Source: Escherichia phage vB_EcoM_LNA1. Taken from it: a stretch of 64,000 bases of DNA. The number at the start of each line of letters is the position of its first letter. Position 1 is the stretch's first letter. Both the position numbers and the translations under genes were made by a program. Location of the stretch: sequence record MZ311863.1; one strand, 5' to 3'. The notes under the pieces were generated by a model. That model made no database searches, was not told the DNA's origin, and saw nothing but the letters and a program-made list of their open reading frames with translations. This document shows, one piece after another, positions 1 through 64,000 of this stretch.

Positions 1-52
1 TGATAAAACATGGTTCAGGATATTTTTGTAGCTTGTATCTGCTTGTGACATA

Positions 53-598
53 TTAAAAGTGCCCTTTTACTTGTGGAACATAAATTTCAAAGGTTGCTTT
101 ACCATCCTCTGATGGTTTTGACTGTACCTTTGTAAATACACGGTTATCATACAGCTTCTCAAAGAAGTTTTCAAAAGGTAAATACACAGTGGCCTCTTCA
201 GTAACTTTATGGAAAACAGTATGGAACACCACACTAGCATACGGTAAAGCATTGACAAGGATACCTGCACCACCAATTACAAAGACATCTTCATCAATAG
301 AGCTATCAAGATACTTCAAAAATGCTCCAAATGACTCTTTACTGGCTTTAGCATACATTACATCATCTTTTCCAAAGTCTATGCCTAAGTATGGTACAGA
401 ATTTGTTAAGATGAGGTTTGCACGTTCTGGTAAAGGTTTACTACCCAGAGTCTTAAAAGTCTCATTACCCATAACTACTAAGTTATTTTTAGTGAGTCTC
501 TTAAACTCTTGCATGTCCTGTTTGTGTCGAGGCCACGGCATACCAGTCGGTGTACCAAATTCACCGTTTTCACCACTTGCAAATATTAGTTTAATCAT
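53..598 (-). CDS. frd: dihydrofolate reductase
   Basis: 181-aa ORF; MIKLIFA N-terminus, GMPWP and IGGAGILVNALPYA segments resemble T4 Frd/bacterial FolA signatures (from memory). Confidence 0.75.
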   Translation of the reverse strand: MIKLIFASGENGEFGTPTGMPWPRHKQDMQEFKRLTKNNLVVMGNETFKTLGSKPLPERANLILTNSVPYLGIDFGKDDVMYAKASKESFGAFLKYLDSSIDEDVFVIGGAGILVNALPYASVVFHTVFHKVTEEATVYLPFENFFEKLYDNRVFTKVQSKPSEDGKATFEIYVPQVKGHF

Positions 599-855
599 TT
601 TGTAAACCCTTTCTTAATGAACCAGTTGATGACACTCTTCACAAATTTACTACGATGGTAGATAAAATGTGGAGAGGGTTGGTATGAACCATAAGCCCAG
701 AAAGCGATAATTTCATTACACCCTGTGCATCGGGTACTTTCTTCAGCAATATGACCGTTGACTATTTCACTTACCTCACCTTGTAAGTCTGTACACCCAC
801 AATGTGGACATCGGATAGGTGTTCCATCAGACTCATAGCAGTGTTCAATTTTCAT
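595..855 (-). CDS. hypothetical Cys-rich (zinc-ribbon-like) protein
   Basis: 86-aa ORF with CPHCGC and CTGC pairs; start overlaps frd stop. Confidence 0.4.
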   Translation of the reverse strand: MKIEHCYESDGTPIRCPHCGCTDLQGEVSEIVNGHIAEESTRCTGCNEIIAFWAYGSYQPSPHFIYHRSKFVKSVINWFIKKGFTK

Positions 856-1371
856 TTATTTAACCTCAAAAACTGGCTCAAGAACCAATATAAAGTCTAC
901 ACAGTCATCTTCTTCATCCAGAATACCATCAAAGTTCTTAGGAACGAAGTCGAAGAGGCTCATAACAAAGCAGTCAGAAGTGACCTTGATAGTCCCTCCC
1001 ATGTTCTCTACAGTCAACACTGTACGACTTTCTTTTACCTCCCTCAGAAGATTACCCACAAAGTCGTCTAAGAAGTACTTCATCAGTGACTTGAAACCTT
1101 TAGGGTAATCTGTACCAGAGTATGTTTCAATCTGAGGAACAAGCTCAACATTTATACTAGTCTTTGTTAAGAACGTTTTAGAGAACATACTATCAGGTAA
1201 CTTACAAACAGTCTTTCCAGTACCTTCATGCTCAATCTCAACAAAACCAGCTTCGTCGCCACATGTAACTATTTTAAAAGATGCTTCATTCTCATACTGT
1301 GAAGCCATAAACTTTTTAAGCATCTCTTTAAGGAAGTCTGCATGAGCATCTTGTAAGAAGATATCAATCAT
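856..1371 (-). CDS. hypothetical protein
   Basis: 171-aa ORF tightly packed in minus-strand operon. Confidence 0.4.
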   Translation of the reverse strand: MIDIFLQDAHADFLKEMLKKFMASQYENEASFKIVTCGDEAGFVEIEHEGTGKTVCKLPDSMFSKTFLTKTSINVELVPQIETYSGTDYPKGFKSLMKYFLDDFVGNLLREVKESRTVLTVENMGGTIKVTSDCFVMSLFDFVPKNFDGILDEEDDCVDFILVLEPVFEVK

Positions 1372-1384
1372 AGTTAATCACCTA

Positions 1385-1744
1385 TTATGGGAACAAACAC
1401 TTAATGTCATCGTTTTTGAAAACAAAACTTGTGTAATTATGACCATCAACATCCAGCCAAACAGCCTGAACATCTACACCATCAAGATTTTGGTAAAGCT
1501 CTTTGATGAAGTGGTCTTTTACAATCTGACTGCTAGTTGTTTCCAGCTTAATATTTGAGATTGCTGAACCTACAGCCATATAGCCCATGACACGTTTCTT
1601 CTCAGTATGCTTAATCTTACCATCTTTGTAAGCCATAATGAGATTGGAAAGAATCTTCACACCATAATACTTTTCAAGGTGAGTAGGTACACCATAAAAG
1701 CCTAATGCGAAGTTTTCAGAGTGGATAATGTTTTCACGTTTCAT
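1385..1744 (-). CDS. hypothetical protein
   Basis: 119-aa ORF in operon context. Confidence 0.4.
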   Translation of the reverse strand: MKRENIIHSENFALGFYGVPTHLEKYYGVKILSNLIMAYKDGKIKHTEKKRVMGYMAVGSAISNIKLETTSSQIVKDHFIKELYQNLDGVDVQAVWLDVDGHNYTSFVFKNDDIKCLFP

Positions 1745-1745
1745 A

Positions 1746-2078
1746 TTAATCTACCAGCCTTAAATTAAAATTAACACCAAATTTTTCACATACTTCCAAC
1801 ATATACTCAAGGGAGACATTGCCAGTGAGGTGGATTATGTTGGATACACGAGCCTGAGAGATACCACAAATTTTAGCAACTTGCTCTTGAGAAAGACCTC
1901 TTGATTTAATCTCTCTCTTAAAACGATGTGCAACGAAGTCTCTCATTTCGTCTACATCCATTGGACAAATATAACTCTCCATTTCAGCCTCTCTGTCAGC
2001 CTCCCAATCATCTTGTGGAGCATAAGGGTCAAAAACCTCATTCATCTTTCTTCTTCTTCCGTTTGCGTGAAGTATCAA
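1746..2078 (-). CDS. HTH (XRE-like) DNA-binding protein
   Basis: 110 aa; segment LSQEQVAKICGISQARVSNI matches helix-turn-helix pattern. Confidence 0.5.
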   Translation of the reverse strand: MILHANGRRRKMNEVFDPYAPQDDWEADREAEMESYICPMDVDEMRDFVAHRFKREIKSRGLSQEQVAKICGISQARVSNIIHLTGNVSLEYMLEVCEKFGVNFNLRLVD

Positions 2079-2254
2079 TTAATGAATCTATGTTTGTAGC
2101 CCTAACCTTTTCACGTTCATCATTAAGATAATCGTCAAGAGCCTTTTCAATCTGTGAATCATCTTGACAGATAACTGTAAAGACTGTAAAGCCGTCTGTA
2201 TCATCAATTATCTTACCATAACCGCTTCTGGGATGTAACTTTTTAAGAGCCATA

Positions 2255-2638
2255 TCAAATACCTGTGCAGCTTCTGTTTTCTAAGAAATACTCAACACCA
2301 TACATAGCTTTTTGCATCAAATCTTCTTTAAACTGGATACGATGGTTGAGCATAGCCTGTACATCAATATCATCACGGTGTTTCTCTTTAATGTTTGCAG
2401 ATTGCAGGAAATACTCTGCAAGAACACGATACTGGTAGTCAGTTACCTTATCAGTCATCTCTGTTAAAGACTCTTCAGAGGTTGGTTTAAGTAACTCACC
2501 ATTAGCCAGAGCAACACCTTTAACAATCTGACAAGTATCTTCTGGAACACCGGATAAGTCCACATTTGGGAGTTCTGTTGCATTGACTGGTAAATTCATT
2601 GCCATGACCATTGCAGCAGCTAATAAAATCTTTTTCAT
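2255..2638 (-). CDS. secreted protein with signal peptide
   Basis: 127 aa; N-terminus MKKILLAAAMVMAMNLPVNA is a typical Sec signal peptide. Confidence 0.45.
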   Translation of the reverse strand: MKKILLAAAMVMAMNLPVNATELPNVDLSGVPEDTCQIVKGVALANGELLKPTSEESLTEMTDKVTDYQYRVLAEYFLQSANIKEKHRDDIDVQAMLNHRIQFKEDLMQKAMYGVEYFLENRSCTGI

Positions 2639-2763
2639 AATGACCTCAAAGTTATATTAAATTTTGTATTACGTTGAGTATAAAAATAAGCTATAACACC
2701 TGACTTGTCAACAGATTTTATAGCTTATTTGGCAGATTTTTTATAAGGCTACTGCCATCCTTC

Positions 2764-2823
2764 CATACCAAACCACACCAAACCCTGCCAAACCAGAGCC
2801 TACTAGACCATACCGAACCAAAC
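2764..2823. repeat. cluster of CCAAACC direct repeats in intergenic region
   Basis: accaaaccacaccaaaccctgccaaaccagagcc...ccgaaccaaac; at least 5 copies of CCAAAC(C) within 60 bp. Confidence 0.5.
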
Positions 2824-2925
2824 ATCACTTAAAAACCCTTTTAAAAGGCTCTTAAGTGATGCTGGTGAGTACCCGTTGGTTTATGCTGCTCAGTATACTC
2901 ACCAGATTATCTATGTCAACAACTT

Positions 2926-4026
2926 TTATTCATAATCCCTAATAATTAGCCCTACAGGGAACTGTAAAGACCCCTTACGAGTCATCTTCTGGAACTGAAC
3001 CGTTAAAGGTTTCCCGATAAACTCTTCAGGGTGTTCAGCAAGATACTGTTTCTTCTCGTGAGTAGTCTTCCATGAGACATCTACAAAGACGTTAGGAAGA
3101 GTCTCTACAACGAACTTGCCATGACCACGTTTATCGGTCTTTACACCAGTCACTTTAAACTCTTCAGTGTGCATCTTCTTGTGCTTAATCAAGAAGTATG
3201 AACGGTGACAACACTCATAGAAGGAGTCTTCAGAGATTGAACGGTACATTGCACCTTCAAACTTAGCTTCAACCCACTTATCATGAGCTTCATCAAACTC
3301 TTCCCAAGAATTTACACGGATAGTCTGTACAGGAACCACTCTACAGGTATCCCCAAGCTCAACAATAGGTGAACTATCAATAACTTCACGACGCTCAGGC
3401 CAAGATTTTGAATTGTCACAGATATCATACCAGTAGAATTTAAGAAGGTGACGGTCTGGATTGTCAGCATTCTTAATCATAGAGACAATATCTTCTAAGT
3501 CCCAACCATGAGCATAAATCTCACCATCAAAGTCTTCAACTTGTGGATGTAATTTAAGCAACAAAAGTAAGTCTGGGATTAGTTCTGCTGGAACGTTGTA
3601 AACAGTATTCTCACGAGAATAAGCCGTGAAACTAACTGAATCATCATCTCTTGAAATCCTACAACGGACACCATCAAGTTTCGGTTGAGCATCAGCAGGG
3701 AACTTCAGATACTTTGCATGGCTAACCTTTGCAGCATCGTGAGCAAGCTGTACACCTACCTTCTCAGTATTCTGTGCAGACTCTTTTGTGTAAGCATAAC
3801 CTTTGCGGTCAACTTGCTTTTTATACTTAGCAGCAACTTCAAAGAGAGCTTGCTGTTCAGCGTTACGCTCATTCTTTTTACCGATGTTTTTAGGCTCTGC
3901 TGTGTACTCTTCAAACATCATCTTGCCATTTTCTTTACCGTAGGTTGTAATAACTTTGTCACCTACAGCAACGCATGACCAAACGTTGAAGGAACCATCT
4001 TTATTTTGTTTGTACAGAATTGTCAT
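2926..4026 (-). CDS. ATP-dependent DNA ligase
   Basis: 366 aa; KLDGVR adenylation motif (motif I KxDG) in PKLDGVRCRI. Confidence 0.75.
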   Translation of the reverse strand: MTILYKQNKDGSFNVWSCVAVGDKVITTYGKENGKMMFEEYTAEPKNIGKKNERNAEQQALFEVAAKYKKQVDRKGYAYTKESAQNTEKVGVQLAHDAAKVSHAKYLKFPADAQPKLDGVRCRISRDDDSVSFTAYSRENTVYNVPAELIPDLLLLLKLHPQVEDFDGEIYAHGWDLEDIVSMIKNADNPDRHLLKFYWYDICDNSKSWPERREVIDSSPIVELGDTCRVVPVQTIRVNSWEEFDEAHDKWVEAKFEGAMYRSISEDSFYECCHRSYFLIKHKKMHTEEFKVTGVKTDKRGHGKFVVETLPNVFVDVSWKTTHEKKQYLAEHPEEFIGKPLTVQFQKMTRKGSLQFPVGLIIRDYE

Positions 4027-4280
4027 TTTCTCTTACCACCAATCTCTACGTCGATAACTTGAACATCGCCAGCAACATCAAACTTATGAATGATGCTTTC
4101 CACAGTGTAAGTCCAACCCTCAATGCGAACCAACTCACCTTCTCGTGGGACGATTGGATTACGTTGAGCTACGGTTGTAGTGGAGTGAACAACATCATAA
4201 CAATAGATGTAGTTTACTAAGACTTCCATCGAGAAAACCTCACTCAATAACCGTAGTGTGTGATTGTCCATTTTTGCCAT
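4023..4280 (-). CDS. hypothetical protein
   Basis: 85-aa ORF, overlapping start/stop with neighbours. Confidence 0.35.
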   Translation of the reverse strand: MAKMDNHTLRLLSEVFSMEVLVNYIYCYDVVHSTTTVAQRNPIVPREGELVRIEGWTYTVESIIHKFDVAGDVQVIDVEIGGKRK

Positions 4281-4497
4281 AGTTGTAAGATGTTGTTGTT
4301 TGAGAATTTGGACATCTTACAACAACAATATCTCTGCTTATAGCATCACCATTGAGTTTGTAGATTTTGCAGTCTTGCATCTCTGGAGGGAGGCTGTAAG
4401 AAGCATCTTTGTTTTCATAAGATGGGTTGCATCCAGCCAGAAAAATTACTCCAAGTGCAACCATTGCTTTCACACAAATCTTAACCTTATTGTTCAC
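4240..4497 (-). CDS. putative lipoprotein
   Basis: N-terminus MVALGVIFLAGC has lipobox-like LAGC. Confidence 0.4.
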   Translation of the reverse strand: MNNKVKICVKAMVALGVIFLAGCNPSYENKDASYSLPPEMQDCKIYKLNGDAISRDIVVVRCPNSQTTTSYNYGKNGQSHTTVIE

Positions 4498-4629
4498 GAT
4501 AGTCTACCTCTCTGTATGTTTTTAAATAGTGAGTGATGAGTTCTGGTAATTCACTACGTTTAACGTTTGAACGAAGAAGTGTCCAGTCAAAACCTTTACC
4601 AACCCTTCCCCAGAGACTGTACAGTTTCT

Positions 4630-4863
4630 TCATATCAACTCCAGAATATCAATACGTTCACCCTTAAGGACTCCTGTACGGTCTCTTGCAATCTTACCGT
4701 CAACGATAAGGATATGCGCGACCTTTAAAGCCTCACGATTAAAACCTTTTAAGAACTTGCTAGGCATCACGACAATGGACATCTCCTGAATCAACTCTGG
4801 AGTATAGCAATTGTCATGAAGTTGCTGAATAACGTCTGCAAGTGTCATTTTTGGTGTCTCCAA
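4630..4863 (-). CDS. hypothetical protein
   Basis: 77-aa ORF. Confidence 0.35.
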   Translation of the reverse strand: METPKMTLADVIQQLHDNCYTPELIQEMSIVVMPSKFLKGFNREALKVAHILIVDGKIARDRTGVLKGERIDILELI

Positions 4864-5054
4864 TACTCAATGTCAATAAGTTCTTGTGCAATGCTTTTCA
4901 GATTACCTTTCAAGAAAACCTTCTCAGAACCTGAAAGAGATGAATTGTCAATTAACCTGTTCATTCTCTCAAACAACTTATGCTTACGGTTCTTGATAGT
5001 TTCCTTTGAAGCACCTTTCATCATCGCTGCATGGGTTCTTCCACGGTGGCTCAT
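4845..5054 (-). CDS. hypothetical protein
   Basis: 69-aa ORF. Confidence 0.3.
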   Translation of the reverse strand: MSHRGRTHAAMMKGASKETIKNRKHKLFERMNRLIDNSSLSGSEKVFLKGNLKSIAQELIDIEYWRHQK

Positions 5055-5105
5055 AAGCCCTCCTATACAAGATATAGTATAAGGTACTCTTCCCTGAGCA
5101 CCTTG

Positions 5106-5657
5106 TCAACTTAGTTTTGCAAACTCTCCGTGGAGTTTAATAGCAGCTTCACAGTAAGCTTTATGGGCTTCTTCAGGGGTGTCAAACATACCAAGATGAT
5201 AGTTTTTACCTTGTAAACGTATCATTGCTCGAAACCTTTTACTTATCTTCTGTACACCTTTTGGCAACCCAGATGGGGACTCTCTTGACCGATTGCAAGA
5301 GTTTTGTGAAGCTGTACAAACCCTTAAATTCAAGTACCTGTTGTCCCAACCGTCCCCATTCTTATGGTCAACCTGTAAGGTTTTATCAGGTAGATATCCA
5401 TCCATATACAAGATAACTAAACGATTTGCTTGGTAACCCCTTCCATCAATCAGCAACTGAACTGACTTGTGTCCATCAGTATTTGTTCTGTAGTTTCCAG
5501 CCCTCTTACCTCCAAATCTAGAGTTAAAGTTTGCATTACCTTCTCTAAACTTCCAAGTAAAGACCCCTGTTTCGGGGTCGTAGTCCAATAGCTCCTTAAG
5601 ACGAATTTCTGTAATCATTTCAACACCATCAATGTACCTCATACCAGCTCTTACCAA
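5106..5657 (-). CDS. HNH homing endonuclease with AP2-like DNA-binding domain
   Basis: 183 aa; HKNGDGWDNRYLNLRVCTASQN (HNH_3-like) followed by RFRAMIRLQGKNYHLGMFDTPEEAHKAY (AP2-like); starts 29 nt inside the end of DNA polymerase exon 2. Confidence 0.7.
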   Translation of the reverse strand: MVRAGMRYIDGVEMITEIRLKELLDYDPETGVFTWKFREGNANFNSRFGGKRAGNYRTNTDGHKSVQLLIDGRGYQANRLVILYMDGYLPDKTLQVDHKNGDGWDNRYLNLRVCTASQNSCNRSRESPSGLPKGVQKISKRFRAMIRLQGKNYHLGMFDTPEEAHKAYCEAAIKLHGEFAKLS

Positions 5658-6185
5658 CCTTTGCTGTACCAGTTACAAGTGTTTCTTTCCTCAAACCTAA
5701 GTTTTTTGAAGCTTGTCCATACATCCAGTCAGCAATTGCTTTCATATCCTGTGTCATACCCTCTGGACATTCCCAACTATTTTCATCGTGATATGCCAGA
5801 AGTAACCTTGCTCCGATAGCTGGTTTTCGAGCATTCAGTTTTGTCAGGCCATCTTCACAGGCTTTTCTTGCTGCTAGGTTGATGGCCTCATTCTGAATCT
5901 GTGCTTCCGAACTCATCAGGAGGTAGTTCAGGAGTTTATGTGGAGATTTGCACCATATCCATGCTCCAGCGACCCTGATATAACCACCTTTAGCAATTGA
6001 AGAATTCTTCCCAAAAACCTCTTCCAGAGCCTTTTTAGACGCCTTAAAATCGGCTTCTAAGCTGTCAAGTAACTTCTTAATCTTCGGTAGACGCATATAG
6101 TAAGTCTGCTTAGTCAATGCACCTTCTTCTGTAGATGATGCCTTGATAGTTTTTGCAAACTTCTCATCACCTGCACCGAACAATA
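5629..6185 (-). CDS. DNA polymerase (family A) exon 2: end of motif B through motif C
   Basis: begins (L)FGAGDEK matching T7 gp5 YGAGDEK of motif B; contains LLLAYHDE motif C; ORF track start is TTG, so not an independent start. Confidence 0.7.
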
Positions 6186-6453
6186 CATCTGGTCAATACA
6201 CTCGCAAGGTGTACCAGTTCTCTTATGAACTTCTCCGCATTTCTACGGAGTGTCGGACTATATCACGTAGTAGTAATACTACCGTTGCACTTGGGAATGG
6301 TCATTAGCTTACCACCCTACTCTACTCAGTTCATACATTAAGTATGCTTTTCGATAGTCTCTGAACGTTCCTCTCAAGAGGCTTCGCTGCTGATTACCGT
6401 ATCTTCTCAGACTTAGGCTTCCAGCAATTCACAACGTTTTACATGCGCCACTG
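6186..6453 (-). ncRNA. putative ORF-less group I intron in DNA polymerase gene
   Basis: splits motif B (KNGIYA / LLFGAGDEK); 5' exon ends in U, intron ends in G; intron start cagtgGCGCAtg can pair with exon end uGCGU (U.G at splice site); contains GATATAGTCCGAC resembling the Tetrahymena-type P7 core, then hairpin CTCCGTAGAAATGCGGAG (P9-like). Confidence 0.6.
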
Positions 6454-8596
6454 ACGCATAAATGCCATTTTTGGCTTTCTTACGACCTTTTGTAATCTCG
6501 TGAAGAAGTTCCTCGTCCTGTGTCCCCCTACAACGAACAATATCTTCTTCCTTGTTCAGACCAAAGTAAATACTGTTCAGTGTGTGTGCATCAGTACCTG
6601 TGTAGACTTCGTAGAGGTCATTCTCAGCATCATAACGAAGATACTTATCAGTTTCTGGATTGAGGTACTTATCAAGATGCTTGCAATAGTATCTCCCATC
6701 ATCTTGCTTAGTAAATTCTACAAACTCTTTACCTTCAGTTACCGCTTTGGTGAAGTCTTTATCACCCATAAAGTTACACAGTAAAACAAGCTGTGCAGAG
6801 TTCTGGTCAACAGAAACAATGTTAGTACCCTCTTCACAAATCCACACTTCCCTCATAGGTGCTCCATAGACAGCAGCACCAGATGGTACGTTTACAATAC
6901 CATATTGTGTCATACGTCCAGTTGAAGTACCAAATACCATTGCACCAGCACTAAGGCGACCATCGGGACGAATCTGGTTCAACCAACCTTTTTCATCATC
7001 CTTTGAGTTCTCAATAGTTCTGCGTCGGTGCATCAAAGTATAGTACTTAGCAATCTTCTGTCCAAGCTCACCTTCAATCGTATCATAAGATGATTCAGTA
7101 AGCTTTGGTGAAGTACGGATTAAGCAAGGCTCAAGCAAATCTGTGTATTTCTTCACAGACCAGTTATGCTCAATGTACTGTACACCTTCATGTTCAACAT
7201 AGCTCAAACCACACCGCTCAACCATTTCCTGCCACTTAGGATGTTTTGTAATCATCTTTTTATTGTCTTTGAAACGACAAACTTTGACAGGGCGACCATC
7301 TGAGTCTTTCTTGTAGTTCCAGTCATCTGGAATCCAACCAACTGATTTCAAGTAATCTTTAACAACTGCTACCTGAGTCATACGAGAAACTTCGAACTCA
7401 ATTGGTGTATAAGGTGCATCAATCAAACCTGTGTAGCGACTTGACTCAAGCTCAAAGTGATTAACAACATGGCTGTTATAGTACTTCACAGTTTTAACTG
7501 TTTTTACTGGCTTCCAGTCTTTGCATTTCTTACCAATCTTTGCATTCAACTCATTACAAATTGCACGAGCATCCTTCATTGCTACAAAACCTTCCTTGTA
7601 CTCTTCACCAGTTACAGAGTTGGTTGGTGTATAGCAATTTCTCTTTTCAATGTTAAAAATCTTTGTAGTTGGCTTACCAAATGGTTTGATTTCATAAGTC
7701 TGCATCTCACCATTACGTACCTGCTGACGATACTTTGTCTTAGGATACTTGGTAATTCTCTTCAGTCCATCTGCATGACCAAATGTTTCAACATACTCAT
7801 TCCAAGCTTTTGCAAACTCTTCTCCAGTGACTTTACCTTTAGTCTTAATAGTTGGAGGAAGATGTGGTTCAACTTCTGAAGCAAGCTCATTAGTCAACTT
7901 GTCAAGTTCCTTTACATGGAACTCCATAAGCTCTTTATCAGCTTTCCAACCATTGATAGCCTGTTGACTCATCCAGAAAGATGTTTCTTTAGCTCGCATG
8001 TAGGTTTCATAAGTATCTACGCCACACTTCTTTAGCTTGAGATATTCATTATCCAGTGCGCGTTTAGTTTTGGCGTTAATACGGATATCTTCCACAACAC
8101 GAGTGAAGATTTCTGCATTCCACACACCCCAATGTTCAATCTCTGGTTTACGTACACCAACACGAGCACCCCATGCAGCCAAGCCATGAGCACCTTTATA
8201 ACCTTTTGGAGTTGGTCTATCCATCCACTGAACACGGGACTGGATAAGAGAATCCTGAAAGAAATTACTCCACGGTTTACACTTTGGATTATCAAAGTTC
8301 CATAAATCCGGTGCAATGTGATTGAAAACCCACCAGTCATAACCGAGACCGTTATGGATACAAAGACGTTTTGCCTTTAACGCAAACTCAACACCTTCAC
8401 GTAAGCCACCCTTAATGTACTTAGTGTACTTGTGACCGAGGATAGGCTCATCTGTAAAGACCCATACAGGTGGCTCTTCATCGTCAGATTTATAGTCTGC
8501 AAAGGCCATTACGTGAACTTTAGTGAACTCAAGGAGTAAACCATCAGTTTCTGTATCACCAACCAAATGTAAGTTTTTAAAATCTACGTTTTCCAT
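6454..8596 (-). CDS. DNA polymerase (family A) exon 1: 3'-5' exonuclease domain through first half of motif B
   Basis: VGDTETDGL exo motif near N-terminus; VSVDQNSAQL motif A-like; ends ...RKKAKNGIYA before in-frame stop in intron. Confidence 0.75.
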
Positions 8597-8854
8597 TTTT
8601 TACTCCCTCTAAAACCATTAACCTCATACACTACTGCAAAAAATTATAAAAAGCAAGTTGACAATGCACTTGACAAGGTGTTAATCTTTGCGAAGTGGGT
8701 TTTTACTTAAAAGGTTACTTAACAGTTTAACTATACAGATACTTTAAAACTCTTAAAAGATTATTTAATAGCTTTTAAAAAGCTTTAAAGTATAACGTAT
8801 AGAATACGTTAAGATAAAAGATTAAAACTTAATAGTTACTTAAAAGAGGCTTAC

Positions 8855-9277
8855 ATGCAGAAAATGTTTGTTCACCCAGACATAGCTGACTTTGTTAGAG
8901 CTTTGCAGAAGTTGGAAGAACTTGACATTGCTGCTCAACGGGAATATGCTCACCATCACAGGAGAATGGTTGATATACAACATGAAATAGAGTTGTCTGA
9001 AAACTATGAAGATGACTTAAAATGCTCTGTATTTGAGCATATGAAAGATGTTGCTACAGCTAGACGTAAAGCTAAAGACACAGTTGCTTTACTAGATTCT
9101 CTTAAAAAGAGGTTGCAAAGTGGTACAGACCTGTGTAATCTAGCGTCACTGATTAATGATGTTGAAACTTCTTGGGATAGACATTACTATCCACGTTCTG
9201 AAAAGACACTTGACTTTTCTTCATCCGAAAACTTAAAATGTTCTAGAAAGAAACTTAACCAACTGAGAGAGAAATAA
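8855..9277 (+). CDS. hypothetical protein
   Basis: 140-aa ORF downstream of promoter-like TTGACA elements at about 8660-8690. Confidence 0.4.
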   Translation: MQKMFVHPDIADFVRALQKLEELDIAAQREYAHHHRRMVDIQHEIELSENYEDDLKCSVFEHMKDVATARRKAKDTVALLDSLKKRLQSGTDLCNLASLINDVETSWDRHYYPRSEKTLDFSSSENLKCSRKKLNQLREK

Positions 9278-9278
9278 T

Positions 9279-10091
9279 ATGAATACTACTGTAGACCAGA
9301 TGCTTGAAGAAAAAGGTATTGACGAAGCTTTCTTAATCAATGCCGTAGAAAGCATGGCTATGATTCTTCGTGGAAACAACTACACAGAACAGTTTATGCC
9401 TGCAAGCTATAACCTGCCTAAAGACAAGTCTGATAACGGTGCTTTTGCAGAACAGGTTAATATGATGCTGTGTGACAAAAAACTTGCTTTAGCATCTATT
9501 GTTGTAGGTGTTGATGCTCTTGCAGAGTTCATTTTTTATGAGATGCAGAAAAATGACTATATTGCCATGACCTCTGAAGAAAAAGACTCGCTATTGCTCT
9601 TAGATAATAATGAGCTAGTTGACCTGTTAATTTCGTCAACGAGTGCTGTTATGGCTGCTCTTGAGAAGCGCATGGAAGAGAAGCTGTCACGATATGAAAA
9701 ACTTGATTGGGGTGTAGAAGAGTTAAGCCCACGAATCAAAGAGATTATCCAGCAAACCAAAGACTCTTTAGCAGAAGCTGTGAAAGATGATTCTGTAGCT
9801 GATGTAGAACCACTACAGGTGAAGGTTGCTCTGATGATTCCAGCTATCTCTACGATGATGAATATCGTTGCACTAATCCAGCTTTCACAGATGATGGGTG
9901 CAAGCATTGAGTTCATTGAGAGCATGACTGGTGGTGTGAGTATGCAAGCAATCAATGATGTTTTGGTAAGCATCGGTGCTTCAATCATTGAAGAGAAGCT
10001 GCGCACTAACTTTGGTGATGATTTTGTGAAGCAAATCTCAGCTATGGCTGAAAAAGAACACTCACAGATTACCAGTGACCAACTGCACTAA
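9279..10091 (+). CDS. hypothetical protein
   Basis: 270-aa ORF. Confidence 0.4.
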   Translation: MNTTVDQMLEEKGIDEAFLINAVESMAMILRGNNYTEQFMPASYNLPKDKSDNGAFAEQVNMMLCDKKLALASIVVGVDALAEFIFYEMQKNDYIAMTSEEKDSLLLLDNNELVDLLISSTSAVMAALEKRMEEKLSRYEKLDWGVEELSPRIKEIIQQTKDSLAEAVKDDSVADVEPLQVKVALMIPAISTMMNIVALIQLSQMMGASIEFIESMTGGVSMQAINDVLVSIGASIIEEKLRTNFGDDFVKQISAMAEKEHSQITSDQLH

Positions 10092-10109
10092 GTCTTTATA
10101 AATCTTACA

Positions 10110-10137
10110 AGCCTCCTTAGTTGGGGGCTTTTTAGTA
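10110..10137 (+). terminator. putative intrinsic terminator
   Basis: hairpin agcctcc...ggggct followed by ttttt. Confidence 0.4.
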
Positions 10138-10152
10138 ATTAAGGGAGATAAA

Positions 10153-10896
10153 ATGAGTAGTATTATCGCATTTACTGGAAAGGCACGTTCTGGAAAAGAT
10201 ACCTCATGTTCTATTGTGAAGAACATCTTAGAGGATGAATACGGCTATAATGTTGAAGTAATGGCCTTTGCAGACAACCTTAAGCTATCTGCATCAAAGA
10301 TATTTGACCTGACTTGGAATGACCTGTATGGTGAAACTAAAGAGACTTCACAGGTTTTTGACTTATCATATCCTGAACTGATGTTCAAAGTCACAGAAGC
10401 TATGGAGTTTACGTTCAAAGATGAACGTTACCATATGGATTTTAAACTTATGTCAGAACTAACCGGACGATTAATCATGGAGCTTAAGAAGGTTGCTAAA
10501 CCGACTCTATTGACACGTCTAGGGTTTAGTAAAAAGTATAAATTCTCATCAAGACAAATTCAACAGATTTGGGGCACTGAAGTAATCCGTAAAGTTATGG
10601 GTGACAAATTCTGGGCTAAAGACCTTGAAAAACGAATGGCTCGCTTCTTTGAATCTTGTTCACTTATGAATCAAGAGGGTGTTGTTTTAATCAGTGACTT
10701 AAGGTTTGACTCTGAAGCTGAGTGGTTGAGCAGATTTGCACACCAAATTATTGAAGTAAAAAGAGACAATGTGGATAAGGTTTCATCACATGTTTCAGAA
10801 AATGGAATTTCTACCAAATATGCGCGTGACATTATCCATAATAATGGTACTCTTGAAGACCTTGAAAGCAAGCTAAGAGCTATCCTGAAGATTTAA
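10153..10896 (+). CDS. deoxynucleoside monophosphate kinase
   Basis: 247 aa; N-terminal P-loop FTGKARSGKDT and C-terminus IHNNGTLEDLESKLRAILKI resemble T4 gp1 dNMP kinase. Confidence 0.65.
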   Translation: MSSIIAFTGKARSGKDTSCSIVKNILEDEYGYNVEVMAFADNLKLSASKIFDLTWNDLYGETKETSQVFDLSYPELMFKVTEAMEFTFKDERYHMDFKLMSELTGRLIMELKKVAKPTLLTRLGFSKKYKFSSRQIQQIWGTEVIRKVMGDKFWAKDLEKRMARFFESCSLMNQEGVVLISDLRFDSEAEWLSRFAHQIIEVKRDNVDKVSSHVSENGISTKYARDIIHNNGTLEDLESKLRAILKI

Positions 10897-10904
10897 AAGA
10901 GAGA

Positions 10905-11105
10905 ATGAAGATGAGAGTAAAAGACAATTTTAAAGTTATTGACCACCGTTTAGTGGAACTCTCATCTCTTTCCAATGAGGTAATGATTGAACGTCTTAAG
11001 AGAGTTGAATCACGAAGGAAAGAGATTGCAGATGAAATTCATGAACTGGACAAGATTGAAAATGGATTGAAGGCAGAACTACAACGAAGAGGTGCTAATG
11101 TCTAA
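10905..11105 (+). CDS. hypothetical coiled-coil protein
   Basis: 66-aa ORF. Confidence 0.3.
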   Translation: MKMRVKDNFKVIDHRLVELSSLSNEVMIERLKRVESRRKEIADEIHELDKIENGLKAELQRRGANV

Positions 11106-13083
11106 AGGTCGTAAATTGAAAGAGGCTGGTCAGTTTATTGGTCATTGTGCATGTCCACGTTGTGGTTCATCAGATGCTGGTTCAATCTACCACCATGACG
11201 ATGATTCTTATTCGATGACTTGCTTTAGCTGTAACAAAGGTTTCCCAGAGTGGGATTTTGATAAAGGACAAATCGTGAGCACTTATTCTACTGGTTCAGA
11301 TAATAAAAACCGTACTTTCCGTGGGATGGATTTAGATGATGTAAAAGAAAACCTAGAAGCAATGGACTTGAAAGACAGGAAGATTCCTGCAAAAGTTCTT
11401 GAACGCTTAGGTATCAAGGTTGACATTGATAGTGATGGTGAAATTGATGCACATTTCTATCCAACTTACAAACGTAATGAAGATGGCAAGCTAGAACATG
11501 TTGGCTACCGTGTTCGTCACCGTTACCCAGAAGACCATCCAAAAGAACACCTACGTGGTAAGCTAAAAGACTTTTCAGGTGGTGTTGGAGATATTAAAGG
11601 TGAACTGGCAATGTTCGGTTCATGGATTGCTCCAGAAGGTGGTAACCGTCTATTCATCTGGGAAGGTGAGATGGAATGCGCTACAGCAATCTACATGACT
11701 TCTCTGGCAATTAAAGATAAGTCTCGTCGTAAGAATTACTGTCACGTATCTGTTCCATCAGGTGCAAACATTAAGTCTATCAAAGACAACTATCAGTACA
11801 TCACATCATTTGATGAGATTTACTTGTGCTTTGATAACGATGAAGCAGGTGCTAAAGCTACCAAAGAGGCTGCTGGTATCCTTCCTATTGAGAAGGTTCG
11901 CTTATTCCAGTACCCAGAGGGTGTAAAAGACCTTAACGAATGGTGGACAAAGTTCTATAAAGAGAAAGATACAGTTCTGGAAGGATTTAAGCAGCGTATC
12001 TACAACGCACCTCGTTACTGTCCTGCTGGTATCAAGAACTTTGCAGATGGTTTTGAGGCAATGAAGAATCGTGGTCAGATTCCATTGATTCCTTTCCCAG
12101 AATCTTTCGGAGACTTGAACAGGCTAACTTACGGTGGTTACGGTTTAGGTGAGATTACGACTATTGCAGCACCATCTTCAGTAGGTAAGTCAGCTTACAC
12201 CCGTGAGATGATTTATTCAGCTTGGAAAGAAACTGATTATAATATCGGTGTAATTCCTGTAGAAGATACCTATGAAGAGTTGATGGAGATGCTCTGTGCA
12301 ATCCACCTAAGCAAGCAGATTTCCGAGATTCCTTATGATGAACGAGATTGGGATGAATTAAAGGGAGCACACGCCGAGCTTTCAAAAGGTCGTCGCATTC
12401 ATATCGTTGACCATCAAGGGGCAATTGACCAAGATAACCTGCTGGAGTTTGTTGACTATCTTGTTAATAGTTTAGACTGTAAGATTATCATTCTTGACCC
12501 TATTACGTTGGCTCTGTCACGTTCAGATACGGATGAAGAGGAAGTTTTATCTGAGCTATTGCGTCGTTGCAAACGCTACCAGTATGCACAGGTGAACGTC
12601 TGTCACGTTCGTAAGAGTGCAGGTGGTCAGAAGGCTAACTCCGAAGGTGGAGATATCTCTGAAGAGGATATTAAAGGTTCTGGTGCGTATTTCCAGATTT
12701 CTATGAACAACATTCTGTTAATGCGTAACAAGGTTGACCCAGACCCTGTTAAGAAAAACTTGACAAAAATCAAGTTAACTAAATGCCGTCGTCACGGTAA
12801 GTCAACAGGTATTGCTGGTCATACTTGGTACAATCCAGATACAGGGCGTCTCATTAAAGCCTCTGGTTGTGGAGTTGACATTGATGGTGCAGCAGAAAAT
12901 ATTCGCCAACAGTTTGGTATTGGTGAAGCTGAAGACCATTACGATGACTCTTTGCCACATTATGAGGATGAAGTGTTTGACCGTGAGACTGGTGAAGTCT
13001 ATACTGAAGAGCAGCGTCAAAGCTCAACGATTCCACCTGTATTAAGTGAGGATGCAGATGACTGCCCGTTCGAAACTGAGTGA
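11092..13083 (+). CDS. primase-helicase (T7 gp4-like)
   Basis: 663 aa; N-terminal zinc-binding CPRCGS...CFSCNK, central TOPRIM-like region, C-terminal Walker A IAAPSSVGKSAYT. Confidence 0.7.
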   Translation: MLMSKGRKLKEAGQFIGHCACPRCGSSDAGSIYHHDDDSYSMTCFSCNKGFPEWDFDKGQIVSTYSTGSDNKNRTFRGMDLDDVKENLEAMDLKDRKIPAKVLERLGIKVDIDSDGEIDAHFYPTYKRNEDGKLEHVGYRVRHRYPEDHPKEHLRGKLKDFSGGVGDIKGELAMFGSWIAPEGGNRLFIWEGEMECATAIYMTSLAIKDKSRRKNYCHVSVPSGANIKSIKDNYQYITSFDEIYLCFDNDEAGAKATKEAAGILPIEKVRLFQYPEGVKDLNEWWTKFYKEKDTVLEGFKQRIYNAPRYCPAGIKNFADGFEAMKNRGQIPLIPFPESFGDLNRLTYGGYGLGEITTIAAPSSVGKSAYTREMIYSAWKETDYNIGVIPVEDTYEELMEMLCAIHLSKQISEIPYDERDWDELKGAHAELSKGRRIHIVDHQGAIDQDNLLEFVDYLVNSLDCKIIILDPITLALSRSDTDEEEVLSELLRRCKRYQYAQVNVCHVRKSAGGQKANSEGGDISEEDIKGSGAYFQISMNNILLMRNKVDPDPVKKNLTKIKLTKCRRHGKSTGIAGHTWYNPDTGRLIKASGCGVDIDGAAENIRQQFGIGEAEDHYDDSLPHYEDEVFDRETGEVYTEEQRQSSTIPPVLSEDADDCPFETE

Positions 13084-13339
13084 TAGCTATAAAAGAGAGG
13101 GGTTCACACCCTTATTTGAAGAAAAAAGTTTAAATAAATTTCATGAAGAGTGTTTGACAAAGATTGATAGGTTCTATAGAATGCTCCACATGAAATGCGA
13201 TGGAGAAGTTGAAATAGAACAGCAGTTCCATCAAAGTATGATTACAGTCATCATTACACTGCCTCAGCATAATATTGGTTGGCTGTTTATAATGAAAGAA
13301 AATGTGTTTGAATATCAAGTATATCGGAGAATATCATGA
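13046..13339 (+). CDS. hypothetical protein
   Basis: 97-aa ORF overlapping end of primase-helicase. Confidence 0.25.
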   Translation: MRMQMTARSKLSDSYKREGFTPLFEEKSLNKFHEECLTKIDRFYRMLHMKCDGEVEIEQQFHQSMITVIITLPQHNIGWLFIMKENVFEYQVYRRIS

Positions 13340-13492
13340 AACACTCTAAAGCATTTGAAAAAGTTTTTGGGGATTCCTTAAAAGCCACTGCTGGTAAACC
13401 AGCAAAATACTATGAAGAGAAGCGTGTAAGAACTGGAAAAACTGCACGTAAAGCAGCTTCTAAAGATAAGCACAACTTCCAGTAATTAATGT

Positions 13493-13521
13493 TTGACAAT
13501 AGAGTATCAACAAATTAGAAT
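13493..13521 (+). promoter_or_regulatory. sigma70-like promoter
   Basis: TTGACA-17 nt-TAGAAT upstream of 13558 gene. Confidence 0.5.
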
Positions 13522-13557
13522 TGGTACTCTTCATAAATTGAGATAGAGGTTTAAATA

Positions 13558-14415
13558 ATGTCTAAAGTTGTCAAAATGAAAGCTCCGGTAGAGAAGTACA
13601 ATGGTACTGAACGTCAAACTCTGCGTTACCTTCTGAAAGATGTTTGGTTCTATTACCTGAACACTTCACCACGTCCGGGAAAAGGTAAATCCATCGATAA
13701 GAAATTCCCAGGCAAAGACTGTAACTACAGTGTTTCAATTCTGGCAGAAGATGGTAACAAGCTGTTTAAAGAGTTTACTAAGTCTAAGAAAAACCCAGAA
13801 GGTTGGGATAAAGTTACCACTGAAGCAGTTGATGCAGATGACTTCGAAGAGAAGTTTGGTTGCAAACCACCATTTGAAGCAGACACTTACTACATCTTGA
13901 AAGTAAGTCGTGCAGCAGCTTATAAAGATGGTGCTGTGTGGACAGCTAAACAGTCATTCCCTGTAATGCTGATTGAAGAAGTAAACGGTAAGCGTGTAGC
14001 TGTTAAACAGCCGATGAAGAAAATCAAAGCTCAAGCATCTGACAAACATGAAGATGACAAAAACTATGATGTAATTCATCCAGATATTGCAGTTGGTAAC
14101 GGTTCTTTTGGTAGTGTGATTCTTTCTACTCACTTCTACACTTTTGAGAACAATGTTCTGACAAAACCTATTCAGGAACAGTTTATCATTGATACTCTTG
14201 TACCTTACACTGGTGGTAACGGTGCTAACGGTGAACCTGAACTGGATGAAGACGAACTGGCTATGCTTGGTCTTGATGGCGTTGAAGATAATGGTGAAAT
14301 CACTGAAGAAGACGCAAAAGACCACAAACCTTCGAATGATTCTGATGATGGTGACGATGAAGACTTGCCAGACCCAGATGACGAAGAAGATGAAGACTTC
14401 GATACAGAAGACTAA
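13558..14415 (+). CDS. single-stranded DNA-binding protein (T7 gp2.5-like), putative
   Basis: 285 aa; highly acidic C-terminal tail DDGDDEDLPDPDDEEDEDFDTED. Confidence 0.45.
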   Translation: MSKVVKMKAPVEKYNGTERQTLRYLLKDVWFYYLNTSPRPGKGKSIDKKFPGKDCNYSVSILAEDGNKLFKEFTKSKKNPEGWDKVTTEAVDADDFEEKFGCKPPFEADTYYILKVSRAAAYKDGAVWTAKQSFPVMLIEEVNGKRVAVKQPMKKIKAQASDKHEDDKNYDVIHPDIAVGNGSFGSVILSTHFYTFENNVLTKPIQEQFIIDTLVPYTGGNGANGEPELDEDELAMLGLDGVEDNGEITEEDAKDHKPSNDSDDGDDEDLPDPDDEEDEDFDTED

Positions 14416-14433
14416 TCTCTAAAAGTTACTTTA

Positions 14434-14461
14434 AAGCCCTGTACTTAGTATGGGGCTTTTT
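14434..14461 (+). terminator. putative intrinsic terminator
   Basis: agccc...ggggct hairpin followed by ttttt. Confidence 0.4.
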
Positions 14462-14477
14462 CATATGGAGAGTCACA

Positions 14478-15518
14478 ATGGAGAAGTACACGCTAACAAA
14501 ACTTCCCGATTCAGTTACACATGTCTTTATTGACTCTGATAGTATTGCCTATAAAGGTGCTTGTGTAGTTGAGAAAGCAAAATATAAGTATGTCAATAAA
14601 CTCACAGCAGAAGAATCTGAACCATTTGATAATGCAAAAGATGCGGCAAGATGGTTAGCAGACCAGAGAATCCTTGTGGAAGAACTTGGCCTGACATTTA
14701 ATGAAGATGAATGGGAAAGACAGACTTGGAAAGAAGCTAAGAGTGAAAAAGAAGCTATCATGGCTACTCAGCAGGTTCTTCAGGAATGGCTTAAGGTTGT
14801 TGGTAAAGAAAGAACTTGGGTAGGTTATTTAACAGAGAAGGGTGTACACAAACATAAAGACGTTAAAGGTCTTGAGCACCAATATCAAGGTAACCGTAAA
14901 GATGCTGTCACACCAACACACTTAGTTGCTTGTCGTGAATATCTTCTATCAAGACCAGAGTTCAAACTCTTAAAGGGAGGCTTCGAAGCCGATTCCATCG
15001 TAATTGCTAAAGCTGAAAAGATGGGTAAGAAGGCTGCTCTTATGAGTATTGACAAAGACCTTCGACAAGCTGAAGGGACTTATTGTATTGATATGACTTA
15101 TGAAAAGTCACCACTAATTTTTATTGCTGACAATAATGTTGGTGATATCTGGGATTGCCCTATCAAATCAAAACCAAAAGCTGCAAAAACAGTTGGTGTA
15201 GGTTTTAAATTTTTGTGTTATCAGGCTGTTGCTGGAGATAATGCAGACAACTACTTCGGCCTTAAAGGTGCTGGCAAAGTAGCTGTGATGAATGCTTTAG
15301 ATGGTAAAGAGACCTATAAAGAGTGTCTTGACGCTATCTATGAACTCTATGCTAAAAAAGAGTCTTACACCTATGTGTCATGGGATGGACAGACTGTCAC
15401 AAAGACACCATTAGAACTAATGGAACAGCATTTCTGGATAGCATATCAAGAGAGAAATCCAAAAGATAATTTCTCTTTTAAGAAATATAATTGGGAGCCG
15501 TGTATGAATGAAGATTAA
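14478..15518 (+). CDS. flap endonuclease / 5'-3' exonuclease (RNase H-like)
   Basis: 346 aa; HVFIDSDSIAYKG (PIN-like motif) and GLKGAGKVAVMNAL (H3TH-like) resemble T5 D15 / T4 RNase H. Confidence 0.55.
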   Translation: MEKYTLTKLPDSVTHVFIDSDSIAYKGACVVEKAKYKYVNKLTAEESEPFDNAKDAARWLADQRILVEELGLTFNEDEWERQTWKEAKSEKEAIMATQQVLQEWLKVVGKERTWVGYLTEKGVHKHKDVKGLEHQYQGNRKDAVTPTHLVACREYLLSRPEFKLLKGGFEADSIVIAKAEKMGKKAALMSIDKDLRQAEGTYCIDMTYEKSPLIFIADNNVGDIWDCPIKSKPKAAKTVGVGFKFLCYQAVAGDNADNYFGLKGAGKVAVMNALDGKETYKECLDAIYELYAKKESYTYVSWDGQTVTKTPLELMEQHFWIAYQERNPKDNFSFKKYNWEPCMNED

Positions 15519-16005
15519 AGGATTTGGCAATTGTCCCACCTATGGTCATTGGGTATCTTTATGTGGGGAAGTTGACCCCACTAAACATTTTGGTTTTGTC
15601 TATTTAGTACACTGTAAGAAGACCGGACAATATTATATTGGAAAGAAACAGCTTAATAGTGTGACCAAAAGAAAAGTTGCTGGTAAGACTCGGAAGAAGG
15701 TAGTCACTAAGGAGAGTGATTGGATGACTTATGAGACATCTTCTGAGTATATCAAAAAAGATATCGAGAACTTTGGAAAAGAATTTTTTGACTTTTACAT
15801 TATCCAAACCTACTACACAAAAGGTGGTCTAGTTTATGGCGAAGCAAACCTTCAACATAAATTCGATGTAATGACAAAAAGAATTGACTCAAAGCTCAGA
15901 CTCTTCTACAATGCCAATATTGCAGCAATTAAGTTTATCACTAAAGAAACTTATGAAGATGCTGAAAAAAGAATCCATAAGGTAATGAAAGCAAATTGTG
16001 CTTGA
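15508..16005 (+). CDS. GIY-YIG endonuclease-like protein
   Basis: 165 aa; FGFVYLVHCKKTGQYYIGKK matches GIY...YIG motif spacing. Confidence 0.45.
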   Translation: MKIKGFGNCPTYGHWVSLCGEVDPTKHFGFVYLVHCKKTGQYYIGKKQLNSVTKRKVAGKTRKKVVTKESDWMTYETSSEYIKKDIENFGKEFFDFYIIQTYYTKGGLVYGEANLQHKFDVMTKRIDSKLRLFYNANIAAIKFITKETYEDAEKRIHKVMKANCA

Positions 16006-16011
16006 TAACTA

Positions 16012-16275
16012 TTGAGAGAGAATAAAATGTTTAACAAAAGTAAAGCTGTGAGTCATGTAGCAAAGGTTGACAGCAAGATTGAAGAACTTGAGCGCACTCT
16101 TGCAAATGCCAGAGAGTCAATAATTAAAGAAGTTGAAGCTGTTGAATCTCAAATGCAGCACCTAATGCTTAAACGTCAAGAGTTACGTGAGCATCTGGAA
16201 TATATTGAAACACGAGAGCTAAAGGTTAACAGATATTTTAAGGAGTCCAAATGTTTAACTCAAGAGAATCAGTAA
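16012..16275 (+). CDS. hypothetical coiled-coil protein
   Basis: 87-aa ORF. Confidence 0.3.
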   Translation: MRENKMFNKSKAVSHVAKVDSKIEELERTLANARESIIKEVEAVESQMQHLMLKRQELREHLEYIETRELKVNRYFKESKCLTQENQ

Positions 16276-17006
16276 AAAACTGGAATCTTCGTTGTGGAAA
16301 CACTCAAAAGCAACCCTACAGCAATGAGTATTGGGAATCTTTGAAATCTCAATCTCTATGTATGCTTGAAGAAGCAAAAGAGCTTGTAAAAGCAATTGAA
16401 GAGAAAGACCCTATTGAGACACTGGATGCTCAGGCAGATTTGCAATATGTTCTTGACGGTCTGATTTATCTGTCACAGCATGACCACAATGGCGCTATGG
16501 AAGCCGTTTGCCATAATAATGACCTGAAGTACACAGACGACTATGAAGAAGCTTTAAAACGTCTTGCAGACATTGAAAAGCGTACTGGTCAAGAGTGTAT
16601 TATCAGAATGTCAGTAGTTGATGGTAAAGAGTGGTATGCTATTGTTCGTGCAGACGATGGGAAGATTATGAAGCAATCAAATCTCCCTAAAGTACAGCTT
16701 GGTGAATACATTGTAGAACTTGAAAGCCAAGAACTTTTTGTGGTAGTATCTGAGACATGCGTTATCTGCAAAGGTATTGTAGGTAGCTTAAAGGATTTGG
16801 GTGTAGATGGTTTTGTAGAAGTTAATCCAATTACCTCTAAAGCAGATAAAGACTTCTGTAAAGAGAACGGACTATGGATTGCAGATATTGTCTACTATGA
16901 TGGTGAGCAGTTCCATGTAACCTCATACCCGAAACTGAATTATGATGCTAATAACCTGAAGTGCTGGTTAAAAGGGGTTGGTTATAATGGATTCACAGAA
17001 CATTAA
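16251..17006 (+). CDS. hypothetical protein
   Basis: 251-aa ORF. Confidence 0.35.
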   Translation: MFNSRESVKNWNLRCGNTQKQPYSNEYWESLKSQSLCMLEEAKELVKAIEEKDPIETLDAQADLQYVLDGLIYLSQHDHNGAMEAVCHNNDLKYTDDYEEALKRLADIEKRTGQECIIRMSVVDGKEWYAIVRADDGKIMKQSNLPKVQLGEYIVELESQELFVVVSETCVICKGIVGSLKDLGVDGFVEVNPITSKADKDFCKENGLWIADIVYYDGEQFHVTSYPKLNYDANNLKCWLKGVGYNGFTEH

Positions 17007-17310
17007 TAAAGAGGGTGTGGCTCAGAAGAGCCACTTCTCAAACTACAATATTTCTATGACGGTGTTTATGAATGACCCGTTACTAGAAAAATATGGTGAG
17101 ACTCCAGATACACTTCTGGACAATGAACAAGTTTTAAAAGCAGTCCTGTACAAATACGGTATTGATATTGAGAAAGAGTATTCTTTTGAAATCTGCCAAC
17201 ACAGAAACACTTTTGGTAAAGTTGTGATGGCTCCACTCTTTATGGGCGTAGAAAGGACTGACTATGGCTGGTTGTATCTGAAAAGAAACTTGGAGAAATA
17301 CCGTGTCTAA
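16978..17310 (+). CDS. hypothetical protein
   Basis: 110-aa ORF. Confidence 0.3.
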   Translation: MVIMDSQNINKEGVAQKSHFSNYNISMTVFMNDPLLEKYGETPDTLLDNEQVLKAVLYKYGIDIEKEYSFEICQHRNTFGKVVMAPLFMGVERTDYGWLYLKRNLEKYRV

Positions 17311-17638
17311 AGCAAAAAAGCTATCTTATGATGACATTATCTCAGGTGCTAAGTTAGGTGTTGATAGTATCGGACAAGATGTTAAGCACGGAGACACAGT
17401 CATGTACTGTGATGACCGAAGAGGTAGAAGTGCAATCTTGTTTGGAAGAATTGTTTGCAAGATGAGAGGTAATTACGTTGTTGCAGACATGGATGTGAAC
17501 GTTACACAAAAACTTGAAACAATTATGGATGCTAGCGCACCATCATGGTTCCTAAATTGTATGCACACCTCGTCAGTCACAAAAGTAAGTGATAAGTTTT
17601 ACGATATGTGGCAGAATGAGCAAATTTTCAAGATTTAA
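17303..17638 (+). CDS. hypothetical protein
   Basis: 111-aa ORF. Confidence 0.3.
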   Translation: MSKAKKLSYDDIISGAKLGVDSIGQDVKHGDTVMYCDDRRGRSAILFGRIVCKMRGNYVVADMDVNVTQKLETIMDASAPSWFLNCMHTSSVTKVSDKFYDMWQNEQIFKI

Positions 17639-17643
17639 ACTAT

Positions 17644-17667
17644 GGAGCCTCTTCGGAGGCTCTTTTC
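17644..17667 (+). terminator. intrinsic terminator
   Basis: ggagcctcTTCGgaggctc hairpin plus tttt. Confidence 0.55.
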
Positions 17668-17684
17668 ATCTGTAGGATTCAAAA

Positions 17685-19919
17685 ATGATTAAGACAATTA
17701 AAAAATCAAACGGCACAGTAGTAAGCTTTGACCCAGAAAGACTGAATAAGTGGGCATCATGGGCAGATAAACGTGGGATTATCTGGTCAGAAGTCACTAT
17801 GGAAGCCATGAAACGTGTCTATGAGGGTTGCACTACAAAAGAGATGCACCAAGCCATGATTGATGTTTGTGTTGATAAACAAACTCAAGAGTACTCAGAT
17901 ATGGCTGGACGACTGCTTTTGGGTATTATCTACAAAGAAGCCTTTGGAGGCTTTACTAAGGTTCCTACGCTGGTTACCTTCGTTAAAAATATGGAGAGAG
18001 CAGGACTTTGGGAGAAGATGGATTATTCACAGGAAGAGCTTGAATACCTGCAAGGTTACATCGTACACTCAAAAGATATCTCTTACGGTTATGCAGTCTT
18101 GAAACAGTTCAGAGACAAGTATGGTATCCGTGATATTAAAACGGGAAGACTTTTTGAGTCACCACAATTTATGTTTATGGGTATGGCTATGAAAGCTTTT
18201 GAGAAGCAACCAAAGCACCGTAGACTGCAAGATGTTATCAAGCTGTACACTTATCTATCTGACCTGAAGATTAATGCTCCCACACCTTATTTAAACGGTT
18301 TAAGAGCTACTAAATCAGGTTATGCGTCATGCTGTTTGATTAAGGCGAATGATACTGCTGAATCTCTAGGTATTGCTGCAAAGGTTGCCTATGACATGAC
18401 CACAAAGCAAGCTGGTATTGGGATGCTGATGGAGACTCGCACTATTGGTGATGGCATCCGTCAAAATACTATTGAACACATGGGTAAGCTGCCTTATTAT
18501 AAGCTTGTACGTTCATCTGTAGAGGCAAACAAACAGAAGAGTCGTGGTGGTTCAGCTAATAACTTCTACACTGCTCTAGACCCGCAGATTGAAGATTTAC
18601 TGCGTTTGAAGCACCCTACAACGGTTCCTTCTAAACGTATTAATGAGATGGACTACTCATTCGGCACAAACGATTATTTCTGGCAGTGTGTTCAGTATGA
18701 TACAGATTGGTTGCTATTCTCTTACAAAGATGCACCAAAACTCTATGACATGTTCTACACAGCATCTGCTGATGAGTTTGCTATGGCAGTTGGTCACGCA
18801 GTACATACAGGAGTTAAGCACAGACGAGTAAAGGCTCGTGAAATTGCTAAGCTGTTTATTCAACAGCGTTATGCTACAGGTCGTGTGTATCCATTCTTCA
18901 CTAACAATGCAAACACACATACACCATTTAAAGAACCATTGAAGATGTCAAATCTTTGTATGGAAATTGTATTGCCAGTGTATGGTTTTGAGAAAGAGAC
19001 AGACCTTTACAGAGACGATGCTGTGAAAGAGGATGGTGAGGTGGCTCTTTGCTTCCTAGCTAGTTTGGTTGCAGGGAGAATTTCAGAAGATGAATACGCT
19101 GACGTTGCTTATTATGCTCTTGCAATGGTTGACTCCGTTATTGACCTTATGGATTATCCGTATCCGTCGATGCGTAACCATGTTCAGAAGCGTCGTTCTG
19201 TTGGGATTGGCCTTACAAATGTGGCTCATTACCTTGCGAAGAACTACGTGAACTACTCTTCACGAGCAGGTAAAACGAAACTTCATGAACTTGCAGAGAT
19301 GCACTCTTACTATCTGCATGAAGCCTCTCTGAGACTTGCTAAAGAGCGTGGCGTTCCAGAGTACATGAAGTTCACTAAGTATCCTGAAGGCTGGGTTCCT
19401 CCAAAGACAGCTAACAAGAAGATTGATGAAAAGCATGATGCAAAACTACGATATGATTGGGATGACTTAGCACAACGTATCAAAGAAAATGGTGGAATCC
19501 GAAACTCTGTATTAGAAGCTTACATGCCTAATGAGAGTTCTTCACTAGCAACTAATACGACAAACGGCTTGTACCCAATTCGTGACTTTATTTTAACTAA
19601 AAAGTCTGCAACCGGTAACGTACTGTTTATTGTTCCAGATTATGAAGAACTGAAGTATGTCTATGAAATTGCTTGGGATATTGACACCTTTGATATGATT
19701 GATTGTTATGCAATTGTTCAAAAGTTCACTGGTCAGGCTATCTCTTCAGACTTCTATGTTGACTATGCAAAGTCTAAGAAGGTATCATTGGCTCAAGCTT
19801 TGAAGTACATGATTTATGCCAACTCGGTAGGTATGAAAACCATGTACTACCTTAACAGTCGCATTGGTGTAGGTAAATCTGCACTGCAAGATGCTTATTG
19901 CGAGGGTTGTGGTGTTTAG
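17685..19919 (+). CDS. nrdA: ribonucleotide reductase class Ia alpha subunit
   Basis: 744 aa; N-terminal ATP-cone-like region, C-terminal CEGCGV cysteine pair. Confidence 0.8.
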   Translation: MIKTIKKSNGTVVSFDPERLNKWASWADKRGIIWSEVTMEAMKRVYEGCTTKEMHQAMIDVCVDKQTQEYSDMAGRLLLGIIYKEAFGGFTKVPTLVTFVKNMERAGLWEKMDYSQEELEYLQGYIVHSKDISYGYAVLKQFRDKYGIRDIKTGRLFESPQFMFMGMAMKAFEKQPKHRRLQDVIKLYTYLSDLKINAPTPYLNGLRATKSGYASCCLIKANDTAESLGIAAKVAYDMTTKQAGIGMLMETRTIGDGIRQNTIEHMGKLPYYKLVRSSVEANKQKSRGGSANNFYTALDPQIEDLLRLKHPTTVPSKRINEMDYSFGTNDYFWQCVQYDTDWLLFSYKDAPKLYDMFYTASADEFAMAVGHAVHTGVKHRRVKAREIAKLFIQQRYATGRVYPFFTNNANTHTPFKEPLKMSNLCMEIVLPVYGFEKETDLYRDDAVKEDGEVALCFLASLVAGRISEDEYADVAYYALAMVDSVIDLMDYPYPSMRNHVQKRRSVGIGLTNVAHYLAKNYVNYSSRAGKTKLHELAEMHSYYLHEASLRLAKERGVPEYMKFTKYPEGWVPPKTANKKIDEKHDAKLRYDWDDLAQRIKENGGIRNSVLEAYMPNESSSLATNTTNGLYPIRDFILTKKSATGNVLFIVPDYEELKYVYEIAWDIDTFDMIDCYAIVQKFTGQAISSDFYVDYAKSKKVSLAQALKYMIYANSVGMKTMYYLNSRIGVGKSALQDAYCEGCGV

Positions 19920-19974
19920 TTTTAATAACTATGAGGGTCGTAAAAGACCCTCTAAAAATAACTTTGGAGAGACC

Positions 19975-20232
19975 ATGAAAGATTTAATAGAAAAACATGA
20001 GCGACCTATATACTTGCTCCACAAGCCTCGGAAAACGATGTACTATGTGAGTAGCACAGACATGATGATAAAACAAAAGGATGACTCATGGGTTGCTGGT
20101 ATATCTTACATCTCTACAGCAGATGGTAAAATCTACGCAAGACCTTATGAGATGTTCAATGAAGAAAATTGGGAAGTTTTAGACAGAAAACAAGCCTTAG
20201 AAATGATAAAGAAAGGAGAAATCACACTATGA
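19975..20232 (+). CDS. hypothetical protein
   Basis: internal ATG of ORF 19891-20232 chosen so it does not overlap nrdA; 85 aa. Confidence 0.3.
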   Translation: MKDLIEKHERPIYLLHKPRKTMYYVSSTDMMIKQKDDSWVAGISYISTADGKIYARPYEMFNEENWEVLDRKQALEMIKKGEITL

Positions 20233-21302
20233 TTAACCAGCACCCAATCTTTTTAGGCGGTGAGAGAAAAACTTTTGACTCACTTAATAAGCACTACCCA
20301 AAAATCTTTGAACTTTATAAACAACAAAAAGCACAAGACTGGTCAGAAGATGAGTTCCCTTTTGAGCAATCACGTCTTGATTTTGAGAGTGTGCCAGCAT
20401 CAATGTCAGGTGTAATGCTTGAGATTCTTAAGTGGCAGTGGGAAGCAGATACCCAAGTTGCTAAGAGCTTGGCATTCGCCTTTGCACCATTCATCTCTGA
20501 TGATATTTATGCAACTGCAATTATGAAGCAGTCTGAGATTGAAAACCTACATGCTCTAACTTACTCGGAGATTGTAAGGCAATGTATTAAAAATCCTGAA
20601 ACAATCTTAGATGAGATTAACCAGAACGTTGCTGTACAAGACCGATTAAAAACTGTGAATCGTGTTCTTGAAGAATTACTAGATGAAGGTATAAACTACC
20701 GACTGAGTTATGTCCGTGGCTCACTTCTGGACAAAGACCCTTTACACTTCCATAAAGTGATTCTGAAAGGTCTATTTGCAGTGACTGCACTGGAAGGTAT
20801 ATCTTTTATGGCATCCTTTGCATGTACTTTTGCACTTGATGCTCAAGATAAATTTCAGGGTATTGCTCAAGCGGTACAGAAAATTATGCTTGACGAAATC
20901 CTTCACACTAAAATTGATATTGAAGTTTTAAAAGAAACTTTAAGAGATGATGAGTGGCAGAAAGCTTTTCAACAAATTCTTCCAGAGATTAAAGTAATCT
21001 TAGATGAAGTAGTTGAAAGTGAAGAGAAATGGTCGTATTATATCTTCTCCGAAGGACGTGCTGTAGTTGGCTTAAATACAAAGCTTCTTCATGAGTGGGT
21101 TTACTATAATGCTGCCCCGCTGTATGACATGTTTGGCATTCAAAGAGATTTTGTAGCTCCTAAAGAACCACCTTTGAAGTACATGATTAAGAAGATGGAA
21201 ATTGATAAAGAGCAGAATGCTAATCAGGAGCAACAGAACGGTGCGTACCTGTTGAATACTGTTGTAGACGATTTGAATAGTGGATTTTTAGAGGTTCCTT
21301 AA
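20229..21302 (+). CDS. nrdB: ribonucleotide reductase class Ia beta subunit
   Basis: start placed at MINQHPIF; ferritin-like di-iron helical protein directly after nrdA. Confidence 0.7.
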   Translation: MINQHPIFLGGERKTFDSLNKHYPKIFELYKQQKAQDWSEDEFPFEQSRLDFESVPASMSGVMLEILKWQWEADTQVAKSLAFAFAPFISDDIYATAIMKQSEIENLHALTYSEIVRQCIKNPETILDEINQNVAVQDRLKTVNRVLEELLDEGINYRLSYVRGSLLDKDPLHFHKVILKGLFAVTALEGISFMASFACTFALDAQDKFQGIAQAVQKIMLDEILHTKIDIEVLKETLRDDEWQKAFQQILPEIKVILDEVVESEEKWSYYIFSEGRAVVGLNTKLLHEWVYYNAAPLYDMFGIQRDFVAPKEPPLKYMIKKMEIDKEQNANQEQQNGAYLLNTVVDDLNSGFLEVP

Positions 21303-21544
21303 TGACTTATGTAATTTACTCCAAAACTGGATGCCCTCAGTGTGAGACTGCAAAGAATTTTGCAAAAGCTCGTGGTATTGACCACGTTGTGAGAATGTTA
21401 GGGCAGGATTATGAGCTATCAGACCTGATGGATATTGCACAGATGCCAGTTCGTCAGATGCCATTCATCATGAAAACTGATGGACAAAACCTAAAACCTG
21501 TTGGTACGCTACAGAATTTTATGGCAGAGGTGAATAATGCTTAA
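21302..21544 (+). CDS. glutaredoxin/NrdH-like redoxin
   Basis: 80 aa; CPQC active-site motif in YSKTGCPQCETAK. Confidence 0.65.
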   Translation: MTYVIYSKTGCPQCETAKNFAKARGIDHVVRMLGQDYELSDLMDIAQMPVRQMPFIMKTDGQNLKPVGTLQNFMAEVNNA

Positions 21545-21743
21545 ACGCCTTTGGGAAGGTTTGGTTGTTGATGCACCAGCTATTGTGATTGGTATGCTTA
21601 TTGTTAACCTATTTACTGACTTTGAACAAGGTTCATTGTTTGGAGCCATGTTACTATGGGTTATCTTTGAAATATTAGAGATACAGTTAGGTATCACTGA
21701 AAAACTAAGAGAACTCTTTGCGAAGTTTTCTAAAAAGATTTAA
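21537..21743 (+). CDS. small hydrophobic protein
   Basis: 68-aa ORF with hydrophobic stretch. Confidence 0.3.
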   Translation: MLKRLWEGLVVDAPAIVIGMLIVNLFTDFEQGSLFGAMLLWVIFEILEIQLGITEKLRELFAKFSKKI

Positions 21744-21750
21744 AATGAAA

Positions 21751-21772
21751 GGGTCTCTTCGGAGACCTTTTT
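21751..21772 (+). terminator. intrinsic terminator
   Basis: ggtctcTTCGgagacc hairpin plus ttttt. Confidence 0.55.
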
Positions 21773-21791
21773 AGCATGTAAAGGGGCAATA

Positions 21792-22988
21792 ATGAACAAA
21801 GTACAGATTATTAAAAAGAATGGCTCACTTGAAGAACCTGATATCAAAAAAGTTTTAGCAGCAGTCACTAAGTCAGCTAATAGGGTTGGGTATAAAGAAC
21901 TACCACCAGATGTTACCCAAGCTCTTGAGTCAGCATTTATGAGGATTCTGGTAAAATCCACTAAGCAGAATAATTTACTCATTTCAGTAAATGATATTCA
22001 CAGTATTGTTGAGGGTGCTTTGGCAGAAGTCAATCACGAGATTTATGAGTCTTACTCAACATATAGAAATTACCGTAAAGAAGTTGCTCAAAATTGGGAT
22101 GAACTCTACCAGAAGACCAAAGATACACTCTTCTTAGGTGACAGAGAGAATGCTAACTTTGACAGCAGTTTAATTTCTACAAAAGGCTCAATTATTCGTG
22201 GTTACCTGACTAAAGAAATCTTTAAACAGTACCATTTAACACCAGAGGAACTTGAAGCCATTGAAAAAGGGTTTATCTATATCCATGATTTAAGAGACCT
22301 GATTTTTGGTGGTATCAACTGTTGCCTGTTTGACATTGGCAAAGTGCTGAAAGGTGGCTTTGAAATGTCTGGCATTGAATACTGTGAACCGAAGTCTGTA
22401 CTGTCAGCCTTACAGGTTATTGGTGATGTAGTTCTTTCAGCAACTGCACAGCAATTTGGTGGCTTTACTTTAGCAGAGATTGATAAGGTACTTGTACCGT
22501 ATGCTAAAAAATCTTTAGTGTACCACTCAGAGAAAGCTGAAGAGTACGGAATCCCTAAAGAGCAACACTATAATTACGTAATGGAGCAATTACAGAATGA
22601 GTTAACACAAGGTTTCCAATCTCTTGAAATGAAACTTAACACTGTTCCTTGCAGTCGCGGTGATTTTGCATTTACTACTCTGACATTTGGTCTGTTGGAA
22701 CCAGATATGCACAATGAAGATAACCGTCTTCAGTTTATGATTGCCAATACAATCCTTAACGTAAGGATGAACGGGCAAGGAAAAAGCAAAAAACCTGTTG
22801 TGTTCCCTAAACTTGTTTATATCTATGAAGAAACGAGACATAAGCTTGATGTATGCCAAGCAAGGTTGTTTGAAAAAGCTATTGAGTGTTGCTCTAAAGC
22901 GATGTATCCAGATTTCTTAAGTGTGTCTGGTCATGGTGCTGTAGCAGAGGCTTTTGAGCGTTCTGGTAAGGTAATTTCACCGATGGGT
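21792..22988 (+). CDS. nrdD: anaerobic ribonucleotide reductase exon 1
   Basis: N-terminal ATP-cone (MNKVQIIKKNGSLEE...); ends ...VISPMG before in-frame TAA; the conserved PMGCR(A/S)FL block is split here. Confidence 0.75.
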
Positions 22989-23730
22989 TAACAAGCTCTA
23001 TAGCTCATCTAAAACGTGCCTAAACAGGGAAACTCTACAGATGTAGATAATCCTGTGCTAAATGATGTAAGATGTAAGAAACTATATAACATAGGAGTAT
23101 TACATGCCAAATTATCATGTTACTGAAGACGGAAGAGTCTTTAGAGAAAATGGTGTAGAGCTTACACAGTGGAAATCCAACACTGGGTATATGAAAGTAA
23201 AGTTTTACGGTAAGAAGAATCGTGACATGTATGTCCATAGGTTAGTTGCTGAGAAATATGTACCTAACCCAAACAATCTTCCAATTGTAAAACACAAAGA
23301 TGATAACAAACTGAACAACCATGCTTCTAACTTAGAATGGGGAACTCATTCTGAGAATGTTAAAGAAGGTTATGAGAACGGTTGCTACAAGTTTTGTAAG
23401 CGTTCATATGCTGTGAAGGCTACACACAAAGTGACAAAAGAAGTTATTGCTGCCAAGTCAATACGAGAGTTATCCAACATACTCGGATATAATCGCAAGA
23501 CTATCTCTTCAATATTGAAGGGTGTAAAAGAGCATAATAACTTTGAACATGAATTTGAATACATCTAAATGCCGAACGACTAACCGTGATGAATGTAGCG
23601 GTGTAGGGTCAAGCGACTCGAAATGGTACGCTACTTAGAAATAAGTAGAAGATATAGTCTGGACTTACTGGTGACAGTAAGCAGCTTGGATAAAGCGGGG
23701 TAAGCGTAGCGAACTTACCTGAACAACAAG
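22989..23730 (+). mobile_element. putative group I intron with HNH homing endonuclease ORF, inserted in nrdD
   Basis: exon 1 ends in U (ggt), intron ends in G (acaag); joining gives in-frame ...SPMG|CRAFLSPYHNEDGEEFYVGRANIGAVSLNLP; contains AGATATAGTCTGGAC (P7-like core) at about 23650. Confidence 0.7.
23104..23568 (+). CDS. HNH homing endonuclease (intron-encoded)
   Basis: 154 aa; HKDDNKLNNHASNLEWGTHSEN HNH-like motif. Confidence 0.6.
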   Translation: MPNYHVTEDGRVFRENGVELTQWKSNTGYMKVKFYGKKNRDMYVHRLVAEKYVPNPNNLPIVKHKDDNKLNNHASNLEWGTHSENVKEGYENGCYKFCKRSYAVKATHKVTKEVIAAKSIRELSNILGYNRKTISSILKGVKEHNNFEHEFEYI

Positions 23731-24678
23731 TGTAGAGCGTTTTTATCACCATACCATAACGAAGATGGTGAAGAGTTTTATGTAGGTCGTGCTAACATTG
23801 GTGCTGTATCTTTGAACTTACCAATGATTTACCAGTATTCTAAAGAGAATGGCTTAGATTTCTGGAAAGAGCTTGATAAGTACCTAGAAATGATTCGCAG
23901 CTTCCACAAGAAACGTTACGAAATGATTGCTAATATGCCAGCAAGTTCTAACCCTCTTGCATTCACACAAGGTGGCCTGTACAAAGGGAATAAGAAACCT
24001 ACTGACAAGGTTGGCTGGGATATCGTGAAGTCCTTCACAGCTTCTTTTGGGGTTACTGCGCTTGATGAGCTATCTGTTCTTGCTGAAGGTAAACGACTTC
24101 ATGAAGTTGGAAGCTGTAGTTTTGCATATGATGTTCTGGAATATATCAACATGAAGACTGAAGAGTTTAAAAATGAAGATGGCTTCTTATATGCAGTCTA
24201 TGGCACTCCAGCAGAATCACTTTGTGGAACTCAGCTAAAACAGTTCAGAGATATGTTTGGCGTTATCAAAGGCGTTTCTGACAAGGAATACTTTACAAAC
24301 AGTTTCCATATGAATGTTGCAGCAGACATTACACCATTTGAGAAGCAGGACTTAGAAGAACCTTTCTTCCATATCTGTAGAGGCGGCAGAATCCAGTATG
24401 TAAGAGTGGCTAATCCAGAAAACTTATCAGCACTTAAGAGTTGTATTACAAGAGGGATGTTGAAAGGTTTCTATCAGGGACTTAACTTTGACTTAGCAAT
24501 CTGTGAACATTGTGGTAACAGACCAAAGGCTGATGTTGAAGAATGTGATGTTTGCCATTCACATGATATTTCTGTGATTAACAGGGTGTGCGGATATCTG
24601 GGATGGACTAAGATTAAAGGTGAATCCCGAATGAACGATGCAAAAATCGCTGAGATTCGTGACAGAATTTCTATGTAA
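23731..24678 (+). CDS. nrdD: anaerobic ribonucleotide reductase exon 2
   Basis: C-terminal Zn-ribbon CEHCG...CDVCH and glycyl-radical motif RVCGYLG; ORF track start at 23812 is TTG within the continuous frame. Confidence 0.75.
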   Translation, partial: CRAFLSPYHNEDGEEFYVGRANIGAVSLNLPMIYQYSKENGLDFWKELDKYLEMIRSFHKKRYEMIANMPASSNPLAFTQGGLYKGNKKPTDKVGWDIVKSFTASFGVTALDELSVLAEGKRLHEVGSCSFAYDVLEYINMKTEEFKNEDGFLYAVYGTPAESLCGTQLKQFRDMFGVIKGVSDKEYFTNSFHMNVAADITPFEKQDLEEPFFHICRGGRIQYVRVANPENLSALKSCITRGMLKGFYQGLNFDLAICEHCGNRPKADVEECDVCHSHDISVINRVCGYLGWTKIKGESRMNDAKIAEIRDRISM

Positions 24679-24689
24679 AACTTGACAAG

Positions 24690-24965
24690 GTGATGCGGGT
24701 CTTGATAGGCTTGCATCACCTTTTTATTTGGAGTTACATTATGGACTTGTGGCTTTATGTAGCAGTTTGTGGGATTGTATGTCTGATAATCTTATTTATT
24801 CTTGGAGTAATGCGATTTAGAGATATTATACAGTCAGATTTTTTGCCTGAGTTTGCCATGATAGTTGGGGTTATTACCCTTTGTGTCTTGGCGGTGTTCT
24901 ATTCATACAAAACTGTGATATGGATGGAGGCAAACAATTGTGTAAAAAACTCATCAGCACCGTGA
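24690..24965 (+). CDS. small membrane protein (two predicted TM helices)
   Basis: 91 aa, hydrophobic segments LWLYVAVCGIVCLIILFILGVM and FAMIVGVITLCVLAVFY. Confidence 0.35.
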   Translation: MMRVLIGLHHLFIWSYIMDLWLYVAVCGIVCLIILFILGVMRFRDIIQSDFLPEFAMIVGVITLCVLAVFYSYKTVIWMEANNCVKNSSAP

Positions 24966-25064
24966 GGTTACTTATTATGTGAGTGTACTTAGTGGTAGCA
25001 CTACTATACTTGTCCCACAAACTTCTGTAGAGTATCTTTACACATGTGATAATGGTAAAACTAT

Positions 25065-25280
25065 ATGGTGGAATTAACAATGACAACACTCTTAAAAGTA
25101 TTGATACCCATACTACATATAGCAGTCTTCTTCTTTGGTGTTAGTGTTATGGTATGGGGCTTTTCAGACCCACAATGGAGTTTCTCATATCATGGTCAGA
25201 TGGACTTATGGTCATGCTTCAAACCATTTTTAGGGTTAGCTATAGCATTCAGTGCATTACCAACTAAGGTGAGATTATGA
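25065..25280 (+). CDS. small membrane protein
   Basis: 71 aa, two hydrophobic segments. Confidence 0.3.
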   Translation: MVELTMTTLLKVLIPILHIAVFFFGVSVMVWGFSDPQWSFSYHGQMDLWSCFKPFLGLAIAFSALPTKVRL

Positions 25281-25672
25281 TTAAGTTGAACCAAAAACAG
25301 TCAGAGTGGATTAAAGATTACGCCTCAGAGTGTGGCTCTTGCGAAAAGAATCACGTAAGATACTCAACATTCCATACGACCTTCACACTGTATATCAGTG
25401 AAAATGTTCTAAGTGATTCTGTAGAAGATGGTGTAGCATTGCCTAATGAATTACTTGATAAACTAGCTGTAGTCTATGGAACTTGGTCTGAGGAAGATGG
25501 TCACGAACTGTCTGATGATGTTGTCTTCTACACCCTTGAAAACATCATGAACCCAGAGTACATTATGCTAATGACTTGCGCACAAGATTGTGTACCTTTA
25601 CAAAGATTTATTAAAGAGCACTGTGAAGAGTTTATTACCAAACAGGTTCCTTGTCAGGTGGTATTTGAATGA
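25277..25672 (+). CDS. hypothetical protein
   Basis: 131-aa ORF. Confidence 0.35.
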   Translation: MIKLNQKQSEWIKDYASECGSCEKNHVRYSTFHTTFTLYISENVLSDSVEDGVALPNELLDKLAVVYGTWSEEDGHELSDDVVFYTLENIMNPEYIMLMTCAQDCVPLQRFIKEHCEEFITKQVPCQVVFE

Positions 25673-25968
25673 GCAAAACAATTCGAAGAAAAGGTTTAAA
25701 GAACGTTCATGGACTTTATGAGTGGAGAAATGAGGTACGTAACAGAGAAAATGCTTCAGAGGTCTACTACCACTCTGACATGATGTCTAGAAAAGGTGGC
25801 TCTTACGACTTCACAAGCCAGCCTTGTAGAGAGATTAAGAAGGCTACTAAACGTCTTACAAGAACACAAATAAGGCAGCTTCCTAAGACATCCTTCTTAG
25901 ATGAAGACTTTGACATTGATAGTAAGTCTCCAAAGAAAGCTGCTAAGAATACTTATATGTATTGGTGA
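25669..25968 (+). CDS. hypothetical basic protein
   Basis: 99-aa ORF. Confidence 0.3.
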   Translation: MSKTIRRKGLKNVHGLYEWRNEVRNRENASEVYYHSDMMSRKGGSYDFTSQPCREIKKATKRLTRTQIRQLPKTSFLDEDFDIDSKSPKKAAKNTYMYW

Positions 25969-25977
25969 GGTAACTAG

Positions 25978-26463
25978 ATGAATTACATGGAGATTAGACC
26001 ATTTGATACAGCTAATGGTGAAGGGGTTCGTGTAAGCCTCTTCGTAGCTGGTTGTAAGCATCACTGTGAAGGCTGCTTTAACAGGGAGTCTTGGAAGTTT
26101 AATGCTGGTAAAGAGTTTACTTATGCAAACCTATACGGAATCATCCAGTTAATGGGTGACGATGCTGTCAGTGGGTTGTCAATACTTGGTGGAGAACCTC
26201 TGGATGATAGAAATATTCAAGAGGTTACCGACATATGCAAACGTGTTAAAACTGTTTACCCAGAGAAGACTATATGGCTCTGGACAGGTTTTCAACTACA
26301 CGAAAAAATTCACCTAGATGTGATGAAATATGTTGACGTGGTGATTGATGGTAAGTATGATTCATCTAAACCAACAGTTAAACCATATCGTGGTTCTGAT
26401 AACCAAAACCTCTGGAGAAAAGAGTATGGGTGGCAAGGTGATTGTCAGTGGAGAGCCGAGTAA
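25978..26463 (+). CDS. nrdG: anaerobic RNR activating enzyme (radical SAM)
   Basis: 161 aa; GCKHHCEGCFN CxxxCxxC-type cluster near N-terminus. Confidence 0.7.
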   Translation: MNYMEIRPFDTANGEGVRVSLFVAGCKHHCEGCFNRESWKFNAGKEFTYANLYGIIQLMGDDAVSGLSILGGEPLDDRNIQEVTDICKRVKTVYPEKTIWLWTGFQLHEKIHLDVMKYVDVVIDGKYDSSKPTVKPYRGSDNQNLWRKEYGWQGDCQWRAE

Positions 26464-26500
26464 GTCTCGTCGTAAAGTAGGTTACGGAAAAGGTGAAATC

Positions 26501-26803
26501 ATGGTTCTTTCTTTTAACAGTGCTTTATTAGGTACTTACAAAGTTAAGACCGAACTACTTGATGAATGGAGAAAGTATACAAACTCACTTTTCGGTAATG
26601 TTGGAATGGAAGCCTTAGCAGAGATTGAGAAGGCTGGAACATTTGAAGTTGTCGGTAAAGGTAACTACACAATGTTCTACAAAACAAATTTAAACGTTGG
26701 CGACAGTATTGTTGGTGTCACTGAAGAAGAACTTAAAACATTTTGTGAAAAGATTGAGAGAGATACGAAATGGGACTCTGGAACAGTTTTAAATCAAAAG
26801 TAA
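26501..26803 (+). CDS. hypothetical protein
   Basis: internal ATG with aaaggtgaaatc RBS chosen to avoid overlap with nrdG. Confidence 0.3.
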   Translation: MVLSFNSALLGTYKVKTELLDEWRKYTNSLFGNVGMEALAEIEKAGTFEVVGKGNYTMFYKTNLNVGDSIVGVTEEELKTFCEKIERDTKWDSGTVLNQK

Positions 26804-27027
26804 AAGCAGCACTAGCTTCATTAGGTATGCTCACTGGTGTTGATGTGACTCATCTTATGCAGAACTTTAAGATGGATGAGGAGCTGACTAATGAGATTAT
26901 GAAAAGTATCTATGTAGGCCGTGGCAAAGGTGGTAAGAAACAAGCCCACCGCCCGTCTGGTGCAGCAGCTATTAAACGAGCAGCTAAGAAAGCTCGTAAC
27001 CGTAAACGTAATAAGAAGGCTAAATAA
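26770..27027 (+). CDS. hypothetical highly basic protein
   Basis: 85 aa; C-terminus AAKKARNRKRNKKAK. Confidence 0.3.
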   Translation: MGLWNSFKSKVKAALASLGMLTGVDVTHLMQNFKMDEELTNEIMKSIYVGRGKGGKKQAHRPSGAAAIKRAAKKARNRKRNKKAK

Positions 27028-27029
27028 TC

Positions 27030-27350
27030 ATGAGCAAAGTTTATAACACTCGCAAATTACAGATTTTCGTACTGTGTCAGTTTATGGCTAAAGAATATAA
27101 TTTCTACTATTGTGGCACAGGTTTCATTAGCGATGATGATGGCTCATACCTACCATTTAAAGAAGCTGTGAAGCTCTTTAATGAAGAGAAAAACTCTAAG
27201 AAAGATATTGAAAAGGTTAAGCTAACCTACAGCAAGAAAGATAAGAAGATTATCTGCCTAGATAACTTTGTAAAAGTTACTGGAGAAGCAAAAGAGTTTA
27301 TGGATGAGAGTGAGATTTCATTCACAAGCATCTTGAAAGTAGCTCAGTAA
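27030..27350 (+). CDS. hypothetical protein
   Basis: 106-aa ORF. Confidence 0.3.
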   Translation: MSKVYNTRKLQIFVLCQFMAKEYNFYYCGTGFISDDDGSYLPFKEAVKLFNEEKNSKKDIEKVKLTYSKKDKKIICLDNFVKVTGEAKEFMDESEISFTSILKVAQ

Positions 27351-27401
27351 ACAGATACTATAAGGGGACTGTAAAGGTTCCCTTTTTATTTTGGAGATAA
27401 A

Positions 27402-27917
27402 ATGTATCTGTCAAACCTGAAACGTTCGGCTGCAATGTCAGTTCTAAGACTCAGCTTTGAGGAACGTCAAGAGTTCATTGACTCCCACCAATACGACCCT
27501 TCTAACTCGAATCACATGGTTCTTTGGAATCGTGATAGTACTCGTGAAAGAGCACTATTCCGCTACTACCCACATTACACCGTAGACAACCTGTATGAAT
27601 GTTTTGTTGTGAAGAACACCATTACAGTACTCAATAAACTTTGCAGATACACAGGTAGTCAATCCTTCACATTAGGACATCACAAACCTGTTACAAAGGG
27701 TGGTGAGCATCACTGTGCAAACTGGTTTATCCAGACTAGACTCGATAACCAGAGGCAAGGTGATAGTCTTTTAAGTACCCCTAAGATGTCCTATGAAGAG
27801 CAAGAGAAATATATCAAAAATAATATGCCAGATGTGCTTGACAACAACTATACAGATTTGGCAATATCTCTCCTGTTGAAGTTCGAGACAGTTTATAGGG
27901 CAACTTATAATGGCTAA
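27402..27917 (+). CDS. putative HNH-like endonuclease
   Basis: 171 aa; GHHKPVTKGGEHHCANWFIQTRLDNQ weakly resembles His-Me finger. Confidence 0.3.
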   Translation: MYLSNLKRSAAMSVLRLSFEERQEFIDSHQYDPSNSNHMVLWNRDSTRERALFRYYPHYTVDNLYECFVVKNTITVLNKLCRYTGSQSFTLGHHKPVTKGGEHHCANWFIQTRLDNQRQGDSLLSTPKMSYEEQEKYIKNNMPDVLDNNYTDLAISLLLKFETVYRATYNG

Positions 27918-28188
27918 AGAGAAGTGGGAGATTTTACCATTAGTCAGTGAAGGCGGTAATGGTTGTGAAATGTACATGATACGTGGTCATGTTCCAGAAC
28001 CAATTGCACTTGAGATGGTAAACAACTTTACAGATGGCTCTTACAAAGACTTAGGGGAGCCAAATATAAAGCAGCAATGGGTAAAGCCTGTACCAGACAG
28101 CACAGGTAACTGTAGTGTACTTTATCACGTTGTAGACCCTGCAAAATGCAAATCTGCAATGGCAGTAACAAACGTAACTTTTGATTGA
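27910..28188 (+). CDS. hypothetical protein
   Basis: 92-aa ORF. Confidence 0.3.
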   Translation: MAKEKWEILPLVSEGGNGCEMYMIRGHVPEPIALEMVNNFTDGSYKDLGEPNIKQQWVKPVPDSTGNCSVLYHVVDPAKCKSAMAVTNVTFD

Positions 28189-29081
28189 GAGAGAAAACTA
28201 TGAAAACTGTTATTGAAGCCGTCGTCACCGCTCAAGAGAAATTCTTCCACACAGAAAAATTTAATATCATTCAATTCCCATCTGGAGAAATTGGTGGAAA
28301 CTTCTCTGAAGATTTTGTTAAGTTTACTGAGCGTAATGCTGGTAAGATTGATAATGTTATAATTACTGTACAGGGATATGACAAAGATACACTGTTTGCA
28401 TTAGCTTTGGCTAAGGATGCCGTTGACAGTCTTGTTCCCCAGAAATCAGCGATGAAAACCGTTGTTTTCGGGTTCTTACCAAATGCTCGATATGACCGCC
28501 ACATGTTCAAAGGTGATGCAGCAGCACTGAAAGTCTTTGCCAACCTAGTTAATGCAATGGGTTTTGATGCAGTATGTGCTCTTGACCCTCACAGTAATGT
28601 TGCAGAAAACTTATTTAAGTGCTTTCAAAGCATGAAGCAAAAAGATGTGGCAGTACACTTTGCAAGTGACCCACGCATTGATTTCTTGGTAGCCCCAGAT
28701 GCAGGTGCAGCTAAGAAGACTGAAGATACCGCTAAAGAGGTGGATAAACCGTATATCACAATGTCTAAGGTGCGCAATCTTAAGACTGGAGAAATCACTG
28801 GTATGCGAATCCTTGACGATGTTGATTTGACCGATAAAACTGTCATGATTCTTGATGATATCTGTGATGGTGGTCGAACCTTCGTAGAGGCAGCTAAACA
28901 CCTACGTGAAGCAGGTGCAAAACGTGTGGAACTCTATGTAACTCATGGTATTTTCTCTAAAGGTGTTGAAAACTTGCTTGACAACGGTATTGACCATATC
29001 TACACTACAAACACTTTAGGTGAAGCTAAAGACCGTGGCTTAACACATTACGCCCAAGTTACTGTAGCAACCATTGATTGA
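28185..29081 (+). CDS. prs: ribose-phosphate pyrophosphokinase (PRPP synthetase)
   Basis: 298 aa; PRPP-binding loop MILDDICDGGRT (consensus DDxxDTGGT). Confidence 0.7.
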   Translation: MREKTMKTVIEAVVTAQEKFFHTEKFNIIQFPSGEIGGNFSEDFVKFTERNAGKIDNVIITVQGYDKDTLFALALAKDAVDSLVPQKSAMKTVVFGFLPNARYDRHMFKGDAAALKVFANLVNAMGFDAVCALDPHSNVAENLFKCFQSMKQKDVAVHFASDPRIDFLVAPDAGAAKKTEDTAKEVDKPYITMSKVRNLKTGEITGMRILDDVDLTDKTVMILDDICDGGRTFVEAAKHLREAGAKRVELYVTHGIFSKGVENLLDNGIDHIYTTNTLGEAKDRGLTHYAQVTVATID

Positions 29082-29090
29082 AACTTTATA

Positions 29091-29111
29091 GGGGCTTGAA
29101 AGCCCCATTTT
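29091..29111 (+). terminator. putative intrinsic terminator
   Basis: ggggcttgaaagcccc hairpin plus atttt. Confidence 0.4.
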
Positions 29112-29126
29112 GAGAGAGATTAAAAG

Positions 29127-30908
29127 ATGACTAAATCGCTTTACGCAGTACCAGCAGGTTTAAACGCAGATGCTTACAAATCTGGTCATGTTTACCAGTA
29201 CCCTAGTGCAACAGAATACTTGATGTTCAACCTGACACCACGTAGTGACAAATGGTTTAACAGCCCCTTAGCAATTGATGGTGTAGTAGCTTTTGGTATT
29301 CAACGTTTCGTTAAAGATTACCTGATAGACCACTGGAACGCCACTTTCTTTGAACGTGATAAAAAAGAAGCAGTTGACGAAATCTTAGAAGTCATGAATG
29401 GTGTTCTGGGTAAAGATGCTATCGGTCGAGAGCATTGGGAAGCACTTCACGATTTAGGCTATCTACCAGTTGAAGTATACGCTGTAGAAGAAGGTACAGT
29501 TGTTCCTATGCGTGTTCCAATGATTGTCTTCCAGAACACTGTTTCAGGTTTCCATTGGGTAGCAGGTTATCTGGAAGATGCTTTCTCTGCTGAGATTTGG
29601 AAGACTTGCACCATTGCAACTATTGCATTGCACTACAAACGTATCTGTAAGAAGTGGGCTGACCTTACTTGCGACAATGACTTACATTTACCTTATCAGT
29701 GCCATGACTTTGCTATGCGTGGTATGTCCGGCTTTACCGATGACGCATTTAATGCTGTAGGTCACTTAACCAGCTTTAAAGGAACTGATAGCTTCCCTGC
29801 TGTATACACGGCTAAACGCATCTATGGACAGTCTTACCCAATTTCTGATATTGGTAGTTCTGTACCAGCCACTGAACACTCTGTAATGTGTGCAAACATT
29901 GCTTGGGAAGGTGGTAATGAATTGATTGAAGAGGAAAGACGCTTTAAAGGTGAGTTGCAAACCTTCCGTCGTTTCTTAACAGAAACTTACCCAACTGGTA
30001 TTGCAAGTATTGTTTCAGATACTTATAACTTCTGGAGAACTGTGTCAGAAATCTTACCAGCACTTCGTAAAGAAATTATGGAACGTGATGGTAAGCTGGT
30101 AATTCGCCCTGACTCTGGAGACCCTGTACATATTGTCACAGGCTATAAAGCAATCCACTTAGAGTGTGCTAAGAAGACTTATTATGAGCACCTAAGCAAG
30201 CTGGAAGCTAGTGACACAATGTTGAATGCTGTTCTGAACATGAAGCTTGAAAACATCAACTATGGTATTGCTGGATGGCTACTGTCAGAAGGCTACGAAA
30301 TGGTTGTTGACAGAGAAGACTTTGAAGTTGCTGATACAGTGATGTTGAAAAATGCTTATATGGTTGGCTCTGCAAACGTTGTAACACGTCCTGTAGCAGA
30401 GATTGATGGAGCTATTAAGACCCTGTACAACATCTTCGGAGGGACTATTAACTCTAAAGGGTTTAAGGTACTGGATGAGCACATCGGCCTTATCTATGGT
30501 GACTCTATCACGCTGGAACGTGCAAACGAAATCCTGAAGCGTCTGTATGAAATGGGTTTTGCAAGCTCTAACGTAGTGTTTGGTGTAGGCTCTTACACTT
30601 ACCAGTACATGACTCGTGACACCTTTGCATTTGCTGTCAAAGCAACTCTTGCAAGCATTGGTGGTAAAGAGATTATGCTTGCAAAAGACCCTAAAACAGA
30701 TAGTGGTGTTAAGAAATCTGCCTTTGGTGGTGTAGCACCTATGTGGGATGGTGATAAGCTGAAAGCTGTAGATGGCTATGGATTCCAGAGTTTTGCAGAT
30801 GTACTTGACCACCAAGCTTGTGCTTTACGTTTAGTCTTTAGCGACTCTGAGCAGTTCGGTTATACAACTCTTGGAGATATTCGAAATAATATTGACAAGC
30901 AGCTTTAA
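29127..30908 (+). CDS. nadV: nicotinamide phosphoribosyltransferase (NadV-like)
   Basis: 593 aa; directly follows prs; GHLTSFKGTDS and general NAPRTase-family architecture (motif-level call from memory). Confidence 0.6.
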   Translation: MTKSLYAVPAGLNADAYKSGHVYQYPSATEYLMFNLTPRSDKWFNSPLAIDGVVAFGIQRFVKDYLIDHWNATFFERDKKEAVDEILEVMNGVLGKDAIGREHWEALHDLGYLPVEVYAVEEGTVVPMRVPMIVFQNTVSGFHWVAGYLEDAFSAEIWKTCTIATIALHYKRICKKWADLTCDNDLHLPYQCHDFAMRGMSGFTDDAFNAVGHLTSFKGTDSFPAVYTAKRIYGQSYPISDIGSSVPATEHSVMCANIAWEGGNELIEEERRFKGELQTFRRFLTETYPTGIASIVSDTYNFWRTVSEILPALRKEIMERDGKLVIRPDSGDPVHIVTGYKAIHLECAKKTYYEHLSKLEASDTMLNAVLNMKLENINYGIAGWLLSEGYEMVVDREDFEVADTVMLKNAYMVGSANVVTRPVAEIDGAIKTLYNIFGGTINSKGFKVLDEHIGLIYGDSITLERANEILKRLYEMGFASSNVVFGVGSYTYQYMTRDTFAFAVKATLASIGGKEIMLAKDPKTDSGVKKSAFGGVAPMWDGDKLKAVDGYGFQSFADVLDHQACALRLVFSDSEQFGYTTLGDIRNNIDKQL

Positions 30909-30922
30909 AAGTATATGATAAG

Positions 30923-30945
30923 AGGCTCCTACGGGAGCCTTTTTA
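30923..30945 (+). terminator. intrinsic terminator
   Basis: gaggctccTACGggagcctc hairpin plus tttt. Confidence 0.55.
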
Positions 30946-30961
30946 ATTTCTGGAGAAGATT

Positions 30962-31297
30962 ATGAAAATCAAAGAAATGAACATTAACGTTGTCCTAGAA
31001 GAACGTTGGGAGAACATTAAGAAACCTGAAGATGGTAAAAAGTTCCTTAACAAAATTTTAGTAGCAGCTAAAGAAGAACTGACTGGCAAGATTGCAGCAG
31101 CAATCACAATAAAAATCTGTGTAAAAGGTCTTCCACAACATCACCAATTTGCACTTGACGAGTTTAAAGAAAGCTTCTACAATCCAAACAAACAGATGCT
31201 TGAAAGTAACTTTGCAGTGTCTACAAGTATCGTCCATGACAGAAGCTTTATCCTTTACAAGAATATGAGAGGTGAGTCATGCAAGCATATTGGATAG
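30962..31297 (+). CDS. hypothetical protein
   Basis: 111-aa ORF. Confidence 0.3.
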   Translation: MKIKEMNINVVLEERWENIKKPEDGKKFLNKILVAAKEELTGKIAAAITIKICVKGLPQHHQFALDEFKESFYNPNKQMLESNFAVSTSIVHDRSFILYKNMRGESCKHIG

Positions 31298-31483
31298 AAA
31301 TTTTACTGTCACTTGGTAGTGTAGCAGTATTTGTTTACCTTCTTTGCAAGTACTATGCAGAGCACAAGAAGTGTGATTACTGCAACGGGGAAGGGTACAC
31401 AAGAGCAGGTTGTTGCCCTATTTGTGGTGGTTCTGGTAAAATGTTTAATAAGTAATTTAACAGTAAACTAAGAGGAAAGTATT

Positions 31484-33850
31484 ATGCGCATGGTAAATGA
31501 CCACGCAGAAGTGATTAAGAGTTCAACTTCTTTAGAGACGTCTCAAGCACAGATTACAATGACACCTGAGATGTTCAGCCTTTTGAGTTCAGGTGTATAC
31601 ACATTCAAAGAAAGGGCAGTGATTCGTGAACTGTCATGTAACGCAGTAGATGCTCAAAAAGAAGCTGGAAAAGAGAACATCCCATTCCATGTGCATTTAC
31701 CTACTCGATTTGAGCCTTACTTTGAAGTCCGTGACTTTGGAACTGGTTTAACCCATGATAAAGTAATGAGTTTGTATCTGAACTATGGGGCTTCTACGAA
31801 GAATGACTCCAATGATTACATTGGTGCAATGGGTATCGGCTCAAAATCCCCATTTGCAATTGCTCAGTCATTCACAGTATCTAGCTATGTTGATGGTGTT
31901 GTTAATAAGTACTCTGTTTACCTTGAGAATGGTATCCCTCAAGTAACTAAGCTTACTACCAACCCAACAAATGAACCCAATGGTTTAGCTGTACGTGTGG
32001 CAGTTGCTGACCATCGTATTTCAAAGTTCTTTGAAGAGGCTGGTCACGTATACTCATACTTTGCTGTAAAACCAGAAAGTAACATTGTATATGATGATGT
32101 ATTAGCAGATATGAATGTCATTGCCCGTGAAGAGGGTGTTTATGATGCTATGATTCATAAGCAAAGCTGGCGTTCTAGTGGCAACAGGACAGAGTTTAAT
32201 GTGGTGATGGGTAATATTGCCTACCCAGTGAACATGGAAGCATTACTTGGTGATGATTTCTTCAAAGTCTTGCCAGAGTTTTTCCGTAGGAGCGTAGACC
32301 TTGTAAACATCTACATGCCTATTGGTTCAGTTGCTATTGCAGCTTCTCGTGAAGCATTGCAGATGAATGACACGACAAAAAATGTTATCATTGAGGCTAC
32401 TAAAAAGATAACTGAAGCCATTACAAAGGATGTTATCAAGAAAGTTAATAGCCAACCTACACTCATGGATGCTGCACAGGCCTATGCTGAGTTACGTTTG
32501 AACTCACGAGAGATGTTTAATGCTGTGTGTCCAAAGCTAGAGTGGGGTGGCGTTAAGCTTGATTCTCTGGAAGAAGAATTGCTAAACATTCGTCGTGGAA
32601 TTATCTACGCAGAAGACGGCTCAGTCATTTACGAACGTGACGGTAAAGGTAATATTAAGGTTGATAGGAACGGGAACAATATCCCTAAAGTAGATTATCT
32701 TTATGACCCAGTTGCTTATGTCAAGTTTAACTCTTTAGAGAGTAAGATTCGTGCAACAGCACTATCCTACACTCAAGAGGCGAGCATGTTCAACATCTTT
32801 GGTGCAATGCGCAAAAGCCAGATTGGACAGTTTTTGTTCGTGATTAATGACCGCCGAAATAAAAATGGCACTGAGAAGACTGTTGGGCGTAACCAAATCT
32901 TGCGTGGTGCATGTCGAGACTATGCAAGTGAGTCTAGTCTGTTTCACAGATACAATGGTATTGTCTTTGTATTCTCGACTGAAAAAGAGTTAGATGACTT
33001 AATCAATCTGCACAAACTTGATAAAAGCTTGCTAAAGATTGTGAAAATGTCTGATAAGGAACACCATTACCAGCGTAAAGAAGCTGTAAGAGGTGTTGTA
33101 AAACTCTGGAAAGCTGTTCCAGCAGAAGGTGTAGCCTCCTACAAAGAGGTGTCAGAGGACTTAGACACAATTGAAGAACCTCAGCTTTACATTAAGGCAA
33201 TTGGTGACACAGTTGATGGCGAATGTTTTTGCTCATCTCCAGAAGATGTAGCTAAGTCAGTTGCCAATGTCATTGAAAAGACAGTCTATGTTTTCCGAAA
33301 AGCAAATTGGAAAAAGATACCAGAAGACTGGATTGAAGTAGATGAGAAGCTCTTGAGCAACAGCTTAACTAATGTTCACTGGATTAATCATAACAGGTAT
33401 ATGACACGTATCTATATGAATGGTGTCCTAGACCTGACAAGCAGTTGGATTATTGCCAGAAACTTTACGTTCAATAACAGGAAGATTTCTCGTGGCTATT
33501 GCTATTCACGGGATACAAACAAAACTATCTTCCTAGAAGGTAATGAAGAGGCTGTAGAGGCAATGTTTGGTAAAATCCAGTATGTTGCTGCACCATTTGC
33601 ATACACTTACACTATTAGTGTGTTGAAAACTTTGAAAGATTGTCTTGACAACGATACAAAGCTTTACAAGAAAATTAAGAAAGCTGGTGACCGTATGGTT
33701 ATTAAGGTGACAAACTACCTTTCAAAAAGAAAACAAGAAAACTTCTTGCTTTCCCATTTAGATTGGAATAAAGTGTCACCCATCGAAGTGAGTAAGTTCT
33801 TAGGTTTTGATGTGAAGTGTGTTCCAGAAGGAACTACAGTTTACGATTAA
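31484..33850 (+). CDS. rIIA-like protein with GHKL-type ATPase domain
   Basis: 788 aa; N-box RELSCNAVDA, G1 VRDFGTGL, G2 GAMGIGSKSPF (Bergerat fold); size and pairing with downstream gene resemble T4 rIIA. Confidence 0.5.
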   Translation: MRMVNDHAEVIKSSTSLETSQAQITMTPEMFSLLSSGVYTFKERAVIRELSCNAVDAQKEAGKENIPFHVHLPTRFEPYFEVRDFGTGLTHDKVMSLYLNYGASTKNDSNDYIGAMGIGSKSPFAIAQSFTVSSYVDGVVNKYSVYLENGIPQVTKLTTNPTNEPNGLAVRVAVADHRISKFFEEAGHVYSYFAVKPESNIVYDDVLADMNVIAREEGVYDAMIHKQSWRSSGNRTEFNVVMGNIAYPVNMEALLGDDFFKVLPEFFRRSVDLVNIYMPIGSVAIAASREALQMNDTTKNVIIEATKKITEAITKDVIKKVNSQPTLMDAAQAYAELRLNSREMFNAVCPKLEWGGVKLDSLEEELLNIRRGIIYAEDGSVIYERDGKGNIKVDRNGNNIPKVDYLYDPVAYVKFNSLESKIRATALSYTQEASMFNIFGAMRKSQIGQFLFVINDRRNKNGTEKTVGRNQILRGACRDYASESSLFHRYNGIVFVFSTEKELDDLINLHKLDKSLLKIVKMSDKEHHYQRKEAVRGVVKLWKAVPAEGVASYKEVSEDLDTIEEPQLYIKAIGDTVDGECFCSSPEDVAKSVANVIEKTVYVFRKANWKKIPEDWIEVDEKLLSNSLTNVHWINHNRYMTRIYMNGVLDLTSSWIIARNFTFNNRKISRGYCYSRDTNKTIFLEGNEEAVEAMFGKIQYVAAPFAYTYTISVLKTLKDCLDNDTKLYKKIKKAGDRMVIKVTNYLSKRKQENFLLSHLDWNKVSPIEVSKFLGFDVKCVPEGTTVYD

Positions 33851-33855
33851 AGTGT

Positions 33856-33885
33856 TTGACAAGGGGCTTCAAAGCCCCTTAGAAT
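33856..33885 (+). promoter_or_regulatory. sigma70-like promoter with hairpin in spacer
   Basis: TTGACA-18 nt-TAGAAT; spacer contains ggggcttcaaagcccc. Confidence 0.45.
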
Positions 33886-33929
33886 ATCCTTACAAAATGA
33901 TTTATTAACTAACAAGAGAGAGTAATAAG

Positions 33930-35039
33930 ATGACTACTAAAACTAAAGCACAGATTGACGCAGAAATTTACAAACTGGTTAAAGAGGGTAAGCTGACTAA
34001 AACAGCTATTGCACAGAAATTTAACACTTCAACCCGTTCAGTTGGTCGTGCTGTAGAGCGTCATGAAGCAACCTTAAAAGGTAAGAAAAAGGTAGCTTCT
34101 AAACCAGCTACGAAGACTTTGAAGCAAGTTGCTAAGTCAGTTAAAAAGAAAGCTGGAAAATCAGTTGAAAAGGTTGTTAAAGAGCCTGTACAGAAGGCTC
34201 CGGTAAATAAACTACACGAAGCTATGCAGAATGGTAACCAGATTGAGTATATGATTACTGGCGATTCTGTTATCATGACTTTCGGTGCAGATTCTGAAAT
34301 CGTTGAGTCTACCCATCCGAACTACAAAGAAATCGTAATGGCTGTTGTAGGCGGTGAGTATAAGAAAGCTTTCGAACTGATGAACATTCGTAAGTCTATC
34401 GAAAACTTCACTCAGGGTGCTATCACCATCAAAGGTGACAAGTTATTCTACGGTGCTGTTGAGATGCGTTCTACTCTGGTTGACCGTATTCTTCACATGA
34501 TGAAGACTGGAGATAAAGGTTTCGAACGCCTTGTGATGTTCTTCGAAAAACTGATGGAAAACCCATCTAAAGATTCCGTAGAACAACTTTGGGGCTTCGT
34601 ATCTCACCTTGATGTTGAAATTGATGAAGAAGGCTACATCATTGGTTGGAAGAAAGTCTCTACTCGTGAAGGAAAGCTGGTTGACTCCCACACCTACAGA
34701 GTACCTAATGATTTGGGTAACATTGTAGAAATGCCACGTTGGATGGTTGATAATAACCGTAACGTGACTTGCTCTCAAGGTCTTCACGTTGGTGCTTGGG
34801 ATTATGTTCGTTGCTTCTCAGGTGATACAATCCTGAAGGTTCGTGTCCACCCACGAGATGTTGTATCTGTTCCAACTGATTACAACGATATGAAGATGCG
34901 TTCATCTCGTTATGAAGTTGCAGCAATCGTTGATAACCAACGTAAAGTGCTGAAAGAATGGGATGGCAAGACTGAAGCTTTGCATGTCATCGTTGGCACT
35001 GCTGGAGAACTTATCTCTCAGCGTAAACGTGAAATCTAA
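33930..35039 (+). CDS. rIIB-like protein
   Basis: 369 aa; N-terminal HTH-like TAIAQKFNTSTRSVGRAVER; immediately downstream of rIIA-like gene. Confidence 0.4.
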   Translation: MTTKTKAQIDAEIYKLVKEGKLTKTAIAQKFNTSTRSVGRAVERHEATLKGKKKVASKPATKTLKQVAKSVKKKAGKSVEKVVKEPVQKAPVNKLHEAMQNGNQIEYMITGDSVIMTFGADSEIVESTHPNYKEIVMAVVGGEYKKAFELMNIRKSIENFTQGAITIKGDKLFYGAVEMRSTLVDRILHMMKTGDKGFERLVMFFEKLMENPSKDSVEQLWGFVSHLDVEIDEEGYIIGWKKVSTREGKLVDSHTYRVPNDLGNIVEMPRWMVDNNRNVTCSQGLHVGAWDYVRCFSGDTILKVRVHPRDVVSVPTDYNDMKMRSSRYEVAAIVDNQRKVLKEWDGKTEALHVIVGTAGELISQRKREI

Positions 35040-35055
35040 TAAGTAATTTCTTAAA

Positions 35056-35078
35056 AGGCTGCTTCGGCGGCCTTTTTT
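35056..35078 (+). terminator. intrinsic terminator
   Basis: aggctgcTTCGgcggcct hairpin plus tttttt. Confidence 0.55.
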
Positions 35079-35139
35079 ATTTGTATTTTGTGCAGAGTGC
35101 TGTATAATTGTTGTCACGATAAACTAAACAGGAGAACCA

Positions 35140-35688
35140 ATGAAGAATTTGATTCTAGGTTTGTGCTTAATGTTTACAGCACACTTATCTTATGCAGTTG
35201 ACTGCCCAGAGCTATCAATTAGCCAAAAAGTAAACATGTTAAAAGCTTACCAGTATGGTGAGAATAATATGGGTAAAGGTTGGGGTATCACTCTAGCTGC
35301 TATAGCCTTACAAGAGTCAGAGTTAGGTCTGAAGGTAGAGAATAAAAAGACCCATGACTATGGTATTTTCCAGAATCACTTGAAGACTGTTGTAAAGCGT
35401 AACAAAATCAGCCCTAATGTGGCTAAAAAGAAACTCTTAAAAGACTTTGACTATGCTGCAAAAGAAACACACAAAGAGCTTGAGTTTTGGACGAAGGTGC
35501 ATGGTCACCCAAAGTCAAAGAAGGCTTTACAAAAAGTTTTAGCGTCATATAATGCTGGGTATTCGTACAAAATCCCTAAAGCTAAGAAATACTCTCAAGA
35601 TGTCTATAACAATATGAAAGTTATCGCTCAATGTGAATTTGCAACAAACATTTCTAAGGTAAATCATGAAAAAATTAAGAAAGTTTGA
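35140..35688 (+). CDS. secreted lytic transglycosylase-like (SLT/lysozyme-like) protein
   Basis: 182 aa; signal peptide MKNLILGLCLMFTAHLSYA; QESELG...YGIFQN resembles SLT catalytic Glu region. Confidence 0.45.
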   Translation: MKNLILGLCLMFTAHLSYAVDCPELSISQKVNMLKAYQYGENNMGKGWGITLAAIALQESELGLKVENKKTHDYGIFQNHLKTVVKRNKISPNVAKKKLLKDFDYAAKETHKELEFWTKVHGHPKSKKALQKVLASYNAGYSYKIPKAKKYSQDVYNNMKVIAQCEFATNISKVNHEKIKKV

Positions 35689-36361
35689 CGAAGTGCTGTG
35701 TCATGCTTATGACTTACATCCCCATGAATTAGGTATTGATACTGACATATGGACTCCAGAGCAGTGTAGAGACTTTGAAGATACTGCAAGGGAGGTTGTA
35801 TGCTCACTTGAAGAGTTCCACACACCGGAGCCAATTGTGAATGCTGTCGATAAAGAGACTGGGAAAGCCATAGGTGTAAGACGTGATAGCCTAGTCATAG
35901 TCAATAAAGACCTTGTAGAGAAAGGAAATCTTATCCTAGCAGATATTGATGGTGTTCTAACATATTTTAATCACGAAGCTTACTCAGCAGAGTTGACTGA
36001 TGGGTCATTTTCACAGTACACCAACTTACTTGATGCTGTAAGAGCAAAACCAACATATGTTTTCCACATCATTGATGCAATTGCAAATCATGCAGCAGTT
36101 GGGTTCTTGACAGCAAGAGGTGAGACTCAGAGAATACCTACTGAGATGTTTTTAAGACACAATATAGAACATGATTACTTGCTTTTTATGCGTGGCTTTG
36201 GAACAAATTCTCTAAGTGCAGAAAGTTTAAAGGTTAGGATGATTCAGTCTTGCATTCTTCCTTATTTTAATATAGTATGCTTTATAGAAGATACAGAGAA
36301 GAATGTGCAGAAGGTGAACAGAATCCTTCCACACATCAAAACCATGTTAGTTAAACATTGA
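35666..36361 (+). CDS. HAD-superfamily phosphatase (possible 5'-deoxynucleotidase)
   Basis: 231 aa; LADIDGVLT matches HAD motif I DxDGT. Confidence 0.45.
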   Translation: MKKLRKFDEVLCHAYDLHPHELGIDTDIWTPEQCRDFEDTAREVVCSLEEFHTPEPIVNAVDKETGKAIGVRRDSLVIVNKDLVEKGNLILADIDGVLTYFNHEAYSAELTDGSFSQYTNLLDAVRAKPTYVFHIIDAIANHAAVGFLTARGETQRIPTEMFLRHNIEHDYLLFMRGFGTNSLSAESLKVRMIQSCILPYFNIVCFIEDTEKNVQKVNRILPHIKTMLVKH

Positions 36362-36371
36362 GAGAAAACTT

Positions 36372-36836
36372 ATGAACAATATCATTACGGTAGCACTGGA
36401 CGTTACGGCAAACAAATCTGAAGTAGTTCGTAACATTATCAAGAACAACTTTGAGGGTAAAATCTTCCGTGCTGTCAACGTAAAAGCAGATGGTAACATT
36501 CGAGAGTATCGCGCTCTTTTGAATGTTAAGAAACACGTAAAAGGTTCTGGCTCAACGACAGCACACAAAGAAAACCTGATGACTATCTATGATATGGGGA
36601 TGGCTTCAGAATTAGGTGCTGAAGGTATTGTTAAAGAAGGTGCTCCGTATCGCTCTTTCAATCTGGAAACTGCTCTCATGCTTTCCTTTACAAGTGGTTC
36701 TAAAACAACTACTTATCTCTTTACTGATGCTGCAACGGTATCTGCTATCAAGGATAGCACCGTCAAAGCTGGGGTAGCTGCTGCTGCAAAAGCTTCTTCG
36801 ATGGCTGCAAATGTCCTTGCTAAAGTCCTCGGTTAA
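36372..36836 (+). CDS. hypothetical protein
   Basis: 154-aa ORF. Confidence 0.35.
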   Translation: MNNIITVALDVTANKSEVVRNIIKNNFEGKIFRAVNVKADGNIREYRALLNVKKHVKGSGSTTAHKENLMTIYDMGMASELGAEGIVKEGAPYRSFNLETALMLSFTSGSKTTTYLFTDAATVSAIKDSTVKAGVAAAAKASSMAANVLAKVLG

Positions 36837-36846
36837 GGTTAAGATA

Positions 36847-36870
36847 CAGGCTCCTTCGGGAGCCTTTTTA
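36847..36870 (+). terminator. intrinsic terminator
   Basis: caggctccTTCGggagcct hairpin plus ttttt. Confidence 0.6.
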
Positions 36871-36886
36871 AATTCAAGGAGTATTA

Positions 36887-37771
36887 ATGAAACCAATGTT
36901 TAAGTATCTTGGTGGTAAAACAAGAATACTGAAAGAATATGAGCGTTTAGGTGTCTTTCCAGACAAATGTGAAAACTTCTATGACCTGTTTTCAGGTGGT
37001 GGTTCAGTAGCTATTTGGGCTTATAACAGATACCCAGAGGCAAAAGTGTTTATTAATGAGATAAATAAACATATTATAGGTCTTTACACAACTTTCAGAG
37101 ATGACTATGAAAACTTCATGGAAGAATTTGAGTACCTGTCAAAAAGGTACTTAGCCTTACCTATGCAGGAAGAGTATGCCGTGAAAGGCCAGCGTCATAA
37201 CCGTCTACGCTATAAAATGTATTACAGTGTAAGAGAGGAACTTCTTTTGCTTGGTGAAGAAGGAGCATATGACTACAGGTACTATGCCAGACAGTTTTTC
37301 CTTCAAAAACTAAGTTTTGGTGGTGTATGGCAGACTACTAAAGAGATGAAAGGTCACTATGCAACACCTTGCGGGTATTTGCTGGAAGAAGAGATTTTCT
37401 TCACAAAAACTAAGAAGTCACTGTCTGAGTTCTACAGTTTTATCACTGATGAGAGGGTGATACTTAGCAGTGAACCTTATAACAGGGTTGACATAAAACA
37501 TGGAGAAGGCACAGTTATCTACTGTGACCCCCCGTATATCAACACCAACCAGAAATATGGTGCAAAGTTTGACATTGAGATGTCTGTAAAATTATGCGAA
37601 GATATGATTTCTTGGGGGGAGTTAGGCTCTAAAGTTTTGATGTCAAACTCTCAGTGGGATGGATGGGCAAACCTAATTCCTGAAAATTTTAACTTGACAG
37701 AGGTTAGCCATTCATACACAATACATGCACAGAGAAGCAAAGATATTAACGAAGTAATTATTCACAACTAA
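36887..37771 (+). CDS. dam: DNA adenine methyltransferase (Dam-like, N6-A)
   Basis: 294 aa; N-terminal FKYLGGK and catalytic DPPY in VIYCDPPYINT. Confidence 0.75.
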   Translation: MKPMFKYLGGKTRILKEYERLGVFPDKCENFYDLFSGGGSVAIWAYNRYPEAKVFINEINKHIIGLYTTFRDDYENFMEEFEYLSKRYLALPMQEEYAVKGQRHNRLRYKMYYSVREELLLLGEEGAYDYRYYARQFFLQKLSFGGVWQTTKEMKGHYATPCGYLLEEEIFFTKTKKSLSEFYSFITDERVILSSEPYNRVDIKHGEGTVIYCDPPYINTNQKYGAKFDIEMSVKLCEDMISWGELGSKVLMSNSQWDGWANLIPENFNLTEVSHSYTIHAQRSKDINEVIIHN

Positions 37772-37782
37772 GGTATCAAGTT

Positions 37783-38595
37783 ATGGCAAACAGCATCAAT
37801 GTAGCACTGAATGGCAAGGTTGTTAAAATTCACACTAAGATTATCAGTGTCGAGGATTTTCTTAATGAAAAACGTTACAAAGAAAACCCTCGTCAACGAA
37901 ATACACTTAAGCGTCTGAAAAGCAAACACCTTAATGGTGACGTATCACCAGACCAAACAGTAGTCCATGTGGCTAAGTTCGGGAGTTCACTGTTCATCAT
38001 TGATGGGCACTCACGTAGAGAGGCATGGAAAGTTGGTAACCTGACACGACCAGAAAACTTGATTGCAGTTATATACCATGTGAACTCTATATTGGATGTC
38101 ACAGATTTGTATACACATTTTGACTCTGAGTTAGCAAGAGAGAAGCCTTCAGAAGTTTATTACGGAAATATGAAGATGATTTCTTTCAACCCAGAGTCAG
38201 AACTGATGAAAGCATCTTGGGCAACTGCTATTAAATATGTTGCTGCATACTACGGTGTACAACAGGTCTCTAACACTGAAACAGTTAAATATCTTAATGA
38301 CTTTAAAAATGAGCTGGAACAAATTGATTCTCTTGAAGTACAGCTTAAAGGTGTAGTAAACGCAAAACGGAAATATTCTTCTGGGATTCGTGCAGCAATG
38401 TTAATTACACTACGCCTATATGGTGATGCTGCATTTTCCTTTTGGGAAGACTATAATGATTACTGTGAAGGTATGTCTAACAAATATGTTACAGAGGTAT
38501 ACCAACTGGCATTACAAGCTGGTCGCGGAGCACAGGCTGATAAGTTGTTGATGAATCAAGCGATTTCACTTGTCAACTATTACAGTCAAGAATAA
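37783..38595 (+). CDS. hypothetical protein, possible ParB/DGQHR-like nuclease domain
   Basis: 270 aa; FIIDGHSRREAW resembles DGQHR/ParB N-terminal motif; weak. Confidence 0.3.
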   Translation: MANSINVALNGKVVKIHTKIISVEDFLNEKRYKENPRQRNTLKRLKSKHLNGDVSPDQTVVHVAKFGSSLFIIDGHSRREAWKVGNLTRPENLIAVIYHVNSILDVTDLYTHFDSELAREKPSEVYYGNMKMISFNPESELMKASWATAIKYVAAYYGVQQVSNTETVKYLNDFKNELEQIDSLEVQLKGVVNAKRKYSSGIRAAMLITLRLYGDAAFSFWEDYNDYCEGMSNKYVTEVYQLALQAGRGAQADKLLMNQAISLVNYYSQE

Positions 38596-38599
38596 TACA

Positions 38600-38622
38600 C
38601 AGGCTCCTTCGGGAGCCTTTTT
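38600..38622 (+). terminator. intrinsic terminator
   Basis: caggctccTTCGggagcct hairpin plus ttttt; near-identical copy of the 36847 terminator. Confidence 0.6.
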
Positions 38623-38641
38623 CATTTCAGGAGATTGTTAA

Positions 38642-38989
38642 ATGACATTTAAAGAGTTCTGTCAAGCTACTTTCATAATTGTTTTCTTAGTTGGGGCAGG
38701 TGTCTGGGGAGGATACTCTTATAGAGACTACCAAGTTGCTGAAGCTGAGCTAAATAATGAGAAACTGATAAGTGTTGCTAAAGATGCTTATCAGGAAGGT
38801 TTAGTCACACTCAGCACTAATTACAAAAATGATTTGAAAGATGTGCTTGCTAAGAATAAGCATACAAAAGAGGTATTAACATATGAAAAAACTAAGCCAG
38901 AGTTTTATAATGTTTGTGTTACTGATAACTATGTCAGGGTGTTCAACGAACAAAGTGAACAGTACATTCAAAAACTCCCAAGTAAGTGA
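38642..38989 (+). CDS. putative i-spanin (Rz-like)
   Basis: 115 aa; N-terminal TM helix ATFIIVFLVGAGVWGGY then coiled-coil-like region; overlapped by lipoprotein ORF. Confidence 0.4.
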   Translation: MTFKEFCQATFIIVFLVGAGVWGGYSYRDYQVAEAELNNEKLISVAKDAYQEGLVTLSTNYKNDLKDVLAKNKHTKEVLTYEKTKPEFYNVCVTDNYVRVFNEQSEQYIQKLPSK

Positions 38990-39152
38990 GAGTGATAAGT
39001 ACACTCAAGAAGAATCACGGTATATCATCAAAGGTAACACAGGCAGTGATGTAGCAGCAGCACTTGAGTTCTACCGTGACGGCTTTTACCAGTGTACAAT
39101 TAAAGCTAATAACCTTATTGACATGATTTTATTAGGAAATAAACAGCAATGA
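38883..39152 (+). CDS. putative o-spanin (Rz1-like lipoprotein)
   Basis: 89 aa; lipobox-like LITMSGC; starts inside 3' end of preceding ORF in another frame. Confidence 0.4.
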   Translation: MKKLSQSFIMFVLLITMSGCSTNKVNSTFKNSQVSESDKYTQEESRYIIKGNTGSDVAAALEFYRDGFYQCTIKANNLIDMILLGNKQQ

Positions 39153-39418
39153 CAGAGCATGAAGATACTTTTTACGTAGAAGGGTACTTACTGTTACCGC
39201 GACCAAAAGAAACTTATATGCGAATTGACTTCATACCAACCATTATGGATAATGTGATGTGCCATATCTTTATGCAAGGTGTCACAGCGCAACTTAAGCA
39301 TGTTGGTAAAGAGTGCAAAATAAAGGTTGACACTCATCCAGAAATCAAAGAGAATCACTACACATGGTTCTTACCAGATTCTAAAGAAATCTTAGCAGTT
39401 CTCAAAACGAGGAAGTAA
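39149..39418 (+). CDS. hypothetical protein
   Basis: 89-aa ORF. Confidence 0.3.
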   Translation: MTEHEDTFYVEGYLLLPRPKETYMRIDFIPTIMDNVMCHIFMQGVTAQLKHVGKECKIKVDTHPEIKENHYTWFLPDSKEILAVLKTRK

Positions 39419-39420
39419 CT

Positions 39421-39744
39421 ATGCAGATTAATGGAAGAGATTTTGTAGCCGTTTACTATGAGAAAGATAAAGAGGTTGGTGTAGCACAAGTAACCTATGG
39501 CAACGGTAAGTGGTTATATGGAACAATCGCAGTAGTAGGCACAAGAAGTGATACAAAAACTTTTAAAGATTGTGTTGACCTTCTTGAAGAATCCATTCAG
39601 AATCATTGGTGTCTGATATGGATGACTGATAATGAAGTGATGGAGCGTTTCAAAAAGATTGACATCAACATTGACAGTATTGAGCATGTTGATTTATATG
39701 AGCTAACTGAGAAGGTAAACTATGAAAGCTCTAGAGGTAATTGA
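39421..39744 (+). CDS. hypothetical protein
   Basis: 107-aa ORF. Confidence 0.3.
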   Translation: MQINGRDFVAVYYEKDKEVGVAQVTYGNGKWLYGTIAVVGTRSDTKTFKDCVDLLEESIQNHWCLIWMTDNEVMERFKKIDINIDSIEHVDLYELTEKVNYESSRGN

Positions 39745-39949
39745 TAAAGACACTGGAGAAGTTACATCAGCATGTGTCTTCGTTAGTAACGACACAGTGA
39801 TACCATTTTACAATCTCGATAGTTTTAGTTTTACAGGGATAACTCCAGAAGAATACTTTGAAGACCTTACCTTTGCCAGAATCTCTATAGATACATTCTA
39901 TAAATGCTTCTATGATGAAGGTAAAGAATTACGAGAAACTGAACTATAA
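39722..39949 (+). CDS. hypothetical protein
   Basis: 75-aa ORF. Confidence 0.3.
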   Translation: MKALEVIDKDTGEVTSACVFVSNDTVIPFYNLDSFSFTGITPEEYFEDLTFARISIDTFYKCFYDEGKELRETEL

Positions 39950-39961
39950 GGTATATATTAT

Positions 39962-40162
39962 ATGGCTGACTTCTGCAAAGACTGTTCTATCGAAATGTTC
40001 GGACGTGATACAGGTGACTTAAAAGGTCTTATCACTGAAGATGACTTTAAAGCTGGTTATGCAATGCCAGTAATCTGTGAAGGTTGTGGGTGCATATGGG
40101 TAGACCACGAAGGACAGCGTGTAAAACCTTCAGAAGATAAAGAATCTTGGGAGAGATGTTAA
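39962..40162 (+). CDS. hypothetical Cys-rich protein
   Basis: 66 aa; CKDC ... CEGCGC. Confidence 0.3.
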   Translation: MADFCKDCSIEMFGRDTGDLKGLITEDDFKAGYAMPVICEGCGCIWVDHEGQRVKPSEDKESWERC

Positions 40163-40948
40163 ATGGGTATTGTAAAAATCATCAAAGGGGATATCTTTGA
40201 CGCCTTTGATAAAGGTAAATTTGATATCATCGGTCATGGTTGCAACTGTATGAATTTCATGGGTGCAGGTATTGCAGCAACTATTTCTAAGCGTTATCCA
40301 AAAGTGTATGATACTGACACAGAAGTTTACCTGTTTGCAGGTGGCATCCGTCACAAACCCTGTGAAAATTTACTAGGTAATTTCTCTGTAGCACGTTTAA
40401 AACAAGGTCGTATAGCTAACCTTTACACCCAACTTCATACTGGTAAAGATGCCCGATACAGTGCTTTAGAGTCATCTTTGAAACAGCTTAACAGATACTG
40501 TGAAGTTAACCAGTTGAAGAAAGTTGGCCTGCCTATGATTGGTGCAGGTATCGGTGGACTTGACCCTCAAGCTGTCACAGTTATCATCAATCAGGTGATG
40601 AAGAGCGTAGATGTTTACCTGTATGTCTACGAGGCAGAGATGTACAACAAGTTACACTCAGGTTGGAAGAACTACTGTGAACCAGAATACTTTGCGGGTG
40701 TAGTAGTGTTCACAGACAACACAGTTACCCTCTTCAGACGAAGAAAAGGTAAGATACATCAAAGTAACCCTCCGGTTGAAAAGATGTCTCTAAGTAACGC
40801 TCTAGTTACCCACCTGTCGAAGAGCAATCACAGGATTGCAGTAACATTTGGCAGCGATGCAGATGCTTACATCTATGCAAGAACTGATGAGGCTATCGAG
40901 ACGGTTTTCTCTTCACCGGAAGTTACCTTCTTAGACGCAAAGAACTAA
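40163..40948 (+). CDS. macro-domain (ADP-ribose-binding/processing) protein
   Basis: 261 aa; IIGHGCNCMNFMGAGIAATI resembles macro-domain N-x(5)-GGG-[VI]-x(2)-AI region. Confidence 0.5.
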   Translation: MGIVKIIKGDIFDAFDKGKFDIIGHGCNCMNFMGAGIAATISKRYPKVYDTDTEVYLFAGGIRHKPCENLLGNFSVARLKQGRIANLYTQLHTGKDARYSALESSLKQLNRYCEVNQLKKVGLPMIGAGIGGLDPQAVTVIINQVMKSVDVYLYVYEAEMYNKLHSGWKNYCEPEYFAGVVVFTDNTVTLFRRRKGKIHQSNPPVEKMSLSNALVTHLSKSNHRIAVTFGSDADAYIYARTDEAIETVFSSPEVTFLDAKN

Positions 40949-41020
40949 GAAAACTCTGTAGAATATTCACAATAGACTAAGCCTTTCTTATCTGGTAAAT
41001 TTTTCAGGTAAGGAGGGCTT

Positions 41021-41218
41021 TTTCATTTCAGGATTGTGCAGGTAGAGTTCTGGACAGAAATCTGTAGAGAGAATTTTGAACTCCAAAGAGAAAATTCATT
41101 TTCAAATTGTGCAGGTAATCTCCAAAGAGCTTTTTCATTTTCAAAACGTGCAGAGAAAAATCAGGTCGGGCAAGAAAAATCATTTTAGAATTGTGCAGGT
41201 AGGTGGGTGCAGGTGGGG
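41021..41218. repeat. iteron-like direct repeats
   Basis: four copies of about 25 bp CATTTTCA-N3-5-TTGTGCAGGTA (41021-41046, 41091-41119, 41130-41155, 41176-41203) plus gtgggtgcaggtgggg, followed by AT-rich stretch. Confidence 0.55.
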
Positions 41219-41377
41219 ATGTCGCCATTTCTCACAAGGCTACCACATCCGAAAAGAAAAGTCAACAGAAAAATTTGTAGCGGATTGAAAAATAATTCTT
41301 GATTTGTGTTCTGTTTTGTGGTATTCGCGCGCACCCGTTTCATTGCATTTTTGCCAAAAATATTTTTAAAATTTTTC

Positions 41378-41406
41378 TTGACTATTCGAACGGGGTTATC
41401 TAGTAT
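41378..41406 (+). promoter_or_regulatory. sigma70-like promoter
   Basis: TTGACT-17 nt-TAGTAT upstream of first small-gene cassette. Confidence 0.45.
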
Positions 41407-41411
41407 TTGCA

Positions 41412-41469
41412 TCAACGGGGAGGAAATGACTTCCCCACTAAATAAACCCTTAAACTAGGAGATTCTAAA
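41412..41469 (+). promoter_or_regulatory. leader cassette type A (copy 1)
   Basis: TCAACGGGGAGG(A/G)AATGAC(C)TTCCCCACTAAATAAA(g/c)cCTTAAACTAGGAGATTC(a/t)AAA-ATG; hairpin directly upstream of SD. Confidence 0.5.
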
Positions 41470-41658
41470 ATGGCATCAAGAAAAATTAAAGTTGGCGATG
41501 AGGTTAACATCAAGCACGAATATTCTTACAAAATGCTAACTATCCGCTCTTATAAGGTTTATCAGGTGGAAGCTATCCACGAAGATAACACTTTTTCCTT
41601 AAAAGGTTATAGCGAACGTTTCCCTGCTGAACTCTTTGAGAAATGGAGCGCGAAATAA
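41470..41658 (+). CDS. small hypothetical protein (cassette gene)
   Basis: 62 aa; preceded by type A leader. Confidence 0.4.
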   Translation: MASRKIKVGDEVNIKHEYSYKMLTIRSYKVYQVEAIHEDNTFSLKGYSERFPAELFEKWSAK

Positions 41659-41864
41659 TGCTATACGGTCGTGAATTGATGGTTACAACTAACGTTAACA
41701 CAAATGTAAAACGTTTTTACATGCGAATTTGTGGCGTATGGTCTAGAATATCAGAAGCTGACTACTGCAACTATGTAGAAACGGCAATCAACTCTGATTG
41801 TTATCTTACAAGGAATACTAAAAAATTTACGAGACAGACAGCGGTTTACTATTACGATATCTGA
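41658..41864 (+). CDS. small hypothetical protein
   Basis: start placed at internal ATG after ggag RBS. Confidence 0.3.
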   Translation: MLYGRELMVTTNVNTNVKRFYMRICGVWSRISEADYCNYVETAINSDCYLTRNTKKFTRQTAVYYYDI

Positions 41865-41867
41865 TAA

Positions 41868-41955
41868 AGTAATTTACAAGGGGCTTAAAAGTTGATATCT
41901 TAAGCCCCAGATAAAGAGTTTTACCACATCAACCCTTAAACTAGGAGATTCAAAA
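41868..41955 (+). promoter_or_regulatory. leader cassette type B (copy 1, divergent)
   Basis: ggggcttaaaagttgatatcttaagcccc hairpin then AGATAAAG...CTTAAACTAGGAGATTCAAAAATG. Confidence 0.45.
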
Positions 41956-42336
41956 ATGGCTTATCGTGCACCTAAATTCATCAATAAAGACAATTTCCGC
42001 AATGCACTGGAAAAATCACTTGATGAGAATTTTACAGGTCGGGTTATTGTTGTACACGCATTCAATTTTAAGTATGATATTAACGGGAATAAAATCAACC
42101 ATTACACGGCAACCATGTTAGATGGTGCACTTTCAAGTGAAAAAGCCATTCTTCATGCACTTGCAGGACGTGGTAAAAACCTGATAAAATGCAATAAGAG
42201 ACGTTATCAGGGCGGCGCATATGGTTACGATGATGCTGTTTATCATCTTGAGAATATGGGCTATTCAGTGGAAAAATCTGGAGTATCTCAAATAATCGGC
42301 AGTGATGGTTATGTGACAATCTTCAAAATTAACTAA
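41956..42336 (+). CDS. small hypothetical protein (cassette gene)
   Basis: 126 aa. Confidence 0.4.
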   Translation: MAYRAPKFINKDNFRNALEKSLDENFTGRVIVVHAFNFKYDINGNKINHYTATMLDGALSSEKAILHALAGRGKNLIKCNKRRYQGGAYGYDDAVYHLENMGYSVEKSGVSQIIGSDGYVTIFKIN

Positions 42337-42338
42337 TA

Positions 42339-42424
42339 AATTACTTTACAGGGGGCTTATAGTTCGATAAAATAAGCCCCAGATAAAGTGATTTACCACT
42401 AAATCCTAAACTGGAGAATCTAAA
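42339..42424 (+). promoter_or_regulatory. leader cassette type B (copy 2)
   Basis: TACTTTACAGGGGGCTTATAGTTCGATAAAaTAAGCCCCAGATAAAGTgaTTTACCACTAAATCCTAAACTGGAGAaTCTAAAATG. Confidence 0.5.
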
Positions 42425-42721
42425 ATGAAATTATCAAATAAAGTTAGGGAAAATCTAAGCAAGTTACTCAACAAAATCGATTTTATTGAGACCTCAAGAA
42501 ATACTCATGAGGTTATGGAATGGTTACACGGCAAGATAAAAGGCCGTCGTGTGGTGATTTGTTTATGGAACAGTTGCAGGGAGTATAAAAAACCTGTATT
42601 ACAAATTAATATTTATGATAATACTTTTAAAAGCCCTGTAAAGTCGAAAAGCGATTTATTAGAATCCTATGAGATAACTGTAAGTGGCAAGGTATCACGT
42701 AAAGAGGAAACACCATGTTAA
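42425..42721 (+). CDS. small hypothetical protein (cassette gene)
   Basis: 98 aa. Confidence 0.4.
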   Translation: MKLSNKVRENLSKLLNKIDFIETSRNTHEVMEWLHGKIKGRRVVICLWNSCREYKKPVLQINIYDNTFKSPVKSKSDLLESYEITVSGKVSRKEETPC

Positions 42722-43047
42722 TAACTGGCGTCACTGCAATTATAGCCATTATAGCACTTTATAAGGCATATAAAGCCTATAATCTGGCAAGTAAGGCAAT
42801 CACGCAACAGGTCAATAATAACCTTGTAGAGAGCTTTCTAGGGCGTTTAAGTGATGAGCAAATAAAGCGGCTAGAGATGAGCTTCAGATATAAAGCGAAA
42901 ACCTATCAGATAAGTGACATCTTCAAAGATGATTTTCAGTTAGTCGATGATTATAACGCTCTGATAAATGCTTTAAATATCAGTGACTTAAAAGACTACT
43001 ACGCTGTAATTGTTCAAGAATTGAGCAAACGAAAAAATTCCTCTTGA
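42715..43047 (+). CDS. small hypothetical protein with N-terminal TM helix
   Basis: 110 aa; LITGVTAIIAIIALY hydrophobic segment. Confidence 0.35.
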   Translation: MLITGVTAIIAIIALYKAYKAYNLASKAITQQVNNNLVESFLGRLSDEQIKRLEMSFRYKAKTYQISDIFKDDFQLVDDYNALINALNISDLKDYYAVIVQELSKRKNSS

Positions 43048-43077
43048 TTTTGATTTTAAAAACAAGTAAATTACTAA

Positions 43078-43137
43078 TCAACGGGGAGGGAATGACCTTC
43101 CCCACTAAGTAAAACCCTTAAACTAGGAGATTCAAAA
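43078..43137 (+). promoter_or_regulatory. leader cassette type A (copy 2)
   Basis: near-identical to copy 1. Confidence 0.5.
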
Positions 43138-43410
43138 ATGTACACTACTAACAACGGTCGCACCTTAAACGTAACCCTGCGCCACTACGTGAACGGTGTA
43201 ATGCACTTCGAGGATTTACAAGCTGAACAACATATCTTGGATTGGCAACTTGCAGGATTCCAAAAAACTGTTACAGGTTACGGGAAAAAGATTCCAACTA
43301 GTTGGAAAGTATACTACGAAGGACGTTTGCGCAGAATTTATCAGGATGTTTACAGTAATAGCGCATCAAGTTACATCATGGTAAAAGGTAAAAAGCTGCA
43401 TTTAGTATAA
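43138..43410 (+). CDS. small hypothetical protein (cassette gene)
   Basis: 90 aa. Confidence 0.4.
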   Translation: MYTTNNGRTLNVTLRHYVNGVMHFEDLQAEQHILDWQLAGFQKTVTGYGKKIPTSWKVYYEGRLRRIYQDVYSNSASSYIMVKGKKLHLV

Positions 43411-43496
43411 AGTACTTTACAGGGGGCTTATAGTTCGATAAAGTAAGCCCCAGATAAAGTACTTTACCACTAAATCCTAAATTGGAGATTCAAAAA
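43410..43496 (+). promoter_or_regulatory. leader cassette type B (copy 3)
   Basis: near-identical to 42339-42424. Confidence 0.5.
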
Positions 43497-43901
43497 ATGG
43501 TTATTAATAACCGTGAATTATTAATTTTAAAAGCACGTTTGACCGTTAACCGGATTAATGTTATTACGTCATCAGCACCAGACGAGACACTGCACAACAT
43601 TATTGGGAAGATTCAAAGTGTTATCTTAGACGTTGAAAACGTAAAAAACTCACTGATTGACGTTGCAGCAGGTATCACGCTAGACGGTGCACAATACGAA
43701 ATGGCTGACATGTTGGGCAAATCTAAGGTAATGAATAGGGAGTTAGATTTGAAAATGTTTAGATTTGCTGTTAAAGTATGGCTATCCGTCGAGTATGATG
43801 CTAATTATGCAATCGCTGACTTTTTCGCAACATGGTTACAACGTAATTTAACAAATCACGATTTTCGTAGTATCTGCGATGCAATTTATACAGAACTTTA
43901 A
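43497..43901 (+). CDS. small hypothetical protein (cassette gene)
   Basis: start at ATG (MVINN...) that follows the conserved leader. Confidence 0.4.
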   Translation: MVINNRELLILKARLTVNRINVITSSAPDETLHNIIGKIQSVILDVENVKNSLIDVAAGITLDGAQYEMADMLGKSKVMNRELDLKMFRFAVKVWLSVEYDANYAIADFFATWLQRNLTNHDFRSICDAIYTEL

Positions 43902-43944
43902 AAATTTTTGTTGACACTGGTTTCTAGATAGATTAAATTACACC

Positions 43945-43999
43945 TCAACGGGAGGGATGACCTCCCCACTAAATAAAGTCCTAAACTGGAGATTCTAAA
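43945..43999 (+). promoter_or_regulatory. leader cassette type A (copy 3)
   Basis: TCAACGGGAGGGATGACCTCCCCACTAAATAAAGTCCTAAACTGGAGATTCTAAAATG. Confidence 0.5.
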
Positions 44000-44203
44000 A
44001 TGGCTATTATTAACGGTTTAAACATTGAAACTACTCACATCAAAGACATCAAAGTTGGCGATATAGTCCTTTTTCACGGCGTAGAGAAAACTGTTACTGC
44101 AAAAGATATCAAAGAGGATTCATTCATGGGCCGGACCCTCTTCGGTGAGTCCTATTGCTTAGGTTACCTTGCAGTTTTAAAAGTTGTCAAAGGTAATCGT
44201 TAA
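44000..44203 (+). CDS. small hypothetical protein (cassette gene)
   Basis: 67 aa. Confidence 0.4.
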   Translation: MAIINGLNIETTHIKDIKVGDIVLFHGVEKTVTAKDIKEDSFMGRTLFGESYCLGYLAVLKVVKGNR

Positions 44204-44288
44204 AGTACTTTACAGGGGGCTTATAGTTCGATAAAGTAAGCCCCAGATAAAGTACTTTACCACTAAATCCTAAACTGGAGATTCTAAA
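44204..44288 (+). promoter_or_regulatory. leader cassette type B (copy 4)
   Basis: identical hairpin GGGGGCTTATAGTTCGATAAAGTAAGCCCC. Confidence 0.5.
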
Positions 44289-44831
44289 ATGAAATGCTTT
44301 CACGGTACTACTCAAGAAAACTTCCTCAATCTGATTAATAACGGCGATAAGCCATCAGGTGCATGGAATTGTTCGGATATGGACGGCAATTTTTACGTAT
44401 ATCCAGAAAATAAAATCTATGGCGACGATGAGCAAGAAATAATCTCTGAAGGTATCCAGCAAGCGTTAGGCAATGCCGCTATCACCGCAGCTTTCCAGAT
44501 GAAAACTCAAAACATTGTTATCTTGGAACTTGATATTCCAGAAGATGACCTGAATGATGATTATTCTTGTGATAATATGGCTGGCGTAGCAAGTTTTACA
44601 GAATACTTCGATTTGAATTGGATTAAAAAGGTTTACGTAACCGAGTTTAACGCTATGTATTCGCCTTTTTGTCTTCCTTCACTGGATAACCCAAATATGA
44701 ATTATCTTGATGAGACATTAGAGCTACTTGCTAAAAGTGTTCAACAGTCGGACAGTACTCAGGTTTTTTGTGACATCATGGAGACACTGGCAGGAAACAT
44801 CACAGAAGAGGATTTAAAGAGTTTTTTATAA
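44289..44831 (+). CDS. hypothetical protein (cassette gene)
   Basis: 180 aa. Confidence 0.4.
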   Translation: MKCFHGTTQENFLNLINNGDKPSGAWNCSDMDGNFYVYPENKIYGDDEQEIISEGIQQALGNAAITAAFQMKTQNIVILELDIPEDDLNDDYSCDNMAGVASFTEYFDLNWIKKVYVTEFNAMYSPFCLPSLDNPNMNYLDETLELLAKSVQQSDSTQVFCDIMETLAGNITEEDLKSFL

Positions 44832-44863
44832 AAACCTATACAATCACCTTATAAACACTATTC

Positions 44864-44883
44864 AGCCCCTTGTAGGGGCTTTT
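44864..44883 (+). terminator. putative intrinsic terminator
   Basis: agccccttgtaggggct hairpin plus ttt. Confidence 0.4.
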
Positions 44884-44897
44884 AAGGAGCTTAAATC

Positions 44898-45131
44898 ATG
44901 CTTACAACCGTTTACCTCATCCTTTCTATTTGTAATGGCCATTCATGCGACTTTAAAGGGCTTGAGGAGTTTACAGGAAGTAAAGAAAATGCTATTCAGG
45001 TTTGCCAGATAGCAAGGCAAGACTATCCCGCAAGTGATGATATACAATGTTACTTTAAAACAGAAGATGACGACGGAATCTATTTCGATAGTGTTGATGG
45101 CCAATATGAAATTATCATAGAAAAAGACTAG
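44898..45131 (+). CDS. small hypothetical protein
   Basis: 77 aa. Confidence 0.35.
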   Translation: MLTTVYLILSICNGHSCDFKGLEEFTGSKENAIQVCQIARQDYPASDDIQCYFKTEDDDGIYFDSVDGQYEIIIEKD

Positions 45132-45162
45132 ACAAGCCTGATAAAAGTCTGTAAATTGTCAA

Positions 45163-45222
45163 TCAACGGGGAGGGAATGACCTTCCCCACTAAATAAAGT
45201 CCTTAAACTAGGAGATTCAAAA
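45163..45222 (+). promoter_or_regulatory. leader cassette type A (copy 4)
   Basis: near-identical to copy 2. Confidence 0.5.
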
Positions 45223-45564
45223 ATGGCTTATGTAACCGTAATTACCGATAAACCGGATTCATCTTGGTCAACTCAAGTAAGTGATAAGATGACACCTATG
45301 CAGTGCCTAAAATACTTTGAGCAATGGAATAAAGGCGAGGAAACCAGCCCCTTTCAAGTAATGCAGATTATTCATGCAGACAACGAAGGGATTAAAACGG
45401 TTTTAAATAGTGAGCACTATACAACCCGATTTGAAACGAGATGTAAAACGATGAAGTTATTACGTGAGTCCGGTTATACCCATATTGCCGCACTAATCTG
45501 GGATGACCTGCTAAAAAATCAGCGTATCAGCTACGTAAAGCCTGAAAAAATATTCATCAGTTAA
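45223..45564 (+). CDS. small hypothetical protein (cassette gene)
   Basis: 113 aa. Confidence 0.4.
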   Translation: MAYVTVITDKPDSSWSTQVSDKMTPMQCLKYFEQWNKGEETSPFQVMQIIHADNEGIKTVLNSEHYTTRFETRCKTMKLLRESGYTHIAALIWDDLLKNQRISYVKPEKIFIS

Positions 45565-45727
45565 TCAATAACTTACAAAAAACTTTCAAAAAAGTATTGA
45601 CAATACCCCTTGACATTGGTAATGTTGTTCGAGGGGGTTTATCTAAAAGGGATTAACTTAAAAGATTCTTTATAGATAAACTGAAAAAATTGCTTGCAAT
45701 CAGATATCAAAACAAGTAAATTACTAA

Positions 45728-45786
45728 TCAACGGGGAGGGAATGACCTTCCCCACTAAATAAAGTCCTTAAACTAGGAGATTCATA
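45728..45786 (+). promoter_or_regulatory. leader cassette type A (copy 5)
   Basis: near-identical to copy 2. Confidence 0.5.
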
Positions 45787-46317
45787 ATGAACAAGTTCAA
45801 AGCTATCAACTTCATTCGTTCAAATGCTGTAATGTCTAAACCTGTTAAAGATACCTACGAATTTCGCTGCAATGGTGTACACTTCGCAACAATCACCAAA
45901 TCAGAAAACGGGGCTTATTACGTCCATCGTCGTAATGTTGCAACCGTTGTAGTCTCTCATTTTATGCAAGCCGTAGCGAAACTATTACCGCTATTCTTAG
46001 AAATTTACTTGGATGAGTGTAAAAACGTTCACAATCACGTTAAAAACCTTTTAAATAGTTATAAAATGGCTTATGAGCATTCAATCAAGTTTTTAAACAA
46101 GTTCTATAAAGCCCCTGTAAATACTGTTTCAATGGCTTACAGTGTAAGCGGTGAGTTGGTCAGTCTCTTCGAAGTGGAAGGAATCGAACTGCATGACTTG
46201 CGCCCTAGCGGTTACGCTAAGACACTGGGAGAAGGTTTATCTTTCAATATCAAAAACTTAGAAAAAACTTTGAGAGATATTGGAAAAGATATTGACGAGA
46301 CAATCAAAAACCTGTAA
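45787..46317 (+). CDS. hypothetical protein (cassette gene)
   Basis: 176 aa. Confidence 0.4.
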   Translation: MNKFKAINFIRSNAVMSKPVKDTYEFRCNGVHFATITKSENGAYYVHRRNVATVVVSHFMQAVAKLLPLFLEIYLDECKNVHNHVKNLLNSYKMAYEHSIKFLNKFYKAPVNTVSMAYSVSGELVSLFEVEGIELHDLRPSGYAKTLGEGLSFNIKNLEKTLRDIGKDIDETIKNL

Positions 46318-46325
46318 ATTGTCAA

Positions 46326-46380
46326 TCAACGGGGGATGACCTCCCCCACTCAATAAAATCCTTAAACTAGGGGCATCAAG
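46326..46380 (+). promoter_or_regulatory. leader cassette type A (copy 6, divergent)
   Basis: TCAACGGGGGATGACCTCCCCCACTCAATAAAATCCTTAAACTAGGGGCATCAAG-ATG. Confidence 0.45.
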
Positions 46381-46644
46381 ATGGAAAACGTAGAATTAAC
46401 CAAACTTTTACAAATTGCAACCGACAAAGAAGATGTAGCATTATTCCACCGTATCGAAAGCGATTTGTTCAATGGTGAAATCATCAAAGAATCTTACGAA
46501 GTTGTCGGATTCAAAGATGGTAAAGCGTTTGGCTTTTTTGACCTCGACAAAGGCAACGCGGTTGCAAAATATGATGTTTTATCTTGTGAGATTCTTACAA
46601 AATACAACGAAAAAAGGCTTGCAACATACGCCAACATGCAGTAA
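46381..46644 (+). CDS. small hypothetical protein (cassette gene)
   Basis: 87 aa. Confidence 0.4.
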   Translation: MENVELTKLLQIATDKEDVALFHRIESDLFNGEIIKESYEVVGFKDGKAFGFFDLDKGNAVAKYDVLSCEILTKYNEKRLATYANMQ

Positions 46645-46652
46645 ATTACTAA

Positions 46653-46709
46653 TCAACGGGAGGTAATGACCTCCCACTACATAAAACCCTTAAACTAGGA
46701 GATTCAAAA
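46653..46709 (+). promoter_or_regulatory. leader cassette type A (copy 7)
   Basis: TCAACGGGAGGTAATGACCTCCCACTACATAAAACCCTTAAACTAGGAGATTCAAAAATG. Confidence 0.5.
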
Positions 46710-46958
46710 ATGGCAACTATCCGCGCAACTGTTAACGCTTATGGCTGTTATACTCTGGACGTTAAATTTGATATTGGTGGGACTGATGAATGTTTTTCCT
46801 TAGTGAAGACAGTTATCAAGCAAGTTATTCCAGACTATAACCCTACTGATGACTTCTGGAAAGATGCCGTAAAAGAGGCCATAAACGATGAGCATCACTA
46901 TCACTATTGGGGCGATTTAATTGTTTCCCTGTACTACAGCAAACAAGGTTACAACTAA
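46710..46958 (+). CDS. small hypothetical protein (cassette gene)
   Basis: 82 aa. Confidence 0.4.
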   Translation: MATIRATVNAYGCYTLDVKFDIGGTDECFSLVKTVIKQVIPDYNPTDDFWKDAVKEAINDEHHYHYWGDLIVSLYYSKQGYN

Positions 46959-46968
46959 TCGACGCAAC

Positions 46969-46990
46969 GGGGCTAAATAGCCCCAGATAC
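46969..46990 (+). terminator. putative intrinsic terminator
   Basis: ggggctaaatagcccc hairpin after last cassette gene. Confidence 0.4.
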
Positions 46991-48640
46991 CTTCAAAGCT
47001 CCTTTTCATAGGGGCTTTTTTACGTCTTATCGAATCCCTATACAATCCCTTTCCCTTTCCTTTCCAGAATCTCTCCCACTGATTCGATAGAATCTATCTC
47101 AGACCTTAAAAAGCAATAACTCTGTAGCTTATCCTATAGCCTTTTATCAAATCAACTTAAATATAAGCCCATAACCCGAAAGGGAAGGGCAACCATTTAA
47201 ACGCCCTATAAAGCCCTATAACGGCCTTTTTAACCTAACTTAAGGGATTGCATTACCTCACCCTTAAAAGCCCTTTATAAAGCTTCCCAGAGCCTTAAAA
47301 GAATCTTATAAGGGTGTAAGCTTTATCATCTCGTTAGTATTCTTGTGAATAACTAAAAAGGGCTTGTCAGTGTCTTAAAAGTATGTTATAGGGGCTATAA
47401 AGTTACTTCAAAGTTACGTGATAGATAGCTTAAAAGTTACGTAAATGCTAGCCCCCTTAACATTTTCTTAACAATTTCTTAACAAACCCTACATAGTTAT
47501 GCTTGTTAGGGACTTGTTAGCAACTTGTTAAATCTCTGTTACAACCATGTAAAAGCCTTGTAAGAACCTTTGACATAGCCTTTAAAGCTCCTGTAAAGCC
47601 CTATAAAGGGCTATCCATACAGTTGAGGGGTAAATACTAGGGAGAGCCTGAAAAGAGCCTATAAAGGGCTATAGAGAGCTTTTAAAAGGGCTATTTAGAG
47701 AGTCACTAAGAGGGAAAGGGAACGATAAGAAAAGAATAGTGACCATGTTAATAGCCTGTTAAAAAGATTAAACACTTGTTAGGAACTTGTTAATTATCTT
47801 AACAAAATAACCCTTTAAAATTAACTTGTTAACTCTTGTTAGTCATCTGTTAAGACTCTGTAAAGACCATATAGCAACTGTTAAGGAACTGTTACCCTCT
47901 TGTTAAAACTGTTAAAAATCTGTTAATACCTCTGAAGAGATGTTAAAAAGATGTGAGAACTGTTGAGAGATTGTTAATGATATTTTAAAATTTTGCAAAG
48001 GGGGTGTTAAGGAGCTGTTAAGGGCTACCAAGCAGATATACATCTTCTACAGATATTTTTCAGTTCCTTCAAAAACCCTAAAAAATGACTTGATAGTCCT
48101 ATTTTATAAAAATTTTAAAAATCTGAATAATTACCCAGACAGTCTTTTAAAAATACAGGCATAAACAGGCTTATAAGATACCTTGTTAGTACCGTGTTAG
48201 ACCTTGTGAGATAAGGTCTGTAAAGATATTCCTGTTAAGTTTGTTAAAACAGTCTATATAGAGGCTTAGTAATACCTAGTGAACACCTATAGAGGGTAAC
48301 ATAGCTTACCTAGAGATTAAGAGGTGTATAGGAGCTTCTAAGAGGGTGTAGAGGTATGGTTAAGGTGATTGTATAGGTTGTTAAGAAGGCTTGTTAGAAG
48401 AGTGTTTAGAAGGACTATACAGAGGGGCTATTAAGACCACTAGATAGATACTAAGATGCTATATAGTACTATATAACTATATAGAGAGTAAGATTAAGAA
48501 GGTTGTTAAGAAGGATAGATATTTTATTCACATATGATGGTGACCCAGAGGTTGGGACAACCGATAAAATTTTATAAAAAATATAAATTTCGTAAATTTT
48601 ACTCAATAAAAAGCCCCCAATTAAGGAGGCTCTTAAGATA
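46985..48640. repeat. ORF-free region dense in short direct repeats
   Basis: no ORF of 60 aa or more on either strand across about 1.65 kb; more than 30 copies of YTGTTAR (cttgttag, ctgttaa, ttgttaa), plus recurring CTTAAAAG and TATAAAGGGCTAT words. Confidence 0.6.
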
Positions 48641-48642
48641 TT

Positions 48643-49236
48643 TTAAATCAGTGTTTCCAGAACTGTTTTTAATGATGACTTGGTTGTCTGATAAAAATGA
48701 GTAAATCCGTTGTTGTTATCGAATATCTGCATCATGATATCATCTCCCTTGATTGGGTACACTCGGATATCATAGTGAAACCCATTAAAGACAGCAGAAC
48801 CATTACAGAACACACTAAAGTCATCCACTGAGATGTACTCTTCATGACCTGTGATTTTTATACAGATGCCTTTACTCGGTCTCTTAGGGTTGATATCTTC
48901 CATCACAGACATACTCTGCCCACCAAGAGATACCATAGTGACCACTTTACGGTTCTTCTGTTTAAAGTACATCTTAACTTTCTGCAAAGTGTCTTCATAG
49001 AACGGATAAGACCTTTCTACAAAGATTCCTTCAAGTGGCTCTTTACCTTTTACAATACCTCTGGTATGACGTACTGCAAAGATAATTTGTTGGAACCAGT
49101 CAAGATTTTCTTCGGAGAGTGCTTCTCGAACATCACTCCAGTCAAGCACTAAGTAGTTACCTTCAACTTCTTTTAAGTTATCTTTTTCCATATCTATCAC
49201 ACCGTTATCGTAAAACTTGGTAGGCTGGTACTGCAA
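48643..49236 (-). CDS. hypothetical protein
   Basis: 197-aa ORF, first gene of minus-strand block. Confidence 0.4.
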   Translation of the reverse strand: MQYQPTKFYDNGVIDMEKDNLKEVEGNYLVLDWSDVREALSEENLDWFQQIIFAVRHTRGIVKGKEPLEGIFVERSYPFYEDTLQKVKMYFKQKNRKVVTMVSLGGQSMSVMEDINPKRPSKGICIKITGHEEYISVDDFSVFCNGSAVFNGFHYDIRVYPIKGDDIMMQIFDNNNGFTHFYQTTKSSLKTVLETLI

Positions 49237-49669
49237 ACTTGTTGCTGTTGTTCTTAATAAGGTCTTCTTCTGTTACTAAGAATGTAATCCCACATAAGTG
49301 CTTATAGCGGCTATCATACTCAAATATTTTAAGTAGGTATTTACCATCATGATAGACAGATTCTACTACACCTTTTGCAACAATCTTTCCAGTCTTGAAG
49401 TCTTTAAGACGGTATACATTACCAACTTTAGGGACTGTTTTCACTTCAGGTTCTTTTAGCTTCTCACCAAATTCTACATCACCTAGTAAGTGAGAACTTT
49501 CAAACGCTACATATTGCATATAAGCTTCTGAGCATTCCCAGATAAAACAATGTACAAGAACCTTAGCAGCATGTCTTGAACAATTCAAATTATCACAAAT
49601 CTCTTTGTACATTTCGTCTTTAGTTGAGTTATCAAGCATTGCTTTTTGAACGACTTCTTTAATTTTCAT
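49205..49669 (-). CDS. hypothetical protein
   Basis: 154-aa ORF. Confidence 0.4.
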   Translation of the reverse strand: MKIKEVVQKAMLDNSTKDEMYKEICDNLNCSRHAAKVLVHCFIWECSEAYMQYVAFESSHLLGDVEFGEKLKEPEVKTVPKVGNVYRLKDFKTGKIVAKGVVESVYHDGKYLLKIFEYDSRYKHLCGITFLVTEEDLIKNNSNKFAVPAYQVLR

Positions 49670-49721
49670 TTCGCTACCTTCTAAGTTTCTACAAAGGGGC
49701 TATCAAGTAACCCCTAAGTTA

Positions 49722-49946
49722 TTACTCAGACTTTTCAGTCTTCTTATCGGATTTCTTACTAGTCTTCTTCTCAGCTTTCTGCTCAGGTTCCTTCTCAGGA
49801 GTTGCCTTGATAACCATATCAAGAAGCTCTGATAAGTCACTCTTCAGCAAAGTAACAGGCTGCTCGTTGTAGAAGTTTTTGTCAAGATAAACTTTAAACT
49901 CTTCTATAGAAGGAAATCCAAAAATTGGTACAGGTGTCTTAATCAT
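49722..49946 (-). CDS. hypothetical protein with lysine-rich C-terminus
   Basis: 74-aa ORF. Confidence 0.3.
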   Translation of the reverse strand: MIKTPVPIFGFPSIEEFKVYLDKNFYNEQPVTLLKSDLSELLDMVIKATPEKEPEQKAEKKTSKKSDKKTEKSE

Positions 49947-50022
49947 TACTTAGTCTCTCCATAGGCATCTTTTAAGATTGCCTTGTTAATCATTTCAGCG
50001 ATTGCAAAACGAACACATACAG

Positions 50023-50556
50023 CTATAATTGTAGGTTGCATTCTTTACTTACCTCTTCAAGTTTAATCTCAGAGTCCTTAAGTCGTTTCTTATGAACTCT
50101 GAACCTCATTAGTGAGATGATGATACCAGCTAAAGGGACAGCATACAAGTACCATACATCATAAACCTTTGCAGTAATCTGTGTAATGGTCAAGTCTTGA
50201 ATTATGTAGCTGATTACTGATACTGCCAGTAACGTTGCTAAGAAGAATACCAGTACCATAGCAATACTTAGGCATCTTCTGGCATGGTGTTCATGCTTAA
50301 TGCACTTATTCTTTTCGTCAACAACCCTGTTGTAGTCGTTTGTAAAGTCTCTGTAGAAAGCTTTCAAGTATTCTTGAGTGTAGCCCTCAAAGCAACCTGT
50401 ACCGTACCAATAATCACCACCAAAATGTGCTATGATACCGGTATCTCCATTTGGTTTCGTCACTCTTAAAGAAGTGTGGTGGCGAGTATCCTGAAAATCT
50501 ATCTTATATCTTTCTTCGTAAATCATTTTCCAATCCCTCTCAATCGTTTGTTCCAC
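50023..50556 (-). CDS. hypothetical membrane protein
   Basis: 177 aa; two hydrophobic helices (LSIAMVLVFFLATLLAVSVISYII, YLYAVPLAGIIISL). Confidence 0.4.
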   Translation of the reverse strand: MEQTIERDWKMIYEERYKIDFQDTRHHTSLRVTKPNGDTGIIAHFGGDYWYGTGCFEGYTQEYLKAFYRDFTNDYNRVVDEKNKCIKHEHHARRCLSIAMVLVFFLATLLAVSVISYIIQDLTITQITAKVYDVWYLYAVPLAGIIISLMRFRVHKKRLKDSEIKLEEVSKECNLQL

Positions 50557-50741
50557 TCAAGGTCAACAAGCCTTTGCAGGACTTTCCCTCTAGGTGTTAC
50601 ACCTTTTAAATCTGCATCGTAGCAACGGTAAAAGTCACCTTCAGCGTGTTTACCATAGCATTTTCTGATATTCTGGCTCCTACGATACTGCTCTAACAGG
50701 GACAGTTTGTAGTAGTCTTCAACTGTAGTTAGTTTTTTCAT
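50523..50741 (-). CDS. hypothetical protein
   Basis: 72-aa ORF. Confidence 0.3.
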   Translation of the reverse strand: MKKLTTVEDYYKLSLLEQYRRSQNIRKCYGKHAEGDFYRCYDADLKGVTPRGKVLQRLVDLEWNKRLRGIGK

Positions 50742-50824
50742 TCTTTTACCATGTCTCTTATCTAGAAACTAAAAAGGGAACTACCTCTCGATAGCTCCCA
50801 TCATAGTCAATATTGTATACTCGG

Positions 50825-51406
50825 TCAAGAGTATTTTTTAGGCAGCAATGCACTGCGCTTGTTACTCTCTTCACTCAATAGTGCAATGAAATCATCACTT
50901 TTACCTTTCCACGGGCTGAATGAAGGGATATGTTCACGGATAGCCTCAATCACTGTTTTAAGTGCTGTGTTCTTCATCCACCAATCAGAATCTGCTGATG
51001 CTACCACGTAGTATCCACCGTCATCAGTTAAAATCGGCTCTGAAATACATGGTGAAATCAAAGTGGTGATGATTGAACCATTGTTCATGTAGTATGTACG
51101 CTTCATAACCTTTTCAAGAAGCTTGTGAAGGTCACCAAACAGTGCTACAAGTTCTTTGTGGTCAATGTCTTTTTCGAGGCTTGCTCGGTACTTCAATAGT
51201 GCAGCATCAACCTCTCTGTCATTAAACTTGAAGTACTGGACTTCATCAACAAGGCAAACACTGATATTGTTAACATTCATAGTCAACTTGCAAACTTTTG
51301 CAGGAGAGTTGATACTTGGTTGAAAAAGTGCAATACACCCTTCAATGTTTCCAAAATGTTGGACTAGTGTTACTTGTGGAGTGATATTCTGTTGCTCTTC
51401 GGACAT
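50825..51406 (-). CDS. hypothetical protein
   Basis: 193-aa ORF. Confidence 0.4.
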   Translation of the reverse strand: MSEEQQNITPQVTLVQHFGNIEGCIALFQPSINSPAKVCKLTMNVNNISVCLVDEVQYFKFNDREVDAALLKYRASLEKDIDHKELVALFGDLHKLLEKVMKRTYYMNNGSIITTLISPCISEPILTDDGGYYVVASADSDWWMKNTALKTVIEAIREHIPSFSPWKGKSDDFIALLSEESNKRSALLPKKYS

Positions 51407-51750
51407 TACAGTTTCCTCATTAAATACTTTTTAAGTTGTGTGTTAGGTTTCTCAAAAACTTCTATAGAAGATATCTTAACAGCTTCACCACGCATACCTG
51501 TATGTTTGAATATGTAGTACTCTAACATCCCTATGTACTTTGCTGGTAAGTCATGCTTGACATACACCGTCACAGAATCTTCAAATTCAACGACCTTTGT
51601 ACCATCTTTGTAGTTAAACTCTTTAGGATGGTTGTAGTTATCTATGTCGTACATTAAAAAGAGTCTTTTACGTTGTAAGTCAAGCTTATTTGTTAAAGAC
51701 TCTTTGATATCTGAGAAGTTTTTGTACACTGTGACATGGAGCTTACTCAT
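51406..51750 (-). CDS. hypothetical protein
   Basis: 114-aa ORF. Confidence 0.35.
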   Translation of the reverse strand: MSKLHVTVYKNFSDIKESLTNKLDLQRKRLFLMYDIDNYNHPKEFNYKDGTKVVEFEDSVTVYVKHDLPAKYIGMLEYYIFKHTGMRGEAVKISSIEVFEKPNTQLKKYLMRKL

Positions 51751-52036
51751 CGTTAAACTCTCTGACGAAGAAATAGTTGACTTTGTTATTACCTACCATA
51801 AGGTCAAAGCAGGTATTCTCAAAAGGTTTGTTGTAGGCATCATATGAAACATATGGGTCAGCTACTTGCTTAGTGCTTAACTTCTTACTTGATGGGTTTA
51901 AGAGGCCACCATACAGCTTCTTGATAGACTCTTCTACAACAGACCAGATGATTTCGTCAGTAATTTCTTCGTACAGGTCAAGTTCACGCTCTAGTGAGAA
52001 GTCACAAATAGGGAAAATAACCTGTACTTTACTCAT
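51743..52036 (-). CDS. hypothetical protein
   Basis: 97-aa ORF. Confidence 0.35.
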   Translation of the reverse strand: MSKVQVIFPICDFSLERELDLYEEITDEIIWSVVEESIKKLYGGLLNPSSKKLSTKQVADPYVSYDAYNKPFENTCFDLMVGNNKVNYFFVREFNDE

Positions 52037-52431
52037 TAGCGAATGACCTGTGTTACCTGAATAGCTTCAGTTACTGACAAATCACCAACCGTTTCTTCTT
52101 TGACGAAGGTGAAGGTAAGTTCAACAGGCTCTTGTTCTTCCTGCTCAACCGGAATACCGTTAAGCTCATCAAAGATTGATTGAGTTGTCCAGTCTTCTCC
52201 ACCATCTGGGTAGTGGATTGCGTAAAGTGGAAACTCTAAATTATACCAAGCAAAAACAGGGCAACCATCTGCATCATCTCGACATCTGTGGAGATATGTG
52301 TTTGTACCTTCAAAATGCAAATGGAGATTACCATTCTTCTCAAATAGAAGAGCATCTTGCAGGTCTAGTTCCTCATTTTCGCTGTAACGGCTGACATCAA
52401 CCTTAACATGGATATGACTGTTATTATTCAT
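52036..52431 (-). CDS. hypothetical protein
   Basis: 131-aa ORF. Confidence 0.35.
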   Translation of the reverse strand: MNNNSHIHVKVDVSRYSENEELDLQDALLFEKNGNLHLHFEGTNTYLHRCRDDADGCPVFAWYNLEFPLYAIHYPDGGEDWTTQSIFDELNGIPVEQEEQEPVELTFTFVKEETVGDLSVTEAIQVTQVIR

Positions 52432-52822
52432 AAAAACCTCTCTCTGCTTGTTCGATTTTTGCTCTTAAAATTTCGCAATGTTGTAAATGGTAGTTAGCTT
52501 CTTGTTCATGTGTTGCTAACTGCCTTTCAAGAACAGTTTTATAATAACCTGCAAGTTGCTCTTTTGTCAATGGGTGCTCTGAAATAATATCAAGTCCACT
52601 TTCACCAAGAGGATTGAATTGTCCATGCTCATTGACATTGTAAGTCTCAAACTTGAACATACCATTGTTCACAGACTCAATAGGTGACAGTTCAACAAGC
52701 TCTACAGTAAACCGTGTATACACCTTGTCGCCTCTTGAAACTACATTGTTTCCAATGATGCGTACAAGCGAACCATTACGAGTGTATTTAAAAGTCCCAA
52801 AATCACTAGCCCAAAGCTTCAT
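52424..52822 (-). CDS. hypothetical protein
   Basis: start moved to internal Met (MKLWASDFG); the upstream part of the ORF (GSFGSLFFFS) is translation of a terminator hairpin. Confidence 0.35.
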   Translation of the reverse strand: MKLWASDFGTFKYTRNGSLVRIIGNNVVSRGDKVYTRFTVELVELSPIESVNNGMFKFETYNVNEHGQFNPLGESGLDIISEHPLTKEQLAGYYKTVLERQLATHEQEANYHLQHCEILRAKIEQAERGFYE

Positions 52823-52840
52823 AGTTTTCTCCTTAGAAAA

Positions 52841-52866
52841 AAAAAAAAGGCTCCCGAAGGAGCCTA
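52841..52866 (-). terminator. intrinsic terminator (minus strand)
   Basis: minus-strand ggctccTTCGggagcc followed by a run of 10 T. Confidence 0.6.
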
Positions 52867-52874
52867 TGAAGATA

Positions 52875-53339
52875 TTACTTTGGATATACACTGTCAAGAT
52901 AAATGTTAGCTTCCATTCTACGTCTGTTTTTCAGTCCGTTTGAAGTAACCTTCTCACCTTTGACTGTAATCTTGTTCCACCACTGCATAGCTTCTGCACA
53001 ACCTACCTTATTACCAGCATTGTGGCGCTTGATAAATGTAGAGTCCTGCATAGCTGTGATACCGATGTTGTATGTTTCACTTACAAGTGCGTCGAACTCA
53101 TTCTGAGAAGTGGGAACCTTGATAGCTTTGTTCACTGCTGTAACAAACTTTTCAACATCTGCGAGAAGATACTGTTCAGCTTGTTCAGCCGTGATTTTCA
53201 TACCCATCTTAACAGGTTTTCCGTCAATACGGATTGTACCATACCCGATTGTTGGGATTCCGGCAGAATCTTTGTAAGCCTCTAACTTCAGACCTTCAAA
53301 GAACTTAATGGCTTCTAAGCCTTTTCTTGAGAGTTGCAT
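52875..53339 (-). CDS. endolysin, GH24 lysozyme family
   Basis: 154 aa; EGLKLEAYKDSAGIPTIGYG matches lambda R / P22 gp19 lysozyme catalytic region. Confidence 0.7.
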   Translation of the reverse strand: MQLSRKGLEAIKFFEGLKLEAYKDSAGIPTIGYGTIRIDGKPVKMGMKITAEQAEQYLLADVEKFVTAVNKAIKVPTSQNEFDALVSETYNIGITAMQDSTFIKRHNAGNKVGCAEAMQWWNKITVKGEKVTSNGLKNRRRMEANIYLDSVYPK

Positions 53340-54724
53340 TATGCCCCTCCTGCTGGGTTAACTGTAACCGTTGCCGCATTAGATGTTACAGAGCCACCTG
53401 CACCAGTTACAACGCAAGTGTAGCTTCCTGCATCAGCAGCGGTTGCACCTTCTTTGGTGTAAGTTGCAGTAGTTGCGTCTGGGATGTTTTCCTCACCCTT
53501 CTTCCACTGATAGCCTGTTGCACCTGTTGCCACAACATTCAGCGTTAAGGTCTCACCTTCAGTGATTTCTTGATTGGTTGGCTGTTGAGTGATTACAGGA
53601 AGAGCATTCACAGTAACTGTCGCTGCATTAGAAGTGACTGTTGTACCACCTGCACCAGTAACTACACAGGTATATGAACCAGCATCAGCAGGGGCTGCTT
53701 TAGCTTTCGTGTAAGTTGCACCAGTTGCGCTAGGGATGTTCACATTGTCTTTCTTCCATTGGTAACCTGTTGCACCTGTAGCCTCAACGCTCAGCGTCAA
53801 GCTACTACCTTCATTGACTGCTTGGCTGGTTGGCTGCTTGGTAATCACTGGTAGAGCGTTTACTACAACAGTCGCAGGGCTAGAAGTAACAGAACCACCT
53901 GCACCCGTTACAACGCAAGTGTATGAACCTGCATCTGCTGGCAGTGCGCCAGACTTGCTATAAGTAGCTTCTGTAGCTGAAGGGATGTCAGAGCCATCTT
54001 TCTTCCATTGGTAACCTGTTGCACCTGTTGCAGCCACTTCCAAGTTGATATTCCCACCCTCATTGATGGTCTGGCTAGAAGGTTGCTGTGTAATCACAGG
54101 TAGTGCATTAACAGTAACTGTTGCCGCGTCTGAAGTAACACTTGTCCCAGCCTCTCCAGATACAACACAAGTATATGAACCAGCATCGGCAGGTACTACA
54201 GATTGTTTTGTATAAGTTGCAGAAGTGGCACTGGAGATATCCTCACCACCCTTCTTCCATTGATATCCAGTGGCGTTAGTTGCAAGAACGCTTAGGGTAA
54301 GTGTGCCACCCTCATTAACTGTTTGGTTTGTTGGTTGCTGAGTAATTGCTGGTGGCTTAATAGCATCCTTCAGCTTAGCATTCAACATTGAGAACGGCTT
54401 AACTCTTGCCAACCATTCACAATACACTGTATCAACGTCTTTACCATTGATAATTGCATATTGTAAATCCATGAAGAAGTCAGAAGTTCTCATTTGAGCA
54501 CCGACGCTGTAAAGCAAATCATCACTAAAAGGAACTTTATAGTCTGGTTTGTAGTCAAACTTCTCAACTTCTGCGATATCAGCTTCAGGCCAATATGAGC
54601 TATAGGTTAGTGGTAAAATAGCCTCTTGATATGTTCTAAAATCATATCTCTTACCAGCCTTTACGTTTGCAATGAAGCCCTTCACAAACTCTTTGAAGTC
54701 TGGGTAAGTCTTTGCTTTAATCAT
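53339..54724 (-). CDS. protein with four tandem Ig-like repeats
   Basis: 461 aa; about 170-aa N-terminal domain then four ~95-aa repeats each containing ATGYQWKK...ADAGSYTCVV (Ig/I-set-like); underlying DNA 53357-54347 is tandemly repeated. Confidence 0.5.
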   Translation of the reverse strand: MIKAKTYPDFKEFVKGFIANVKAGKRYDFRTYQEAILPLTYSSYWPEADIAEVEKFDYKPDYKVPFSDDLLYSVGAQMRTSDFFMDLQYAIINGKDVDTVYCEWLARVKPFSMLNAKLKDAIKPPAITQQPTNQTVNEGGTLTLSVLATNATGYQWKKGGEDISSATSATYTKQSVVPADAGSYTCVVSGEAGTSVTSDAATVTVNALPVITQQPSSQTINEGGNINLEVAATGATGYQWKKDGSDIPSATEATYSKSGALPADAGSYTCVVTGAGGSVTSSPATVVVNALPVITKQPTSQAVNEGSSLTLSVEATGATGYQWKKDNVNIPSATGATYTKAKAAPADAGSYTCVVTGAGGTTVTSNAATVTVNALPVITQQPTNQEITEGETLTLNVVATGATGYQWKKGEENIPDATTATYTKEGATAADAGSYTCVVTGAGGSVTSNAATVTVNPAGGA

Positions 54725-55092
54725 TTCTTTTTAGCCTCTAAATGTGCGTTTAATCTAAAATAACCTTTATGATGTGAAGATACATCGCCGACAACAATAC
54801 CTTTAATCTCATAACCCTTACCAATCACATATTGGATATCCATAAGAAATCTACCAAGACCAACAATATGAAACATTGGATATAATAGATTTTCAGAATC
54901 TGGAATGTGCATTTCAGGGTTGTAGGCAGGTTGTTCACTTGTTGGTGTGATATCTTCTTCAGGCCATTTACTTAGTCTCCATGTCAAAGGTGTTGGGATA
55001 ACATCACTAAGATTGTACCTTTCACCCTTTTTCACAGAATTGATGTAGGATTGTAGGAAGCAGTAAAAGTCTTTTGCACTCTTAGCCTTCAT
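54721..55092 (-). CDS. paralogue of the N-terminal domain of the Ig-repeat protein
   Basis: 123 aa; shares KAK..F..F...I..VK.G.RY and FLMDIQY(V/A)I blocks with N-terminus of 53339-54724 product. Confidence 0.4.
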   Translation of the reverse strand: MKAKSAKDFYCFLQSYINSVKKGERYNLSDVIPTPLTWRLSKWPEEDITPTSEQPAYNPEMHIPDSENLLYPMFHIVGLGRFLMDIQYVIGKGYEIKGIVVGDVSSHHKGYFRLNAHLEAKKK

Positions 55093-55140
55093 TAAATATC
55101 CTTATAAATAGTAAAAGGGGTATCAACCCCCTATCTACAC

Positions 55141-55731
55141 TTAAGCCTTAGTCTTAAGTAGGTTCTTAAGTTTTTTGAGATTCATACTCTCATCGAACTT
55201 AAAACCAAATCCATTGACATAATCAATGAACTCGGATTTTTTGCTAAGTGATAGCGCATAATCCATATCAAAGCTGTTACTTGTTTCTGCGTCTGGACTA
55301 GAGTTCACATCAAATGAAATTTCTGTAGGCTCTTGTTTGCTTTTTCTCATATTATCCACTAATAAGCAGGTATAGTTTGCTGGATAGAAGTTCACACTCC
55401 CGTCAACGTAGCTATACTTATTATTGTGAATAAGGTTGGAAAATACCTTAAGAAATGTTTCTGAGTCGTGGCATACAAGCTTGAATTGACTAGACTCTCC
55501 AAGAGCAACTAATGAATATGGACTTTCACTATCAAAGGCATAGTTTGGATTCGATGCCGTTACTGTTACACGCATCAAATTATTAGCGATGGTTTTTTGT
55601 TTAAAAGAGTTTTGAACATAGAAAAGACCTCTGTCACACTGGTTGACTAACTCTTTCAAGAGGTCATTTGCATATGGTGAATTAATTGATACAGAGCCAT
55701 CACTATTGTAATTAAAAGTTACTGTTAACAT
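55141..55731 (-). CDS. hypothetical protein
   Basis: 196-aa ORF. Confidence 0.35.
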   Translation of the reverse strand: MLTVTFNYNSDGSVSINSPYANDLLKELVNQCDRGLFYVQNSFKQKTIANNLMRVTVTASNPNYAFDSESPYSLVALGESSQFKLVCHDSETFLKVFSNLIHNNKYSYVDGSVNFYPANYTCLLVDNMRKSKQEPTEISFDVNSSPDAETSNSFDMDYALSLSKKSEFIDYVNGFGFKFDESMNLKKLKNLLKTKA

Positions 55732-55958
55732 TTTTCAGTTCTCCTGCGATTTATAATTTTGCTGCAATAGAGAAACGAAGTAAACTCACTGGAAGAAACC
55801 ATTAAGTGTTGTTCACTAGATTGAGCCATTGCCCTGAAATACATTCCAGTCAAAGCATCATAGTGACTATTCTTTCCAATTGAGGTTATATAGCCATGAC
55901 TCTTTGCAGTTTGATATAAATCTATAATATCTGCGATTTCTAATTGGGAACTACACAT
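55725..55958 (-). CDS. hypothetical protein
   Basis: 77-aa ORF. Confidence 0.3.
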   Translation of the reverse strand: MCSSQLEIADIIDLYQTAKSHGYITSIGKNSHYDALTGMYFRAMAQSSEQHLMVSSSEFTSFLYCSKIINRRRTEKC

Positions 55959-56350
55959 AGATAATCCTCTTGTCTTCTGTAATTTTGAAAGAACAGGTAC
56001 AGACCAATTTCAGAGGATGAATAGTAGAGTAACTCTACCCTTTTTGATTCCTTACAGTGATTGGTGTTTTTACCTTTCTTCGGGTTATTTGATTTTCTCA
56101 TTAAGTCTCCTTTGTAGAACAAGGCAGACCTACAGCTTTAAGTAAGATGGTACAGTAATCCATACAACAAGTCAAGAACTATTACAAGTTAAAAAAGTTG
56201 TTGACAAAGTACTTGACAAGGTGTAGGCTTATAAATACTTAGAAGATAACTTAAAAGGTTCCTCTAAAAAGGCTATTTAAACAGATATCTTTCTGGATAT
56301 CTATCTTTTATCTTAAAAGCCTTTTAAGAGGTCTTATAAGAGGCATACCA

Positions 56351-56722
56351 ATGAAAAACAGAACAAACAAAGGCCAGTTTAAAAAAGGCCAATCTGGAAA
56401 CCCATCTGGAAGACCAAAAGGCTCTCGTAACAAAAGCTCACTTGTAAAAGCTCAACTGACCATTGATAATTCTGCTGAGTTTGCTGCAAAGCTGTTTGAG
56501 GCAATTGTTACAAGGGATGCTGCTAAGCTTGCAGAGTTCGGGTTAAACACAGATGACGTAACCATCAAGAGTATGATTGAGGTCGGTAAAACCATCTTTA
56601 CTCACTCAGCAGGTGAGATGAAAGCACTTGCAGCAGACACTAAGAAAACCCCTGATAATGGTGGTCAGCCACAGACAGATAACAAACCAACGTTCTCTGC
56701 TGTAGCGACTCTCAAAAAATAA
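56351..56722 (+). CDS. hypothetical protein with GNPSGRPKG motif (DUF5681-like)
   Basis: 123 aa; N-terminal KGQFKKGQSGNPSGRPKGSRN, a motif I recall from a phage/plasmid DUF family. Confidence 0.35.
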   Translation: MKNRTNKGQFKKGQSGNPSGRPKGSRNKSSLVKAQLTIDNSAEFAAKLFEAIVTRDAAKLAEFGLNTDDVTIKSMIEVGKTIFTHSAGEMKALAADTKKTPDNGGQPQTDNKPTFSAVATLKK

Positions 56723-56803
56723 TTTTAAAAGGTGTTGACAGACTCTGCAAAGTTGTTCTAAAGTCTGTCACATCAAACAACAAATGAGAGAAGAGAGTAA
56801 AAT

Positions 56804-58219
56804 ATGAGCGAATTATTCAAACATGCGCACCTTCATGCAGGTCGAACTGAAAATGGTGCTGTAAACCATACTTCATCAATGTCTGCTCTTGTGGACTTTT
56901 ACAAAGCTGCTGGTTCAAGCCGTAGCAATGTAGAAATCTTACCAGACTTGTTCTACAAAGCTTTGCGTGAGGATGTTGATGTTGCAGTTCGTATTTTGCT
57001 TCACATGCGAGATGTACGAGAAGGTATGGGTGAGCGTAAAGCCTTCAGAACTGTTTTACTTAAAGCAATCGAAGATAAAGTTTTAGAGCCTACACAGGTT
57101 CTTCGTATTATGGATAAGATTGCAGAACTTGGTCGTTTTGATGACTTCAAAATCTTTGTAGGTACTCGTTTCGAAACAGATGCCTTCAAGCATTTAGAAG
57201 CAGCATTACTAGACCCTGCAACAGCAGGTTTGGCAGCCAAGTGGTTACCACGAGTCAAACCACGTCATAAGCAGTTTGTAAAACGTTTCTGCAAGTTTGC
57301 CAACTTGAGTGAGAAAGAGTACCGCACACTGTTGTCTGCACTGTCTGATACAGTTGAGCAAAAAATCTCTGCTAATGAGTTTGGTAAGATTGACTACAGT
57401 AAGATTCCTTCACTTGCTGCTGCACGTTACCAAAAACTCTTTAACCGTAAAGATGGGGAACGTTACAAAGCTTACATCGAGTCCCTCTCAAAAGGTGAGG
57501 CTAAGATTAATGCTGGTGCTGTTTACCCATACGATGTGATTAAATCTATCAAGTATGGTAATGCAGATGTTGCTAATGAGCAGTGGAAAGCACTACCAAA
57601 CTGGATGGCAGAAGGTGAAAACATCCTGTGTATGACTGATGTTTCAAGCTCAATGTCTTGGGTGAATCTTGGCTCAATTACTGCCCTTGATATTGGTGTA
57701 TCACTTGCCTTGTATGTAGCAGAACGCAATACAGGTTGCTTCAAGGATGAGTTAATGGTTTATTCAACAAACCCTCACTTCATCGAACTGAGTGGTGATT
57801 TACGAAACCGTCATCGTCAGGTGATGCGACATGTTGAATATGGCTCAACTAACTTACAAGCAGCTTTTGACCGCATTCTTGAGGTAGGTAAGAGAAACAA
57901 CTTGACTCAGAAAGATATGCCAAGTAAGCTTATCATCTTCTCTGATATGGAGTTCAATCAGGTTGATGGTGCAAATGGTCGTACAAACTTTGAAGCAATT
58001 CAGAGTAAGTACAAAAAAGCTGGATACGAAATGCCACAACTAGTATTCTGGTACTTAGCAAACCGTAATGGTACTTGCGAAGTGTCTGTTAAGGATAATG
58101 GTGTAGCAATGGTATCGGGGTTCTCTCCAGCCACTTTAAAAGCTCTGCTTGGTGGTGAGAAGTTTGACCCAATCAGCGTAATGCTTAAAGCAGTAATGAT
58201 TGACCGTTATATCTGGTAA
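56804..58219 (+). CDS. vWA (MIDAS) domain protein, possibly TROVE/Ro-like
   Basis: 471 aa; C-terminal half has MIDAS motif DVSSSMS and downstream IIFSDMEFN; N-terminal helical domain unassigned. Confidence 0.45.
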   Translation: MSELFKHAHLHAGRTENGAVNHTSSMSALVDFYKAAGSSRSNVEILPDLFYKALREDVDVAVRILLHMRDVREGMGERKAFRTVLLKAIEDKVLEPTQVLRIMDKIAELGRFDDFKIFVGTRFETDAFKHLEAALLDPATAGLAAKWLPRVKPRHKQFVKRFCKFANLSEKEYRTLLSALSDTVEQKISANEFGKIDYSKIPSLAAARYQKLFNRKDGERYKAYIESLSKGEAKINAGAVYPYDVIKSIKYGNADVANEQWKALPNWMAEGENILCMTDVSSSMSWVNLGSITALDIGVSLALYVAERNTGCFKDELMVYSTNPHFIELSGDLRNRHRQVMRHVEYGSTNLQAAFDRILEVGKRNNLTQKDMPSKLIIFSDMEFNQVDGANGRTNFEAIQSKYKKAGYEMPQLVFWYLANRNGTCEVSVKDNGVAMVSGFSPATLKALLGGEKFDPISVMLKAVMIDRYIW

Positions 58220-58238
58220 AAAGTTTTAAAAAAGGGTA

Positions 58239-58267
58239 TTGACAATGTGTTTAATACCCTTTAATAT
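58239..58267 (+). promoter_or_regulatory. sigma70-like promoter
   Basis: TTGACA-17 nt-TAATAT; a second weaker TTGACA element at 58330. Confidence 0.45.
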
Positions 58268-58385
58268 GTTCTACATAGAGACGAAATGAGAGCTTTTCTA
58301 AGATACTGAAAAATATTTTAAAAAAGTTCTTGACAATCACTAAAAAATAATGTTAAAGTGGTTACATAGAGTTTGAAAAGTTTAT

Positions 58386-58462
58386 CTCTGTTTAGCTCAG
58401 CTTGGTAGAGCGTTCCGTTTGGGGCGGTAAGGCCGGAGGTTCAAGTCCTCCAACAGAGACCA
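58386..58462 (+). tRNA. tRNA-Pro (UGG)
   Basis: manual fold: acceptor ctctgtt/aacagag (C1-G72), D-arm gctcagcttggtagagc, anticodon loop tttgggg, T-arm ggagg-ttcaagt-cctcc, CCA encoded. Confidence 0.65.
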
Positions 58463-58469
58463 AATTAAT

Positions 58470-58547
58470 GTTCCAGTAGACAAAATGGTATAGTCACCAC
58501 TCTTTCAAAGTGGATATTTGAGGGTTCAAATCCCTTCTGGAACGCCA
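58470..58547 (+). tRNA. tRNA-Glu (UUC)
   Basis: acceptor gttccag/ctggaac, anticodon arm ccact-ctttcaa-agtgg, T-loop ttcaaat. Confidence 0.6.
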
Positions 58548-58552
58548 GTTTT

Positions 58553-58630
58553 GACAGAAGACCAATTACAGCAAACTTAATCTTATTCATCTGAAGGTAA
58601 ATCGGACAAAGAAGAGATTTGGTCTGGTCA
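58553..58630 (+). repeat. inter-tRNA repeated element (copy a)
   Basis: gACAGAAGACCaaTTACAGCAA ... tttGGTCTGGtca; same 5' and 3' motifs recur in 3 further units. Confidence 0.5.
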
Positions 58631-58638
58631 TTAAGAAT

Positions 58639-58715
58639 TGCGGGTATAGAGAAAGGGCGTCTCACATGTCTCATTAGCATGGTATCGGCAGGTTCGACTC
58701 CTGCACCCGCCTCCA
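58639..58715 (+). tRNA. tRNA with CAU anticodon (Met or Ile2-type)
   Basis: D-arm gaga-aagggcg-tctc, anticodon arm catgt-ctcatta-gcatg, T-arm gcagg-ttcgact-cctgc; acceptor pairing imperfect, exact ends uncertain. Confidence 0.5.
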
Positions 58716-58720
58716 AATTT

Positions 58721-58790
58721 TACAGAAGACCGTTTACAGCAATATTTATTAAATTTTTAGCGGAAAAATTGAAAGATACGGTCTGGTAAT
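58721..58790 (+). repeat. inter-tRNA repeated element (copy b)
   Basis: tACAGAAGACCgtTTACAGCAA ... acGGTCTGGtaat. Confidence 0.5.
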
Positions 58791-58799
58791 ACTAAATAT

Positions 58800-58876
58800 G
58801 GTTAGGAAGCACATAAGGTATGTGCGGTCGCCTGTTAAGCGAATGGCACAGGGTTCGAATCCCTGACTAACCGCCA
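58800..58876 (+). tRNA. tRNA-Asn (GUU)
   Basis: anticodon loop ctgttaa, T-arm caggg-ttcgaat-ccctg, acceptor ggttagg/actaacc, CCA encoded. Confidence 0.65.
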
Positions 58877-58885
58877 AATTTAAAT

Positions 58886-58973
58886 GTGTCGTTATCCCGT
58901 AGATGGTAGCGGTGGGGACTGTAAATCCCTTGTCATTGAGACTCGGTAGGTTCGACTCCTACACGGCACACCA
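58886..58973 (+). tRNA. tRNA-Tyr (GUA), long variable arm
   Basis: 88 nt; anticodon arm gggga-ctgtaaa-tccct, T-arm gtagg-ttcgact-cctac, acceptor gtgtcgt/acggcac. Confidence 0.6.
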
Positions 58974-58994
58974 ATTTTGATAGGGCTACTTAGC

Positions 58995-59030
58995 CCCTCC
59001 CTTAAAGGGTTCTTACGAGTATCCTTTAAA
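58995..59030 (+). repeat. palindromic element AAGGGTTCTTACGAG..TCCTT (copy 1)
   Basis: cccttaaagggttcttacgagtatcctttaaagg; second copy at 62443. Confidence 0.5.
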
Positions 59031-59032
59031 GG

Positions 59033-59112
59033 AGCAGAAGACCAAATACAGCAAGTTACTTAAAATTTCAAGCCAATTTAATTTTGAAAAATTTAAAACT
59101 TGGTCTGGCTCA
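59033..59112 (+). repeat. inter-tRNA repeated element (copy c)
   Basis: gagCAGAAGACCaaaTACAGCAA ... ttGGTCTGGctc. Confidence 0.5.
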
Positions 59113-59120
59113 ACAAATTT

Positions 59121-59258
59121 ACAGAAGACCGTTTACAGCAAAACTTAAACAATCTATTTCTCGGTAAAGAAAAGGCGAAGATTCGACTCCTTCACTCGGC
59201 AGATGTCGAGTTGGTGTAATGGTAGCACTTAAGATGATAAACAACGGTCTGGTAATTA
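59121..59258 (+). repeat. inter-tRNA repeated element (copy d) containing tRNA-like fragments
   Basis: ACAGAAGACCgtTTACAGCAA ... T-arm-like gaagattcgactcctt and hairpin actcggcagatgtcgagt ... acGGTCTGGtaat. Confidence 0.45.
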
Positions 59259-59401
59259 CCTTTGTAGGTGAGCTATTAAGCTTACCTGTGAGTATGCGAC
59301 CACAAAGGGTGAAAGGGTAAATTCTAGATTTAAACCCAAAAAGGCACATCACTACAGACCTTAAGCAAGTCTGGGTAGCTTATCTACAAAGATAATTTAA
59401 T

Positions 59402-59477
59402 GGAAGTGTAGCAGAATGGTGATGCGGCAGACTTTTAATCTGACAGGCGATGGGTTCGATTCCCTCCACTTCTACCA
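59402..59477 (+). tRNA. tRNA-Lys (UUU)
   Basis: anticodon loop cttttaa, acceptor ggaagtg/cacttct, T-loop ttcgatt, CCA encoded. Confidence 0.6.
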
Positions 59478-59481
59478 ATAT

Positions 59482-59558
59482 GGTTCAGTCGCAGATAAGG
59501 TAATGCAAGGGTCTCATAAACCCTATGAATGTGGGTTCGATTCCCATCTGAACATCCA
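59482..59558 (+). tRNA. initiator tRNA-fMet (CAU)
   Basis: anticodon arm agGGt-ctcataa-aCCct with three consecutive G-C pairs, and 1-72 mismatch (G.A): both are bacterial initiator hallmarks. Confidence 0.6.
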
Positions 59559-59560
59559 AT

Positions 59561-59636
59561 GCTGTGAAAGCACATATGGATGTGCATTCGGCTGATAACC
59601 GAAAGGCAGAAGGTTCGAATCCTTCTCACAGTACCA
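59561..59636 (+). tRNA. tRNA-Ile (GAU)
   Basis: anticodon arm ttcgg-ctgataa-ccgaa, T-arm gaagg-ttcgaat-ccttc, D-arm gcac/gtgc. Confidence 0.65.
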
Positions 59637-59651
59637 ATTTCAATAAAGTTG

Positions 59652-59680
59652 TTGACATTGAGATGTGACTACTTTATACT
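59652..59680 (+). promoter_or_regulatory. strong sigma70-consensus promoter
   Basis: TTGACA-17 nt-TATACT; followed by about 200 nt with no ORF before next tRNA. Confidence 0.55.
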
Positions 59681-59884
59681 AACCTTAGTTTTCGTTGCGT
59701 AGCGTCTATTTTGCAAATTTAAAATAAATGCAAACGACAATGTTTTTCTGGCAGTAGCTTAATAGGCTAAACACCAGTGAGGTCTTCCAATCCCTCATCA
59801 AAGAATTTGGCGTACTCGCCCACGGTATGGTTAATAAGGTGGGCATCTTTAAGGGCTTTCTAAGAGAGTCTTTAAAGATAATTA

Positions 59885-59966
59885 CGGGGCGTATCTCAGC
59901 TGTCTTCTAAACAGCCGTTAACCGAGTAAGTGGAGTATGCGGGTTCGAGTCCTGCCGCCTCGACCA
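59885..59966 (+). tRNA. atypical tRNA-like gene (possible Arg UCU-type hairpin)
   Basis: good 7-bp acceptor cggggcg/cgcctcg and T-arm gcggg-ttcgagt-cctgc with CCA, but internal arms non-canonical; hairpin gctgt-cttctaa-acagc looks like an anticodon arm. Confidence 0.35.
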
Positions 59967-60115
59967 ATTTAGTTAGCAGATTACTTAGACGACCTAAGCG
60001 GGTCTTCCTGTAGGGAGGTGGTCTGTATCTCATGTTTTCCAGAACATGTAAATAATCTGAGAAGGGGCTTTACAGTGTTGAGATAATACGGTAAGCTTCG
60101 AATTATAGTTTTAAT

Positions 60116-60186
60116 AGGGGTGAGCTATGGCAGCAATAGAGTCTCCAAAATTCTTGATTAGAGTTCGAATCTCTCCACCCCTGCCA
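60116..60186 (+). tRNA. tRNA-Trp (CCA)
   Basis: starts aggggtg, anticodon loop ctccaaa, ends caccccctgcca; closely parallels E. coli tRNA-Trp ends. Confidence 0.7.
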
Positions 60187-60200
60187 GAACAGGTGCTTGT

Positions 60201-60605
60201 ATGAAACTTTGTAGAAAATGTTCTCAAGAAAAGCCTTTAAGCTGCTTTCATAAAAGGGGTAATGGCTATCAGTCTGCTTGCAAAGATTGTAAAGCTAAGT
60301 ACTCAGCAAAGAGATACAAAGAAGACCCTACTTATAAAGCAAAAAGAAAAGTTAGGGCAAAATATGACAAAAAGAGGAACAGAGAGTTCCTTAGTAGATA
60401 TAAAAAGTTTTGCAAATGCAGGATGTGTGGCGAATCTGAGCCAGTAGCTTTGGATTTTCATCACTTAGACCCTAAAGAGAAAGATTTTGCTCCAAGCAAT
60501 CTTAAAACTTACTCTAGAGGCACTATTAAGCGTGAAGTCCGTAAGTGTGTTGTGCTTTGTTCAAACTGTCATAGGAAAGTTCATGCAGGACTGTTAAGTA
60601 TTTAA
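60201..60605 (+). CDS. HNH endonuclease inside tRNA cluster
   Basis: 134 aa; Zn-ribbon CRKC...CKDC and DFHHLDP...CSNCHRKVH HNH motif. Confidence 0.6.
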   Translation: MKLCRKCSQEKPLSCFHKRGNGYQSACKDCKAKYSAKRYKEDPTYKAKRKVRAKYDKKRNREFLSRYKKFCKCRMCGESEPVALDFHHLDPKEKDFAPSNLKTYSRGTIKREVRKCVVLCSNCHRKVHAGLLSI

Positions 60606-60618
60606 CAGTCTTATTAGG

Positions 60619-60706
60619 GGTAGGTAGCGGCTAATGGTAGCCAAACTGTCTTGAAAACAGTTGCCACTGTAGAGATACGGTGAGGGTTCGACTCCTTTAC
60701 TTACCG
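60619..60706 (+). tRNA. tRNA-Ser (UGA), long variable arm
   Basis: 88 nt; anticodon arm actgt-cttgaaa-acagt; long variable arm; T-loop ttcgact; CCA not encoded. Confidence 0.6.
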
Positions 60707-60962
60707 CCTAATAAGATTTTAAAGCCAAGCTTCATTCGGATGTCGCTTTGGTATCCCTCGTGTTGTCTAACACATTGATAAAACACCTAGTAGGTGTCAC
60801 GGAGAAGAGATAATATCAAGCTCTCCAAAGGTTCTAGTCGCCGGATTAAACAAGACTATGCAAAGACCTTTTTAGGTCTTTTTAGAGGGCTTCTAAGGTT
60901 ATTACAGCTTGTTGTGGAACCTTGTTGCTTAGGTTCTTAGAAGTTCTCTAAAAAGATTTAAT

Positions 60963-61040
60963 GGGAGATTGATGGTAATTGGTAAACCTATCTCGCTTAG
61001 AACGAGATGTTTGAGGGTTCGAATCCCTTGTCTCCTACCA
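60963..61040 (+). tRNA. tRNA with UAG anticodon (Leu-type) but short variable arm
   Basis: anticodon arm tctcg-cttagaa-cgaga; T-arm gaggg-ttcgaat-ccctt; discriminator A; class I length. Confidence 0.5.
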
Positions 61041-61047
61041 AATTAAT

Positions 61048-61123
61048 GCAGGTGTAGCAAAATGGTTATGCGGCTGACTCTTAATCAGTAAGACGATGGG
61101 TTCGAATCCCTCCACCTGTACCA
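61048..61123 (+). tRNA. tRNA-Lys (CUU)
   Basis: paralogue of 59402 tRNA; anticodon loop ctcttaa. Confidence 0.55.
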
Positions 61124-61129
61124 AACATT

Positions 61130-61205
61130 GGGGATGTAGTTTACATGGTTAAAACATAAGTTTTGCAAACTTAAGTACAGGGTTCAATTCCCTGCTTCTC
61201 CACCA
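61130..61205 (+). tRNA. tRNA-Ala (UGC)
   Basis: G3.U70 wobble in acceptor (Ala identity element), anticodon loop ttttgcaa, ends ctccacca. Confidence 0.7.
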
Positions 61206-61211
61206 ATTAGT

Positions 61212-61286
61212 GCATCCATAGTTTAAACGGGAAAATTACAGTCTTCCAAACTGAGGTTGAGGGTTCGATTCCCTCTGGATGCTCCA
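61212..61286 (+). tRNA. tRNA-Gly (UCC)
   Basis: acceptor gcatcca/tggatgc, anticodon loop cttccaa, discriminator U. Confidence 0.65.
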
Positions 61287-61292
61287 AATAAT

Positions 61293-61369
61293 GCTGCTTT
61301 CGTATAATTGGCTATTACACATCCCTTGTAAGGATGGAAATGCAGGTTCGAGTCCTGTGAGCAGCACCA
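61293..61369 (+). tRNA. tRNA-Thr (UGU)
   Basis: anticodon arm catcc-cttgtaa-ggatg, T-arm gcagg-ttcgagt-cctgt. Confidence 0.65.
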
Positions 61370-61371
61370 AT

Positions 61372-61462
61372 TCAGAGGTCAAGTGAAAGACCGCTGGTGT
61401 CAACTGAAGACCGTAACAAATTCCACGGAGTTGAGTTAGCGGCACAACTTCAGACCTCTTTC
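61372..61462 (+). ncRNA. candidate structured non-tRNA element
   Basis: terminal inverted repeat cagaggtc...gacctct; contains ctGAAGACCGTaACAaA related to the inter-tRNA repeat motif. Confidence 0.3.
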
Positions 61463-61464
61463 AT

Positions 61465-61539
61465 ACTCGCTTAGTTTATATGGTAAAATATCACCCTTAC
61501 AAGATGAAGAAAAAGGTTCAAGTCCTTTAGTGAGTACCA
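61465..61539 (+). tRNA. tRNA-Val (UAC)
   Basis: anticodon loop cttacaa, T-arm aaagg-ttcaagt-ccttt, acceptor actcgct/agtgagt. Confidence 0.55.
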
Positions 61540-61540
61540 T

Positions 61541-61618
61541 GTTCCAGTATCCCAATTGGCAGAGGATGCAAGCTCAAACCTTGTATTAGTGACGGTTCGA
61601 ATCCGTCTTGGAACACCA
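61541..61618 (+). tRNA. tRNA with CAA anticodon (Leu-type) but short variable arm
   Basis: anticodon arm gcaag-ctcaaac-cttgt; acceptor gttccag/ttggaac shared with the Glu tRNA at 58470; discriminator A. Confidence 0.45.
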
Positions 61619-61637
61619 ATTTTAAGAGGCTATTTAG

Positions 61638-62195
61638 ATGAGATATTTGAAGTATGCTTCATGGATTTTCCTAGCTTTACTAGAACCATTTGCAGCAGCC
61701 CTAGCAGTCATCTTAGCACCTTTCGTAGTTCCATTCTACAGTGAGAAGAAAGGGCATCTACCTTTTGGATTCAGATGGATGGAGACCTATGACAACCCGA
61801 TTGATGGTGATGAAGGCCACGTTAAAAGATGGGCTAAGATTAGAAAGATTGGTAAGCTGGGTGTCTACATGCAGAGAGTTGGATGGCTCTGGAGAAACAA
61901 AGCTTATAACTTCTCTTACCATGTATTAGGAAGAGATGTAAAAGGTGTGACTAAGTGGAAAGGTAATATCAACGTAAGTTCTGACCCTGAAGATAATCAG
62001 ACAGGTTATCTCCTAATGTGGAACAGTAATGCTTGGGGATTATTCGCTTTTATCCCATCAATTAAAGTCTTTGGTAAGCAGTTTTACTGGAGAATTTATG
62101 TTGGATGGAAACTAAAAAGCGTTGTCCCAGAAGAGAGAGCATTCTCAAGGGAAAGAGTTATGTTGGCATTCTTTATTCATCCACTGAGAAAGTAA
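61638..62195 (+). CDS. hypothetical membrane protein
   Basis: 185 aa; N-terminal hydrophobic helix WIFLALLEPFAAALAVILAPFVVPF; embedded in tRNA cluster. Confidence 0.4.
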   Translation: MRYLKYASWIFLALLEPFAAALAVILAPFVVPFYSEKKGHLPFGFRWMETYDNPIDGDEGHVKRWAKIRKIGKLGVYMQRVGWLWRNKAYNFSYHVLGRDVKGVTKWKGNINVSSDPEDNQTGYLLMWNSNAWGLFAFIPSIKVFGKQFYWRIYVGWKLKSVVPEERAFSRERVMLAFFIHPLRK

Positions 62196-62203
62196 AGATT
62201 TAA

Positions 62204-62279
62204 AGGGGATTAGTTTACAAGGTTAAAACCTCGGTCTTTGAAATCGAAGAAGTTGGTTCAATTCCAACATCCCCCGCCA
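62204..62279 (+). tRNA. tRNA-Gln (UUG)
   Basis: anticodon arm tcggt-ctttgaa-atcga, T-arm gttgg-ttcaatt-ccaac. Confidence 0.55.
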
Positions 62280-62281
62280 AT

Positions 62282-62360
62282 GCTCCATTACTCCAATTGG
62301 CAGAGAGGCCAGACTTAAAATCTGTGTTATGTATCGGTTCGAATCCGATATGGAGTACCA
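62282..62360 (+). tRNA. tRNA with UAA anticodon (Leu-type) but short variable arm
   Basis: anticodon loop cttaaaa, T-arm atcgg-ttcgaat-ccgat, discriminator A. Confidence 0.45.
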
Positions 62361-62365
62361 ATTTT

Positions 62366-62441
62366 AGCGGTATAGCATAACTGGCAATGCAGCAGTCTCT
62401 GAAGCTGTCCTATTAAGGTTCAAATCCTTATGCCGCTGCCA
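62366..62441 (+). tRNA. tRNA-Gln (CUG)
   Basis: anticodon arm gcagt-ctctgaa-gctgt, T-arm taagg-ttcaaat-cctta. Confidence 0.55.
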
Positions 62442-62442
62442 C

Positions 62443-62470
62443 TTCTAAGGGTTCTTACGAGAGTCCTTAA
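62443..62470 (+). repeat. palindromic element AAGGGTTCTTACGAG..TCCTT (copy 2)
   Basis: cttctaagggttcttacgagagtccttaaatg. Confidence 0.5.
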
Positions 62471-62471
62471 A

Positions 62472-62547
62472 TGTGGCCTTATCATAAATGGTAATGACCC
62501 ATGCTGTGAACATGGTCTATACGGGTTCAAATCCCGTAGGTCACCCC
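62472..62547 (+). tRNA. tRNA-His (GUG)
   Basis: anticodon arm ccatg-ctgtgaa-catgg, discriminator C, T-arm acggg-ttcaaat-cccgt; no encoded G-1 seen. Confidence 0.6.
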
Positions 62548-62552
62548 AATTT

Positions 62553-62629
62553 ATAGTCCAAGTAGCTTATATGGTTAAAGCGCGTGTCTGAAAAACATGA
62601 GAAGAGGGTTCAAATCCCACTGGACTACC
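62553..62629 (+). tRNA. tRNA-Phe (GAA)
   Basis: anticodon arm cgtgt-ctgaaaa-acatg, acceptor tagtcca/tggacta; 3' end assignment uncertain. Confidence 0.55.
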
Positions 62630-62646
62630 AATTTCAAAGGTGCTTA

Positions 62647-63381
62647 ATGAAAGAGATGACAGAACAAGGTAAGGAGATTTTTAATCTCTTAAAAACCGGT
62701 AAAGGGTTTTCTAACCCGCTTATTACTGGTGCAGCAGTTCTCGGTGGAACCGTAGCTGCCTCTACATCACTTGTAAGCTCTATTAGCTCTGTAACAGACC
62801 CTACAATAAAAGATAAGCTTGTTGCTGCTGGGCTTACAACAGTCCTTCTAAACAGCTTTACAACAAGCCTTACAAGCACTACAGCAACTACTAAGACCCT
62901 AACAGACTACGGTCAAAAGTCTATTGATGAGTTTTCATCACGTATGCAGGTAGCAAAGGGATACTCCAATGTTATGGGTGCAGCAGGGGAACAAGTTGGT
63001 TGTACACCATTCAGTGGTATTATGGGTGTTGCTACAGAGTATGGTCAAAAAGCTATTGGCATGATGAACAGTACACTAGATAGTGTTAATGGTGTGTTAA
63101 GTGACTTGCAAGACGCTATTGATGAGGGTCTTGATACTGTTTCTGATTTAGCTAATCAAGCTGTTAGTAAAATTAATGAAGGCATTTCAAAGATTACAGC
63201 TTATGCAGATGAAGTTGTGCAGATGATTGAAGAAGAAGCTGCCCTTATTGCAGAGTACCTTAAAACGAATATTAATGGGTTCTTAGCAGGTATCTTACCA
63301 GACTGGTTTGATGATGCCTGTAAAACTGGTGTAATTGACACTATTGCAACACCAGAAATGAAGAGCGCATTACAGAAATAA
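62647..63381 (+). CDS. hypothetical Ser/Thr-rich protein
   Basis: start moved to internal Met (MKEMTEQG) because the 5' part of the ORF overlaps tRNA-Phe. Confidence 0.4.
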   Translation: MKEMTEQGKEIFNLLKTGKGFSNPLITGAAVLGGTVAASTSLVSSISSVTDPTIKDKLVAAGLTTVLLNSFTTSLTSTTATTKTLTDYGQKSIDEFSSRMQVAKGYSNVMGAAGEQVGCTPFSGIMGVATEYGQKAIGMMNSTLDSVNGVLSDLQDAIDEGLDTVSDLANQAVSKINEGISKITAYADEVVQMIEEEAALIAEYLKTNINGFLAGILPDWFDDACKTGVIDTIATPEMKSALQK

Positions 63382-63382
63382 T

Positions 63383-63475
63383 GGAAGATTAACCCTAAAA
63401 GGTAAGGGAGCAGTTTGCTAAACTGCCAGTAGCTGAGAAATCGGTGTACCAGTTCAAGTCTGGTATCTTCCTCCA
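63383..63475 (+). tRNA. tRNA-Ser (GCU), long variable arm
   Basis: 93 nt; anticodon arm gcagt-ttgctaa-actgc, 21-nt variable arm, T-arm accag-ttcaagt-ctggt. Confidence 0.65.
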
Positions 63476-63480
63476 ATTTT

Positions 63481-63556
63481 GAATCCGTGACAGAAATGGA
63501 TATGTGCCTGTCTGCAAAACAGGTTTATAAGGGTTCAAGCCCCTTCGGATTCTCCA
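63481..63556 (+). tRNA. tRNA-Cys (GCA)
   Basis: anticodon arm cctgt-ctgcaaa-acagg, discriminator U, acceptor gaatccg/cggattc. Confidence 0.65.
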
Positions 63557-63778
63557 AGTTATTTTACTCTCTCTCAATTAAAATAATAATAATGCCCTGC
63601 TATAAGTATTCTTCCTTTCGCTACCGAAGAGTATTTTTAGACAGGGCTTTTTTACAGAGTTATACTTTATAAGAAGCCTTATACAGTATGTCTCTGACGT
63701 ACATTGTGGTTTCTCCTTGACGGTCTCTGTGCCGTCTTTTTTAAGGGGAAACAAGATTAATTATTTGGAGAAAACATA

Positions 63779-63979
63779 ATGAGCGAGAACGTTTATAAAG
63801 AACTTTATGAAGCTAACAAGAAGTTAGAGTTTATGCAGAATACTATCATGGCAATTGCAGATAGATTATCTGTAGCAACAGGTATTGATATTAAAGAAGC
63901 ATCTATGGATGCACTTCTTGATGCTGTTGATGCAAAGTTCGAAGTTAAGAAAGAAGAGACTGCTACAGACTCTGAATAA
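63779..63979 (+). CDS. small hypothetical acidic protein
   Basis: 66-aa ORF. Confidence 0.3.
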   Translation: MSENVYKELYEANKKLEFMQNTIMAIADRLSVATGIDIKEASMDALLDAVDAKFEVKKEETATDSE

Positions 63980-64000
63980 TTCTATTTGCGGAGGCGCTTA

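Follow-up and report, generated by a model that had tools for sequence, protein, structure and literature searches.

The 64-kb stretch of DNA analysed here, referred to throughout as the window, belongs to a Felixounavirus, a Felix O1-like myophage, and not to a T5- or T7-like phage. It carries a DNA polymerase gene whose reading frame is broken by 268 nt and, 11 nt beyond its stop codon, a gene for an HNH-AP2 homing-endonuclease-like protein (Table 1). On the minus strand, the unspliced polymerase frame runs from 8596 to 6454 and continues through 13 codons of the insert to a TAA stop at 6415..6413. The first exon ends in AAA AAT GGC ATT TAT GCG T, its final U (6454) forming the predicted 5' splice site, and the second begins with TA TTG TTC GGT GCA GGT GAT GAG AAG, which reads ..LLFGAGDEK. 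Joined, the two exons (2143 and 557 nt) amount to 2700 nt and encode 899 amino acids, which is the length of the polymerase gene in phage Alf5, where it is uninterrupted (L001:1604-4303), and the residues over the join, KGRKKAKNGIYALLFGAGDEKFAKTIKA, are the same there. A preliminary description of this DNA had proposed both the break and an in-frame joining as KNGIYA-LL-FGAGDEK, and every element was found where it had been placed.

The join, KNGIYA|LLFGAGDEK, corresponds to the O-helix of motif B. In a phmmer comparison the spliced protein aligned with residues R518, K522, Y526 and Y530 of T7 gp5, placing the join between the counterparts of G527 and F528, and with the motif B pattern R..K...Y/F...Y/F-G present (RKKAKNGIYALLFG, aligned with T7 RDNAKTFIYGFLYG), which agrees with the original proposal of a split inside motif B. 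Exon 1 alone matched no Pfam family, and exon 2 alone reached 25.8 bits against DNA_pol_A, under the cut-off of 34.3, whereas the spliced protein scored 52.9 bits and is hence recognized as a family-A polymerase. Since the spliced product exceeds this cut-off and each half falls under it, the result has been counted as support for an intron. Exon 2 contains neither an ATG nor a Shine-Dalgarno sequence, its sole in-frame start being a TTG on the splice junction, preceded by GUGUAUUGACCAGAUGUA. The predicted junction peptide of the spliced polymerase is NGIYALLFGAGDEK.

Table 1. Features of the polymerase locus in the window; position n of the intron lies at window coordinate 6454-n.
Feature	Coordinates	Strand	Details and basis
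HNH-AP2 homing-endonuclease-like gene ("HNH1" allele)	5106..5618	minus	170 aa, free-standing
DNA polymerase exon 2	5629..6185	minus	557 nt with stop codon (5631..5629)
Putative downstream co-conversion tract (TATTGTTCGGTGCAGGTGAT)	6166..6185	minus	comparison of alleles
Group I intron	6186..6453	minus	268 nt, without endonuclease ORF, IA2-like
P9.1 (GUUC-AUAAGA-GAAC), P9.2, then AUG and terminal G 6186	6186..6230	minus	
Catalytic core, 3' half	6233..6359	minus	Rfam alignment and pair counts
P9 with GAAA loop	6250..6233	minus	
J8/7 and P7 3' strand GAUAUAGUC	6264..6256	minus	
P8	6282..6267	minus	
P3 3' strand	6289..6283	minus	
P7.2 (GGGUGGU/ACCA..CCC)	6317..6293	minus	
P7.1 (CAUAC/GUAUG)	6346..6332	minus	
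P7 5' strand	6359..6355	minus	
P3 5' strand to P6a region	6365..6436	minus	Rfam alignment, pair counts
P6a hairpin CCUC-UUGA-GAGG	6370..6381	minus	alignment of variants
P4	6426..6421 with 6393..6388	minus	
P3 5' strand	6436..6430	minus	
P1	6442..6460	minus	exon UAUGCGU (6460..6454) with guide GCGCAUG (6448..6442)
P10 candidate	CAGUG 6453..6449 with exon-2 UAUUG 6185..6181	minus	direct sequence reading
Putative upstream co-conversion tract	6454..6476	minus	differs from otherwise near-identical Felix O1-type intronless allele
DNA polymerase exon 1	6454..8596	minus	2143 nt; ORF list and comparison with intronless Alf5

The insert was identified as a group I intron by a covariance search with Rfam model RF00028, which matched 6516..6233 (-) with 61.5 bits (gathering score 50; E = 3.7e-13 when the full 64 kb are searched with 4227 families), in line with the initial assignment; the variant intron of phage Mushroom scores 62.3 bits. 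Exactly this 268-nt segment is missing from 16 intronless alleles, taken from 16 loci; the last base of the intron is a G (6186), and its removal restores the host reading frame. The list of open reading frames holds no sense-strand ORF of at least 40 aa within 6186-6453, as expected for the ORF-less intron originally described, and the intron is 100% identical to that of phages REP8-REP12. Judged from these sequence comparisons, a 268-nt group I intron interrupts the polymerase gene with a junction that is exact to the nucleotide, and guanosine-dependent self-splicing would be expected of it.

The architecture of the intron resembles that of subgroup IA2, with P1, no P2, P3 to P9, P7.1/P7.2 and P9.1/P9.2, the subgroup call resting on the presence of P7.1 and P7.2 between the 5' strand of P7 and the 3' strand of P3. 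The placement of P1 and P2 by the Rfam model was discarded, as it fell on exon sequence 5' of the true splice site, and P1, P10 and the lack of P2 are hence our own reading. P1 is present in the minimum-free-energy fold and places a wobble pair, U6454 with G6448, at the splice site. The sequence TATGCGT|TATTG is found in all eight intron-bearing alleles examined (window, L002-L006, L010) and is absent from intronless alleles. Besides P3 and P4, the region 6365..6436 contains P5, P5a with a GNRA loop, P6 and P6a, and the L5 loop changes within the GNRA pattern only, being GAGA in the window and GGAA or GUAA in relatives. The hallmarks pointed out in the preliminary description, namely the exon-final U, the terminal G, the P1 guide, the GAUAUAGUC core and a P9-like hairpin, are all present.

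Comparative evidence for the structure comes from within and beyond the genus. The 13 helices comprise 69 base pairs, and all of these (100%) are paired in six variants, as counted on a MAFFT alignment with a structure taken from one of the sequences in the count. There is little variation within the genus, and all four helix substitutions keep pairing, two of them compensatory (P6a and P8); the P6a pair 73:84 changes between C-G and U-A from ORF-less to ORF-bearing forms. In introns of N4-like, Avunavirus and Vibrio phages, which score 82-94 bits with RF00028, P3, P5, P5a, P6, P6a, P7.2, P8 and P9 covary; P3, P5, P6, P8 and P9 vary in sequence yet keep their complementarity in five distant relatives, and P7.2 covariation is seen in ZQ2 and MIF8. 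MAFFT misplaced the P3 3' strand and P8 in alignments with these sequences, and the helices were located in each sequence separately. The fold energy of the intron is unexceptional (z = -1.7), as it often is for group I introns with their pseudoknot.

The intron is found at the same site in about 97-113 of about 260 related phage records (~40%), and it occurs in three forms: the 268-nt ORF-less form of the window, a 311-nt form with a deletion scar and a form of ~805 nt with an endonuclease gene in P6a. Among the 42 Felix-type matches listed, 19 correspond to the 268-nt form, 18 to the ORF form (~780-811 nt) and five to the 311-nt form. The ORF form has ~537 extra nt at P6a, made up of a 160-aa ORF and a stem extension, and the 311-nt form keeps a 43-nt scar, which in Mushroom consists of the ORF's 5' flank, its last codons and its 3' flank. 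The ORF of the EC6 intron matches Pfam Endonuclease_7 with 71.4 bits, and the copy in VpaE1 is broken into two pieces. The window intron shares gene, insertion point and a ribozyme ~98% identical outside P6a with the ORF-bearing introns of its sister phages EC6, JH2 and FSL SP-010, but lacks the ~537-nt insert, and its basal P6a pair is a compensatory C-G. The suggestion that the locus might be a degenerated homing unit fits these sister introns and the 43-nt scar, but the endonuclease concerned is not HNH-AP2, as had been supposed: it is of the Endonuclease-VII type (DHHRN family). The proteins of JH2, EC6 and FSL SP-010 have been listed as 'intron-encoded' by Fang et al. (2018, Mob DNA 9:27; PMC6083498), who give neither the insertion site nor a structure and mention no forms without the ORF. 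Felix O1 has been stated to be without introns (PMC3185647), and 'two introns' have been mentioned, unexplained, in phage SPJ41 (PMC9951933). Our literature search found no published description of a Felixounavirus polymerase intron beyond these three statements.

The exons bordering the intron point to its arrival by homing. Compared with the Felix O1-type intronless allele, 13-14 differences fall within the 43 nt around the intron (-23 to +20), versus 4 in the other 107 nt shown, and the ~20 nt of donor-type exon sequence on each side are best read, from this comparison, as a probable homing footprint. The Felix O1-type insertion site is present in 28 records, Felix O1 itself included, and may be resistant to the endonuclease. 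The intronless alleles L008, L009 and L022, with 13-14 mostly silent differences, were considered as a 'recoded' endonuclease-resistant allele, and this was rejected, their site being the native Felix O1-type one. Co-conversion is the simpler reading because it is the window's flanks that are foreign, matching those of other intron-bearing alleles. Ordinary recombination is another process from which flank patterns of this kind could come.

The HNH-AP2 gene lies wholly outside the intron, ~570 nt from the insertion site. The longest HNH ORF covers 5106-5657, as first described, but this extent depends on a TTG start at 5657, and the gene likely starts at the ATG at 5618, directly past the polymerase stop codon, as in the annotation of HMD-P8. 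The ORF matches Pfam HNH_3 with 45.4 bits (cut-off 24.8) and AP2 with 26.6 bits (E = 7.4e-6), the latter under the cut-off of 33.3.

We consider it very probable that the 268-nt insert is an IA2-like mobile group I intron in motif B that came by homing, and that the HNH-AP2 gene is independent of it. The intron RNA would fold, bind free guanosine, be cut after U 6454 and have 6454 joined to 6185, and splicing would thus restore a single 899-aa polymerase. The intron of the window would represent one allele of a mobile intron polymorphic over the genus. The Endonuclease-VII-motif enzyme of a sister phage presumably cleaves at the insertion site and would have cut the intronless one, with repair from an intron-bearing donor leaving ~20 nt of donor exon sequence on either side in a Felix O1-type polymerase allele, and the HNH-AP2 gene, inserted where the polymerase gene ends, would be another selfish cassette, independent of the intron. 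Without an endonuclease gene, the window intron would hence not home on its own. Its 268-nt form may have arisen by loss of the endonuclease gene or may be older than the gain of that gene. A scheme in which the ORF-less form is ancestral and the Endonuclease-VII-type gene was inserted later (Bonocora-Shub pathway) is possible, if rather unlikely: the 268-nt form bears no scar, its P6a is neatly closed by a loop of 4 nt (UUGA/UUAA), a compensatory pair at the P6a base sets this form apart from the ORF-bearing ones, and it is about as common as they are, but gene loss is evident in the lineage, both in the 311-nt form, which keeps the ORF flanks and last codons, and in the broken ORF of VpaE1. 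Furthermore, the short donor-type flanks imply endonuclease-driven homing and therefore an endonuclease in the donor or in trans, and the ribozyme cores differ by only ~2%, so that either order would be recent. It is scarcely credible, on the other hand, that the polymerase is assembled from 727-aa and 184-aa polypeptides and that the insert is an unspliced, dead relic. Most database records do annotate two 'DNA polymerase' CDSs, but the O-helix itself is interrupted, at a point between the residues matching T7 Y526 and Y530, the second part has only the junction TTG as a start, and the insert makes up a complete ribozyme with covarying helices, conserved at 96-100% among intron-bearing alleles whose flanking exons diverge by up to 30%, with the exon bases of P1 and P10 kept in all of those examined (n=8).

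The preliminary description had also hinted at a collaboration between the intron and the HNH gene. Under such collaborative (trans) homing, the HNH-AP2 enzyme would cleave polymerase genes that lack the intron, at or near the motif-B insertion site, a genome with the intron would be protected by it and both elements would spread together, which we regard as very improbable. The proximity of the HNH gene to an intron without its own endonuclease is compatible with this scheme, as is the observation that all six genomes with HNH2 or an HNH2-like allele, a small and non-independent sample, carry the intron or, failing that, a non-'naive' insertion site, and precedents have been described (PMC6083498, background; T4 mobE and I-TevIII in PMC2790892). 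Intron and HNH1, however, occur together in 9 records, where independence would give 9.7 (97 records with the intron times 26 with HNH1, divided by about 260), a quantitative test that covers the window's HNH1 allele only. At least three HNH alleles with 45-50% identity occupy the locus, each with and without the intron, and all intron-HNH allele combinations are found. EC6 and VpaE1, moreover, have the intron and no HNH gene at the locus. In Alf5 and L012, HNH1 stands beside an intronless site identical to that of the HNH-less L013, L014, L017 and L020 (the HNH-less L015 and L016 are 1-2 bases off), and HNH1 would therefore cut its own genome under collaborative homing. Furthermore, the HNH1 copies of the window and Alf5 share 98-100% identity, whereas the intervening 557-nt exon 2 is only 68-84% identical, the switch coinciding with the polymerase stop codon, which is the left edge of the HNH cassette, 557 nt from the insertion site. 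Had the cut been made at the insertion site, exon 2 should have been carried over too, and this contrast hence counts against the scheme, as does the dedicated intron-encoded endonuclease of relatives. Collaboration is thus unsupported, because co-occurrence is at chance level and the cassette edge lies at the stop codon, and the HNH-AP2 gene is, by these allele comparisons, a separate, swappable cassette. There is a similarly slim chance that the HNH enzyme is a nickase that spares its own genome and nicks incoming intronless polymerase genes near motif B, mobilising the intron in trans, with the intron shielding its carrier from both the HNH and the Endonuclease-VII-type enzymes; I-HmuI is said to be a nickase that tolerates its own genome. 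If true, such HNH-intron cooperation would amount to a three-element selfish-gene interplay in an easily handled genus of E. coli and Salmonella phages with more than 250 sequenced genomes.

The window intron has several counterparts in phage genes. The T7-like Yersinia phages Berlin and YpP-G and the LUZ24-like Pseudomonas phages also have a family-A polymerase split in motif B, and the endonucleases of these introns, in the forms with the gene, are of the DHHRN type, 46-52% identical to that of EC6 and located ahead of P7 (in P6a in EC6). The window intron shares the P9.1 sequence GUUCAUAAGAGAAC with that of Berlin, and neither has an evident P2. In our reading, the Berlin intron is inserted in T7 codon F524 after base 2 and that of the LUZ24-like WS1160 in codon Y526 after base 1, whereas the window insertion follows base 1 of the F528-equivalent codon, 11 and 6 nt downstream, respectively, and its ribozyme is otherwise diverged from both. 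The combination of a conserved phage gene split by a group I intron and a free-standing endonuclease gene adjoining it is reportedly also seen in the PhiI/W31 polymerase with I-TslI and with T3 gene 5.3, attributed to Bonocora and Shub in 2004 and 2009, and in cyanophage S-PM2, where the psbA intron and F-CphI are said to exemplify 'collaborative homing'. In those systems the free-standing enzyme has reportedly been shown to cut the intron insertion site, whereas the HNH-AP2 gene of the window is argued to be unlinked to the intron. IA2-type introns likewise occur in the family-A polymerase genes of the unrelated phages SPO1, SP82, Bastille and Pf-WMP3, with the HNH nickases I-HmuI, I-HmuII, I-BasI and I-PfoP3I as their endonucleases. 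Their endonuclease family differs, and their insertion site corresponds to Pol I position 674 (676 in phiL7), versus ~764 in the window, a value that we take from a presumed T7/Pol I correspondence. The polymerase introns of Pf-WMP3, PhiI and W31 carry their ORF in P6a, and the PhiI site corresponds to E. coli Pol I position 881, outside motif B (PMC3428280). Lastly, the T4 nrdB intron, with a defunct I-TevIII, is mobilised in trans by mobE (PMC2790892); both there and here an intron with a lost or decayed endonuclease gene persists beside intact and empty alleles, but no trans helper comparable to mobE is evidenced for the window intron.

Among phage mobile elements the intron is of an ordinary kind that had already been glimpsed, and it involves no new system or mechanism. 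On the one hand, some 100 Felix O1-like genomes in public databases have two genes annotated for the polymerase, or 'endonuclease VII' entered as a repair enzyme, in place of a single intron-split gene, and a correct gene model matters for the engineering of these phages, some of which have been proposed for biocontrol and therapy, and for core-gene phylogenies. On the other hand, a single site in one genus presents all stages of the homing-endonuclease cycle, namely the empty site, the intact gene, the broken gene, the scar and the minimal intron, adjoined by short co-conversion tracts and an unrelated HNH cassette. With all these stages at one locus, existing isolates can be used to test models of how endonuclease genes are gained and lost and of how phages compete with one another.

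The family-A DNA polymerase gene of this phage is very probably interrupted by an intron that splices out of the minus-strand transcript (6453..6186), leaving a message for one polymerase. The upstream frame starts at 8596 and runs for 727 codons, through ...RKKAKNGIYA and 13 codons of the insert, to a stop at 6415..6413, and the downstream frame, (L)FGAGDEK..., begins at 6183 and is closed by a stop codon at 5631..5629. Comparison with phage Alf5, whose polymerase gene is uninterrupted, showed the boundaries claimed in the preliminary description to be exact: the joined exons add up to the 2700 nt of the Alf5 gene, the protein across the join (KGRKKAKNGIYA|LLFGAGDEKFAKTIKA) is the same in both phages, and each of the 16 intronless alleles retrieved (that of Alf5 and those of 15 among 16 IMG/VR contigs) lacks exactly the 268-nt segment. 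The spliced RNA is predicted to read ...TATGCGT|TATTGTTC... at the junction, and its frame to yield the peptide NGIYALLFGAGDEK within a polymerase with an expected mass of about 103 kDa. The spliced protein passes the Pfam DNA_pol_A cut-off (52.9 against 34.3 bits), exon 2 alone falls under it, and exon 1 alone returned zero Pfam matches. Alignment of the spliced protein to T7 gp5 with phmmer sets R-K-Y-F on R518, K522, Y526, and Y530, upholding the proposed split of motif B and placing the intron in the O-helix, after the first base of the F528-equivalent codon. On the plus strand (6143-6341), the intron also contains two antisense ORFs, 54 and 62 aa long; their equivalent is annotated as a hypothetical protein in some GenBank records, such as that of phage L27, and they are probably artefacts of conserved ribozyme sequence.

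Positions of the features discussed (window numbering unless another locus is named)
Feature	Position	Strand	Basis or remark
Polymerase exon 1 (2143 nt)	8596..6454	-	comparison with Alf5
Polymerase intron (268 nt)	6453..6186	-	
Polymerase exon 2 (557 nt)	6185..5629	-	comparison with Alf5
P1	last 7 exon bases with 6448..6442	-	minimum-free-energy fold
HNH-AP2 ORF	5106-5618 (longest version to 5657)	-	matches HNH_3, weakly AP2
Second group I intron, in nrdD (742 nt)	22989-23730	+	
nrdD-intron ORF (154 aa)	23104-23568	+	HNH homing endonuclease per annotation of related records
Dense tRNA gene array (at least 23 genes)	58386-63553	+	Rfam search
Yersinia phage Berlin polymerase intron	about 1336-1996 of L028		
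Pseudomonas phage WS1160 polymerase intron	about 1330-1985 of L029		

The Rfam group I intron model matches 6516..6233 on the minus strand with 61.5 bits, above the curated threshold of 50 (E = 3.7e-13 in a search of the whole window with all 4227 Rfam families), in agreement with the suspected intron class. The proposed exon-terminal U and guide are present as P1 (UAUGCGU/GCGCAUG), with a U.G wobble at the 5' splice site, and the anticipated terminal G and P9-like hairpin are likewise found, the intron ending in ...AUG with G at 6186 and P9 carrying a GAAA loop. A P10 is possible between CAGUG, which separates the P1 strands, and the first five bases of exon 2 (UAUUG), as read directly from the sequence. 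P2 is absent; P3, P4, P5/P5a (with a GNRA loop), P6/P6a, P7, P7.1, P7.2, P8, P9, P9.1, and P9.2 form, and the hairpins P7.1 and P7.2, located between P7 and P3, mark subgroup IA. In six Felixounavirus variants, standard pairs occupy 414 of 414 scored cells, and all four helix substitutions retain pairing, two of them being compensatory (intron positions 73:84 in P6a, C-G/U-A, and 176:183 in P8, U-A/C-G) and two giving G.U, with pairing falling to 27–44% in a control with slid partners. These counts are supportive of the helices rather than independent evidence, because one of the six sequences counted served to derive the structure.

Independent support for the fold comes from distant introns, found by blastn and confirmed by Rfam (82–94 bits), in the RNAP2 gene of the N4-like phages ZQ2, Moonfish, and MIF8, in the polymerase gene of Avunavirus 18-1-2, and in Vibrio phage 11895-B1. 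The P3 strands read CGUUGUG/UGCAACG in the window, CAAGGUG/CGCCUUG in ZQ2, CCUGGUG/CGCCAGG in MIF8, and CCUCUC/GGGAGG in 18-1-2, and P5, P5a, P6, P6a, P7.2, P8, and P9 are altered in the same complementary fashion. Judged from sequence, 6453..6186 is a genuine group I intron of an ordinary kind that lacks an endonuclease gene. The nearest relatives of its core beyond the genus are those splitting RNAP2 in ZQ2, Moonfish, and MIF8, where an ORF of ~215 aa lies between the Rfam-matched core and the next RNA polymerase fragment; its annotation is HNH endonuclease in Moonfish and hypothetical protein in the other two. Two such introns, separated by ~650 nt, are found near the terminase gene of Vibrio phage 11895-B1.

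The 3.7 kb around the intron match 260 phage records, headed by Salmonella phage HMD-P8 (95.5% identity). Because nearly all of these come from Felix O1-like myophages (genus Felixounavirus) of Escherichia, Salmonella, and Shigella, the window is assigned on sequence similarity to a Felix O1-like phage rather than to one resembling T5 or T7. A cluster of more than 20 tRNA genes at 58.4–63.6 kb is consistent with this assignment, Felix O1-like phages typically having dense arrays of this kind; within it, three weak matches below threshold (two tRNA-Sec-like, one tmRNA-like) are probably ordinary tRNAs. Polymerase, intron, and HNH sequence of Felixounavirus (94–99% identity) is present in records labelled Staphylococcus phage SA1 (GU169904) and Campylobacter phages A132 and A126 (MG065664 and MG065668), which suggests mixed or mislabelled assemblies.

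The 268-nt query retrieved 113 records at ≥80% identity with blastn and about 97 with megablast, against about 260 records with this polymerase. Three forms share one insertion point: among the 42 Felix-type matches listed, 19 have the 268-nt form (the window, the 100% identical REP8-REP12, L27, HMD-P8), five a 311-nt form (Mushroom, garuso, EC106), and 18 a form of ~780–811 nt (EC6, JH2, FSL SP-010, VSe102, PMBT20, and others). In the long form, P6a is lengthened to a stem of ~16 bp, from which a 160-aa ORF with an upstream Shine-Dalgarno sequence is looped out; the ORF has a Pfam Endonuclease_7 match of 71.4 bits and the motif DHDH...R...CxxC-N. In VpaE1 (L006, 2709-3169), a ~22-nt deletion has split this gene into two ORFs, a state of decay that stands between the intact gene of EC6 and the scar of Mushroom. 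The 311-nt form has a 43-nt insert that combines the 5' flank of the ORF, its last codons (AGCAAATAA), and its 3' flank, with the junction within a short repeat (CCTAA..CAAA); this insert is a deletion scar. No scar was found in the P6a of the window, which is CCUC-UUGA-GAGG alone; the 268-nt form may reflect complete loss of the endonuclease gene, or the gene may never have been present. The intron of the window is one allele of a polymorphic mobile element.

The flanks of the intron are consistent with homing. All 8 intron-bearing alleles examined (the window, L002-L006, and L010) read TATGCG T|TA TTG TTC, and intronless sites read GCA CTG CTG, GCA CTA CTG, GCG TTG CTG, or GCG TTA CTG; the common intronless site (Alf5/wV8 type) has ...TATGCACTGCTGTTCGGTGCAGG... 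and the Felix O1-type site ...TACGCCCTGTTATTTGGAGCCGG... (TAC GCC CTG TTA TTT GGA GCC GGA GAC). The latter is native to 28 records, Felix O1 included, and the polymerase of the window is itself a Felix O1-type allele. Over 150 nt of flank, it departs from the intronless Felix O1-type alleles L008, L009, and L022 at 13–14 positions within -23..+20 of the intron and at four of the other 107, and within this patch it agrees with other intron-bearing alleles. In Mushroom, the other major allele of the polymerase has the same flank pattern. This pattern is most simply read as a short co-conversion tract, which would have been left when a break near the insertion site, presumably made by the intron-encoded Endonuclease-VII-type protein, was followed by copying in of the intron.

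Collaboration between the ORF-less intron and the HNH-AP2 gene directly downstream of the polymerase, at which the preliminary description had hinted, would be conceivable in that cleavage by certain HNH enzymes, I-HmuI among them, extends to the intron-bearing genome that encodes them (PMC3428280). For the allele carried by the window (HNH1) it is not supported by the distribution of the two elements. A joint search with the intron and the allele-specific part of this HNH gene returned 114 records, of which 9 hold both, 17 the HNH gene only, and 88 the intron only; the 9 co-occurrences compare with 9.7 expected under independence (97 x 26 / 260). In Alf5 and at locus L012, HNH1 follows a polymerase gene without the intron, and the empty insertion site has the very sequence found in the HNH-less L013, L014, L017, and L020; phage wV8 is likewise a relative with neither intron nor HNH gene. 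More generally, at least three HNH-AP2 alleles with only 45–50% mutual identity occupy one slot, bounded by the polymerase stop codon and the gene that follows, every allele is found both with and without the intron, and EC6 and VpaE1 have the intron and lack an HNH gene at this locus.

The limits of sequence exchange also argue against such collaboration. Identity between the window and Alf5 is 68–84% along exon 2 and leaps to 98–100% at the polymerase stop codon; relative to L27 and L008, exon 2 is ~100% identical, the N-terminal 430 nt of the HNH gene 48–66%, and its last ~80 nt and downstream sequence 94–100%. Because identity switches at these points, the HNH-AP2 gene is a self-contained, independent selfish cassette whose exchange boundary lies at the end of the polymerase gene rather than at motif B, and the alleles look like products of cassette exchange between conserved flanks. 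On this reading, the HNH enzyme would be expected to cut around the polymerase stop codon or in the intergenic region and the EC6 endonuclease around motif B, whereas collaboration would have the HNH enzyme cutting around motif B. The final ~70–105 nt (...DTPEEAHKAYCEAAIKLHGEFAKLS*; 5106-5190, minus strand, in the window) and the downstream intergenic sequence are near-identical in all HNH-AP2 alleles (L001-L023).

A second intron interrupts nrdD, the anaerobic ribonucleotide reductase gene, described in the literature as "split by a homing endonuclease". Rfam matches its 3' half only (38.3 bits against a threshold of 50), and removal of 22989..23730 gives a 714-aa NrdD (...ISPMG|CRAFLSPYH). 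Relatives carry the intron with its ORF, an intron ~430 nt shorter, or an intronless gene exactly 742 nt shorter, the same three states as at the polymerase insertion site.

Introns were reported absent from Felix O1 (PMC3185647), which is correct for that phage itself. A 2021 comparison of Felixounavirus genomes makes no mention of introns and took the "endonuclease VII" of FSL SP-107 for a repair enzyme (PMC8300805), and "two introns" listed for phage SPJ41 in a 2023 paper received no comment there (PMC9951933). Fang et al. (2018; PMC6083498), defining the DHHRN (Endo VII-motif) homing endonuclease family, reported the JH2, EC6, and FSL SP-010 proteins as intron-encoded and those of Berlin, YpP-G, and LUZ24 as lying within polymerase introns, and other polymerase introns occur at Pol I positions 674, 676, and 881 (PMC3428280); the kind of intron is hence already known, and its endonuclease-bearing sibling already noted. 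The EC6 endonuclease is 46% identical to that of Berlin and 52% to that of a LUZ24-like phage. In T7 numbering, the sequences place the insertions at F524 (Berlin), Y526 (LUZ24-like WS1160), and the F528 equivalent (window), all within 11 nt of motif B. The three diverged introns are associated with related Endo VII-motif endonucleases and sit at three different points, which fits the idea of independent convergence of endonucleases and introns on the same conserved DNA. The literature searched yielded no description of the form without an ORF or the form with the scar, of the precise insertion site, of the structure, or of the population picture. The main value of the finding is a correction of annotation, and the three forms provide a natural series at one locus for studying the gain and loss of homing endonuclease genes.

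Follow-up and report, generated by a model that had tools for sequence, protein, structure and literature searches.

The nrdD gene of Escherichia phage vB_EcoM_LNA1 is very probably interrupted between the codons for Gly399 and Cys400 by a mobile phage group I intron of the IA2 type. The window analysed here is a 64,000-nt stretch of record MZ311863.1, and the original prediction, made from its letters, had placed nrdD in two pieces around a 742-nt insert. This layout was confirmed with every coordinate correct, and the locus comprises the following features:

21792-22988, plus strand: nrdD exon 1, 399 codons, with the ATP-cone and the N-terminal half of class III ribonucleotide reductase (RNR), ending ...SPMG (from the listing of open reading frames (ORFs) and Pfam).
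22989-23730, plus strand: group I intron (IA2-like), 742 nt, with an in-frame UAA stop at its start and a terminal G (omega-G) at 23730 (from its absence in Felix O1 and CL1, Rfam and covariation).
23104-23568, plus strand: intron ORF for a 154-aa HNH homing endonuclease of the I-HmuI type, in the P6 loop, with an AGGAG ribosome binding site at 23093-23097.
23731-24678, plus strand: nrdD exon 2, 315 codons and stop, beginning at the catalytic-cysteine codon (CRAFLS...) and including the glycyl-radical domain.
23733-23778, plus strand: intron-linked exon 2 patch, set apart from intron-less alleles by 10 substitutions in the opening 48 nt of exon 2.
24687-24722, plus strand: terminator-like hairpin 3' of the nrdD stop codon.

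The ORF that contains exon 1 (21792-22991) ends ...GKVISPMG and then TAA, its final sense codon being GGT (22986-22988), which matches the predicted end ...VISPMG with last codon ggt. U22988 precedes the insert, and G23730 ends it, as had also been predicted. Exon 2 opens TGT AGA GCG TTT (CRAF) at 23731 and closes with a stop codon at 24676-24678. In Pfam, exon 1 matches ATP-cone (3.8e-12) and positions 1-250 of the NRDD profile (E 4e-42), and exon 2 takes up the same profile at positions 264-560 (E 2.7e-64) and adds Gly_radical. The two pieces are thus one gene. Joined, they give a full-length NrdD that has both the finger-loop Cys and, at its C terminus, the glycyl-radical domain; its Pfam matches are ATP-cone, NRDD and Gly_radical. 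The spliced product of 714 aa aligns with T4 NrdD (PDB 1H78) over residues 20-590 (E 1.5e-78) with no gap at the junction. Here the conserved PMGCR(A/S)FL block is restored, as the original prediction had it, in an alignment reading ...VSPMGCRSFLS..., where the first Cys of exon 2 falls on the Cys of the T4 motif SPMGCRSFL. The insertion site is equivalent to T4 NrdD G289/C290, and Cys290 is the thiyl-radical cysteine of T4 NrdD. No terminator-like hairpin comparable in strength to the one after the stop codon was found between the two exons. Class I nrdA and nrdB are also encoded near nrdD in the same phage.

Comparison with the intron-less nrdD of related phages, suggested along with the original prediction, showed these genes to be contiguous at exactly the insertion point. 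The intron-less Felix O1 and CL1 read ...CCGATGGGT directly followed by TGCAGAGC... without a gap, which fixes the insertion site to a single base. ATGGGT followed by TGYMGAGC is uninterrupted in these two phages and in five further relatives.

The insert is a complete group IA2-type ribozyme, with P1, P10, P3-P9, P7.1/P7.2, P9.1/P9.2 and a terminal G. Its parts are:

22983-23008, plus strand: P1, in which exon AUGGGU (22983-22988) pairs with guide GCUCAU (23003-23008); read from the sequence.
22996-23002, plus strand: P10 guide CUCUAUA, adjoining the P1 guide and forming 7 bp with UGUAGAG (23731-23737), where exon 2 opens; read from the sequence.
23015-23058, plus strand: 5' half of the core, with the P3 5' strand (23015-23020), P4 (23024-28/23052-56), P5 (23034-38/23043-47) and the P6 5' strand (23057-58).
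23064-23565, plus strand: P6a stem, GAUGU (23064-68) with ACAUC (23561-65), closing the loop that holds the endonuclease gene.
23571-23659, plus strand: 3' half of the core, with the P6 3' strand (23571-72) and the P7 5' strand GACUA (23578-82); from Rfam, covariation and the minimum-free-energy fold.
23583-87 with 23598-602, plus strand: P7.1, covarying or conserved.
23606-10 with 23615-19, plus strand: P7.2, covarying or conserved.
23625-30, plus strand: P3 3' strand GGUACG.
23631-37 with 23642-48, plus strand: P8.
23655-59, plus strand: J8/7 and P7 3' strand UAGUC.
23664-23730, plus strand: 3' region of the intron, with P9 (23664-70/23675-81), P9.1 (23684-87/23693-96), P9.2 (23699-704/23714-19) and a 3' tail ending in G 23730; covariation helices 13-15.

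Covariation was analysed in seven sequences (the window, REP8, RPN213, phi92, ECGD1, F95 and T4). Across these, 94.5% of pair cells were paired, and P3, P4, P5, P6, P6a, P7 and P8, which include the P3/P7 pseudoknot, were paired in 100%. Double (compensatory) changes affected 31 of the 75 pairs, compared with 2-6 in slid controls, and none of 500 shuffles reached the observed value. All five P6a pairs were changed on both sides across homologues. In the 5' half of the core, which gave a partial Rfam match to model positions 60-139, helices 3-6 were 100% paired and compensatory changes were present. In P1, U22988 wobble-pairs with G23003 at the 5' splice site, and six of six pairs were retained in 7/7 homologues; the G preceding the 3' splice site was likewise invariant (7/7 sequences). 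Conservation of P10 was lower in distant homologues (66.7% of cells paired), and this helix was recovered independently in the minimum-free-energy fold, which alone gives P10, P3-P6a, P7.1, P7.2, P8, P9, P9.1 and P9.2 (z = -2.8). The P7-like core predicted near 23650 was located as AGATATAGTCTGGAC at 23650-23664. P7.1 and P7.2, lying between P7 and the P3 3' strand, define subgroup IA in the Michel-Westhof classification. Between P1 and P3, no P2 hairpin was recognisable, the only separator being the 6 nt CUAAAA (23009-23014). P2 is usual in IA2 introns, and a 6-nt P1-P3 spacing is unusual there. However, the T4 nrdD intron has an equally short P1-P3 junction, indicating that the missing P2 is a trait of the lineage and no bar to group I membership.

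Searches with the Rfam group I model RF00028 (gathering cut-off 50 bits), also suggested in the original prediction, gave a divided answer. The window copy scored below the cut-off, with 38.3 bits (E 4.6e-8, local search) and a separate 17.6-bit P4-P6 fragment, because the 500-nt insertion in the P6 loop, with the endonuclease ORF, splits the model match. In contrast, the naturally ORF-deleted introns of REP8 and RPN213, which are 97-98% identical to the window in the core, scored 55.4 and 60.4 bits, both above the cut-off. At the gathering threshold, a search of the whole window against Rfam returned only an intron in the polymerase gene (6233-6516, minus strand) and missed the one in nrdD. 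The two introns do share the core motif GAUAUAGUC, as had been noticed, but this is part of the Rfam group I consensus and shows only that both are phage-type group I introns. The GATATAGTC core occurs three times in the window compared with 0.45 expected by chance; copy 3, at 44060, was considered as a third intron and rejected as a chance match, as it is intergenic and has no group I signal. Overall, the group I-like character first proposed for the insert is supported by a complete and covarying fold, guide pairings with both exons, precise absence in relatives and ORF-less derivatives above the RF00028 cut-off.

From this structure we infer that the nrdD intron is spliced. Exon 1, intron and exon 2 would be transcribed as one RNA, in which the ribozyme then folds and its guide 5'-CUCUAUA-GCUCAU-3' (22996-23008) aligns the end of exon 1 (P1) beside the start of exon 2 (P10). 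Free guanosine would attack after U22988, and the released exon 1 would in turn attack after G23730. The expected product is an mRNA for the 714-aa NrdD in which the conserved PMGCRAFL loop is restored. The predicted spliced RNA is 742 nt shorter, with ...CCGAUGGGU joined to UGUAGAGCG..., and the predicted junction peptide is ...VISPMGCRAFLSPYHNEDGEEFYVGR... (VISPMGCR/AFLSPYHNEDGEEFYVGR).

A former group I intron that now splices inefficiently, leaving nrdD a pseudogene or a gene of low-level function in intron-carrying phages, would fit the missing P2 and the structural nature of the case for splicing; anaerobic RNR is also probably dispensable in the laboratory because the phage has the class I genes nrdA/nrdB. 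Nonetheless, we consider such decay very unlikely. No damage is seen in any core helix, in the U·G pair, in the terminal G or in the J8/7-P7 consensus, and the compensatory changes indicate selection for pairing. Moreover, both exons are open, full-length and more than 90% conserved across the 94 intron-carrying genomes, and the spliced product aligns end to end with T4 NrdD.

Even less probable, and in our view barely credible, is that an endonuclease gene has split nrdD into halves that are made as separate polypeptides and come together as an active enzyme. Most GenBank records would suit this arrangement, as they list two separate nrdD CDSs with the HNH gene between them and leave the intron unannotated, and one paper goes no further than calling nrdD a 'split gene' that a homing endonuclease interrupts (PMC4837284). 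There is also a precedent in Aeromonas phage Aeh1, where another phage ribonucleotide reductase gene is interrupted by an HNH endonuclease gene, mobE, to give NrdA-a and NrdA-b (PMC3653736). However, a ribozyme is lacking in Aeh1, and each half there is translated on its own, whereas the ribozyme in nrdD is complete and exon 2 has no start codon. In the exon 2 frame, in-frame TAA and TAG stand 10 and 8 codons upstream, no ATG, GTG or TTG lies upstream of the Cys codon, and the earliest start is a TTG at 23812, 27 codons into the exon; a separate product would thus lack the catalytic Cys and 26 more conserved residues. On either side of the ORF, ∼277 non-coding nt make up a ribozyme that is conserved and covarying and that a free-standing endonuclease would not need, this ribozyme is kept in phages that have deleted the ORF, and the P1 and P10 pairings are exact at the junctions. 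An intein or other protein-level insertion, for which conserved catalytic sites of ribonucleotide reductases are also targets (PMC3653736), is refuted by the in-frame TAA at the first intron codon, further stop codons in the exon frame, the separate frame context of the ORF, which has a ribosome binding site to itself, and Pfam matches to HNH_3 only, with no Hint or intein domains.

The HNH endonuclease predicted at 23104-23568 was verified by a Pfam HNH_3 match of 40.2 bits (cut-off 24.8; E 2.6e-10). It resembles I-HmuI, an HNH nicking enzyme from the DNA polymerase intron of Bacillus phage SPO1 (PDB 1U3E; E 1.1e-9, residues 3-145 aligned with 12-163). The similarity is full-length, extending through the residues of the HNH motif to the DNA-binding part at the C terminus, and the alignment keeps the H of HKD, NN, the N of NL and ENV. 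Both ORFs are encoded in a phage group I intron, but host gene and target differ. It is 39% identical (E 2e-33) to the HNH ORF at the same intron position in Vibrio phage F95. A hairpin hiding the endonuclease ribosome binding site, as known from the T4 intron ORFs, was sought in the fold of 23058-23135, which was no better than shuffles (z = -0.6). A promoter like those of T4 intron ORFs was not detected in a scan of 21600-24800, which is uninformative, sigma-70-like sites being fewer than in shuffles.

Downstream of the intron, the exon 2 patch holds 10 of the 16 differences private to the window (P about 7e-11). Four differences in it are fixed between five intron-carrying and six intron-less Felixounaviruses, compared with none in the 60 nt upstream. 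The patch is probably a tract of co-conversion, a target of the endonuclease that has diverged, or both. Phage introns offer an established precedent for co-conversion and for nicking by the HNH enzymes that they encode (PMC2988022). During mixed infection, the I-HmuI-like enzyme would nick or cut intron-less nrdD close to the point of insertion and probably towards exon 2, the putative target and cleavage position being suggested solely by the place of the diverged patch. Recombinational repair would then give the recipient a copy of the intron with the adjoining ∼50 nt of exon 2, that is, homing with co-conversion. On the strength of homology and the population pattern, we infer both cleavage by the endonuclease and mobility of the intron.

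The nrdD intron is carried in 94 phage records, 60 of which keep the full endonuclease gene, leaving ∼34 in which the intron is without the ORF or has it deleted; at least 86 records have no intron. The ORF was deleted at least twice independently: REP8 has an in-frame deletion leaving MPNNFEYEFGYI*, RPN213 a separate one, both inside the P6a-closed loop, and SPJ41 also has the ORF-deleted form of the same intron. Intron with ORF, ORF-deleted intron and empty site are three states that a homing element typically shows in a population. The window itself is from a Felixounavirus and is 97% identical to phage Tribble. Other Felixounaviruses (for example JohannRWettstein (MZ501086), Alf5, UAB_Phi87 and Tribble) are 93-97% identical over the whole locus and are alike in site, ribozyme and HNH ORF. 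In JohannRWettstein, nrdD is annotated as a single joined CDS with the endonuclease inside. The element is ordinary, being widespread in sequenced Felixounaviruses, with the spliced gene annotated in at least one record. In the searchable literature on Felix O1-like phages, the intron is described only as a 'split gene' or within an untargeted ncRNA count, such as the 'two introns' from an ncRNA scan in the SPJ41 genome paper (PMC9951933), and we found no experimental or transcript evidence of splicing for any Felixounavirus.

The same site is occupied in phages unrelated to Felixounavirus at the genome level. In phi92 and ECGD1 (Justusliebigvirus) and in Vibrio phage F95, an intron with a homologous ribozyme (66-71% identity) interrupts nrdD at an identical ..MG/CR.. 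site. As in the window, P6 of the F95 intron contains an HNH ORF, whereas phi92 and ECGD1 have no ORF; the records of the latter two annotate a spliced nrdD CDS ('spliced variant'). The parallel originally drawn with the T4 nrdD (sunY) IA2 intron holds for the ribozyme core, which is homologous, and for the different endonuclease family, but insertion site and ORF loop differ. Both introns sit in the same host gene; their cores align at 67% identity, the GCUCAU guide is identical, and they share the P7.1/P7.2 and P9.2 modules, with many compensatory differences. In contrast, the T4 intron follows ...QAYE (about residue 180), leaving PMGCRSFL intact in T4 exon 2, and the Felixounavirus site lies ∼110 codons further downstream. 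The T4 ORF encodes the GIY-YIG enzyme I-TevII and is located downstream of P9, between the P9.1 strands, whereas the Felixounavirus HNH ORF is in the P6 loop. A tentative reading, to which we give less than even chances, is that the Felixounavirus/phi92/F95 and T4 nrdD introns are one ribozyme lineage at two nrdD sites that moved ectopically and acquired its endonuclease genes independently. Both sites follow the hexamer AUGRGU required by guide GCUCAU, although this hexamer is expected about once by chance per 2.1-kb gene and the match alone proves nothing. If the reading is true, the ribozyme reached a guide-compatible ectopic site by reverse splicing or illegitimate homing, and unrelated endonuclease genes colonised it independently: in T4 a GIY-YIG gene between the P9.1 strands, in Felixounavirus an HNH gene in P6. 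It would then be a natural example of separately evolving ribozyme and endonuclease modules.

The understanding of group I introns is unchanged by the nrdD intron, and its main value is for annotation: of roughly 94 public genomes, most list two 'nrdD' genes and a stray endonuclease, where the correct annotation is one spliced nrdD and an intron. This affects gene counts, pangenome clustering and phylogenies of Felixounavirus. A local recombination hotspot, marked by the exon 2 patch that accompanies the intron, can itself mislead phylogenies. As it exists with an endonuclease-bearing intron, with two independently ORF-deleted introns and with an empty site, the locus offers a natural series for the life cycle of a homing element in phages that are therapeutic candidates.

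The nrdD gene of the window is in two pieces, and the 742-nt insert that separates them (22989-23730) is a group I ribozyme carrying an endonuclease ORF. The original prediction had proposed such an intron, and the ORF listing and our reading of the sequence confirmed all of its coordinates. The first ORF (21792..22991) closes with ...GKVISPMG followed by TAA, and the frame restarts at 23731 with TGT AGA GCG TTT (CRAF...) and runs to a stop codon at 24676-24678; the insert is preceded by U and its last base is G. Both pieces form one gene: Pfam NRDD profile positions 1-250 fall on exon 1 and 264-560 on exon 2, and the joined exons encode a 714-aa protein that aligns with T4 NrdD (PDB 1H78, E 1.5e-78) straight across VSPMGCRSFLS. 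Comparison with intron-less relatives showed an uninterrupted junction in Felix O1, CL1, adrianh, JK55, GLBO_sp7, ULIM8 and Mooglevirus KPS64, which read ...CCGATGGGT followed directly by TGYMGAGC.... This places the insert precisely between GGT (22986-88) and TGT (23731-33), which in the alignment corresponds to G289 and C290 of T4 NrdD. As Cys290 is the finger-loop thiyl-radical cysteine of T4 NrdD, the intron sits at the catalytic centre, where introns and inteins are commonly found. Directly 3' of the nrdD stop codon is a terminator-like hairpin of 16 bp and then a T-run (24687-24722, plus strand).

At the curated Rfam threshold, only the intron in the polymerase gene of the window (6233-6516, minus strand) was reported, and not the nrdD intron. 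In E-value mode, the group I intron family RF00028 was found in the nrdD insert (23501-23681; 38.3 bits, E 4.6e-8 in a 901-nt search), which recovers the proposed intron class at a score under the curated 50-bit cut-off. Because the ORF breaks the match, a second fragment (23024-23121, 17.6 bits) covers the model's P4-P6 part. ORF-deleted copies of the same intron in phages REP8 (316-nt insert) and RPN213 (292-nt insert), with cores 97-98% identical, scored 55.4 and 60.4 bits, both above the cut-off, and intron-less CL1 and Felix O1 gave zero RF00028 signal in the same search. The core motif AGATATAGTCTGGAC was present at 23650-23664, and the following fold was read from the sequence.

Structural elements of the nrdD intron
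P1: AUGGGU 22983-88 with GCUCAU 23003-08; U22988·G23003 wobble at the 5' splice site
P10: CUCUAUA 22996-23002 with UGUAGAG 23731-37; adjoins the P1 guide
P3: 23015-20 with 23625-30
P4: 23024-28 with 23052-56
P5: 23034-38 with 23043-47
P6: 23057-58 with 23571-72
P6a: 23064-68 with 23561-65; closes the loop containing the ORF
P7: 23578-82 with 23655-59; pseudoknot with P3
P7.1: 23583-87 with 23598-602
P7.2: 23606-10 with 23615-19
P8: 23631-37 with 23642-48
P9: 23664-70 with 23675-81
P9.1: 23684-87 with 23693-96
P9.2: 23699-704 with 23714-19
Terminal G of the intron: 23730

Folding by energy alone, with the ORF removed, returned all listed helices including P10, except P1 and the P7 pseudoknot (z = -2.8). 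We then aligned seven ORF-less cores (window, REP8, RPN213, phi92, ECGD1, Vibrio phage F95 and T4 nrdD). Standard pairs occupied 94.5% of 507 cells compared with 33-42% when partners were slid by 1-3 columns, a percentage that is favoured over the slid versions as the structure was drawn from one aligned sequence. Double-change counts are free of that bias, and both sides had changed in 31 of 75 pairs (2-6 in the slid controls). The covariation score was 0.425, against 0.05-0.07 in the slid controls, and the observed values were reached by 0 of 500 shuffles. Compensatory changes occurred in each of P3, P4, P5, P6a, P7.1, P8, P9, P9.1 and P9.2, and P1 and P7 were invariant across the alignment.

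A decayed intron that no longer splices is unlikely, because all core elements are intact and, in 94 genomes, the exons have stayed open and conserved. Most annotations of the locus imply instead that the nrdD halves are separate, as in the gene-in-pieces model of Aeh1 nrdA/mobE (PMC3653736). This reading fails, as the ribozyme around the ORF is conserved and covarying and is kept where the ORF is lost. In addition, in-frame TAA and TAG codons lie 10 and 8 codons upstream of exon 2, and its first start codon is TTG at 23812, so that a product made separately would be without the catalytic Cys and 26 further residues. An intein is ruled out by a stop codon at the first intron position.

The predicted HNH ORF (23104-23568, 154 aa) is located in the P6 loop of the group I intron, its final codons overlapping P6a, with an AGGAG ribosome binding site 6 nt upstream of the ATG. 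Its product matched Pfam HNH_3 (40.2 bits; cut-off 24.8), with a weak NUMOD1 signal besides, and aligned over nearly its whole length with I-HmuI (1U3E, E 1.1e-9), an HNH nicking enzyme from the SPO1 polymerase intron, with conserved HNH motif residues. Vibrio phage F95 has an intron ORF at the same position that is 39% identical to that of the window (E 2e-33).

Across the phage collection, the 3' ribozyme half was present at ≥80% coverage in 94 records, the full endonuclease gene in 60 and, at megablast sensitivity, the uninterrupted junction in at least 86. A spliced-junction query was covered to ≥80% by 225 records, ∼130 of which appear intron-less. The ORF deletions in REP8 and RPN213 are independent, with different breakpoint pairs that both lie inside the P6 loop.

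REP8 intron: comparison sequence L002, 577-892; in-frame ORF deletion with the 12-codon remnant MPNNFEYEFGYI and stop
RPN213 intron: comparison sequence L003, 577-868; deletion appears to join the short similar sequences ..ATGTAAGA.. and ..GGTGTAAAAGA..

Three stages are to be expected if the element homes, and all are represented: the intron with its endonuclease, the intron lacking it, and the empty site.

The exon sequence beside the intron was also distinctive. The window differs from both CL1 and Felix O1 at 16 positions (1.2 kb compared), 10 of which fall within the initial 48 nt of exon 2 (binomial P about 7e-11). These 10 substitutions, two of them non-synonymous (L to H, N to D), form a dense patch, specific to intron-carrying alleles, directly 3' of the insertion site (23733-23778, plus strand). 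In a 12-phage alignment, fixed differences separated five intron-carrying from six intron-less Felixounaviruses at +12, +33, +39 and +48, with zero in the 60 nt upstream of the insertion site. Outside the patch, exon 2 hardly differs from Felix O1, and exon 1 hardly differs from CL1, indicating that nrdD is a recombinational mosaic around the intron. Flanking exon sequence can in principle be co-converted during homing (PMC2988022), and such a patch is what co-conversion of the donor exon would leave. Its position suggests that the putative endonuclease acts on the exon 2 side, and the patch may reduce how well the endonuclease targets the intron-carrying allele. P10 is improved by one of its changes, TGC to TGT.

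A second split gene in the window encodes the family A DNA polymerase (5106-8596, minus strand).

6413-8596, minus strand: ORF, polymerase exon 1
6233-6516, minus strand: ORF-less group I intron (RF00028, 61.5 bits)
5629-6183, minus strand: ORF, polymerase exon 2 (Pfam DNA_pol_A, C-terminal part)
5106-5657, minus strand: free-standing endonuclease ORF (HNH_3 + AP2), overlapping the 3' end of the polymerase gene

At this locus, the endonuclease encoded beside the intron could act on its behalf in trans. The group I core nonamer GATATAGTC occurs a third time in the window as an exact copy (44060-44068, plus strand; intergenic gap 43902-44288); this copy was considered as a further intron and rejected as a chance match, as an Rfam E-value search gave no group I signal.

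The 2.9-kb nrdD region shares 97% identity with Escherichia phages vB_Eco_Tribble and Alf5, and 92-96% with many Felixounaviruses of Salmonella and Escherichia; 357 phage records in the collection match it, 92 of them over at least 80% of the query. Together with nrdB, a glutaredoxin gene and nrdG around the locus and 23 clustered tRNA genes (58386-63553, plus strand; Rfam calls), as Felix O1-like phages typically have, this identity fits a Felix O1-like genome. Felixounavirus-like nrdD (88-94% identity) also occurs in MG065664 (Campylobacter phage A132) and GU169904 (Staphylococcus phage SA1), probably because these records are mislabelled or mixed assemblies, and not through a true host range.

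The proposed parallel with the T4 nrdD intron, with another endonuclease family, was borne out. The T4 intron (105 bits on RF00028) is 67% identical, shares the P7.1/P7.2/P9.2 modules and shows many differences that are compensatory, and it clearly appears to be of the same ribozyme lineage. Both introns have the guide GCUCAU (T4, L007 5840-5870, minus strand; window, 22983-23008). The 5' exon ends are AUGAGU in T4 and AUGGGU in the window, and the nrdD sites are about 110 codons apart: the T4 intron follows ...QAYE near residue 180, leaving PMGCRSFL whole in T4 exon 2. The T4 ORF lies downstream of P9 and encodes the GIY-YIG enzyme I-TevII, in contrast to HNH here. Homologous introns occupy the MG/CR site in phi92 and ECGD1, without ORF and annotated 'spliced variant', and in F95, with an HNH ORF in P6.

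The element is already in public records, sometimes correctly annotated: the BASEL phage JohannRWettstein record (annotation method, PMC8594841) gives nrdD as one joined CDS that encloses the endonuclease. For SPJ41, an ncRNA scan is published with 'two introns' (PMC9951933). Two papers on the locus speak of a gene that a homing endonuclease has split (PMC4837284) or of genes with endonuclease insertions, and neither names an intron. Our literature search found no paper analysing the nrdD intron or testing its splicing.

Overall, the finding is real and its original interpretation correct, and among mobile introns of phages the element is an ordinary case of the best-known class. Only three points are mildly interesting: its placement exactly at the catalytic cysteine codon; the clean series of three population states, with a probable co-conversion footprint; and the relation to the T4 nrdD intron, in which the guide is the same and the site, endonuclease family and ORF location are different, a hint that ribozyme and endonuclease evolve as modules.

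Follow-up and report, generated by a model that had tools for sequence, protein, structure and literature searches.

The window analysed here is the whole stretch of 64,000 nucleotides from Escherichia phage vB_EcoM_LNA1 (MZ311863.1). Its DNA is 99.6% identical to that of Escherichia phage Andreotti and 97.1% identical to that of Bas63 (JohannRWettstein), and the phage is a Felixounavirus. Two open reading frames of the plus strand, 28185–29081 and 29127–30908, form an adjacent and co-oriented pair, as a preliminary description of the sequence had stated, with a gap of 45 nt between them. Their counterparts in Bas63 (gp79/gp80, bas63_0079-0080) compose the operon in which NAD+ reconstitution pathway 1 (NARP1) was defined (Osterman et al., “Phages reconstitute NAD+ to counter bacterial immunity”, bioRxiv 10.1101/2024.02.11.579819). 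Synteny with Bas63 extends from NrdG to rIIA, and the pair, set in this Felixounavirus context, has the layout that characterizes NARP1, namely adjacent and co-oriented genes in a phage genome. The start of the first gene had been placed at TTG 28185. An open reading frame beginning there does exist, but ATG 28200, which yields a protein of 293 residues, is more likely the true start. It sits 3' of GAGAGAGA, a Shine-Dalgarno-like stretch, and agrees with the Bas63 annotation, while TTG 28185 shares bases with the stop codon that ends the preceding gene. The features of the locus, together with one distant gene that is considered below, are the following:

27362–27384, plus strand: terminator-like hairpin, upstream (consensus scan).
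28200–29081, plus strand: adps, predicted ADPR-pyrophosphate synthetase (Prs-like), 293 aa (orthology to bas63_0079, profiles, residue mapping).
29091–29106, plus strand: GC-rich hairpin in the gap that separates adps from namat, GGGGCU-UGAA-AGCCCC and then AUUUUG (RNA folding).
29127–30908, plus strand: namat, predicted nicotinamide ADPR-transferase (Nampt-like), 593 aa (orthology to bas63_0080, PDB matches, AF2 model).
29244–29255, plus strand: selectivity-clamp loop (SCL) of Namat, S40-D41-K42-W43 (alignment to SpβL1 Namat, whose R40 aligns with K42).
29901–29954, plus strand: insertion site 1 of Namat, residues ~259–276, of variable length among homologues and absent from short forms (alignments).
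30144–30407, plus strand: insertion site 2 of Namat, residues 340–427, an autonomous α/β mini-domain (β-α-α-α-β-β-α-β-α) common to Ounavirinae-like phages.
30588–30620, plus strand: selectivity-clamp helix signature of Namat, GSYTYQYMTRD, residues 488–498 (consensus match).
30920–30943, plus strand: terminator-like hairpin with a T-run, 12 nt past the namat stop codon (consensus scan).
40163–40948, plus strand: macrodomain protein, 261 aa, Adpp homologue and tentative accessory (Pfam Macro, 30.1 bits for a cut-off of 22).

The intergenic hairpin has a centroid fold of -11.5 kcal/mol and an MFE z-score of -2.7 relative to shuffled sequences. It is identical in Bas63 although the bases flanking it differ, and it was missed by the terminator scan because just four T come after it. 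Weak attenuation is one conceivable role; stabilisation or processing of the RNA is another. The hairpin downstream of namat combines a 10-bp stem, with five GC pairs, and the run TTTTTAATTT; the transcription unit probably ends at this match to the consensus pattern. Together with the upstream hairpin it may bracket a unit of four genes (27402–27917, 27910–28188, adps and namat). The first two match PHROG 3500 and PHROG 4726, both families of unknown function, and the published deletion and clones, which covered two genes, did without them (bioRxiv 10.1101/2024.02.11.579819). A promoter scan gave 16 sigma-70-like matches (9.5±2.8 expected), a signal too unspecific to place an operon promoter, and this search was set aside. 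The Pfam scan of the genes flanking adps and namat found no Macro (Adpp), RyR (RyDEP) or other Pfam domain. The locus differs in this respect from NARP1 systems accompanied by RyDEP, a RyR-domain cADPR glycosidase encoded in the locus: RyR was detected neither in its flanking genes nor in the insert of Namat.

Sequence comparison and structure modelling identify the locus with high confidence as the NARP1 counter-defence operon of a Felixounavirus. This assignment is made because Adps and Namat share 291 of 293 (99.3%) and 585 of 593 (98.7%) residues with bas63_0079 and bas63_0080, respectively, and all published catalytic and specificity residues are present. The ten substitutions that separate the two pairs, two in Adps and eight in Namat, are conservative and none affects a catalytic or clamp residue. 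The genus, the gene order, the neighbours, the intergenic hairpin and the 593-residue long form of Namat are also common to both phages; the window differs by the absence of bas63_0081, a small ORF located after namat in Bas63.

The published evidence on Bas63 was obtained in vivo. A phage without genes 79-80 is ~20-fold more sensitive to SIR2-HerA, and ADPR-PP (m/z 720.010) is detected in Bas63-infected SIR2-HerA cells, with chromatograms compared to those of the Δ79-80 phage. The Bas63 operon keeps its counter-defence activity in a ΔpncC ΔnadR host and is thus independent of host NMN salvage (bioRxiv 10.1101/2024.02.11.579819). The enzymology was done with SpβL1, ICP1 and other homologues that are 32–45% identical to the window proteins. 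The SpβL1 enzymes produce ADPR-PP and then NAD+ in vitro, their Namat preferring ADPR-PP over PRPP, and Namat homologues that are offered both donors use ADPR-PP exclusively (bioRxiv 10.1101/2024.02.11.579819). When ADPR-PP is absent, SpβL1 Namat also makes NMN from PRPP in vitro (bioRxiv 10.1101/2024.02.11.579819; PMC12774641), and a minor Nampt-like side activity of the window Namat is possible. We infer from the near-identity that the proteins of this phage would behave as those of Bas63 and its homologues do.

Host defences that deplete NAD+, among them SIR2-HerA, DSR1/2, type I Thoeris and SEFIR, cleave it to ADP-ribose and nicotinamide. According to this scheme, Adps would use ATP to pyrophosphorylate ADP-ribose at its terminal ribose, generating ADPR-PP, and Namat would let nicotinamide displace this pyrophosphate to yield NAD+ in one step. 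The pathway would recycle the products of the defence itself, dispensing with PRPP, an NMN intermediate and an NMN adenylyltransferase (NMNAT).

The first protein carries the Pfam domains Pribosyltran and Pribosyl_synth, matches PHROG 619 (E 2e-99) and reaches 138.8 bits with the broad NCBIfam subfamily model TIGR01251, whose cut-off is 113. Its scores fall short of every equivalog and subfamily PRK model for Prs (for example 113.8 bits for a cut-off of 296, and 101.4 for 297). A PDB search by sequence for a solved Adps returned canonical Prs chains only (best 4twb, E 1.5e-18), and the ICP1 Adps gene product from GenBank was therefore used for residue mapping. Identity to the latter is 32%, compared with 25% to E. 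coli Prs. The DDICDGGRT loop reported in the preliminary description is present at residues 219–227 (nt 28854–28880). Its pyrophosphate (PP) loop motif DDICDG is common to the Adps of the window, ICP1 and PaZq-1, whereas E. coli Prs has DDMIDT. K190 (nt 28767–28769) aligns with the lysine of the catalytic β-hairpin (SpβL1 K162, ICP1 K185), and R97, H131, D167, D219, D220 and D223 align with the acceptor-site residues R87, H121, D161, D212, D213 and D216 of ICP1. F16 likewise agrees with the structural work on ICP1 Adps (PMC13586617). Window Adps ends ~20 residues short of E. coli Prs (293 and 315 aa, respectively) and does not have the carboxyl terminal α11-α12 region, which is the regulatory and filament module of canonical PRPS that was lost in Adps (PMC13586617). 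Two clamp- or acceptor-site positions of the locus differ from the structurally characterized homologues: M102 of Adps, which is F92 in ICP1, and A196 of Namat, which is S190 in SpβL1.

The second protein carries the Pfam domains NAPRTase and NAMPT_N, and scores 470.5 bits with NCBIfam NF006629 and E 3e-202 with PHROG 448. The profile check that had been proposed for 29127–30908 leads to nicotinate/nicotinamide phosphoribosyltransferase families, and the matches of both proteins to their families lie far beyond chance. The generic profiles TIGR01251 and NF006629 score both proteins above cut-off, as Prs and as nicotinate/nicotinamide phosphoribosyltransferase, and family-level profiles alone therefore cannot tell NARP1 from a Prs/Nampt pair. 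By sequence, the second protein matches SpβL1 Namat best in the PDB (entries 9w5w/9w5x, E 1e-128). Its AF2 model (pLDDT 93.1) has Namat 9w5x as top structural match (TM 0.95), above NadV and Nampt, with ~39% identity to SpβL1 Namat in the structural alignment.

The published Namat core residues are all found (D15, Y17, F195, R198, D221, A248, H251, R327 and D329). Of these, F195, R198, D221, H251, R327 and D329 correspond to SpβL1 F189, R192, D215, the catalytic His, R306 and D308, and are invariant in an alignment of 32 sequences. The specificity elements follow the same pattern. By the published rule, the third position of the SCL is Arg, Lys or Tyr, the latter two being followed by a stacking residue at the fourth (PMC12774641). 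Window Namat has Lys third and the aromatic Trp fourth (K42-W43), the Bas63-type arrangement, whereas the SpβL1 loop uses R40. The clamp-helix consensus GS-X-Φ1-X-Φ2-X-Φ3-TRD, with X aromatic, is absent from Nampt (PMC12774641). Its match GSYTYQYMTRD presents aromatic residues at the adenine-stacking positions, and G488, S489, Y492, T496, R497 and D498 are invariant among the 32 aligned sequences. The SpβL1 system, with Namat crystal structures 9W5W/9W5X, and the ICP1 system, with Adps structures, share with the window the two genes, the catalytic residues, the PP loop, the SCH clamp signature and the fold.

The unusual length of Namat results from an internal α/β mini-domain of ~88 residues and a second insert of ~15 residues, neither of which is found in SpβL1 or ICP1 Namat. 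It had been proposed that the 593-residue protein carries an extra Nudix or NMNAT domain in its carboxyl terminus. The large insert is internal instead, and the comparisons revealed no likeness to Nudix, NMNAT or other known folds or Pfam families, including RyR. Other phage lineages hold non-homologous inserts at the same hot-spot. The mini-domain might add regulation or the binding of a partner or substrate.

The protein encoded at 40163–40948, whose gene lies ~9.2 kb and about 15 genes downstream of namat, is the only Macro protein found. The Macro domain spans residues 25–141 and is followed by a carboxyl terminal extension of ~100 residues. This protein raises the question of NARP1-AP, the combination of Adps, the macrodomain phosphatase Adpp and Namat that is known from Vibrio phage Gary and Pakpunaviruses. 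The Adps/Namat core and an Adpp homologue are common to NARP1-AP and the window, but in NARP1-AP the macro gene lies inside the operon or within two genes of Adps/Namat, whereas the genes flanking the operon of the window have no Macro domain and its distant macro gene codes for the additional carboxyl terminal region. The unlinked protein may nevertheless supply Adps with ADPR by dephosphorylating the ADPR-1''-phosphate that aRES defence produces, forming NARP1-AP in trans. This reading is supported by an alignment that covers the validated Gary Adpp from end to end (E 5e-15, 28% identity) and by the alignment with the NARP1-adjacent macro protein of the Pakpunavirus PaZq-1 (30% identity, E 2e-21), listed as NARP1-associated in the aRES study. 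In addition, that study scanned ±2 genes around NARP1 and its table contains no Felixounavirus. The distance of ~15 genes and the unexplained extension argue against it, as do the closest solved relatives, which are TARG1/OARD1-type macrodomains (E 1e-6), yeast Poa1p matching only weakly (E 4e-3).

The same macro family also occurs in ~3,000 phage records, which include Proteus phage Privateer and T4-like phages, and synteny gives mixed support to its link with NARP1. The macro gene is near NARP1 in PaZq-1, an arrangement that Klebsiella phage P8734, in which nothing is annotated, does not show; in Privateer no NARP1 gene is annotated within 14 kb of it, and in T4-like phages the family member lies beside the vs gene. 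Since the family occurs without a nearby annotated NARP1, homology is not enough to infer coupling to it. A contribution of this protein to NARP1 in trans is accordingly a tentative proposal, with perhaps one chance in four of being correct. The broader view that Felixounavirus NARP1 exceeds the minimal two enzymes, through a function of the Namat mini-domain and a macro protein that provides NARP1-AP in trans and resistance to aRES, is slightly more doubtful still.

The two-enzyme NARP1 assignment is to be weighed against the enzymology first suggested for the pair, a PRPP synthetase that feeds a NadV-like Nampt to make NMN, which a phage NMNAT, host NadR/NadD or an extra domain would convert to NAD+ in a NARP2-like manner. 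Names favour it, as Pfam, NCBIfam and PHROG describe the proteins as Prs and nicotinamide/nicotinate phosphoribosyltransferase, and so does the NMN made from PRPP by SpβL1 Namat. Canonical Prs (E. coli prs) and Nampt/NadV (human NAMPT, Haemophilus ducreyi NadV 9KE8) have the same folds, catalytic Lys/His and ribose-phosphate-binding residues as the window proteins. Their substrates are R5P and PRPP instead of ADPR and ADPR-PP, E. coli Prs keeps the carboxyl terminal regulatory helices, and Nampt/NadV have no aromatic GS-Y-T-Y-Q-Y clamp. The reading is contradicted by the 99%-identical Bas63 operon that works in a ΔpncC ΔnadR host, by the accumulation of ADPR-PP in infected SIR2-HerA cells and by the exclusive use of this donor by Namat homologues. 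The Namat-specific clamp signature and the failure of every Prs equivalog cut-off are likewise against it.

The preliminary description had noted that no NMNAT is obvious in the window. This observation holds: no CTP_transf_like or Nudix Pfam family is among the matches listed (E ≤ 1e-3) for the 69 window ORFs (for the first 33, 25 of 30 families are among the matches listed), and the complete genome annotation of the near-identical Bas63 lists neither an NMNAT nor a Nudix protein. The ~88-residue insert is too small for such a domain. The explanations offered for the absence, a gene elsewhere, the host enzyme or an extra domain, are superfluous, as NARP1 needs no NMNAT. NARP2 of Vibrio phage KVP40 (NadV/Nampt and NatV/Nmnat) resembles the window in its Nampt-family enzyme and in restoring NAD+ against NAD-depleting defences. 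It differs by proceeding from PRPP through NMN, which requires Nmnat, and by having no Adps partner for its Nampt, whose preferred substrate is PRPP; the window departs from it on both counts, with Adps directly upstream, the Namat clamp signature present and no Nmnat found. The proteins are best described as Adps, on account of near-identity to Bas63 Adps, the failed Prs cut-offs and the signature residues, and as Namat, on account of near-identity to Bas63, the aromatic clamp and the best structural match 9w5x; the PRPP-based route is very improbable. A role in general nucleotide metabolism, with a Prs-like enzyme raising PRPP for phage nucleotide synthesis and a secondary link to NAD, fits the abundance of NrdA/B, NrdD/G, DHFR, dNMP kinase and thymidylate synthase genes around the locus but is the least credible reading, given that 97% of Adps-clade members adjoin a Namat gene (bioRxiv 10.1101/2024.02.11.579819), that Adps is devoid of the elements by which canonical Prs is regulated and forms filaments, and that the published experimental phenotype is NAD+-specific.

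NARP1 is a virus-specific pathway composed of two previously unknown enzymatic reactions that defeats several NAD+-depleting immune systems. The operon found here is already known, and its core adds no new biology because NARP1 was discovered and dissected in a phage with a 99%-identical operon. The idea of counter-defence against NAD-depleting immunity, demonstrated in the literature for that operon, was right, while the enzymology initially attached to it was wrong. Note that standard profile annotation (Prs, nicotinate/nicotinamide phosphoribosyltransferase) mislabels both genes and sends readers in search of a missing NMNAT. Two minor new leads emerge, the Namat insert and the Adpp-like macrodomain gene 9 kb downstream. 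The long form of Namat of Ounavirinae has a well-folded insert that is not mentioned in the structural papers on Namat and Adps consulted. Adpp homologues encoded away from the operon are not counted in the NARP1-AP census, and, if NARP1-AP does operate in trans, its reported share of 15% would be an underestimate.

The adjacent, co-oriented gene pair of the preliminary description is real: an ORF at 28185-29081 (+) is followed, after 45 nt, by one at 29127-30908 (+, 593 aa). The first, adps, most likely starts at the ATG at 28200 and codes for a 293-aa product, because the TTG at 28185 and the preceding gene's stop codon overlap, GAGAGAGAAAACT precedes the ATG, and the orthologous annotated CDS of Escherichia phage JohannRWettstein (Bas63) is exactly equal in length. 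Its product Adps (ADPR-pyrophosphate synthetase) hits Pribosyltran and Pribosyl_synth in Pfam, TIGR01251 in NCBIfam (138.8 bits) and PHROG 619, 'ribose-phosphate pyrophosphokinase' (E 2e-99). For Namat (nicotinamide ADPR-transferase), the product of the second gene, namat, the matches are NAPRTase and NAMPT_N in Pfam, NF006629 in NCBIfam (470.5 bits) and PHROG 448, 'nicotinamide phosphoribosyl transferase' (E 3e-202). These profiles bear out the family names initially given, Prs-like and NadV/Nampt-like. Among Prs models, Adps scores above the cut-off of the broad subfamily model only and below it in every equivalog-level model (e.g., 113.8 vs 296 bits).

By sequence, the locus belongs to a system already published and characterized structurally, the NAD+ reconstitution pathway NARP1; it is orthologous to the type example, with proteins that are 99% identical. 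Adps is identical to bas63_0079 (annotated 'ribose-phosphate pyrophosphokinase') at 291 of 293 residues and Namat to bas63_0080 ('nicotinamide phosphoribosyltransferase') at 585 of 593. Over 3.4 kb, the region shares 99.6% identity with Escherichia phage Andreotti and 97.1% with Bas63, in which, as in the window, NrdG lies upstream and rIIA/rIIB downstream of the pair. Each of 230 phage records covers at least 80% of the region, nearly all Felixounavirus-like, from Escherichia, Salmonella, Shigella and Citrobacter.

NARP1 was discovered in the Bas63 operon of genes 79-80, where Pfam matches initially led to the expectation that Prs would supply PRPP, from which Nampt would form NMN, with host salvage completing the route (bioRxiv 10.1101/2024.02.11.579819). 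The same reading of the window pair, PRPP synthetase plus Nampt, is rejected on the grounds of NARP1 orthology, the host genetics and the reactions of the SpβL1 enzymes. Wild-type Bas63 still overcomes SIR2-HerA in a ΔpncC ΔnadR host, so host NMN routes are dispensable, while the Δ79-80 phage forms ~20-fold fewer plaques on SIR2-HerA cells; ADPR-pyrophosphate (ADPR-PP, m/z 720.010) arose as a new metabolite in Bas63-infected SIR2-HerA cells, with chromatograms compared against the Δ79-80 phage (bioRxiv 10.1101/2024.02.11.579819). Purified SpβL1 Adps pyrophosphorylates ADP-ribose with ATP as donor, and SpβL1 Namat converts ADPR-PP and nicotinamide to NAD+ in one direct step, NAD+ being the sole product when PRPP and ADPR-PP are supplied together (bioRxiv 10.1101/2024.02.11.579819). 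The purpose originally proposed, countering NAD+-depleting immunity, very probably holds for these orthologues of Bas63 genes 79-80: NARP1 overcomes type I Thoeris, DSR1, DSR2, SIR2-HerA and SEFIR. The pathway occurs in 859 phage genomes, or 4.3% of the set analysed, and a Namat gene adjoins 97% of the genes in the Adps clade (bioRxiv 10.1101/2024.02.11.579819).

The signatures of both enzymes are present. Residues of Adps were mapped by the criteria of the ICP1 Adps structure paper (PMC13586617) in an alignment of the window, Bas63, ICP1 and PaZq-1 Adps with E. coli Prs. The catalytic β-hairpin lysine (K190, equal to ICP1 K185), the acceptor-site residues R97, H131, D167, D219, D220 and D223, and F16, the equivalent of F18, are all found. 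The PP loop reads DDICDG, the Adps type, whereas E. coli Prs has DDMIDT, and the protein ends without the α11-α12 region found at the C-terminus of canonical Prs (293 vs 315 aa); one adenine-contact position differs, M102 standing in place of the F92 of ICP1. Namat was mapped against the crystal structure of its SpβL1 counterpart (PMC12774641) and retains the whole Nampt-like core, namely D15, Y17, F195, R198, D221, A248, R327, D329, G458, D459 and the catalytic H251. The helix signature specific to Namat, GS-X-Φ-X-Φ-X-Φ-TRD with X aromatic, reads GSYTYQYMTRD here (residues 488-498), and the loop of the clamp, S40-D41-K42-W43, has the Bas63-type arrangement, with Lys in the third position and stacking by the fourth residue (PMC12774641). 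None of the ten substitutions that separate the two proteins from those of Bas63 falls at these mapped positions. An AlphaFold2 model of Namat, built from a 32-sequence alignment (mean pLDDT 93.1, pTM 0.91), is confident and finds its best structural matches in the Namat crystals 9W5X/9W5W (TM 0.95, normalised to target); NadV from Haemophilus and Nampt from mammals rank lower.

The apparent lack of an NMN adenylyltransferase (NMNAT) was correctly noticed: neither this enzyme nor a Nudix domain is among the Pfam matches (E ≤ 1e-3) listed for 69 ORFs of the window (25 of 30 families shown for the first 33), and neither is annotated across the complete Bas63 genome. NARP1 works without one, so the supply from elsewhere or from the host that had been invoked is not required. 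Nor does the 593-aa protein hide an NMNAT or Nudix domain; its added length is internal, not terminal. Relative to SpβL1 Namat, residues 340-427 (30144-30407 (+)) are inserted between the invariant G339 and G428, and a smaller insertion spans residues ~259-276, after EHSVMCANI. Length varies across the family at both sites; short forms of ~496 aa with neither insert occur in ICP1, in Staphylococcus, Bacillus and Mycobacterium phages and in many enterobacterial genomes. Other phage lineages carry inserts of differing length and sequence, apparently unrelated, at the 340-427 site, which is thus an insertion hot-spot. In the model, the insert is predicted to form a confidently folded α/β mini-domain of ~88 aa within the Namat barrel; it has no match in Pfam, PDB or BFVD.

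The surroundings of the pair comprise the following features:

27362-27384: terminator-like hairpin, upstream bracket of four + strand genes
27402-28188 (+): two small genes directly upstream of adps
29091-29106 (+): GC-rich hairpin in the adps-namat gap, with AUUUUG after it
30920-30943: terminator-like hairpin, downstream bracket of the four genes

The outer hairpins, which enclose the two small genes, adps and namat (all +), may mark the operon limits. The stop and start codons of the small genes overlap or abut; their products are of 171 aa (PHROG 3500, weak HNH-like match) and 92 aa (PHROG 4726), and published NARP1 constructs worked without them. The stable intergenic hairpin (centroid -11.5 kcal/mol, z -2.7) is unchanged in Bas63 despite differing flanking bases and could act in attenuation or stabilise the mRNA. 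The flanking genes code neither for the macrodomain phosphatase Adpp, which defines NARP1-AP (bioRxiv 10.64898/2026.01.28.702374), nor for the RyR-domain glycosidase RyDEP, another add-on (PMC13232231). The locus is therefore a minimal two-gene NARP1, a form that cannot use ADPR-1''-phosphate according to the aRES study (bioRxiv 10.64898/2026.01.28.702374).

Several other features were observed in the window. A group I catalytic intron (Rfam, 61.5 bits vs cut-off 50) lies at 6233-6516 (-) in the DNA polymerase region, adjoined by endonuclease-like ORFs; together with a polymerase ORF of 727 aa (6413-8596), compared with a single 909-aa CDS in Bas63, this suggests an intron-split gene. The anaerobic ribonucleotide reductase NrdD (21792-24678 (+)) is in two ORFs, 21792-22991 and 23812-24678, separated by a 154-aa ORF (23104-23568); no Rfam intron reaches threshold in this region, and the Bas63 equivalent is annotated as a joined CDS with a homing endonuclease inside. 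Between convergent gene blocks, 1.5 kb without ORFs (46958-48469) holds dense short iterated CTTGTTA/TGTTAA units, partly 11-nt spaced, and CTATAAAGGGCT units. This iteron-like stretch, whose Bas63 equivalent carries no annotation, could be an origin or regulatory region. A cluster of 24 tRNA genes with interspersed small ORFs (58386-63556 (+)) is typical of Felixounaviruses.

One macrodomain protein was found in the whole-window Pfam scan, encoded 9.2 kb from the NARP1 genes and adjoining neither:

40163-40948 (+): macrodomain protein, 261 aa, Pfam Macro at residues 25-141 (30.1 bits vs cut-off 22)

Its orthologue in Bas63 is bas63_0095, annotated 'putative phosphatase'. The first ~160 residues of the window protein span the whole of the biochemically validated Vibrio phage Gary Adpp (28% identity, E 5e-15; sequence from Table S1 of bioRxiv 10.64898/2026.01.28.702374) and align with the macro protein of Pakpunavirus PaZq-1 (30% identity, E 2e-21). 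The latter type, entered as NARP1-associated in the same table (bioRxiv 10.64898/2026.01.28.702374), is encoded two genes past Namat in PaZq-1, an example of the NARP1-AP layout whose Namat is also a long form (563 aa). The order in PaZq-1 (L005) 969-4480 is Adps, hypothetical, Namat, hypothetical, macro protein, with small unannotated ORFs interleaved. Since the aRES census scanned two genes either side of NARP1 and its table holds no Felixounavirus (bioRxiv 10.64898/2026.01.28.702374), Felixounaviruses might supply Adpp activity in trans through this protein. This is rather unlikely, however: the macro family occurs in ~3,000 phage records, T4-like phages included, the macro gene of Proteus phage Privateer has no NARP1 gene annotated within 14 kb, the closest relatives of known structure are macrodomains of the TARG1/OARD1 type, and the protein has an extra C-terminal region of ~100 aa with no family match.

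The core system encoded at this locus is already known. The novelty that the window adds is limited to the uncharacterised mini-domain insert of Namat and the unlinked Adpp-like macrodomain gene.
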